DNA of 64,000 nt. Origin: Octopus bimaculoides. Taxonomy: Eukaryota. The DNA lies in contig NC_068999.1 in the NCBI RefSeq assembly GCF_001194135.2, forward strand, positions 48,032,534 to 48,096,533. The letters run 5' to 3'. Each line of letters begins with the position of its first letter. Position 1 is the first letter of the stretch. This document shows positions 1 through 64,000 of this stretch, in pieces. The notes below the pieces were generated by a model. The model ran no database searches, had not been told where the DNA came from, and saw only the letters and a program-made list of their open reading frames with translations. The position numbers were made by a program, and so were the translations under genes.

Positions 1-75
1 GTTTGGATCTGAGGGCTGACCAAAGCCTTTGGGTGAAGTTGGTATGCAGATACTGAAAGAAGCCCATCATGTATA

Positions 76-290
76 TATGAGGGGGTACTGAAAAGTTCCT
101 GGCTTTAAGGGTATTGCATGAAAGGCCTGCTTGGAGGCTCAACCTTCCAAGTTCTTTTGCAAGGTTTAGAAAAACTGAAGGACCACTGCAATAAGTGTGT
201 GTGAATCTGAGAGGGGAACACATTGAATAAAATCATAATTAACTGATCCTCCTGTATTTTCTTTTACCCAAAGCCAGGAACTTTTCAGCT
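76..290 (+). mobile_element. Mariner-derived non-autonomous element (MITE)
   Basis: Inverted termini tgaaaagttcctggcttt / aaagccaggaacttttca; internal degenerate GLEKLKDHCNKCV...GEHIE resembles a mariner transposase C-terminus; partial copies near 34590 and 58578. Confidence 0.7.
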
Positions 291-320
291 TATATGTGTG
301 CATGTGCATGTGCATGTCTT

Positions 321-390
<70 letters not shown>

Positions 391-753
391 AGAGAGTCTA
401 TCTCCTTGCCTTGATATCTTATGTATTGAATTAGCAAAATCATGGGGGACCCCCAAAACCTATTGGCTCAGGGGCCCCACTAAGTCTAAATTTGGCCCTG
501 ATTATTATACTACCATACAACTAACAGCATAAATCATATTATGCAGAGTTTTATGAGTTAGATGTAGTTGCATCTATACTCAGGTTGATGCAACATGTCA
601 TCTAACTTCCAGCATAGAACACATTTTTTTTGGAAAATTGCTTCTATTTTATTTACCAGTTTGAGAAGAGAAATATAACTTATACATCTACAAATGAAGT
701 CTTGCTCCAGCTTTTAAAGCTAATTTCTTTATTATTTACAATTTCTGTTTTAG

Positions 754-14117
<13,364 letters not shown>

Positions 14118-14213
14118 AATATACAAAATAATATTGCTGTGTTGCTAATAACTGAATTTAAATTTCTATGAAAAATGAAATTTGTGCTAAAAATACAAAC
14201 TCTTTTGATATTC

Positions 14214-14219
14214 AATAAA
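14214..14219 (+). terminator. Candidate polyadenylation signal of the dynein gene
   Basis: AATAAA about 100 nt after the stop, followed by T/GT-rich sequence; AT-rich context makes it non-unique. Confidence 0.4.
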
Positions 14220-14328
14220 TCAGTATTTATAAATTAATGTGTACTTTTGTTCTTTTGAAATTAAATATTTAGAAGACTATATTTTCAAAGGGAGGTCAGT
14301 TTCTTAAAATAAATGTTAAACTAAACAT

Positions 14329-14556
14329 TTAACCCTTTAGCATTCACATTGTTCTGTCAAAAGTAATGCTTATTTATTCTCATTGTTTTAAATTAATCAT
14401 GGATTATCTTGTAGCTTTGAGATTTTGATGAGGTTCTTGTTAATTTTTAGAATTATATTGTAAGGTTGGTGTGAGAGGCCAGATCTGGCCAGTTTGGGCT
14501 TAAAAGAGGTAGAATATTTTGGCCAGATATAGCTGGTTTAAATGCTAATGGGTTAA
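14329..14556 (+). mobile_element. piggyBac-like MITE, about 228 bp
   Basis: TTAA|CCCTTTAGCATT ... AATGCTAATGGG|TTAA; TTAA TSD plus CCC/GGG termini is the piggyBac signature. Confidence 0.8.
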
Positions 14557-14949
14557 ATAAAAGTATAATTATTTCAGATGAGAAATAGATTTTAAAATAG
14601 AATTAAGAGGATAAAAAAAAACAACCTAACTGAAGCGCTAAAAAAATAACAATTAAAGTGAGCATTATTAGATTGGATGAAGGCATTTAATTTCATTTAA
14701 GTTACCCTTGTGGTGATGAGAGGGAATCCCTTGGTTCAATGGCTGATTCTGTTCAAGAAGTGCAATGAAGACAACCCCGAAATCTAAGTAAATATAGAAT
14801 TCAGTCATGGAATTGAATCTGATCTTTGCTCGTTTGGTGACAACTTCAGCCATGTTTTAGTATTATTAGAATCAATCAGCTAAACATAGTCTAACCATAT
14901 TCCCTGATCTTAGAATGACAAACGATAGCACAGGAATTTTGTGAATGAA

Positions 14950-15360
14950 CAGTGAGTGGCATAATAAACAAAAAGCATAACTCAAGAAATTGTGGTCAGT
15001 CTGTGGCTGGAAAGGGTTGCTACTGAAGGTCATATGTGTGGCAGCAAAATTTACCCCCCCCCCTGCTATACCTCAGGAAAGAGTCAGAAGAAGTTGTCAA
15101 AGAATTTCTATGGCTTTACCAGCCCCAATATCTGGTTTCCTAAATCCTTCAATTGTAATCCCAAGGATTACTATGTGTTGGGTATGGTTGGGAATGACAC
15201 CAACTGCTCTGCCTGCAACACCAAGGCCAAGATCAAATAGGTATTCAAAGATCCTCCCAGGGACACAGTCAAGAATGCATGTCAGGTTCTGGAGGCTGTA
15301 GTAGAAACATGGTAGGTTCTAAAGGCTGTGGTAGAAGCTGAGGGTGGCTACTTTGAGTAA
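14950..15360 (+). mobile_element. Degenerate Tc1/mariner-superfamily transposase C-terminal fragment
   Basis: PCYTSGKSQ...WFPKSFNCNPKDYYV (decayed WPPNSPDCNPxDY) ... AVVEAEGGYFE*. Confidence 0.7.
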
Positions 15361-15544
15361 ACTGCTATGTCTCACCATAATCTAGATACATTTTGATTTT
15401 TTTTTATAAATGCTTTTATTTTTGGATGGGATATTGTGTTTTTTTTTTCTTTTTGTATAATCTGTAAAATTTAGCTCAAACATCCTGTGAAGTTAATTAT
15501 CTGAATGGTAAATGTAAATTTATTTTTATTTTGTGAAATAATTT

Positions 15545-16083
15545 CAACATGCTGTGTGAAAAAGTGCCACACCCTAACAGTTGAGGGAACTCGTGGAAGA
15601 GGTAGGCCCAGGAAGACCTGGGCTGCGGTGGTGAGGCAAGACCTTCGTACATTGGGCCTCACCGAGGCGATGACTACTGACCGAGACCTTTGGAAATGGG
15701 CTGTGCGTGAGAAGACCCGGCAAGCCAAGTAAGATCGTTGCCAGTGCCCCTGGACTGGTTCTTGTGCGGGTGGCACATAAAAGACACCATTTCGAGCGTG
15801 GCCGTTGCCAGTATCGCCTGACTGGCCTTCGTGCAGGTGACACGTAAAAGCACCTACTACACTCTCTGAGTGGTTGGCGTTAGGAAGGGCATCCAGCTGT
15901 AGAAACTCTGCCAAATTTAGATTGGAGCCTGGTGTTGCCATCCGGTTTCACCAGTCCTCAGTCAAGTCGTCCAACCCATGCTAGCATGGAAAGCGGACGT
16001 TAAANNNNNNNNNNGTCAAGTCGTCCAACCCATGCTAGCATGGAAAGCGGACGTTAAACGATGATGATGATGATGATGATGAT
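15545..16083 (+). mobile_element. RTE-clade LINE 3' end with (GAT)n tail
   Basis: VKKCHTLTVEGTRGRGRPRKTW...REKTRQAK* then the family 3'UTR ending ggacgttaaacgatgatgat. Confidence 0.85.
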
Positions 16084-16906
16084 TTCCTAGAAAACAAAAT
16101 GGAAAATGATTTCAACATTTCTAAGGAAGAAAGGAAAGAAAGAAACTGATTTGTTAGATGAGAACGTACAAAAAGATAAAATAAATTGCCAACAGGAAAA
16201 CTAAGTTGAACATGTCAATGATTGCTGAACAATTGACAGCAGTTTTAAGGGCTATTTTTGTTATACCCAGGAATTAAAACTTATCCAGAAGAAACCAGAA
16301 TTATGTGAATGCAAATTCTATTTCACTTTCTCATGAATGAAGGTCGGGTGGCAAAAATTATTTACCTCGTAGTTTGATGAAGGCTTGGTTAGGAGAGGGC
16401 AGGAACAAGTACACTAACGCATTCCTTATTTTTGCCAGGTAGATATGGTTATTCTGATAGCTGGAGAAGGAAGGATCTTAAGAAATTGGAATCTCAGAAT
16501 ATATTTTTTCTGAGATGTAACTGTTATTTCTAGTATGTTGAGTGACCACACTGAGACCAGCTTCATTTCATTTGCTGATTCAAATAGGTGCAAATATGCA
16601 GTAAAAAGCATCTGGGAAAATAGTATGGGGATAGGTATTTTGAAAGCCTAGATGTCGGTTAAAAACATTGAAAATTTGAAAAACAAAGTTGGGGCGTGGA
16701 GGATAATTTCCATATTTTATCCAAGAAATTTGGAATTGTGTAAATGTATGGATTTTAAACATACACAGAAAATTTGCCTTTTATAGATAAGATACTTCAT
16801 ATATTAATCTTTTTAAATTGCTTATCCCTACATTCACTTCTATATCTGCTCAAATTTATATCTCTCGAGTGTATTCTATACTGAGAACATGTGGATCTCA
16901 TGTAAG

Positions 16907-16942
<36 letters not shown>

Positions 16943-17850
16943 TGTACATTTAAACACATAAGAGGTATCCACCATAGGACTCCCTCACGCTAGAAAAAAC
17001 AGCTAAGTTCCAAACCNNNNNNNNNNNNNNNNNNNNNNNNNNNNNNNNNNNNNNNNNNNNNNNNNNNNNNNNNNNNNNNNNNNNNNNNNNNNNNNNNNNN
17101 NNNNNNNNNNNNNNNNNNNNNNNNNNNNNNNNNNNNNNNNNNNNNNNNNNNNNNNNNNNNNNNNNNNNNNNNNNNNNNNNNNNNNNNNNNNNNNNNNNNN
17201 NNNNNNNNNNNNNNNNNNNNNNNNNNNNNNNNNNNNNNNNNNNNNNNNNNNNNNNNNNNNNNNNNNNNNNNNNNNNNNNNNNNNNNNNNNNNNNNNNNNN
17301 NNNNNNNNNNNNNNNNNNNNNNNNNNNNNNNNNNNNNNNNNNNNNNNNNNNNNNNNNNNNNNNNNNNNNNNNNNNNNNNNNNNNNNNNNNCCCAGAACAA
17401 AGTGGTTGGGAAGCAAACTTCTCATCACACAGCTATGCCTGTGCTTCAAAATTTCTGGCAAACATGGCATTAATTTTTGGAAATTAATTAAAAAAATTCT
17501 TTGAAAGTATTCCCACTAAGTTTTTTTTTAATTTCTTTCTCCAGCTAAAATGAATATTTTAATTAATCAATAATTTTTTGTGTACATTTATTGATTAGCT
17601 GTTACCAGTTCCTACCGTGTTTTAAATATTAGAAATAATTCTACCAGACAAAGTAGACTTTAATAATTGGTTTCTTTTAATAAAAGTTACGCACTCCAAA
17701 CTAATTAATTAGTACTTTTGAGAGCGTGGGAGATTGATTGTTATTACTGGTTGTGAAAATGTAACCACTGTGTTTAATAAGACCGAGGATGGTCCGTGTG
17801 TCAGAGTGGTCGGCGCACGTAGGTTGCTTAGTCTAATCATGATGGACAGT

Positions 17851-17962
17851 ATGGCGGCGTGTTTTTGTTGTTTACGTTGCCGTACCTTTGGTGCAGGTAT
17901 TAGCGGTGGACATGTAATTTTAAAAGAGCAACCAGCTGTAAAATTAGATACAGCGCATATGG
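17851..17962 (+). CDS. SPRYD7: SPRYD7 exon 1
   Basis: ATGGCGGCG start, g|gtaagt donor; in-frame upstream ATGs at 17839 and 17842. Confidence 0.88.
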
Positions 17963-18387
17963 GTAAGTCATTCACAACCGATAATTGTCTCACAAGGGAA
18001 GTTAAAGAGAATAAATCGTTAAAGATTTGTCTTTAAATCTATCAGTAATACTTCAAGATATTTAACCAACTTACTCGCAAAATTCTTTATCTTCACAAAT
18101 ATTCGTCGTCTTTTAATAAAAACTGTCTACCGAGAAATTCTTTGTTTATGTTTATACGTAGTTTCTCAGAATCTAATATTAAATGCCCTGTCTTGTCATA
18201 ATATTCTTGTGTAGCATATGTTTCAACTTCCTAGTTACCTGTTTGTCTTTGGAATTATCCTATTGAGCTTTTGTACTGATATAAATCTCAGTATTTCAAT
18301 TTAAGAAATCATAACATCGATTTAAAACAGCTGAGATATCTTCCGTACCTCTGTTATTTATCTTCCCCATTAAAGCTTTTCGGCATT

Positions 18388-18424
<37 letters not shown>

Positions 18425-21400
18425 CAATTACCGTTTCAGGAATTTCTCTTTCCCTTATAGACTTAGTTTTAAAAGGAACGAACTAATGAAAAGATAATGT
18501 TTAAATGCCATCAATCTATACTGACAATGCGAACACTATTTTATTAATAATGATCTCTGACATTTTACAATGCTGTTTTATTCGTTGGAAGGGGTAGAGT
18601 TGATTTAATGAACCAAATTTTATTTTATGGACCTCGAAAATATGAAAGGTAAAAATCGCCAGCTGGATTTGAACGTAAAATACAACTAAATATCATCGAG
18701 GTGTCGTCCAGTGTGGTACTTTCATCTGTTTGCGCCACTACCACCTCCTATTTGGCCAACAGTATGATACTGAATGTGATTAAATTTATTTATAAAGATC
18801 GCTTATATTTGAATTTATAGTTAGTTGTGTAGTGACTAGAAAAACAAAAAAGGAGGGGATAAAAGAATACGAAAAACCGGATGTTTAAAACAGTGCAATT
18901 AAACGAGGAATGAAATGCACATGATAAAAAAGATGAGACTAATATATCGGGAAAGAAAATCAGAAACAAAGGTTACAAAGAAAGTGAACTATAAAGATGA
19001 GAGAAATGCGCAGAACGCATTGTGAAAGATGCTGAACCGACAAGCACCCACGTTTAAGCCTATAGTACTTATTGTTTCACACGAAACAGCTGAAGTACAC
19101 GGATAAAACTAATCATGGGCAAACTGCGGCCCGTGGGACTTTCTGAATGGCATACCTAAATGAAAATTAACCCACTATTTCTCATGCAGCCCGCTTTTCG
19201 ACAAAAGCTGCCCGTACCTGGATTAAACCAGACTGGGGCTTGCACCACGATGCATGTTGGCGAAACACTGTTGCATGTGATGGTTATTATAATCCTAGCA
19301 GGTTTGTGAAGGGGCCCAAACTATTATTTGTAAAAGAAATATCAATGTGGGCTTTTAATCGTATTGTACAAGCTAGTTCGTTCTCTGGCCAACAAAGAAG
19401 GACGGAAAAAACTATGTGATGGCATCTGGGAACAAGTAATGCATGGCTCCTATCATATCCTCACAGATACGTTTAGAGGATCGAGTTCAGCCAACAGGAA
19501 CGTGTTTGAAAATTTAATTTAACGTATAAATGAAATATGTGGAGATTTTTGAGTTTATGTCTCTATTTTCTGTCAATCAGCAGTTAGTGTAATTTCTTTT
19601 GTTAATTGACGAAGTTATTTTTTTCGTTGTGTGTGTGTGTAGGCGGTGTTAGATATTTTGATATGCAATGAAAATGTGACGATCCTCGAGTTAATTATCT
19701 CAAGGTGTGGCTGTGTGACATATATAGAAGTGGCTTTGTGGTAAGAAGTTTGCTTCTCAACATGGTTCCAGGTTCAGTCCCTCTGCATGGCACCTGACCT
19801 ATTGCAAGTGTCTTTTAGTATATATTCTATCTCTAGAATTGGTTTCATGAAATGTTTTTATTCACAGATGTAAATAAATGTATCTTCATTGTCAGTTCAG
19901 CTTTTAGTTGTTATGAGCTAAAGCACCTTTGCTAAATTAACTTGTAGCATCCACTCATCTTACAATTGTATGTTTATGAAGTTAAGGTTTTAGCTGATAA
20001 ATTGACCCTTGAACTTTCACATTACTCCGCCAGATGCATTGCTTATTCTTTCACCTTGTTTTGAATTAATCATACATTATCTCTGAACTTCAAGATTTCA
20101 ATGATGTGATTGTTTAGTTTTAGAAGGACATTGTAGGGTAAGTGTGAGATGGCAGATCCTGTTAGTTTGACAGAATATCTGGGCCGGACATGGCCAGTTT
20201 AAATGCTAAAGGGCTAAAGATATAAGCCAATGCAAACTCAAATATGTATTGCACTCCCACTTCATAATTCATGATTAATGGAAAAAAAATTCAACTTTTT
20301 TTCTTTTATTTCTCATCCAGGTAATGATGTTGTTATTGTCAAACATGGTCGTAGGATCTGTGGCTCTGGGGGAGCATTGGCTAATGTTCCAATTGTCCAG
20401 AACAAAGCATATTTTGAAATCAAAGTACAATGTGGAGGTAAGATATTTATAAGTTTATCATGTATTTAAATATTGAATATCATTTTTTTTTAAAATTATA
20501 AGCATCATCATCATTTAACATCTGTTTTCCAAGCTGGCATGGGTTGGACAGTTTGACAGAAGCTGGCAAGTCAGAGGTTCCAGTCAAGTTTCGGCAAGGT
20601 TTCAATTGCTGGATGCCCTTCCCAACAACAACCACTTTCCTAACACCACATGAAACAAGGCAATTTTTCTGATATTATTGTGGTTTAATGGCCTCAACAG
20701 TTTCTCCTGAGAGGAATAACAATGAACATCCAATGTTATGAATGTGTATTCGAAATGTAAATCCATCCATCATCATCATTTAACATTCATTTTTCTATGC
20801 TTTGCATGGGTCAGGTGGAGTTTATTTGAGGCAGATTTTCAACAATTGGGTGCCCTTCCTGTCACCAACCCTCACCTGTCTTCAAGCAAAGTAATATTTC
20901 CCTGTAGCCAGGCAGGTTTTCGCAAAATATTGGAAAGGAATGACAGTGACAAGAACGTTATAACTATCACGTCGTGTCAAGACAAGGAAACAAACATTCA
21001 CACACACTGAGCCGGCTTCTTTCAGTTTCTACCCACCAAATCTACTCACAAGGCTTTAGTTGGCCTAAGGCCATAATAGAAAACACTTTCCCAAGGTGCC
21101 ACACAGTGTGACTGAACCCAGAGCCATGTGATTGGGAAGTGAACTTCTTACCATACAAGATATGCCTGCATCTTAGCCACACATGCAAATTCTTGTATGT
21201 AATTGAGATATTGTTTTTTATTTATTTCTTAATATATTATTTCTTTCTTTCTTTCTTAGGATCCTGGGGTGTAGGATTGGCTTTAAGGAAAGTTGACCTG
21301 AATATTCTGCCTCTCGGATGTGAACCTGATGCTTGGATTCTGCGTAACGATGGTAAACTCTATCATAATAACGAAGAGAAAATACAGATCCCAGAATTAG

Positions 21401-22465
21401 CCCAAGAGGGAGATATCATTGTAAGTATTTTACACATTGGCTTAGTATGCTTCTATGTTTCTTATTATGTAGTAAATGACAACATTGTTAGCACATTGGA
21501 CTAAATGCTTAACGGCAGTTCTGACTCTTCATGTTCTGACTTCAAATTCTGCTGAGGTTGACTTTGTGTTTTATCCTCTCAGGGTTGATAAAATGATCCT
21601 ATTTGAACACTGGAACTGACATAATTAACAAACCCCCTCCTTGAAAACCACTGGCTTTGTACCAAAATTCTTAACCATTATTTATTACTTAGCAGTGTCC
21701 TATGTCCTTGCTAAAATATGTAACTCTCTTTACAGGGTTTATCTTATGACCATGTGGATTTGAATTTCTTCTTAAATGGCAAACCAACTAACACGCCAGT
21801 CAGTGGATTAAAAGGCACACTTTATCCTGTAATGTATGGTAAGTTGGTGTTTAATTTTCCTATATCCTCCTTATTATCATCATCATCATTTAAGGTTTAT
21901 TTTCCATGCTGGCATGGGTTGGACTGTTTGACAGTCTGATTTGGTATGGTTTCTACAGCTGGATACTGTTCCTAAAGCCAAACACCTTACAGAGTGTGCT
22001 GGGTGCTTTTACAAGGCACTGCATGGGTGGTCTTACATGTCACCACACAGGTGCTTTTATGTGGCACTGCCACAAGTGCTTTACACCACCAGAAGGATCA
22101 GTCTTAACACTTCTATTGCAGAGTACAAGTCTTCTTGAGTTCATCAAGGTGCCAGGCATCTCAGACCTTTGTCATCTCGCCTGAAAGGTTCATTGTCCTG
22201 AGGTCGTTCTTCACTACTTCATTCCATGTCTTCCTGGGTCTTGCATTTCCACATGTTCCATGGAAATGGAAGACATCATTAGAAACTAACTAAGACTATG
22301 AGTTACGTGTAGGATTTTTCTGTTTTATTTCCATTTGTAACTTGGCGATTTTTTTTTTTCTTTTCAGTTGATGATGGAGCTGTTCTGGATGTGCAATTTG
22401 CTACATTTTATCATCAGCCACCAGATGGCTTTGACAGGATCATGATTGAACAGTCACTTCTATGA
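17851..22465 (+). CDS. SPRYD7: SPRY domain-containing protein 7, complete, 5 exons, 196 aa
   Basis: join(17851-17962,20321-20437,21260-21420,21736-21838,22368-22465) = 591 nt. MAACFCCLRC...LDTAHMGNDVVIVKHGRRICGSGG...SYDHVDLNFFLNGK...YPVMYVDDGAVLD...IMIEQSLL* is colinear with vertebrate SPRYD7 as recalled. Confidence 0.93.
20321..20437 (+). CDS. SPRYD7: SPRYD7 exon 2
   Basis: tccag|gt ... g|gtaaga. Confidence 0.93.
21260..21420 (+). CDS. SPRYD7: SPRYD7 exon 3
   Basis: cttag|ga ... att|gtaagt. Confidence 0.93.
21736..21838 (+). CDS. SPRYD7: SPRYD7 exon 4
   Basis: tacag|ggt ... g|gtaagt. Confidence 0.93.
21870..22275 (-). mobile_element. RTE-type LINE 3' end in SPRYD7 intron 4
   Basis: Minus strand reads GTCGNARPRKTWNEVVKNDL, then family 3'UTR and (GAT)n tail. 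Confidence 0.7.
22368..22465 (+). CDS. SPRYD7: SPRYD7 exon 5 (terminal)
   Basis: ttcag|tt ... TGA. Confidence 0.92.
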
Positions 22466-23679
22466 AAAGCTGCTTTCTATAAATGAGGTGACAGAGGCAA
22501 CTGTGAACCAAAAAAAACACCGAGGTAGCTACTTTGTTGGAACTTGTATAATATCTAATTGTAAACTAGAACCTCTATGTAATACAATATGTACAATTAT
22601 TGACATATTCTTGTATATGACGCATTTATATTGAAAATTAAAATGTTGTTTATTTTGATAAATTATCATTTCACAAACAGAATCAAACCAAAACATGGAA
22701 ATATAACATATTTTTTATGTTAACTTTCTGATACTCATTTTCATACAAACATTTTAATTACTGTATTTTCCTAAATTACTTGTCTTTTCCTTGAGTAAGA
22801 TTTTACCACAGTCTCAGAAAATGTTTCCTTGTAATTATAATTATTAAATATTTAACTGTAAGTTAAAATAAATACCTAGCTTGTGTAACTTGTACTTAAT
22901 CTTTTAGCATTTAAACCAGCCATATCCGGCTCAAATATTCTACCTGCTTTACATTCAAACCAACCAGATCTGGCCTCTTACACCTACCCTGCAATGTTAT
23001 TCTAAAAATAATCAGTCACACTATCAAAGTCTTGAAGTTACAAGATAATGCATGATTAATTCAAAACAATGTGAATAAATAAGTGTTACATTTGACAGAA
23101 GAATCTGAATGTTATAGAATTAAAAAAGCAAAGCATATTATACTTTTTCCAAGTTAATATTATCTATCTCTAAAGGTGTCAAGCTGCCAGAATCGTTATC
23201 GTTCTGCACAAAATACTTAATGACATTTCCTCTGACTTTACGTTCTGAGTTCAAACGCCACCTGGGTGGACTTCACCTTTACCAGTTAAGCACTGGGGTC
23301 AAAGTAATCAATTTACACTGGCCCCTTAGATTGCTGGCCTTGTGCCAAAATTTGAAACCAACATTATCTAATCTTCATATATTCTGTGTGATAAATATTT
23401 TAAATATTATCTTATATCTGGTATTTCTAGAAATTTAATTAAAATCACTCCAATTTTCCTGCTCTGTTGTGCTTGATGTCTAAAAATTTTAGTGTTTAAC
23501 TTTTAATCCCCCTGCCCTGTCTCACAGCATTTAATATTTTTTTAATTTTTTATTGTATTCTCTGTGTGACATACAAGTTTTTAAACAGAGGTGTTGCAAT
23601 ATTAATGTATTATTTAGACATTTCAAGTACACTAACCTCTATCAATTTTTGCCATCAAATTAAAATTGCCGCTACAACC

Positions 23680-23960
23680 TCACTTACTAAATTTATAATA
23701 TCCTTCTGCGGATATTTGTGTAGAAGATTTTAGGATCTGTGGAGGGGACATTCTGTTATCTTCCAAGAGTCTGTGCCATAGAGCAATGAGTGTATGATAC
23801 AGAGTTTGTATTGAGCGGACTTCACTACAATGTTCACTTTCTAAATCCACAATATTATTCTGTGGTTATTTATGTTGAAGATTTGGTGAGGTGACATTCT
23901 GTTGTTCTCCAACAGTCTGTGTCGTAGATCAAAGACCATATGATACAGCTCTAACATAAT
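23680..23960 (-). mobile_element. Decayed LINE post-RT segment, present twice in tandem
   Basis: SLIYDTDCWRTTE and SLLYGTDSWKITE, both resembling the LLYGxETW motif. Confidence 0.55.
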
Positions 23961-25179
23961 TTCATCATGATGATCATACTGAGTGAACTTCTCTCCAGTG
24001 TTTAGCATTTCAATGGTGTATTTTGTCTTGCTGTAATAGCTCGTAATTTCTATTGCAAGCAGGTATCTTCCACCTACTGTGACTGATCAAGGGTTTGGGA
24101 TTCAATTGAGCATATTCGTTTTGTGTAACTTAGTATCAAAGATAAAAATCAATATTATATTCTTTTCTGAAAAGCATAGAAAAACAGAAGAGCTTCAGCC
24201 AAAAAACATTTTTGTATATAATTTTATTCTTTCATGTCAACATGAGTTCAGATTCTGCTAATGGTCAACCTAACTTTTCGTTTGGGTTCCATAAAACAAG
24301 TCTTAATAATAGATTGAAATGAATTCAATTACCTATACATCTGGCCTTATTACTGAAAAAATTAATGTGTTCTTTCATCCATTATCAGTCTAACTGGTTA
24401 TTTTTTTACAATTTCACCTTTCTAATTTTTAGGTATTATTTATTAAACATTTATAATTTTTTTTTTTCCTTTGGCTTCTGTATTTGGTTTGCAAGATTCT
24501 TGATGTGAACTCGTGTGTTGAAACAAATTTTATTGTATCTTGAGAGGGTCATTATGCCAATAATAAAACACATGTACTGGTTCAATTTCACTTCTTTTAT
24601 TATTCATTAGTTGGTTAAATAACCAATTGATGAGTAATAAAGAAGTAGAATAATACCAGTGCATATGTTTATTACTGACAGAATGACCCTCCTAAAATAC
24701 AGCAAAATATATTTTTAATAATTAAATTATATACTTTTATAATCAAACAGTTGTTAGTTTCTTTAGGTTTTTTTTTCTGATATAGGATGCATTTAACTTT
24801 AATAATAATTTATGTATATGTATAAAATATGAGTAAAATGTGTTATTGTTGTTTCCAAACAGCTTTTTTTTTTCATTGCAAATACAGTAATACCTCAGTT
24901 AGCAATCTCAATACATTCTTAAAAATGCAGTGCTATTGGAGGTCATTACAACTTTGAATATACATAGAGATATAGCTTGCTAGGTTGTTTTTCTCATATG
25001 TAAATGAAGGTGACAAACATTCCCGAATATTTGAAATTCAGAAATGATATCGCACCCTTCCAGTATTTGTTAACATTAGATAACCTCTCACATGTGATGT
25101 TACATATTGATTTCTGAAACTACAATAAAATTAGACTTTAATTACGAGTGCACAAGTCTACCTTGCCTTACCTATTCTC

Positions 25180-25985
25180 ATCCTCATTGCTGTGAGTCAG
25201 GGACCATGGACACATACTTCATCTCTGTCTCTATCAATTCCTACCCTTTGGCCATGGTTGTGCATTCATTCAGAGACCTTCTGGTTCATTCTTTGATGTC
25301 ATCCAAGTAGCATCTTCTTAGTCTCACCTTTCCTCATTTCCCATTGACTCTTCTATAAGATGTGGATGCTGGGGTTCTGGACCTTGATTAGTTGAGACAC
25401 ATAAGGCCACAACATGATCCCTCTAACCAACTCTGTCTCCTGCTATTGTTTCAGTCTCATTCCAGCTTCTCTACCCTTCTCGTCTCCTTTCCTTGTCAAC
25501 AGTCCTTCGTGGTTTTAGGGTGTCCTGCTACTTTTTCTTTCCCCTCCACTCAGGCTGTTACTTAAGTGCCACCATACACTCACTTTCTCAATCTTGCCTG
25601 AGGACATGTCTGATCCAGTTTCAGCATCCGCATCTTATTTCATCATTGATCCTGTTGATACCCATTGTTGTCTCAATTGTATCATTTCAGACTCTTGGCA
25701 CACACTAGATGTCAAGTCTTCTCCTTAAGCATTTGAATCAGAAGCTGTCCCTTGCTTTTTCTTGCATTTTTGTCACTTTCCAGTTTTCACATCCACAGAG
25801 TAGATTGAGTCACTGTCTTAAACTGCTGAACCTTGATAATATGCCCAAAATATTGCAGCTTTCTCTTCCTGACAGCCAAAACTTCTCTTTCTGTCCGCAT
25901 TTCCTCAAGTAGAGATTCATTCGTTCAATGGTCAACCCAGCTAATTCTCAATACTCTTTGGTAGCCCTTTGTTTTCTGAATGAAA
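25180..25985 (-). mobile_element. Older RTE-like LINE 3' fragment interrupted by a second LINE
   Basis: ENKGYQRVLRISW...KRKLQYFGHIIK (25985-25826) resumes as KVQNPSIHIL..RVNGK..RRCYLDDIKE (25388-25180). Confidence 0.7.
25389..25825 (-). mobile_element. Nested 5'-truncated RTE-like LINE with 12-bp TSD
   Basis: CGCENWKVTK...WIRHVLRQ...HPKTT...ALCVST; flanked by ctggaccttgat (25377-25388) and ctgaaccttgat (25826-25837). Confidence 0.7.
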
Positions 25986-36903: not shown

Positions 36904-39900
36904 TTCATATGTGTGTGTATATACATATATATATATACATATACACACATCCATGGTTCCTCCTTATGATGTCTTTAGCCATTGGATCCTATAAAGGAGT
37001 TGTTGAGGTAGCAAGCCATGAAACATGGTTGGAATTCTCTTACTGAAATTAGAGTGAGTGTAATATGCCAGTGCGTCTTTCATGCCATCAAATACTGTAC
37101 ATTAATATATTGAGATATAAAGGTGGTGAGCTGGCAGAATCATTAGCACACCTGACAAAATACTTCGTGCCATTTTATCTGTCTTTACGTTCTGAGTTCA
37201 GTTTCTGCTAAACTTGACTTTTGCCTTTCATCCTTTTGGGGGTCAATAAAATAAATAGCAGTCGAACACTAGGGGGTCAATGTTAACAACTTATCTCCTT
37301 CCCTCGAAATTGCTGGCCTTGAAATATATGTCACCAATTTCAAGTTAAAACATAATCTCCATTGATGATGACTTCTCACTTACATTTTTTTCTCAGCACA
37401 GAGGTATCTCTGCGTACTTGGTGTACTTGAAATTTACACTTGGAATTGATTAAAAAAAGGCCCTCTACTCCTAATGTAGAGATTCTCTCTTATATGATAA
37501 TGATGATGATGATTCCAAGGACATTGATAATGATGATTGTGATGATAACAAGACAACAACGACAATTTGAAGTAAACCCTATTCAAAATCATCACACAAA
37601 CCTCCTCTGGATGAGTCTCCATGTATTTGAAAGTGTTCTCATCAGCATCGATGATTCGATAGACATAATGATTCAGCTCCACGACAGCTCCGATGTTGAA
37701 GTCCTTGGCACAGTAATATTTTGTGGGTTCTATATTGAATTTTTGCTGATTAGGTAACTTGACTCGAGCTCGTCCGAGAAATATCCCAGTCTTCACACCT
37801 GCAATCAATGCAACAACAGCAAGACATTTAGCATTTGAAGCAGCCATATCCAGCCAAAATAATCTGCCTTTCTTATGTTCAAACTGGCCAGAGTCGGCCT
37901 CTCGTACCTACCCTACAATGTCCTTCTAAAAGTAAATAATCACATAATCAAAAAACTCAAAGCTATGAAATAATGCCTGGTTAATTAAAAGTCAATGTGA
38001 ATAGATAAGCATTATATTTGACAGAGTAATCCAAATGCTAACAGGTAAAAGAAAGAAAACAAACAGAAAAAAAGACCATAATAAAATAAGCATGCAAAAA
38101 CATTCACACACACATACATGCACATTGAAACACACATCATCATCATCATTTAACATCCATCTTCCATGTTGGCATGGGTTGGACAATTCAACAAGATCCT
38201 TTGAGATAGACGATGGCATCAAGCTCCAAAGTCTGCTTTGACAGGGTTTCTATGGTTGGATGCCATCCTAAAACCAACTATTTTTCAGAGAGTAAAAAGA
38301 AGTAAAGTAAGGTTCCTTCCCAAGTCTGTATGACTTGGGAAGGGCCGGTTTCCAAATTTCAGGGACTTCCTCAACCTATTTAAAACAGATTTAGATCTAC
38401 CCCTTACTGCTAAAAGGGCATCATCCCTATATAGACCACCAGTAAGAAGGGGAAAACTGGCTTTAATTTGTGACAGGAGGTATAGTCCGACTAAGTCTGT
38501 TACCTGTGCGGAATCCGATGACCCCATAGTAATATCAAAAAAACCCGTTGAGTCCACCCTTTGCCATTCAACTTTGTTGTATGATATAAGGGTCTCCCTA
38601 GCAGCTAAGATAATGTACCAACTTATAAAATAAAATATGAAATCCCTTGACTGACCTGAATTTGTTTCACCCTTCAAAGTAATTTGAATCGTATCATCTG
38701 CCAAATAGTAATTGATGATGAAATCTTGCTCAGAAACACTGCATTCCTTTGTTAACATTTTGGCTAGGAAACACAACACACGACGGTCCAAACCATCCTT
38801 GTCATATTTCAGAAACTGCATAAAGTTTGCTGGTCTTGACTGTATGACAATCTTGTTGCAGTTTTGAAGGGTCTCCTCTTCGTTGCCAAAACCATTATAT
38901 GGGGGACAAGTATACTGTATTGGCTCAATGAGAGTTTCTTTTTCTTTAATCGGAGTAAAATCAACTGGAAATAGAAGAAAAAGATATATTAAAAGAAAAC
39001 GATGTTAATTGTAACCACATGGTGTTCTCTGAGAGGTAGTTAATATAAGGAGAGATAATCATTCCTGCATAATAACTCGCAGTATTAGAAGTTTGAAATT
39101 TAACAGAGGAGCAAAGACAATGCATTGAATATTTCACACACACGCACACACACACATACATACAAACATACATATATGTTCTGGGTATGACAATATATAT
39201 ACATAGATTTGAACTCAGGCCATAAAGGGGTGTCACTAAGTAGTGCAACACATGGTCCAACACTCTACCAATTCAGCCATTCCTATACTGAATCTATACA
39301 GCCATTTTTATTGATGCTTTGCCAGAACATCGATGATCAGTAAGTGATTAAAAAAAACCCATTACATACCAATTCCATATTTTGTTCTGTAGAAATTCTT
39401 AGTGAACTCATCACAATCACAGAGCTTAAAGGGACGCCCATAAACACTGATGATGTTTCCAAATTGCAAATCTCCAGCTCCATAGTAAGGAATTGTTACT
39501 TCCCCTGTCTTTTTCACAGAAATAGAAGAAAGCATAAAGAGACTTTATTTAAAGAAAAAATACTTTTAGTGTAATAAAATGGTTTTTAACTATTAATTGT
39601 GAGATATTAATTGTGGATATATTTTCTCAGTAAACTTCCTTGGCAGTGAACTTCCCTGGTGGTAAACTTTCTTCACAGTGAATTGATGGGGGTGAACTTT
39701 CCCTATGGTGAATTGTTGGGAGAGAAGTTACCTGTAATCCCTAGGACTGTAGTGAACTCAGTGAGAAGTTAATTTTCATGTAACATAATCTAGGGCAAAT
39801 CAGCCTAGTGAACTCTTTTCCCTGCCCAAGCTATGCCACTTGGACAAATTATACTCAATACTGCAAGTTAACAAAACACTCATGGATTTTATTGTGCTTC

Positions 39901-42690
39901 CACTGTAGTATATATACTTACAGCTAAGAAAACCTGGGCCAATTTGTTAAGTGTTTTGGCTACAGGATTGTTTCTGTAGTGGTAGCATGCTATAAACCAC
40001 TGTGTTATCAATTTAATATGAAAGGAAAGAAGAAGGTAACAAGCTGACAGGATCATTAGCATGTTAGGGAAAATGCTTAGCAGTATTTTGTCCATCTTTA
40101 CATCCTGTGTTCAAATTCCACCAAGGTCAACTTTGCCTTTCATCCTGTCAGGAGTCAATGAAATAAGAACCAGTTGTGCACTGGGGTTGATGTAATCCAT
40201 TCCCCAAAATTTCTGGCCTTGTGCCAAAATTTGAATTCAATATGAAAGGAAGGAAGAGCCACAGTCTCCAAACTACAAGTGGAAGTACACATGTCCAGGG
40301 TGTATGCTTCACAAAATCATACCCAGGCAAGTAAACTTGTGTGTGGTTGTGGTGGTAGTAATGGAGGGGTGAGAAGGAGGAGAACATGGCAGTGGTGGTG
40401 TTAATGTTGGTGGTGGCAGAGATGATGATGATGATGATGATGAGGGTTGTGATGAGAGGTGAGGTTGGTATTGATGACGATGATGATGATGATGATGATG
40501 ATGATGACAATGACAATGAAGTTGATGAGGATGAGGGTGGTGGTAGTGAGAGTGATGTTGGTGATAACGAAGATAAATGATGACAGCTTTAACGCTAATG
40601 TCTGCAATACCAGCACAAATCTGAAGCTAAACAACACAAACCATTTAAAGAAAAATATTTGAGACATTTCATAAAGCAAGGAAGCATGTTTGAAAGCGGT
40701 GTCACCTGTAAACCATCATAAATGTATCGACCTTCTTTGTGCAGGGATCCAAAAACATTCAGTAGAGTGCGGTCACACACCTTTCCTGGAAAGTGGACAT
40801 AGTTTTCTCCCTGGGAAACAACAACATTTTAAATCATTACATATGTATATATGTGTGTGTGTGTGCTGGAAAATTATGTGTGTGTGTGTGTGTGACAGAA
40901 AGAAGCTAGGGGTATGTTTGTGTAACGGTAGTAAACTTGTGAAAACATAGAGATGTGGGTTCAACTCCCATGCATATAGACAACTCTACTTTTTTTCTGT
41001 CAAGGGCTTATATGCCCCAATATTAGACTATTTACCTTAGTCAATGCACGGGGATTGCTTATAAGCTTTAATCTTATAAAATATCATTATTATTATTATT
41101 ATCATTATTAATAGAATTGTAAAATTGATACCACTCACCAAAAAATTCACACACACACGTGTGTATACAATTTTGCATCTTTTCTACAATAATTTCCCAC
41201 AACAATTTTACAATATTTTCTCTATGATTTCCCACAATAATTATATAGATTTTTTACTGTAGCCCTCATGAGAATTTCAGTTTTCCTATTCTAATTTCCC
41301 TAAACAATTTTACAATATTTGCATTATTATTTCCCCACAGCAATTTTATAACTTTCCACAGTAATCCCACAATCATTTTATAGTTTTCCTACAATAATTA
41401 ATTTCTCAGTTATTCTACAATATTCCTATGACAATTTCCCCAACAAAAAATTTAGTTTTCTCACAACAATCCCACAATAATTATATAGATTTCTCACTCA
41501 TGAGAATTTTAGCTTTCCTATTATAATTTACCTAAACAATTTTACAATATTCGCATTATTTTTCCCCAAAGAAATTTTACAATATTCCCACTGCAATTTC
41601 CCCCACAACAATCTTAAAGTTTTCCCACAATAATTTTACTATAATTTCCCACAACAATTTCACAGTCTGACTGCAGTGCTCCAGTAAAACAATAAAAGAA
41701 CAAAAAACTAAAACAATGTAAGAAAACTGACCTTTGGCAGTTTGCCTCGTTTCACTAATATAGGGGACATGTCATTGCCACTGTTTGGAGAAAAGACCTC
41801 CCGGATTTCTATGGTGTCATCAGCTAAGAAATAGAACAAGGTGCAATTATGGACCACGCCGAAATCACTTGCTGTATCATCCCAGACACAAAAGAAACGA
41901 AGGACATGGGTGTCGTGTTCCAAAAACTGTTTCAGAGTGTCGATTCTCTTGTATGGACGTAATGGCAGCTGTTCCTCCTCTAACTAGAGACAAAACAACA
42001 AAAGAAAAACACATGGATAAGAATGGTGGAGATGGTGGTGGTGGTGGTGGTCGTCATCGCTAGTAATGGTGGTACTAATGGTGGTAGTGATGTGGCCATG
42101 CTGGGGCACTGTTGGGAAGGATTTTGCCAAGCAAATCAAACTCAATACTCTTTTTGTCCTTTTCAAGACCGGCACTTATTCTATTGGTCCTCTTGCTGAA
42201 CCACTCAACTGCATGGATTAAACAAACCGACACTAGTTATCAAGCAGTGGTGGGGGACAAACACAAGCACAAAGGCACACCACACATACATACATACATA
42301 CATACATATACAGTGGAAGACTGGGTCTAAAAATATTGGTTACCAGGAGACTAAGGGGGCCCACCCGCTACTATAAGGGGGCCCATCTGCAACTACAATG
42401 CTATCATTTAATCTTTTTCTTTTTTGTTAAAAGTATTCTTTTCAACTGTCTACTTTAAAGATTATAATTGTAATAATTAAATCATTTTAGAAAGCAGAAT
42501 CTTATCAGAGGCAGATATATTGGTATATCACTTTACCTGCCTATGATAAGATTCTGCTTTATAAAATGATTTAATTATTACAATTATAATCTTTAAGACA
42601 CAAATCGAAACAGCTGTAAGAGATTATGTTTATTTTTACAGTTAATAAATATACTTATTAATTGATTTATCTCCATTTTCTTATTTTTCT

Positions 42691-42729
<39 letters not shown>

Positions 42730-44032
42730 GTCAGCTAAATCTTTTAAATGCTCAGGGCTTCTATGAGTCTTGATACAGCCCTGAGTGGGGAACCAAAAGT
42801 ACTGAATTCTGACTTACAGTTTTGCGAAATTTTGTGTATGGATCTTCTGGTATATGGCCTGGATTTGGGATCTTCACACCAGACTTGTACAAGAACTTAT
42901 AAGTGAAGTGGTCACAGTTAACAATCTTGAAAACTTTGCCATAGAAGTTGATTTCCACTCCGATGTTCAAGTCTTCTAAAGAATAGAACTCGCTGGCGTG
43001 TGGTGATGGCTTTGGGATGCGATGTCTGCGAATAATTGTACCTGAAAGTAGAATAACAATGATAAAAATAAATAAATAAAAGAATGCAGTAATAATGTGG
43101 TTTTGAGTTCAGTTCCACCACATGGCACCTTGGGCAGGTGTCTTCTACTATAGCTCTAGACTGAGAAATGCCTTGAGTGAAAATGGTAAACAGAAACTGC
43201 GTGGAATACTGTTGTGCATATATATATATATATCTTCATAATCGTCATCAACAGGACTTATTCTTGTAGGCCTAGTACTTATTCTATCAGTCTCTTTTGC
43301 CGAACCGCTAAGTTACGGGGACGTAAACACACCACCATCGGTTGTCAAGCGATGTTGGTGGGACAAACACAGACACACAAACACGTACATATATACGATG
43401 GGCTTCTTTCAGTTTCCGTCTACCAAATCCACTCACAAGGCTTTGATCTGCCCGAGGCTATAGTAGAAGACACTTGCCCAAGGTGCCAAGCAGTGGGACT
43501 GAACCCAGAACCATGTGGTTCGTAAGCAAGCTACTTACCACACAGCCACTCCTACGCCTGTATGTATAGAAAATTTCATTAAAAAAATATCCATTTTTCT
43601 TAAAGTCATGAGAAAACAAAATCGGAGGCGGGCTTGAAAAAGACAAATTCTGTATTGTTCAATTTAAGAAACAATTTGGCAGTGACACCTACCTTGGTTG
43701 AGTCTACTGTTCTTTCTTTTAATATTGAATACTTCAATGGTATCATCTTCAAGATGGTAATAGATCATGCACTCGTGAATACGATACGTCTCTTCTTTTA
43801 GTTCCTGAACGGACTCTTGATAGTAAGCATTAAAACTGAGCACCTGTCGATCAAAAGCAACCCACGCTGGCATGTTTGATTGCTTGGCAAAACACAGTTC
43901 GGTGCGTACAGGTGGGACCTCCTGCTGTGGGTGAGGTTCGCCTCCGATGCCTGGCTTTGTGTCACCAGTGTAATAGAGCTCATTCTTAATTACTTGGAAC
44001 GACTGCGGCTTGTGGAATTTGGTCTTCCCGAT
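34158..44032 (-). CDS. EFHC2: EF-hand domain-containing family member C2 (3 DM10 domains + EF-hand region; RIB72-type ciliary microtubule inner protein); first coding exon not located
   Basis: complement join(43693-44032,42818-43041,41732-41983,40706-40810,39370-39508,38656-38964,37602-37798,36415-36749,34920-35012,34158-34413) = 2250 nt open, phases match. Motifs [31 protein letters not shown] x3, PPYNGFG. Confidence 0.92.
34920..35012 (-). CDS. EFHC2: EFHC2 exon (TGKIPATS...EELIE)
   Basis: tacag|a ... aa|gtgagt. Confidence 0.88.
36415..36749 (-). CDS. EFHC2: EFHC2 exon (FPQADIRK...SCLHEDRD)
   Basis: tccag|ttt ... cg|gtgagt. Confidence 0.92.
37602..37798 (-). CDS. EFHC2: EFHC2 exon (VKTGIFLGR...[16 protein letters not shown])
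   Basis: tgcag|gt ... gag|gtttgt. Confidence 0.9.
38360..38620 (-). mobile_element. Penelope-like element reverse transcriptase fragment in EFHC2 intron
   Basis: [14 protein letters not shown]...[23 protein letters not shown]...GLYRDDAL; matches the FDVTMGSxDGAExCELVGLY / LYRDDG signature. Confidence 0.78.
38656..38964 (-). CDS. EFHC2: EFHC2 exon (DFTPIKE...[11 protein letters not shown]...YYLADDTI...NS)
   Basis: tccag|tt ... g|gtcagt. Confidence 0.92.
39370..39508 (-). CDS. EFHC2: EFHC2 exon (TGEVTIPYY...[17 protein letters not shown])
   Basis: aaaag|aca (the neighbouring cag acceptor gives an immediate stop) ... g|gtatgt. Confidence 0.88.
40340..40580. repeat. (GAT/GGT)n low-complexity tract
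   Basis: Compound trinucleotide repeat in an EFHC2 intron. Confidence 0.9.
40706..40810 (-). CDS. EFHC2: EFHC2 exon ([21 protein letters not shown]...DGLQ)
   Basis: cccag|gga ... cag|gtgaca. Confidence 0.85.
41165..41665. repeat. Degenerate satellite-like tract (acaatttccc/acaatttt subunits) with about 240-bp higher-order duplication
   Basis: cccacaataattatatagat at 41231 and 41471, followed by parallel ctcatgagaattt...cctaaacaattttacaatatt blocks. Confidence 0.75.
41732..41983 (-). CDS. EFHC2: EFHC2 exon ([11 protein letters not shown]...LRFFCVWDD...KLPK)
   Basis: tctag|tta ... aag|gtcagt. Confidence 0.92.
42455..42596. repeat. Near-perfect inverted repeat (60-bp arms, 22-nt loop)
   Basis: 42455-42514 versus reverse complement of 42537-42596: 58/60 identical. 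Confidence 0.92.
42818..43041 (-). CDS. EFHC2: EFHC2 exon (TIIRRHRIP...[10 protein letters not shown])
   Basis: ttcag|gt ... act|gtaagt. Confidence 0.92.
43396..43560 (-). mobile_element. SINE family B copy
   Basis: Reverse complement of the 30811 element. Confidence 0.8.
43693..44032 (-). CDS. EFHC2: EFHC2 exon (IGKTKFHK...[11 protein letters not shown]...NQ)
   Basis: ttttag|atc ... g|gtaggt. Confidence 0.92.
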
Positions 44033-45108
44033 CTAAAAATGAATTGGATTAATTTATTTTGTCAAACAATAACTAATCCATGAATACAACAAAGACATGT
44101 GTTAACTAAATAATAAATAGAAAATATTGCTAAAGGAGAAAAAAATATATATATATAGTAAAAAGCATATTGTACTATGAAATTCTAGACATACAAAAGG
44201 ATGAGATACTCATAGCTGGAACGCCTTTGGTCATAGTTAATGCTACTCATTCAGAGCTGAACTGGCTCTGAAAAACAATAAGGAAGCCTCCATGTAGTCG
44301 CTCGAAGTGCTAGAAATAGCAACTAAATCTCACTCAATCTGACCTTGCTGTATTCAAAAAGGAAAGACACATTGGATATTGTACTGACAGAGAGACGTGA
44401 TGGTCATAGCTGAAATGTCTTTAAGATCTGAATATCTATTCAACCAGGGTGAACCCAAGGTTAATCAAGGGCTCAAATGATTCATTATCATTTTAAACAT
44501 GATTATTTGATACGTGTTTAACTGATTTTATTGAAACCATTTCAGAATATATTGAATGATATACAAAATGTTAAAGGGAGGTAAATATACCTCTTACGCA
44601 ATAACTTGATAACTAGGTTTTTAGTGGGTGGAAAGGATTCGGATCTTTTGTTCTGAGTTCAAAAACTACTGTGGTCAACTTTGCCTTTCGTTCCTCTGAC
44701 ATCGATGTAACGAAGTACCAGTTAAGTACTGGGTCGACATATCGATTGTTCCCTTTCCTAAAATTTCAATTCGTGTTTTGATTAAATACTATTTGAGTTG
44801 AATTCTTGGCTTAAAATATACTTTGGATGCGTGTCATTTTGTAAATTTGTGAAGGTACGAGGTGCATGGGGGTGGGGAGACGTTACACATCATGGATTCA
44901 AATTTCGTTTTTCCCATTTTGAAGTGTGTGATGCCAAAAAGAAAAAAAAATGAAAAATCCTCGTGGAAACAGAGAAAATCCAACCTATATAGGTGAGGTG
45001 GGAGCTATTCCGAACTCTGCCAATTTTACAACTTCACTTTATGATATTAAATCGAAAAAACGACAATTGAATTGACCCAGTGCAATTACTGGTATTATTT
45101 TATTGAAT

Positions 45109-45147
<39 letters not shown>

Positions 45148-46259
45148 CGATAGATAGATAGATAGACACATACATACATGCATACGTACATACACACATA
45201 CACACATGCATACATACATACATAGGGAGATACAGATATAGTCATTTATAGAAAGTAAATATAAATTCATTTATATACAATGACAATGGAAATGATGAAG
45301 ATGGTGATGATGATGATAACGACGATAATGATGATAATGATGCTTTCAAACTTTAGCGCAATGCCAGTTATTTTTAAGCTGGAAGGATTAGCATCTCCAT
45401 TTTGTTTTATCGTAACTGAGACAATGTGAGGCAAGGTTGAACTCGCCGACATTGGAACCCATAACGTAAAAGCCCTCACCGAAAGAAGCAATGCATTTTG
45501 ACTCCCGAAACATTGTGACACTTCATCACTGAATCAGAGTAAAAATACGTACTTGTATATGTATATGTGAGGGGGGGGATTCTACACACACACAGACCGA
45601 CACACAGGCACACATACATACACACAAACACGTGTGTGTGTGTGTATGTATATATATAAACATACACATATATATATAAACACACACACGTATATATATA
45701 CATACATATGTACTTATATATGCATATATATGTGTGTATATTTATACATATGTATATGTATATATATATATATATATNNNNNNNNNNNNNNNNNNNNNNN
45801 NNNNNNNNNNNNNNNNNNNNNNNNNNNNNNNNNNNNNNNNNNNNNNNNNNNNNNNNNNNNNNNNNNNNNNNNNNNNNNNNNNNNNNNNNNNNNNNNNNNN
45901 NNNNNNNNNNNNNNNNNNNNNNNNNNNNNNNNNNNNNNNNNNNNNNNNNNNNNNNNNNNNNNNNNNNNNNNNNNNNNNNNNNNNNNNNNNNNNNNNNNNN
46001 NNNNNNNNNNNNNNNNNNNNNNNNNNNNNNNNNNNNNNNNNNNNNNNNNNNNNNNNNNNNNNNNNNNNNNNNNNNNNNNNNNNNNNNNNNNNNNNNNNNN
46101 NNNNNNNNNNNNNNNNNNNNNNNNNNNNNNNNNNNNNNNNNNNNNNNNNNNNNNNNNNNNNNNNNNNNNNNNNNNNNNNNNNNNNNNNNNNNNNNNNNNN
46201 NNNNNNNNNNNNNNNNNNNNNNNNNNNNNNNNNNNNNNNNNNNNNNNNNNNNNNNNNNN

Positions 46260-46297
<38 letters not shown>

Positions 46298-48014
46298 CAT
46301 AGAGAGAAAAGCAATAGACGAAGGAGGAAGGTAGGGAAAAGATAGAGGTAGATAGACGGAAGAAAGAGAGGACGATAGAGTGAGGTTAATAAGAAGGGAA
46401 GACTGGGGATAGGAAAGTGAAAGTCGAACGGGAAATGTTATTCTTCGTCCCGGTTAGAGTTGTTTTGTACATTGGGCAGCAAAACGTCTCCAATAATCCC
46501 GGTTTTGAACATAGTCTCCTGCATCTTCAAAAGTGATGCAAATTGCTTCAGATCTTAGATGGTGATACGTCATGTCTTCTTGGGTATCCCTCTCGTTCTC
46601 AGTCCCTCCAATGATACCCATCGTATCAGAAGTTTGACACTGATGAATTTTGTAATGTATTCCAGATAGGCGAGTTCAGTGCCATTGATGTTTTTAATTA
46701 AATTTAAGTGGGTCATCACTTAAGTAAGATGAGCAATGAAAGAGCGTCTACATAGCTTGATCTGCTAGAAATAACAGCTAGATTTCTCTGAAATCACACC
46801 CTACCATTTTAAAAAAGAAATGACAGGTAGCAGCCATCATCATCATCAATTAACATCCTTTTTCCATGCTGGCATGGGTTGGACGGTTTGACTGAGGTCT
46901 GGAGAGCCAGCAGCTGCACCAGGCTCCAATTTAATCGGGCAGAGTTTCTACAGCTGGATGCCCTTCCTAACGCCAACCACTCCGAGAGTGTAGTGGGTGC
47001 TTTTTATGTGCCACCGGCACAGGAGCCAGTAAGGCGGGCCTGGCAACGAACACATTTGGATAGTGCTTTTTATGTGCCCCCGGCACAGGAGCTAGTCAGG
47101 GGGTACTGACATCGGTCACAATCGGTTGGTGCTTTTTACATGTCACCGGCATGAGAGCCAGTCATGGAGACAAGATATTTGAAAAATTGTGCTGGACAGA
47201 AGATAGTCTGTAGTTGTCTGAATCAAATATGTAACTGGTGTTTATTTAACTGAATCTCGGGGTGAAAGGTAAAGTCCACCTTAGCAGGATTTGAACTCAG
47301 AGACCAATAAAAATAAGATGGCAACAAAAGCATTATAAGAATATTGAAAATTTTATTTTATTTGCAAAAATATAGGCTTGTTTTTAACTAGATGCACAGA
47401 TTCTGTAATTTCCCACTTTTCATGGGAGAAGAGAAAGGATTTTGTGACAGGAATAATTTAATCAAAGGCATAATAATGTAAGTGAACTAAACTTTACAGT
47501 CACTGAAACTTGAAATTTTCTTGACAAAAATAAATTTCTTACATTGGCACAAGGCCAAACATTTTATAAGACAAGGATTTTATATATATATGTATATATA
47601 TACATACATTGGGTTGTCAAATAAGCTTGTTTCTCTATTTTTTTTCATTTATTCTAATCTTTGCCATGTTATCTGAATTAACATGAAAAATACTTTTTTT
47701 CATTATTGTGTTTTATGATGTTTTATACTTTTATTCTTCCTTTACAACTTTTGTTTATTGTTTTTGAAATTCGAATGTTTTACCTCTTTTCGGATGTATG
47801 ATGGTGAAGTACCAAGTAGAAAAAACAAACAAACAAAAAACAAGAATTTAACAGACAACCCAATATATATCATTTTCAAACAGCTTGCCGAAACAAGTTG
47901 TACTAGTTGAAAGCTCCGCATATTGGACTCTAGCAGATTTATGGGGTCATCAGGAGAAAATGCCTGCTGTTTTGGGGCCTTCCTCTTGATGACATTATTA
48001 TATATGTATGTATG

Positions 48015-48063
<49 letters not shown>

Positions 48064-49005
48064 NNNNNNNNNNNNNNNNNNNNNNNNNNNNNNNNNNNNN
48101 NNNNNNNNNNNNNNNNNNNNNNNNNNNNNNNNNNNNNNNNNNNNNNNNNNNNNNNNNNNNNNNNNNNNNNNNNNNNNNNNNNNNNNNNNNNNNNNNNNNN
48201 NNNNNNNNNNNNNNNNNNNNNNNNNNNNNNNNNNNNNNNNNNNNNNNNNNNNNNNNNNNNNNNNNNNNNNNNNNNNNNNNNNNNNNNNNNNNNNNNNNNN
48301 NNNNNNNNNNNNNNNNNNNNNNNNNNNNNNNNNNNNNNNNNNNNNNNNNNNNNNNNNNNNNNNNNNNNNNNNNNNNNNNNNNNNNNNNNNNNNNNNNNNN
48401 NNNNNNNNNNNNNNNNNNNNNNNNNNNNNNNNNNNNNNNNNNNNNNNNNNNNNNNNNNNNNNNNNNNNNNNNNNNNNNNNNNNNNNNNNNNNNNNNNNNN
48501 NNNNNNNNNNNNNNNNNNNNNNNNNNNNNNNNNNNNNNNNNNNNNNNNNNNNNNNNNNNNNNNNNNNNNNNNNNNNNNNNNNNNNNNNNNNNNNNNNNNN
48601 NNNNNNNNNNNNNNNNNNNNNNNNNNNNNNCATACATACATACATACATTCATACGTACATACGTTCATACATACATACATACATACATACATACATACA
48701 TACATACACACACACTCACACACATACATACATATATAGAGAGATAATTGCTTATCATATTTGCTGTTTGGCGTATTATACAGTTTATTATTATTGTTTA
48801 TTATCAAGCTCATACCACTGAGTGAAGAAAAATAGACTTCTAGTCTGTTTATTATTATTATTCTATTTTTGTTTTTTATATTCATTTAATTGTCTTTTTA
48901 TTCTATTAATTTCCTTTATTCTATTAATCGAAATGAGTAAAATCTAACTGTATAGAGGTGGGCAGAGTAGTTAAGAAAATTCATATCCTCCAGCTAATAT
49001 CAATG

Positions 49006-49248
49006 CTACAATTCAGTTTTGATCTGTGTTTCTTCTTTGTTGATGTTGTCGACAACACTGACAGCATCAGTGTTGTCTTTGGCAACTCGTATCATTATCT
49101 TGCCCATGTTCTTGTTCGCTTCCATTTTCTCATGTGCGGCATTGATCTGGTCTAGAGGAAAAACACTGTCCATAACAGGCTTCAAATGACCTCTTTCAAA
49201 GTGTGACAAAGTTTGCTGTGAGAAGGCTTCGACAAGTTGACCTTTATA
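49006..49248 (-). CDS. TP53I3: TP53I3 terminal exon (YKGQLVEAF...[10 protein letters not shown]...QIKTEL*)
   Basis: ttcag|tat ... TAG. Confidence 0.93.
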   Translation of the reverse strand, partial: YKGQLVEAFSQQTLSHFERGHLKPVMDSVFPLDQINAAHEKMEANKNMGKIMIRVAKDNTDAVSVVDNINKEETQIKTEL

Positions 49249-51993
49249 CTGAAATTACAAAAAAACAACAAGAGTTAAGGGTTAAGATAAGGTGAGAAGT
49301 TTCAAAAGACAACAACAAATTTAAAAAATCAATGATAATTAGTTAATAAATAAATAAATAAATAAATAAAAACCAATAGTTATGGTTTAGTTAAGAAGCT
49401 TGTTCTGTGGTCTTAGGTTCAATTCCACTCTGTGGCTTCTTGGGCAAGTGTTCTCTACTATAACCGTAGTTGACTAATGCCTTGTATATGAATTTGGTAG
49501 GCAGAAACTGTGTGGAAGCCTTTTGTGTGTGTGTGTGTGTGTGTCTACATGTATCTTTGTGTGAGTATTTGTCACCAGCTCCCTACTGCTTGATAACTGG
49601 TGTTGGTTTGTTTATGTCTAGATAACTTAGCAGTTTCACAAAAGAGACTGATAGAATAAGTACCAAACTTGAAAGCAGAGAAAAGGAAAACAAAACATTA
49701 GTACTGGGGTTGATTTGTTCAAGTAAAACCCTTCAAGGTGGTGCCCCAGAATGGCTGCCATCTGACTGAAACAGGTAAAAGATGAAACCTTTCCAGGATT
49801 GTAACTATTATCAGATAAGGGATCAGTCCCTTCTTAGCTCTACTTGTGCAAATTTTATTAATGTAGTTTAACACCAAGTTAGCCCTGATTAAGCCTGATC
49901 AAAGGCTTTCTATCCTATGACCAATGGGTCATTTTTGTTTTTTTACAGGTATAGTCTAGTCAACCATTAAATATGACTCGTTTTTCCATGTTCATTAGTA
50001 CTGTGATTCATACATAGACATTATGTGTTACTAGCTAAAATCTAGGGTTACTCACCTCATCAGTACGTGTCCTTAAAGTTGTGGCCATCAAACTGATTCT
50101 CTTCTTTAACAGTTCCAGGAATAAATTTCCATTCACTGACCGTCCACCTGTGAAAGAAATTAAATAGAAACATTGAGATGCAAGAATGGTTGTGTGGTTA
50201 AGCAGTTTACTTCCCAAACACACGGTTTGGGGTTCAGTCCTATTGTGTGGCATCATGGGAAAATGCCTTCTACAATAGCCCAGGACAAACCAAAACTCTT
50301 GTGAATGGATATGATAGATGGAAACTGAAAGAAGACCATTGTGTATATATATCCTCTTCATCATCTTTTAACATCCTTTTTTCTAGGCTGGCATGAGTTG
50401 GATGGTTCAACAGGAGCTAACAAGCCAGAAGGTTGTGCAGAGCTCCAATGTCTGCTCTGGCATGGTTTCTAAAGCAGTGTACTGGGTAATTCTTTTGTGG
50501 CACTGGCACTAGAGAGGATACCAAGTACTCACAAGACAAAACTCTTCAATGCAGTGGGACAGACTATTGAAGGATGTGAAAGTATGAAAGAAGAACTGGA
50601 AGAGGCATCTTACTGAAGAGGAGCGTGCATACATATTCTGGTGTCAATAAGTATTCTAAAACCAATATTAATCTAAGAATTTCTGAAGAGAAACAAGTTA
50701 TAAAAAAGACATGCAAATCAGCTTAATACTGCCCATAATGCAACAGGTCACAAATGTTTTTTATAGTGTGACGGCCATATTTTTCTTCAACCAAAAACTA
50801 AAAGCAAAATTGAACTCTGTATTTTTCTAACAACCAGAAATATCAGGTTATATGAATCTTTTAGAATTATATTCTCAGAGAGCAATACTTAATATTGGTT
50901 TAAGAATACTTAATTGCACATTTTGAAGTCCTAAATGATTTCTGTACCAAGATTACAACCACCCCAAACTAATTTTATACTTACCAAGAAGTCCATATAA
51001 AACCCAGCGTCCATCCATAGCAAGGCAATTAACATTCATCTCCCAGTAAACACCTCCAACACAATCAAGAATCAAGTTGACTCCACGACCTGTAAACATT
51101 GCAAACATTTATTTCTAAAGCGTTTTTGTCTGCACAAATAGTTTCAACTAGTCATTTCGTAACACCTCATTAAGCAAACATTTTGACATGTGACACCCGA
51201 GTTCACTAGATATATTGACTAGTGAGACATTCCTTCAACTAAATATGTAGACAAGTGACCTCCCTTAACTCTTTAGCATTTAAACTGACCATATCCAGCC
51301 CAAATATTTTACCTGTTTTATGTTCAAACTGGTGAGATCTGACCTCTCACCCCAACCCAACAATGTCACTCTAAAAATAGACAAACACATCATTAATATG
51401 CCAACAGAGAATGGAAAAATATAAAAATCACAACTGATCAAGCACACTAGAGGACAACACTATTAATCAAACATTCTGACAGGTGATACACACCTTTAAC
51501 TAAGCATGTTATCTGGTGACACCCTTTAACAAGGCATGTTGACTAATGAGACATTCCTTTAACTAGATATTTTGACAGGTGGCACTTGATTAGTGAGACA
51601 CCTCTAATTAACTGTCAAAAGTAAGAATCCAAAATTAATCTTGACTATCCCCTAGGGTAGCAATTTAAAAGCACACCTTCAGAAATGTTAACTCTGACCC
51701 TCTCACAAAATTACAAATGAAGGAAGGTAGTAGAAAGTAATCAAAGACACACCTTCAGTGAATTTCATCACTTCTTCTGAGAAATCAGTCTCTTTGTAAT
51801 TAAAGCCAGCTGAGGCCCCTAACTCAAGTGCCAACTTGATCTTGTCTTCTGAGCCTGCTGTCACAATTGCTTTGCCTTTAGCTAATGTCACCAACTGGAT
51901 TGCTGCTGTACCAACACCACTTGCTCCTGCATGAACCAGCACATAGTCTTCAGGTTGGAGTTTACCTGCAATATAAAGAAAACACTACTAATT

Positions 51994-52034
<41 letters not shown>

Positions 52035-55000
52035 CTGGCAAGAAAAGTGAGATCATGGCTGTAGCCTACACCAGTGTCACATAACCAGCCCATTGAAAAA
52101 GTACCTTTGNNNNNNNNNNTGAAAAAGTACCTTTGAATCGTCAGGCAACATGCTGTGCTTGAGGAGACCTATTGAGTAAAGTAAATCAAAATCAAATCAA
52201 ACGGAAATTATAGTTGTGGCCAATACCAGTGCTGGTGGCATGCAATAAGCACCATTCATGCATGGGTCGCTGCCAGAGCCGCCTGACTGGCTCCCCATGC
52301 TGGTGGCACGTGCAAGTGAGCACTCCACAGACACGTGTACCCTTAACATAGTTCTCAGGGATATTCAGCGTGACAAGGCTGGCCCTTTGAATTACAGGTA
52401 CAACAGAAACAGGAAGTAAGAGTGAGAGAGAGTTGTGGTGAAAGAGTACAGCAGGGTTCGCCACCATCCCCTGCCGGAGCCTCGTAGAGCTTTAGGTGTT
52501 TTCGCTCAATAAACACTCACAATGCCCGGTCTGAGAATTGAAACCGCGATCCTATGACCGCGAGTCCGCTGCCCTAACCACTGGGCTATTGCGCCTCCAC
52601 ACATGCATATACAGACATGCATATATAGGATGATTACTTCATTTTGCCAGATGAGAGCCACTTTATCTGAAACCTCTATACATCATTGGATTATAGTGAC
52701 ATACACTAACACAACACTTATGACACTCTTTAAATGTCCATTGTTAAACCATCTAGTGACAAGCAAGAGCAACCATCAATGCAACCATTGGTACATACAT
52801 ATTTACACACAAATAATATCTAGGTACATACATATTTACATAGGTACATACACATTTACACACAGACAATATATACATACATATACATACATACATTTAC
52901 ATATATATATGAATATACATTTATACACACACACACATGCACTTATTCATGAACAGATATTTGTAAAAGTGGTGTAATAAATATTTAACATATTTGTTTT
53001 CTTATATGTCATAATTCAGTTTTGTTTGAGTTTACAAAACAGCCACCCCCTTTCACCTTATAATAACTTTCCCTATCACCTCCTCCTCTACCTCAGAGTG
53101 AGCAAGGCCAGGTGACAGAGATAGATAAATTGTGAAGCAACAGCATTTCACAAAGCGAAACAGTATCATACCAATGCTTTTAATTATGCAATTGCGCAAT
53201 GCTTCCCTATAAGGACAAAATGTCTGTTACAGTTGTTTAACTTTGTTAGAACTGCTTGCTTTTCATACTCCCAAATTATTTTTTCTTTCTGACGTTTTAT
53301 TACTGGAATAATAAAAAAAGTTATTGTTTATCCATTACTGACAATTTCAAAAGATTTTATTACTAAGAGCAGTAACACTTTTATTACCGAATTTCTGTTG
53401 AAATACATAGCCTCTGTTTCAGTTAAATTTGAAATTAATCTAGAATTTATTGAAATAACTTCGTTGTTATTAACCTTTTTGCTACCATATTTCTGTTGAC
53501 ATATAATGCTTTTGTTTCAAATAATTTTTTAAATAATATCCAGCTGTAAAAACCACGCCAAAACTGACCTCACCTGTGCGAGTGCCACGTAAAAAGCACA
53601 CAGCCCACTCTGTAGAGTAGTTGGCGTTAGGAAGGGCATCCAGCCATTAAAACCATGCCAAACACACACTCAGGAGTATGGCGCGGGCTCCCGCCTGGGC
53701 GGCTCCTGTCAATCAACCCCAAAAGGACGAAAGGCAAAGTCGACCTCAGCAGAATTTGAACTCAGAATGTAGCAACAGGTGAAATACCCCTAAGCATTTT
53801 GCCCAGCGTGCTAACGTCTCTGCCAGCTCACTGCCTTAATAATAATGACAGTAATAATAATAATAACAAAAATAATAATTTATGCTAGAAACATATATTC
53901 TACAAAGCCTTAAATATGAATAAAGACGGTATTAAATTCACACTATTTTTCAAAGGTAATTTCTATTGCATTTTCTTAATTTGGTCTCCATTTCTAAAAA
54001 TTTAAACTGTTCATATATGGTAATTATGATACATGGCTGTTTGGTCTAGGTACATTAGTGTGTGTGAGGGCGGGGGAAGAGGCAACAATGAAAGTGGGTG
54101 GGTGGATGGGGGGGAAGATTTGTTTACCCATCATTAAGATAACAACATTTGTCTTTATCTCATGTCCACTAAACTACCTAACCACCACCAATCTCAATTC
54201 AGATATATAAATGAAAAACAAGTGCATTAAAAAATAACAAACAACAACAACAAAAACAACCGCAAAAGATATTCACATTGTCTGATTTTGTGACATAATC
54301 AACATTTATTTGTGCATTTATGTTACTTTTTTTGTTTGTTTGTTTGTTGTAGTCTTTTATATATTTTCCATTGTTTTACAAAGCTTTTTATTGCAAGCAT
54401 TTCTGCTTGTTTGTTAATTTGCAACAAATTCTGGATTTGTTAAACGAAAGATAAAAGGATATCTTTTATCTTTAATTTATTCCAGTCATTGGACTGCAGT
54501 ATCGCTGGGGCAATGCCCTGGAGAGTTTAGTTGAATGGATTGAACCCACTTGGTTATCTAGGCAGAGGGAAAAGCAAAACAAGGAGAGAGAGAGAGAGAG
54601 AGAGAGAGAGTGATCAAGAATGAGGGCAGAAACATAGAAAAAAATGTGAAAAACACAACATAGAGAATGAGAGGAAAGAAACACAAAGAATCTTAACAAA
54701 ATCCACTCCTGTATATACACACACACATTTATATATCACACACATGCTCACAACCTTACAAATTATTCACGCATGCACCCACACATATGCACATTTACAT
54801 ATCACATACAACAAATTACACACACACACACACTCTCTCTCTTTCTCAAAACTCAACAAATTATACACACACACACCTACATATTATATATACATCATAC
54901 ATACATTCATACCACACATTTATAATCATGAATTTATACAGGGAGAGAAAACAAGAAAGAAAAAATAACACACATACACACAAACAGTTAAAATCGTACA

Positions 55001-55611
55001 ATTATTTATACAGAAAAAAAGACGAAAGATAAACATGAGAACACTGAACATTGAACAGAAGGTGAAAGAAGAGAACATACCGACAAAATGTAACAGTTGA
55101 AAGGCAGTGAGCCAAACCTCTGGAATGGCAGCTGCTTCTAAGAAGTTCATATTTTCAGGCATTGGCATCACATGTTTAAAGTGCACCGCCACAAACTCAG
55201 CGTTTCCTCCACCTATAGAAAAGATGAAAAGAGAACAAACATTTGTTAACAAAGAATTTCTAGTATACACATTTATATATATATATACATGTGTGTGTGT
55301 GTGTGTGTGTGTGAAGACACAAGGCTCAGTGGTTAGAGTGTTGAGCTTACGATCGTGAGATTGTGAGTTCAGTTCCCAGACTGGGTTGTGTCTTGTGTTC
55401 TTGAGCAAGACACTTTACTTCACATCGCTCCAGTTCACTCACCAGTAGAAATGAACTGCAATGTCACTGGTGTCAAGCTGTATCAACCCTTTTGCCTTTC
55501 CCTTGGGTAACATCGGTGGTGTATTTCCATCAAATACTGAGCATCAACCCAATACATCCAGTGTGTATGTTCTTTTGACTTTTGTTGTTTGTTACTTTTA
55601 ATTTGCCTACT

Positions 55612-55649
<38 letters not shown>

Positions 55650-55813
55650 CACATATATATAATATTAGGGATAAAAATCCCAAATTACAGGTAAAAACTC
55701 AATTAAAATCAATTTATTAAAAATTAAAATTAAATTAAGTTTCACAGTATTAAATATATATATATATATGGATTTTCATCGATTAGTTCATGAACATTGG
55801 TTCTTTTCCCTAA

Positions 55814-55849
<36 letters not shown>

Positions 55850-58800
55850 CCCATTATTTAAATAGATATACAGTAAAAAAAAAAGGTGGGGGATGTACCA
55901 AAATTTATCCAGAAACCATGCTAAGCTCTGACCTAATGAGCTAGTAGGCTTGAGAGAATAACTATTTNNNNNNNNNNGGAATGTACCAAAATTTATCCAG
56001 AAACCAGGCTAAGCTCTGACCTAATGAGCTAGTAGGCTTGAGTGAATAACTATTTTTTTTTTAATAAGTGTATATTAACACACACACAACCATTAGAGCA
56101 TGGGCCCAGCCCCAAAAACACTAGGTCATGTGACTTCACACACACACATCATCATATAATTTTAACATCTACTTCTACGTGCTTGCATGGATCAGATGGG
56201 ATTCACTGAGGTAGATTTTCTACAGTCAGATGACCTTCTTGCCACCCAATGCTCACTTGTTTTCAAGCAAGGTAATGTTTTTGCATAACCAGACATGTTT
56301 TTAGGTATGATTACAAATTAGGGACTGTCTTTGTTCACATAACACTGACATTCATTGATAGTAACTATCCTGTGATGTCAGGACAAGGAGACACAAACAT
56401 GTACACATACACACATACAAACACACATATATATGCAACAAGTTTCTTTCACTTTCTGTCTACCAAATTGATCCACAATGCTTTGTTCAGCCCAAGTATT
56501 AGAAGCACCAAGCAGTGACGTATATAAATACAAGGTCATTACCAGCTCAAATATTCTTGAGATATATTCTAACTCATAAGAAAGTCATTCACTGCATTCT
56601 GTCTACAATGAGGAGACACACAGGGGGCACCCATGCCAGTGGCACATAAAAGAAGACACCCAGTACATTCTGTAAAGTAGTTGGCAATAGAAAGGGCATC
56701 CGGCCATAGAGACCAAGACAAAACAAACAACTGGAGTCTGAAGCAGCTCTCTAGCTTGCCAGCTCCAGTCAAACCATCTAACCCATGCCAGCATGGAAAA
56801 CAGACGTTAAATGATAATGATGAGAATTTTTTCCATGACAAAATGCAATGAATGGCTTTCTTACAGGTTCAAATATTTCTCAAGCATAGTAAACAGTAAC
56901 CAACATGTCTACTAAATCTAGTATTACCTTACTTACAATCTCACAATGTACAACGAATGTTTCCCCCCCTTGAACTTTTCTNNNNNNNNNNNNNNNNNNN
57001 NNNNNNNNNNNNNNNNNNNNNNNNNNNNNNNNNNNNNNNNNNNNNNNNNNNNNNNNNNNNNNNNNNNNNNNNNNNNNNNNNNNNNNNNNNNNNNNNNNNN
57101 NNNNNNNNNNNNNNNNNNNNNNNNNNNNNNNNNNNNNNNNNNNNNNNNNNNNNNNNNNNNNNNNNNNNNNNNNNNNNNNNNNNNNNNNNNNNNNNNNNNN
57201 NNNNNNNNNNNNNNNNNNNNNNNNNNNNNNNNNNNNNNNNNNNNNNNNNNNNNNNNNNNNNNNNNNNNNNNNNNNNNNNNNNNNNNNNNNNNNNNNNNNN
57301 NNNNNNNNNNNNNNNNNNNNNNNNNNNGGGTGACACGTAAAAGCACCCACTACACTCTCTGAGTGGTTGGCGTTAGGAAGGGCATCCAGCTGTAGAAACT
57401 CTGCCAAATCAGACTGGAGCCTGGTGTTGCCATCCGGTTTCACCAGTCCTCAGTCAAATCGTCCAACCCATGCTAGCATGGAAAGCGGACGTTAAACGAT
57501 GATGATGATGATGATGATGACATACATGCATGCATTCCTTTATACATACATGATGGCTGTCCACCCATGACCAAAGAAGTAAATCACTGACCATTAAGAA
57601 TATTGTGTATCAGATAAAATTATACTTTACCCTACTGGCTCCACTGGTGACTAATGAGTCCACTTGCCTGCATGACATGAAATATATGCCATGGATTATC
57701 ATCGAACATTCTCATTTGAAACTGCTAAAGGACCTTACCTATAATTTAGTTATTTGGCCATAGAACTGTGTAAAGTATACCTATTTTACTCTGATCCTGC
57801 CTTCATTTTTGACAAGCTGGAATGTAATAATATCCTCAACTGGGGATATTTCTTCATTTTTACATCTCCCTGACTTCTCACTCTCTGATGATGAGATACT
57901 CAGCTTATGGAATCCTTACTCAATCTCATGATCCACATGCTTGGATCAAGTTAAATGTTTGTGACTCTGATTCAGTCATTATTCTCATCTCTCGTGAAAT
58001 ATATCAGTCACCAGCTCAACCCAAGCAACAAGTGAACCTATACAACAACAACAACAACAATAATGATACTCACCTGCAAGGTATCTGCTCTGTTAATAGC
58101 ACTGGCCTGCACCTTTACAAGAACTTCATCGTCTTTTAATTCAGGAATTAGTACTTGATTCACATAGAGTACATCAGGTTCCCCTGGACTGTCAAAGTAT
58201 GCAGCTAACATCTCTGTCTTCTAAAAGAAGTGAAATTGAACATAATAATAATAATAATAATCAGTTACACATAAACAGCTATGAACTTGCATGTTGGTGA
58301 GTGTGCATACGTGTGTGTGTGTGCATGTAACAGCATTTCTTTCCGTTATGTATATTCAAAACTCAATTGTTTTCAAGTTTAATCCATCTTTTAATCCAAT
58401 TTTTTTCAGGCATGGCTGTGTGGTAAGAAGTTTGCTTCCCAACCACATGGATTCAGGTTCAGTTCAAATGTATGGCACTTTGGATAAGTAGCCTCTACTA
58501 TAGTCCTGAGCCGACCAAAGCCTTGTGAATGGATTTAGTGGACAGAAACTGAAAGCCTGTCATATGTGTATATACATGAGGGGTGCTGAAAAATTCCTGG
58601 CTTTGGGTAAAAGAAAATACAGGGTAAGTATGAGAGGCTGGATCTGGTCAGTTTGAACATAAAACAGGTAGAATATTTGAGCTGAATCTGGCTGGTTTGA
58701 TGATGACGGTGATGATTTTTCTATGTCTTTTATGTTTTATTTGTAACAATAATATTTCTAAGTTCGATTTCGTTTCAAGATCTTCTCAATCACATTGTCA

Positions 58801-60371
58801 AAATAAGCTGATAATAGTGAGATTATTACAAACCTGTTTCTGCTACCAGCCGCAGAAATACAGTAACAACTGTGCCTTTGTCAACACTTCAACATGAAGA
58901 TGAGACCAAGAGAGTTTTAAAATGTCAACAGATTTATAAGCAGTGAGTCAAAAAACTTGATCAACTGAGATTATCCAAGCAATTAGTATACAAAAACTCA
59001 CTCTGGAGTATTTAACCCTTTAGCATTGAGACTATTCTGTCACATGTAATGCTTATTTATTTACATCGTTTTGAATCAATCATGCGTTATCTCACAGTTT
59101 TGAGGTTTCAATGATGTGATTGTTTATTTTTAGAAAGACATTGTAGGGTAGGTGTAATAGGTTTGATCTGGCCAGTCTGAACATAAAACATGTAGAATAT
59201 TTGAGCCTGATATGGCCAGTTTAAATGCTAAAAGGTTAAAGATATAAAAACAATAAGCAAGGGAGATAATTCCAGTGAGATCAGTTGACTGATGTTTTTC
59301 GACATTATTAACAATGTAGATTGGTGTGGATCTTGGATTATTAAGCTTATACTTTCAAGTTTTATCAAATAAAATGTGCCAAGTCAATTTTGATCAAACA
59401 GGGCTTTGGTCAAGGCATACCAGCTGTGACCATCCATCTTTTTCCTTTGTGCTGATACACTCCAACACCAAATTATCCAAAGGTGTTCTTTTCTTTCTTT
59501 TTAAAGGTGGGGTTTAGCTGCTATTTCTAACAGGTTAAACAGCAATGTAAGAGCAACTTGCTGGCTCATAAGATGTACACATTAAACACTGGGGTGATAT
59601 CTAGATATGAACTATAAAAGAAAAAGATTTAAAAAAGGGAAAGAGAAAACATGGCAGAGATAAAGGAGAAAAATGATAGAGAAAGAAACAGAAGGAAAGT
59701 GGGTGGGGTGAAGATAAAGCAAAAGAGACAATATAAATGAAAGATTAAGAAAAATATACGAGGGAGAGAACGGGCAAGAAAGTGACAAGAACTATGAAGA
59801 GAAAAGAATTCTAGAAAGAAAGAGAATGGCTGAACTAAGACACAGTAAGCAAAGCAAAGAGATAAGATAAAAGGAGGCAGGGTAAACCGGCTAGATTTCA
59901 ATCACATTATAATATATCATACATACACACGTATATATGTGTATATGGATGTGTGTGTGTATGTATATTAGCTGTGGACATCAGCATGCCTTATGGAGAA
60001 AGCATGAAATTTTAATCAATTTCAGTAATGGTAGCAGTCACTGCTTGAATACACATTCTGCTTTATATAATTCAAGTTGTCAACACATACAGAAATATAT
60101 ATATATATATATATATATATACACTGAGAACCACTTCCCATTGTCAAACGGTGGTTGTCACGCACTGATGACGGGGCAATACCCAGAAACTCGGGTCCGT
60201 GTGTATCACGTCAGGCTGGAGATGGGAAAGATGACTTCCCTTTGCAAGTACTGATAGGACACAGAAAGTGTGTCAATAGGCAGCTGGAGGAGATGTCTTC
60301 CTGGGGCTACAAGCTACAGTAGCAACAACCTTTAAGGGTTAGCCACATTTAGGTGGCAAATATACTTCACG

Positions 60372-60421
<50 letters not shown>

Positions 60422-62435
60422 CCTTGTCAAAAGCACTGTACTGTTACACCAGCATTATCCAACGTGTTTTTTTTTATTATACGTTTTATTTAAGACGATA
60501 GAGAACTATATAAAGGTTTGGCTGGTGTTTCTAATAAATCATGCGGTCATGTAGAGGCTGCCTGGTTGTGGTTTGTTTGTTTGTGTAACACGAAGTCATC
60601 TTTGAGCAGATCTAAGGCATTCCAGCTTTGACCATTCCGTCCTTCGGTATAGCTAGTAATACCATGTTACCGTGTCTAAATGCATCCTTCCAAAAAAAGA
60701 CGGAGGTGGGAGGAGGGTGAAGGAAATTTGGCTGCTATTTCTAGCAGTCGAGCGCAAAGCTCAAATCATCATCTCGCCTGCTGGTCGTACGTGAAGCAGT
60801 CGAGCACAACAACAACTACTATTATTATTATTACTACTACTCTCCCTCCTCCTTGTCGGGTACTTAAGTTTCTAGCACTTGCTTAGCTCGAAGAATGGGG
60901 AAGGAACTATTCTACGGTAGGCAGAGGAGGGTATATGACAGACCAAAGTGCTTAGTTCTGTACACGGAAACAATAAATTCTTACACAGAAGCAAAACCCC
61001 AAAATTGAGGAGATGGGCAACGAATTAATCTTCTTCATAGAAATACAGGGTGTTTTATAAATATATTAGATTGATCTCTTGACTATTGTTGTAGGGCGGA
61101 TGCAATGTTGACCTTCGCTGGATTAGAACGCTAAACATAAATTTACCCAAGAAGTTGTCAAGTACTTTACATAATCAGCGAGGGAGCCTCTAAGTGGTTA
61201 CTTGATCTGCAAGAAATAGCAGTCAGTATCACTCTTAATCACACCCAGACGGAAGAACATTGGATAAAGGTACTCCTACATATCTGAAAAACGATGGGAT
61301 GCTCACGACCGGAATGTTTTTGGTCATAGATCTGCTTGATTATGGTGGCGCTGAGGTTAAAACAACATCTAGTATGTGGGAAGCTTTGTAAGATAAAAAG
61401 GCAACCACACACAATAAAGGAAGGATGTGTGTGTGTGTGTGTGTGTAATAAAACAAGGACGAGTCGGTCATTATCAGAATGCCTTTCAGCACAGGTTTGG
61501 TCTATCTCGTACAGGATTAGCCGTTAATCAAAATAAGCGCATGCTTAGGGCCTTTAAGGGAAGCAGGGGGTACCACAGAAATGATAAAGGATTTATAGTA
61601 CAAAAGGAATCGCTTTAGACATATTAAAATTATATTTGAAATGGATTCTATGATTATAATTTTGAAGTATTCATGGTGAAAACTGAAAAAAATGTATGGT
61701 TTATAATTGTTTATATTTTGAATTACGTATATAAGGGAGCACCAAAATCTTTTAAGTGCTTAAGGGCCTCTGTGGGTCTATCAGAGCTGACCAAGAGCTA
61801 AACAGTATTTAAATACACTAAAACAATAGCAGACTTCACCAGTTGCTCACGGTATCTTACATCGCTACATACAAACACACACACACACCCAAAGTATAGT
61901 ATGATGTTCGTGAGGGTTCCGGGTAGTTCTAGCACCCCAGTTTAGTTATTATCCGCAGTAATATCGTTTTTTCGGCTTACCTCAAAAATGCTTCAAAGTG
62001 GAGAATAACTGTATTCCCTTGTACGATTATATATAATTAGGAAAGTGTACTCGTTTCTATATTTTGTTGATTATCAATTTTCTGTTTCAACAGCCCGTTA
62101 TATATACTTATGCATGTATGTGTAGGTATGTAAGAAGATTTAAATGTGAATCATTTTACACTATATTCTCTCGTCATGTACTTGACAGACAGATAGATAA
62201 TATCGCACGTTTAAACTTCCCTTCTCTCTTTTTCTTCTTCCGTAATTTCTTTCATTCTTGTTTTTTTTTTTTTTATCTTTAAAGGTGGGCTGAGGATTAG
62301 ATACATCAAGGTACTTACGTTATTGTTTTCAGCGTGAGAAATGACAACGTTCAGTCTAAAAGCAGTGCAAAGAATGCACACGAACAAAGAGATCCGAGAG
62401 ATCAACTTGCAGTAGTAACGTAACAATAATATCAT
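49006..62435 (-). CDS. TP53I3: Quinone oxidoreductase PIG3-like (MDR / zeta-crystallin family) with putative N-terminal leader and C-terminal KTEL; one internal exon missing
   Basis: complement join(62319-62435,58074-58220,[missing],55081-55212,51753-51965,50985-51089,50056-50147,49006-49248). Motifs [62 protein letters not shown] are colinear with human PIG3 as recalled. Confidence 0.9.
50056..50147 (-). CDS. TP53I3: TP53I3 exon (GRSVNGNLF...TTLRTRTDE)
   Basis: cacag|gt ... gag|gtgagt. Confidence 0.92.
50985..51089 (-). CDS. TP53I3: TP53I3 exon ([12 protein letters not shown]...WVLYGLL)
   Basis: tacag|gt ... g|gtaagt. Confidence 0.93.
51753..51965 (-). CDS. TP53I3: TP53I3 exon ([18 protein letters not shown]...KFTE)
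   Basis: tgcag|gt ... g|gtgtgt; NADPH-binding AxxSGVG motif. Confidence 0.93.
52315..52600 (-). mobile_element. tRNA-derived SINE family D
   Basis: Head ggaggcgcaatagcccagtggttagggcagcggactcgcggtcataggatcgcggtttcaattctc with A/B-box-like motifs runs into a SINE body; relatives near 34640(-) and 55322. Confidence 0.75.
55081..55212 (-). CDS. TP53I3: TP53I3 exon (GGNAEFV...[18 protein letters not shown])
   Basis: tatag|gt ... g|gtatgt. Confidence 0.93.
56982..57328. other. Assembly gap, candidate location of missing TP53I3 exon
   Basis: N-run; other gaps at 8644-8700, 13497-13506, 16005-16014, 17017-17390, 31453-32021, 32688-33340, 45778-46259, 48064-48630, 52110-52119, 55968-55977, 62771-62780. 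Confidence 0.95.
58074..58220 (-). CDS. TP53I3: TP53I3 exon ([15 protein letters not shown]...AINRADTLQ)
   Basis: ttttag|aag ... cag|gtgagt; Met equivalent to the human start at 58211. Confidence 0.92.
59012..59239 (+). mobile_element. piggyBac-like MITE
   Basis: TTAACCCTTTAGCATT ... AATGCTAAAAGGTTAA; further copies 10643-10920, 20002-20217, 22896-23123(-), 37821-38049(-), partial near 51265 and 58625. Confidence 0.8.
60157..60203 (+). ncRNA. Type I (minimal) hammerhead-ribozyme-like motif, degenerate
   Basis: CTGATGA 60165-60171, GGG/CCC stem II, GAAA 60186-60189, 2-bp stem III closed by TCGG, GTC 60195-60197, partial stem I cacgca/cgtgtg. Confidence 0.55.
62319..62435 (-). CDS. TP53I3: Putative TP53I3 leader exon, signal-peptide-like ([39 protein letters not shown])
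   Basis: ATG at 62435, 39 codons, phase-0 aac|GTAAGT donor matching the phase-0 acceptor at 58220; CpG-rich context; no homology support. Confidence 0.65.
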
Positions 62436-62689
62436 CTAAAAGATAACAAACTGGAATGCCTGCATCTCAGGCCGTCTAATTTATTGCCTATCTGACTAAG
62501 ACAAATAAGTTCGAATCGAGTTACTTCCCCTGTTGTATTTTCAGAGGCAACACAATTTGTTAAAAAGATAGCAGTAAGTACTTTGACCTTCAGCTGTACG
62601 AGTTTATGGGGTACCCGTGTTTAGTGTTTAGCAGTGTGGTGTTCATTGCGGTGACTTTTTTTATTCAATTACATGAATGTATTGCAGCT

Positions 62690-62770
<81 letters not shown>

Positions 62771-62774
62771 NNNN

Positions 62775-62945
62775 NNNNNNATGGGAGAATATACAAAAAA
62801 TAACAACAGACGAGGACAGGTGGTGTAAATAACAAAAGTATATATTAGTATGACGCTCGGGAATACGGAAAGTCTTTGACGTTTCGAGCTACGCTCTTCA
62901 ACAGAAAGAATACGGAGACAAGGAGAAAAACACGGAGAAAAAAAA
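62775..62945 (-). mobile_element. Possible Penelope-like terminal repeat fragment
   Basis: ttgaagagcgtagctcgaaacgtc motif typical of PLE termini as recalled. Confidence 0.4.
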
Positions 62946-62979
62946 TTGAATAGTGTTCAGTCAACGGTCAATCATAATA

Positions 62980-63350
62980 ATGCTTAACTGGTACTTATTT
63001 CATCGACCCTTAAAGGATGAAAGGCAAAATCGACCTCGGTAGAATTTGAACTCAGAACATAAAGATGGACGCAGGTGGTAAATCGACTACACCGACCTCA
63101 GTACTCAAATGGTACTTATTTTATCGACCCCGAAAATAACAATAACAATGGTTTCGTATTTTCGCACCAGACCACTAACTTCAAGGGAGGAGTCGATTAC
63201 ATTGACTCCCAGAGATCAACTAGTACTTATTTTATTGATCTCGAGAGGATGACAGGCAAAGTTGACCTCGGCGGAATTTGAACTTAGAACACGAAGACAG
63301 ATAAAATGCCGCTAAGCCCGGCGTGCTCACGATTCTGTGAGCTCGACAAC
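62980..63350 (-). mobile_element. Cluster of partial SINE family A copies
   Basis: Repeated ggtacttatt..atcgacc..gaaaggatgaaaggcaaa..gacctcgg segments. Confidence 0.7.
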
Positions 63351-63848
63351 ATTGCCAAAGAGAACAAGGGAGATAACTCCGTATTCAAGGTTATCTCCCT
63401 TCGAACGTTTTGTTTCATGTTATGCCACCAAGTTAAATTTTAAATTTTCATTTACAAACTTTTTTAATTATATATGCAACAAATTGCTTGTTTGTCTGGC
63501 CACAAGAGCAATGGCTTGAAAGAACATTATAGTTATGACTTTTAACAATGAGATAGGCCGTTCATTTTGGGTCGATTTAATGAATTCCATTGCTTAACAG
63601 GTAATTAATAAAATAATTAACTAAGCGTAAGTGATTGCACCACTGAAATCCCCAGATCTTTTGTCACAGTTTTTCAATTCTTTTAATCTGGTTCTAATTG
63701 TTTTAAAATTTGGTGTACTAGTGTAGTTTTGTATGCTGATTATAGAAAGGAAATTCATTTTTGCAATAAATTAATAAATAAAAAGTTAACAGCTTTGTAA
63801 ATTTTGGGGAACTTCAGCCAATTGAAAGTCACAGACATATTAGTATTG

Positions 63849-63862
63849 GTTTCCATAGTAAC
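63849..63862. promoter_or_regulatory. RFX X-box GTTTCCATAGTAAC
   Basis: Full match to GTYNCY-AT-RGNAAC consensus, followed by caag|gtatgg donor-like site at 63871. Confidence 0.55.
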
Positions 63863-64000
63863 AAGCCAAGGTATGGTCTGCTTAAAACTCCAACTTTTTG
63901 TATTGACTTTACCTGCCTGTTTTCTAAATGTTTGTACGACCTTGTTTTTGTCATTCCCGCCTGTTTTTTGCTTTCCTTTTTTTTTTTTTTTTTTTTTTTT

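What the first reader, a model, noticed from the sequence alone, without database searches (positions are those of the whole stretch)
49006..62435. PIG3/TP53I3 apparently re-addressed to the ER lumen: leader exon plus KTEL terminus
Seen: two features at opposite ends of one gene agree. A phase-0 upstream exon encodes a hydrophobic leader spliced in front of the normal start Met (...SHAENNN|KTEMLAAYF), and the protein ends in KTEL*. Established: mammalian PIG3 is a cytosolic NADPH-dependent ortho-quinone reductase starting at MLAV and ending near the GKI motif; KTEL is a functional KDEL-receptor ligand (AGR2, POGLUT1). Inference: a secretory-pathway quinone reductase could handle o-quinones made by luminal tyrosinase chemistry (ink/melanin, sclerotisation) and would need luminal NADPH. 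I do not know whether this architecture is already described in other invertebrates.
Basis: partly seen in the sequence, partly recalled or inferred. Interest (0 to 1): 0.85.

Follow-up and report, generated by a model that had tools for sequence, protein, structure and literature searches.

The report
Octopus PIG3 enzyme addressed to ER
The octopus version of the quinone-reducing enzyme PIG3 carries both a signal-peptide-like leader and a KDEL-type tail (KTEL), and this pairing is the rule across invertebrate animals and absent in vertebrates, so the enzyme was probably an endoplasmic-reticulum protein in early animals.

Summary
The window is Octopus bimaculoides (GCA_001194135.2). The finding's span, 62435..49006 on the minus strand, is exactly the annotated PIG3/TP53I3 coding range.

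- **Leader:** a 39-codon exon (62435-62319, GTAAGT donor) joins in phase 0 to KTEMLAAYF at 58220.
- **Terminus:** the last exon ends in KTEL followed by a stop.
- **Gaps:** two of the three are intronic. The 346-N gap (56982-57327) hides the whole of exon 2 (136 nt), so both RefSeq models patch that join with intron sequence.
- **Leader conservation:** the leader reading frame is kept in O. vulgaris and Argonauta, where every indel is a multiple of three.
- **Survey:** 62 of 67 non-vertebrate PIG3-like proteins (cnidarians, molluscs, annelids, nemerteans, echinoderms, hemichordates, amphioxus) end in [KRH]xEL, against 0 of 114 vertebrate models. Most invertebrate N-terminal extensions have a signal-peptide-like hydrophobic core.

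The ER addressing is therefore ancestral in animals and was lost in vertebrates. It is not an octopus re-addressing, and nothing ties it to ink.

An invariant Met at the start of the enzyme domain, plus leaderless isoforms, suggests a second, cytosolic form.

Localisation is inferred only; SignalP and RNA-seq were not available. I found no paper describing this architecture. I rate it a new variant of a known enzyme family, interest about 0.6.

The parts
62436..62465 (-). Short upstream reading frame (ATG at 62465, 9 codons). Its TAG stop (62438-62436) directly abuts the leader ATG. The same TAG-ATG arrangement is present in O. vulgaris and Argonauta. The sequence also looks like a splice acceptor (ttatcttttag|ATG).
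   Evidence: Read from sequence; alignments with O. vulgaris and Argonauta. Function not tested.
62319..62435 (-). Leader exon, 39 codons: [39 protein letters not shown]. Basic n-region (R6, K10, R14), uncharged hydrophobic core I15-F26 (62393-62358), and S-H-A|E as a candidate signal-peptidase site (A35 = 62333-62331).
   Evidence: Highest 9-residue Kyte-Doolittle mean 3.09, uncharged run of 12. Conserved in O. vulgaris and Argonauta.
62313..62318 (-). Splice donor GTAAGT of intron 1 (the intron spans 62318-58221).
   Evidence: identical in O. vulgaris and Argonauta.
58074..58220 (-). Exon 1, 49 codons: [22 protein letters not shown]...NRADTLQ. The Met at 58211-58209 is the vertebrate-type start and is invariant in all orthologues aligned. 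N39-K40-T41 across the junction is an N-glycosylation sequon, kept in all three octopods.
56982..57327 (.). Assembly gap that hides exon 2 (136 nt, about 45 codons; RRGLYPIPPGAS...KVMCLCN in O. sinensis and O. vulgaris).
   Evidence: Exon 2 is absent from the window. The gap's lower edge aligns 15 nt downstream of O. vulgaris exon 2.
55081..55212 (-). Exon 3 (phase 1 in, phase 1 out): (G)[43 protein letters not shown](G).
51753..51965 (-). Exon 4, carrying the cofactor-binding glycine-rich motif [11 protein letters not shown].
50985..51089 (-). Exon 5 ([34 protein letters not shown]).
50056..50147 (-). Exon 6 ([30 protein letters not shown]).
49006..49248 (-). Exon 7, containing the end of the enzyme domain (...NMGKIMIRV).
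49009..49083 (-). C-terminal 25-residue tail [25 protein letters not shown], which lies beyond the end of human PIG3. KTEL = 49020-49009; the TAG stop is at 49008-49006.
   Evidence: Human PIG3 aligns only as far as ...IRV. The equivalent tail in Argonauta is predicted disordered, pLDDT < 50.

Best explanation
The gene encodes an orthologue of the NADPH-dependent quinone oxidoreductase PIG3/TP53I3. Its main product is built to enter and stay in the lumen of the endoplasmic reticulum.

**Proposed mechanism**
1. Translation starts at 62435.
2. The first ~35 residues have a basic n-region, a 12-residue hydrophobic core and S-H-A|E. They act as a cleavable signal peptide for co-translational translocation (inferred).
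3. The mature enzyme begins a few residues before the old start Met, possibly glycosylated at N39-K-T (inferred).
4. Its fold and cofactor site are unchanged (shown by homology).
5. Molecules that escape to the cis-Golgi are captured by the KDEL receptor through KTEL, which sits at the free end of a flexible ~25-residue acidic tail. They are returned in COPI vesicles (inferred from the motif).
6. KTEL binds more weakly than KDEL, so some secretion is possible.

**Second isoform (inferred, less certain).** A cytosolic isoform is probably made from the invariant Met at 58211, by an alternative 5' exon or by leaky scanning.

**Evolution.** This architecture is the ancestral animal state. It is kept in most non-vertebrate phyla sampled and lost in jawed vertebrates, where only the cytosolic form remains.
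For: **Gene identity**
- TIGR02824 (PIG3 family) scores 376.7 and 373.2 bits against a cutoff of 296.8 for the Argonauta and O. sinensis orthologues. The profile covers only residues 50-375, so the leader and tail lie outside the family domain.
- The best solved structure is human PIG3 (2OBY/2J8Z), E = 2.8e-120.
- The NRAD and GxSGVG motifs are invariant.

**Leader**
- The splice junction is in frame.
- The frame is conserved in O. vulgaris.
- It is conserved in Argonauta with four indels, all multiples of three, and an NN|KT junction.
- A TAG stop sits immediately before the ATG in all three species.
- The hydrophobic core scores 3.09.

**Cross-phylum survey**
- 62/67 non-vertebrate sequences end in [KRH]xEL (KDEL 9, KSEL 8, KEEL 7, HDEL 7, RDEL 5, KQEL 5, and others). 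The tails are otherwise unalignable.
- None of 114 vertebrate models ends in the motif, and only 4 of 150 family-wide representatives do.
- A hydrophobic core is present in 30/40 invertebrate N-extensions of at least 15 residues, against 2/12 vertebrate ones.
- 28 of those 30 also carry the motif.
- A transcript contig (Logan SRR22411499) holds leader and HDEL in one mRNA.

**Structure and motif**
- AlphaFold model of Argonauta: the core is confident, the leader is a detached low-confidence helix, and the tail 380-407 is disordered.
- KTEL is a working, weaker ER retrieval motif in AGR2 (PMC7519367).

**Cytosolic form**
- O. sinensis isoform X2 starts at MLAAYF.
- The Met is invariant in 15-16 aligned species.
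- There is no other ATG between 62435 and 58211. Position -3 is T at the leader ATG and G at the inner ATG.
Against: - No signal-peptide or localisation predictor could be run. My hydrophobicity test is a heuristic.
- The octopus leader is atypical. Its n-region is long, and R6/K10/R14 are spaced like an amphipathic, presequence-like helix. There is also an Arg after the hydrophobic core.
- Substitutions between O. bimaculoides and O. vulgaris in the leader are 6 non-synonymous to 3 synonymous. The exon is no better conserved than its flanks, so that comparison shows no coding constraint. Only the Argonauta comparison does.
- RefSeq models take the longest reading frame, so the leader's presence in them does not prove translation.
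- The O. vulgaris model repeats the same intron read-through. It may have been guided by O. bimaculoides proteins and so may not be independent.
- No octopus transcript was available.
- KTEL does not fit the strict PROSITE ER-target pattern (T at the third-last position; pattern recalled from my own knowledge).
- A luminal NADPH supply in octopus was not checked.
- About a third of invertebrate models lack a leader. At least one such case is only a start-codon choice by the gene caller.
Confidence: 0.65

Rival explanations
1. The upstream exon is only a 5' untranslated exon that happens to be open and in frame. Translation starts at 58211, the protein is cytosolic as in mammals, and the C-terminal xxEL tail serves some other purpose or none.
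For: - O. sinensis isoform X2 starts at MLAAYF.
- The Met is invariant.
- The leader ATG has a weak -3 context and follows an upstream ATG.
- The leader shows no excess conservation between O. bimaculoides and O. vulgaris.
- Gene predictors extend to the longest frame by default.
Against: - The frame is kept over 45 codons in Argonauta, with four indels all multiples of three.
- Unrelated phyla all have hydrophobic, signal-like extensions at the same place: 30/40, against 2/12 in vertebrate models.
- A [KRH]xEL end kept in 62/67 sequences on otherwise unalignable tails has no known role in the cytosol.
- Any ribosome starting at 62435 must make the leader, because there is no stop before 58211.
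Confidence: 0.1
2. The leader is not a cleaved signal peptide. It is either an uncleaved signal anchor (a type II membrane protein with the enzyme and KTEL in the lumen) or a mitochondrial presequence.
For: - The octopus leader has R6, K10 and R14 at i, i+4, i+8 and no acidic residue before E36, which is presequence-like.
- Argonauta has a 16-residue uncharged core after a 21-residue n-region, which is anchor-like.
- Some orthologue leaders (Sanderia, Gigantopelta X2, Mytilus galloprovincialis X2) are basic and only weakly hydrophobic.
- The medium-chain dehydrogenase family does have mitochondrial members (own knowledge).
Against: - The conserved [KRH]xEL end only makes sense in the secretory lumen.
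- The hydrophobic core of 12 residues is too short for a typical membrane span and typical of signal peptides.
- Small residues at -3/-1 (S-H-A|E; [AV]-M-A|S in clams and Actinia; I-S-A|E in Nematostella) sit just before the enzyme domain in many species.
- The anchor variant would still place the enzyme in the ER lumen.
Confidence: 0.13
3. The protein is mainly a secreted enzyme, released into haemolymph, mucus or another secretion. KTEL and its variants give only weak, leaky retention.
For: - KTEL has reduced KDEL-receptor affinity, and AGR2 with KTEL is partly secreted (PMC7519367).
- The third-last position varies widely among orthologues.
Against: - Many orthologues carry the strongest canonical forms (KDEL, HDEL, RDEL).
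- An NADPH-dependent enzyme would lack its cofactor outside the cell (established biochemistry).
Confidence: 0.07

Closest known systems
Human PIG3 / TP53I3 (PDB 2OBY, 2J8Z), p53-inducible NADPH quinone oxidoreductase of the medium-chain dehydrogenase/reductase superfamily
   Same: - Orthologous enzyme domain: about 50% identity over the whole domain, E = 2.8e-120.
- Same Pfam domains and the same TIGR02824 family.
- Same cofactor motif.
- The start Met of the human protein is kept in place.
   Different: - The human protein and all 114 vertebrate models checked start at or near that Met and end just after GKI(V/I)xxxP. They have no hydrophobic leader and no [KRH]xEL.
- The octopus protein adds a 42-residue N-terminal extension from a separate exon and a 25-residue tail ending in KTEL.
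AGR2 (anterior gradient 2), a soluble ER-resident protein with signal peptide and C-terminal KTEL
   Same: Same logic of addressing: an N-terminal signal peptide plus the identical non-canonical tetrapeptide KTEL, read by the KDEL receptor with reduced affinity (PMC7519367).
   Different: Unrelated fold and chemistry: a thioredoxin-like disulphide isomerase, not an NADPH-dependent reductase. There is no homology; the resemblance is only in the targeting signals.
11-beta-HSD1 with hexose-6-phosphate dehydrogenase (the ER-luminal NADPH system of vertebrates)
   Same: It is a precedent for an NADPH-dependent reductase working inside the ER lumen on a luminal NADPH pool (own knowledge, not tested here).
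   Different: - 11-beta-HSD1 is a membrane-anchored short-chain dehydrogenase acting on steroids.
- The protein here is a soluble medium-chain family quinone reductase.
- Whether octopus has a luminal NADPH generator was not checked.
Zeta-crystallin / CRYZ and yeast Zta1 (cytosolic NADPH:quinone reductases, EC 1.6.5.5)
   Same: Same superfamily and the same ortho-quinone substrate class (PMC7822847). PDB 1YB5 matches at E = 5.5e-39.
   Different: A more distant subfamily, cytosolic, with no secretory signals.

Membership tests
PIG3/TP53I3 subfamily of MDR quinone oxidoreductases (NCBIfam TIGR02824) | Whole-protein score above the curated TIGR02824 cutoff (296.8 bits) | tested here: met
   Argonauta 376.7 bits and O. 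sinensis 373.2 bits. The O. bimaculoides RefSeq model scores 286.7, only because exon 2 is lost in the assembly gap.
PIG3/TP53I3 subfamily of MDR quinone oxidoreductases (NCBIfam TIGR02824) | Closest solved structure and closest named relatives are PIG3, not CRYZ, VAT1 or other MDR branches | tested here: met
   2OBY/2J8Z at E = 2.8e-120, against 1YB5 (CRYZ) at 5.5e-39 and VAT1 at 7e-34. Named database hits are PIG3 throughout.
PIG3/TP53I3 subfamily of MDR quinone oxidoreductases (NCBIfam TIGR02824) | Glycine-rich NADPH-binding motif and family-invariant residues retained | tested here: met
   [11 protein letters not shown] in exon 4. NRAD, LGLE, GGG, PE.WLT and FNYK are invariant across 16 sequences, including rabbit.
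PIG3/TP53I3 subfamily of MDR quinone oxidoreductases (NCBIfam TIGR02824) | NADPH-dependent ortho-quinone reductase activity | not testable with these tools
   Needs recombinant enzyme and an assay with 1,2-naphthoquinone or 9,10-phenanthrenequinone.
Soluble ER-resident proteins retrieved by the KDEL receptor | N-terminal cleavable signal peptide | tested here: inconclusive
   Heuristic only.
- The hydrophobic core I15-F26 has a Kyte-Doolittle mean of 3.09, basic residues before it, and S-H-A|E after it.
- Similar cores are present in 30/40 invertebrate extensions, against 2/12 vertebrate ones.
- No SignalP was available, and the octopus n-region is unusually long.
Soluble ER-resident proteins retrieved by the KDEL receptor | C-terminal tetrapeptide fitting the strict PROSITE ER-target pattern [KRHQSA]-[DENQ]-E-L (pattern recalled from own knowledge) | tested here: not met
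   O. bimaculoides has KTEL, with T at the third-last position. The other octopods have KAEL and KSEL. Many orthologues do fit: KDEL, HDEL, RDEL, KEEL, KQEL, REEL.
Soluble ER-resident proteins retrieved by the KDEL receptor | C-terminal tetrapeptide among experimentally working KDEL variants | tested here: met
   KTEL is the working retrieval motif of AGR2. Its deletion causes secretion, and changing it to KDEL increases retention (PMC7519367).
Soluble ER-resident proteins retrieved by the KDEL receptor | Motif at the free C-terminus and sterically accessible | tested here: met
   A stop codon directly follows L. The tail lies beyond the enzyme domain and is predicted disordered in Argonauta, pLDDT 27-42.
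Soluble ER-resident proteins retrieved by the KDEL receptor | Demonstrated ER-luminal localisation | not testable with these tools
   Needs microscopy, fractionation or protease protection.

The most novel reading that the evidence does not exclude
The ancestral animal PIG3 was a dual-localised enzyme, with an ER-luminal form (signal peptide plus KDEL-type retrieval) and a cytosolic form made from the same gene through the conserved inner Met. Most invertebrates would then still run an unrecognised NADPH-dependent quinone-reducing activity inside the secretory pathway. It might, for example, keep catechol or DOPA groups of secreted proteins, or other luminal quinones, reduced. Jawed vertebrates lost this activity when PIG3 became purely cytosolic and p53-linked.
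Probability: 0.45. Interest if true: 0.7.

Novelty: new variant of a known kind. Interest (0 to 1): 0.6.

Why it matters
- **Textbook view of PIG3.** PIG3 is studied almost only as a cytosolic, p53-induced, ROS-linked enzyme of mammals. If the ancestral and still widespread form is ER-luminal, the mammalian protein is a derived, relocated remnant. The original function of the family in animals would be unknown.
- **ER-lumen biochemistry.** Very few NADPH-dependent reductases are known in the ER lumen. A conserved luminal quinone reductase would imply a luminal quinone or catechol substrate and a luminal NADPH supply across invertebrate phyla.
- **Testability.** The question is cheap to test: tagged constructs with and without the leader and KTEL, microsome import, and enzyme assays.
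- **Annotation.** Both RefSeq models of the O. bimaculoides gene are wrong in the middle, with intron read-through replacing exon 2. The O. vulgaris annotation splits the gene in two.

Tried and rejected
- **Exon 2 in the window.** I searched for it with tblastn at word size 2 and E up to 10 and found nothing. This ruled out a misplaced exon and pointed to the gap.
- **O. sinensis locus.** The isoform X2 protein is not on record in the contig index. I used O. vulgaris and Argonauta instead.
- **Leader exon in the first O. vulgaris locus.** It was not found in L003 because intron 1 is about 10.8 kb there. I recovered it through the 97-residue fragment gene P0335.
- **Representative library at 50% identity.** It collapses animal PIG3 into very few clusters and carries no names. 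It served only as a family-wide background (4/150 with the motif).
- **'Leaderless' Logan proteins as evidence for a cytosolic isoform.** Rejected for at least one case. L006 has an in-frame MIRFLLPISCVFIRNLYV upstream of the called start, so those calls undercount leaders.
- **Coding constraint from O. bimaculoides versus O. vulgaris.** Uninformative: 9 substitutions, 6 non-synonymous, and equally conserved flanks.
- **Ink or tyrosinase-specific role.** Rejected as a specific explanation, because cnidarians, annelids, echinoderms and amphioxus share the architecture.
- **Other readings of the terminus.** A PDZ-ligand or peroxisomal reading was rejected. The conserved positions are basic at -4, E at -2 and L at -1, while -3 is free.
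- **Literature.** Four searches for PIG3/TP53I3 with KDEL, signal peptide, ER or ER retention found nothing relevant. One badly framed search was wasted. The PIG3 structure paper (Porte et al. 2009) is not held.
- **tRNA and Rfam scans of the window.** Both were empty.
Full report
**Where the window comes from.**
- The finding's span is 13,430 nt. It equals, base for base, the coding range of XP_052830676.1 ('quinone oxidoreductase PIG3') on Octopus bimaculoides chromosome record CM046619.1 of GCA_001194135.2.
- The gene lies on the minus strand.
- About 5.1 kb downstream, on the same strand, is a DM10-domain gene. The same neighbour follows PIG3 in O. vulgaris and Argonauta hians.

**The observation.**
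- On the minus strand, an ATG at 62435 opens a 39-codon frame, [39 protein letters not shown]. It ends at 62319 and is followed by GTAAGT.
- The next coding exon starts at 58220, behind ...cttcttttag. It reads AAG ACA GAG ATG TTA GCT..., that is KTE-MLAAYF.
- Both exons are whole numbers of codons (117 and 147 nt), so the join is in frame.
- I mapped the remaining exons at 55212-55081, 51965-51753, 51089-50985, 50147-50056 and 49248-49006. All have GT/AG boundaries and consistent phases.
- The last exon ends ...[35 protein letters not shown].

**The gaps.**
- The 10-N gaps at 52110-52119 and 55968-55977 are inside introns.
- The 346-N gap at 56982-57327 is not harmless. Exon 1 ends in phase 0 and exon 3 starts in phase 1. 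The stretch that every relative has between them (RRGLYPIPPGAS...KVMCLCN) is nowhere in the window.
- In O. vulgaris this exon is 136 nt (L003 9881-10016). The colinear alignment resumes at window 56981 = L003 10032, 15 nt after it.
- Exon 2 therefore lies in the gap. Its length (45 codons + 1) restores the frame.
- Both RefSeq models bridge the hole by reading into intron 1 ([11 protein letters not shown]...), which is an artefact.
- The O. vulgaris annotation repeats this read-through and splits the gene into a 97-residue and a 269-residue product.
- The true O. bimaculoides product should be about 394 residues.

**What the gene is.**
- The Argonauta and O. sinensis orthologues pass the curated threshold of NCBIfam TIGR02824, the PIG3 family (376.7 and 373.2 bits against 296.8). 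The O. bimaculoides model falls just short (286.7) because of the lost exon.
- Human PIG3 structures 2OBY and 2J8Z are by far the best solved relatives (E = 2.8e-120). They align from the inner Met to ...IRV and no further.
- The cofactor motif and the family-invariant residues are intact.
- The enzyme part is ordinary. The two ends are not.

**Is the leader coding?**
- O. vulgaris has [39 protein letters not shown] joined to KTEML.
  - At this short evolutionary distance the exon is no better conserved than its flanks.
  - Its nine substitutions are 6 non-synonymous to 3 synonymous, all conservative for hydrophobicity.
  - This comparison is therefore neutral.
- Argonauta is informative.
  - At about 68% DNA identity, a 45-codon frame is kept.
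  - The four indels are 3, 9, 15 and 3 nt, while indels outside the frame have other lengths.
  - The donor GTAAGT is kept, and the join again reads NN|K-T.
- All three species have a TAG directly before the ATG, so the start is defined.

**Is the architecture general?** This is the key result. I collected 67 non-vertebrate or unnamed invertebrate-like PIG3 sequences from two database searches.
- 62 of the 67 end in [KRH]xEL: KDEL 9, KSEL 8, KEEL 7, HDEL 7, RDEL 5, KQEL 5, KAEL 3, REEL 3, HSEL 3, KTEL 2, and others.
- The tails carrying the motif differ in length and cannot otherwise be aligned.
- The taxa include:
  - cnidarians: Nematostella, Actinia, Oculina, Porites, Sanderia;
  - gastropods, bivalves and cephalopods;
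  - annelids: Owenia, Capitella;
  - nemerteans: Lineus, Tubulanus;
  - a flatworm (Macrostomum) and a horseshoe crab;
  - echinoderms, hemichordates and amphioxus.
- None of 114 vertebrate models, from shark and coelacanth to mammals, has the motif. Only 4 of 150 family-wide representatives do.
- Of 40 invertebrate models with an N-terminal extension of at least 15 residues, 30 have a signal-like hydrophobic core, and 28 of those also have the motif. Among 12 vertebrate models with extensions, 2 pass the same test.
- Many extensions end in small residues at -3/-1, just before the enzyme domain: [AV]-M-A|S in clams and Actinia, I-S-A|E in Nematostella, S-H-A|E in Octopus.
- A Logan transcript contig carries leader and HDEL on one mRNA.
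- A second contig, whose called protein looked leaderless, has an in-frame MIRFLLPISCVFIRNLYV upstream. Leaders are therefore undercounted.
- These counts are not phylogenetically independent. Even so, a four-residue end held constant on unalignable tails across phyla is strong evidence of selection on the motif itself.

**Mechanism.**
- A KDEL-type end is only read in the lumen of the early secretory pathway. Its conservation therefore implies that the C-terminus gets there, which in turn needs the leader.
- The simplest reading is a cleaved signal peptide, a soluble luminal enzyme, and retrieval by the KDEL receptor.
- The AlphaFold model of the Argonauta protein fits this reading. The core is confident, the N-terminal helix is detached and of low confidence, and the last 28 residues are disordered.
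- KTEL itself is the retrieval signal of AGR2. It has lower affinity than KDEL and allows some leakage (PMC7519367).
- Shown here: the sequence features, their conservation and their co-occurrence.
- Inferred: translocation, cleavage at A35|E36, glycosylation at N39, retrieval, and enzymatic activity in the lumen.

**A second isoform.**
- The Met that starts vertebrate PIG3 is invariant in every invertebrate aligned, although a secreted mature protein has no need of it.
- O. sinensis isoform X2 starts there, and several species have X1/X2 pairs that differ at the N-terminus.
- In O. bimaculoides there is no ATG in any frame between 62435 and 58211. The leader ATG has T at -3, while the inner ATG has G.
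- I infer, with less confidence, that a cytosolic form is also made.

- The targeting idea stands.
- The direction of change is reversed: vertebrates lost the signals; the octopus did not gain them.
- The ink or tyrosinase idea has no specific support, because animals without ink share the design.
- A role in handling luminal quinones or catechols in general remains possible, but it is untested.

**Novelty.**
- The models are public, so the sequences themselves are not new.
- I found no paper that mentions an ER-targeted or KDEL-bearing PIG3. The library lacks most subscription journals, so this is absence of evidence only.
- I classify the finding as a new variant of a known enzyme family.

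**Limits.**
- No signal-peptide predictor was available.
- No octopus transcripts or experiments were available.
- Tunicates, cyclostomes, sponges and unicellular relatives were not sampled.
- A luminal NADPH source was not examined.

Noticed in passing
window 56982-57327 and RefSeq models XP_014781274.1 / XP_052830676.1: Both RefSeq protein models of this gene replace the missing exon 2 with translated intron sequence ([11 protein letters not shown]..., plus [18 protein letters not shown] in the newer model). The O. vulgaris annotation (CAI9736980.1 plus a 97-residue 'hypothetical protein') splits the same gene in two with the same read-through, although its genome does contain exon 2.
   Followed up: yes
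window 62436-62465 (minus strand): There is an upstream ATG (62465) in the same frame as the leader ATG, closed by a TAG that abuts the leader ATG. The sequence ttatcttttag|ATG also resembles a splice acceptor, so the leader exon may be an internal exon behind an unannotated 5' exon. TAG-ATG is conserved in O. vulgaris and Argonauta. In O. vulgaris a 2-nt insertion shifts the upstream frame.
   Followed up: partly
window 62436-62640 (minus strand): The ~200 nt upstream of the leader ATG are about 92% identical between O. bimaculoides and O. vulgaris, as conserved as the exon itself. This may be a promoter or 5' UTR.
   Followed up: no
window 15471-15941, 28433-28783, 53485-53646, 57328-57449, 56572-56868 (minus strand frames): A dispersed repeat recurs several times. 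One of its translated frames contains ...[27 protein letters not shown]... One copy sits right at the upper edge of the gap that swallowed exon 2, which probably explains the assembly break. It has no Pfam match.
   Followed up: partly
window 3137-3472 and 10957-11325 (plus strand): These are the 3' exons of a dynein heavy chain gene. Dynein_C scores E = 1.1e-31. The D6 P-loop region scores E = 4.8e-6, below the gathering score.
   Followed up: partly
window ~36400-43873 (minus strand): A DM10-domain (EFHC-like) gene lies downstream of PIG3. DM10 hits are at 37434-37847 and 38285-38821. The same neighbour, in the same orientation, is present in O. vulgaris and Argonauta, so synteny is conserved.
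   Followed up: partly
window 55906-55994: About 60 nt on either side of the 10-N gap at 55968-55977 match the same O. vulgaris segment (L003 11333-11392). The gap is flanked by a short duplicated overlap, which looks like an unmerged contig join. It is intronic.
   Followed up: partly
L001 11745-11792 (Argonauta hians): A partial second copy of the end of exon 1 ([16 protein letters not shown]) lies about 100 nt downstream of the real exon 1, inside the intron.
   Followed up: no
proteins P0008, P0013, P0018-P0020, P0025, P0028, P0050 (birds, wallaby): Many bird PIG3 models of 456-510 residues carry a profilin domain (PF00235). These are probably read-through fusions with a neighbouring gene in the annotation.
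   Followed up: no
proteins P0104 (Pristiophorus) and P0072 (Alosa): A shark model ends ...EETSDL and a shad model ends ...SMSEEL. These could be decayed remnants of the ancestral tail or chance.
   Followed up: no
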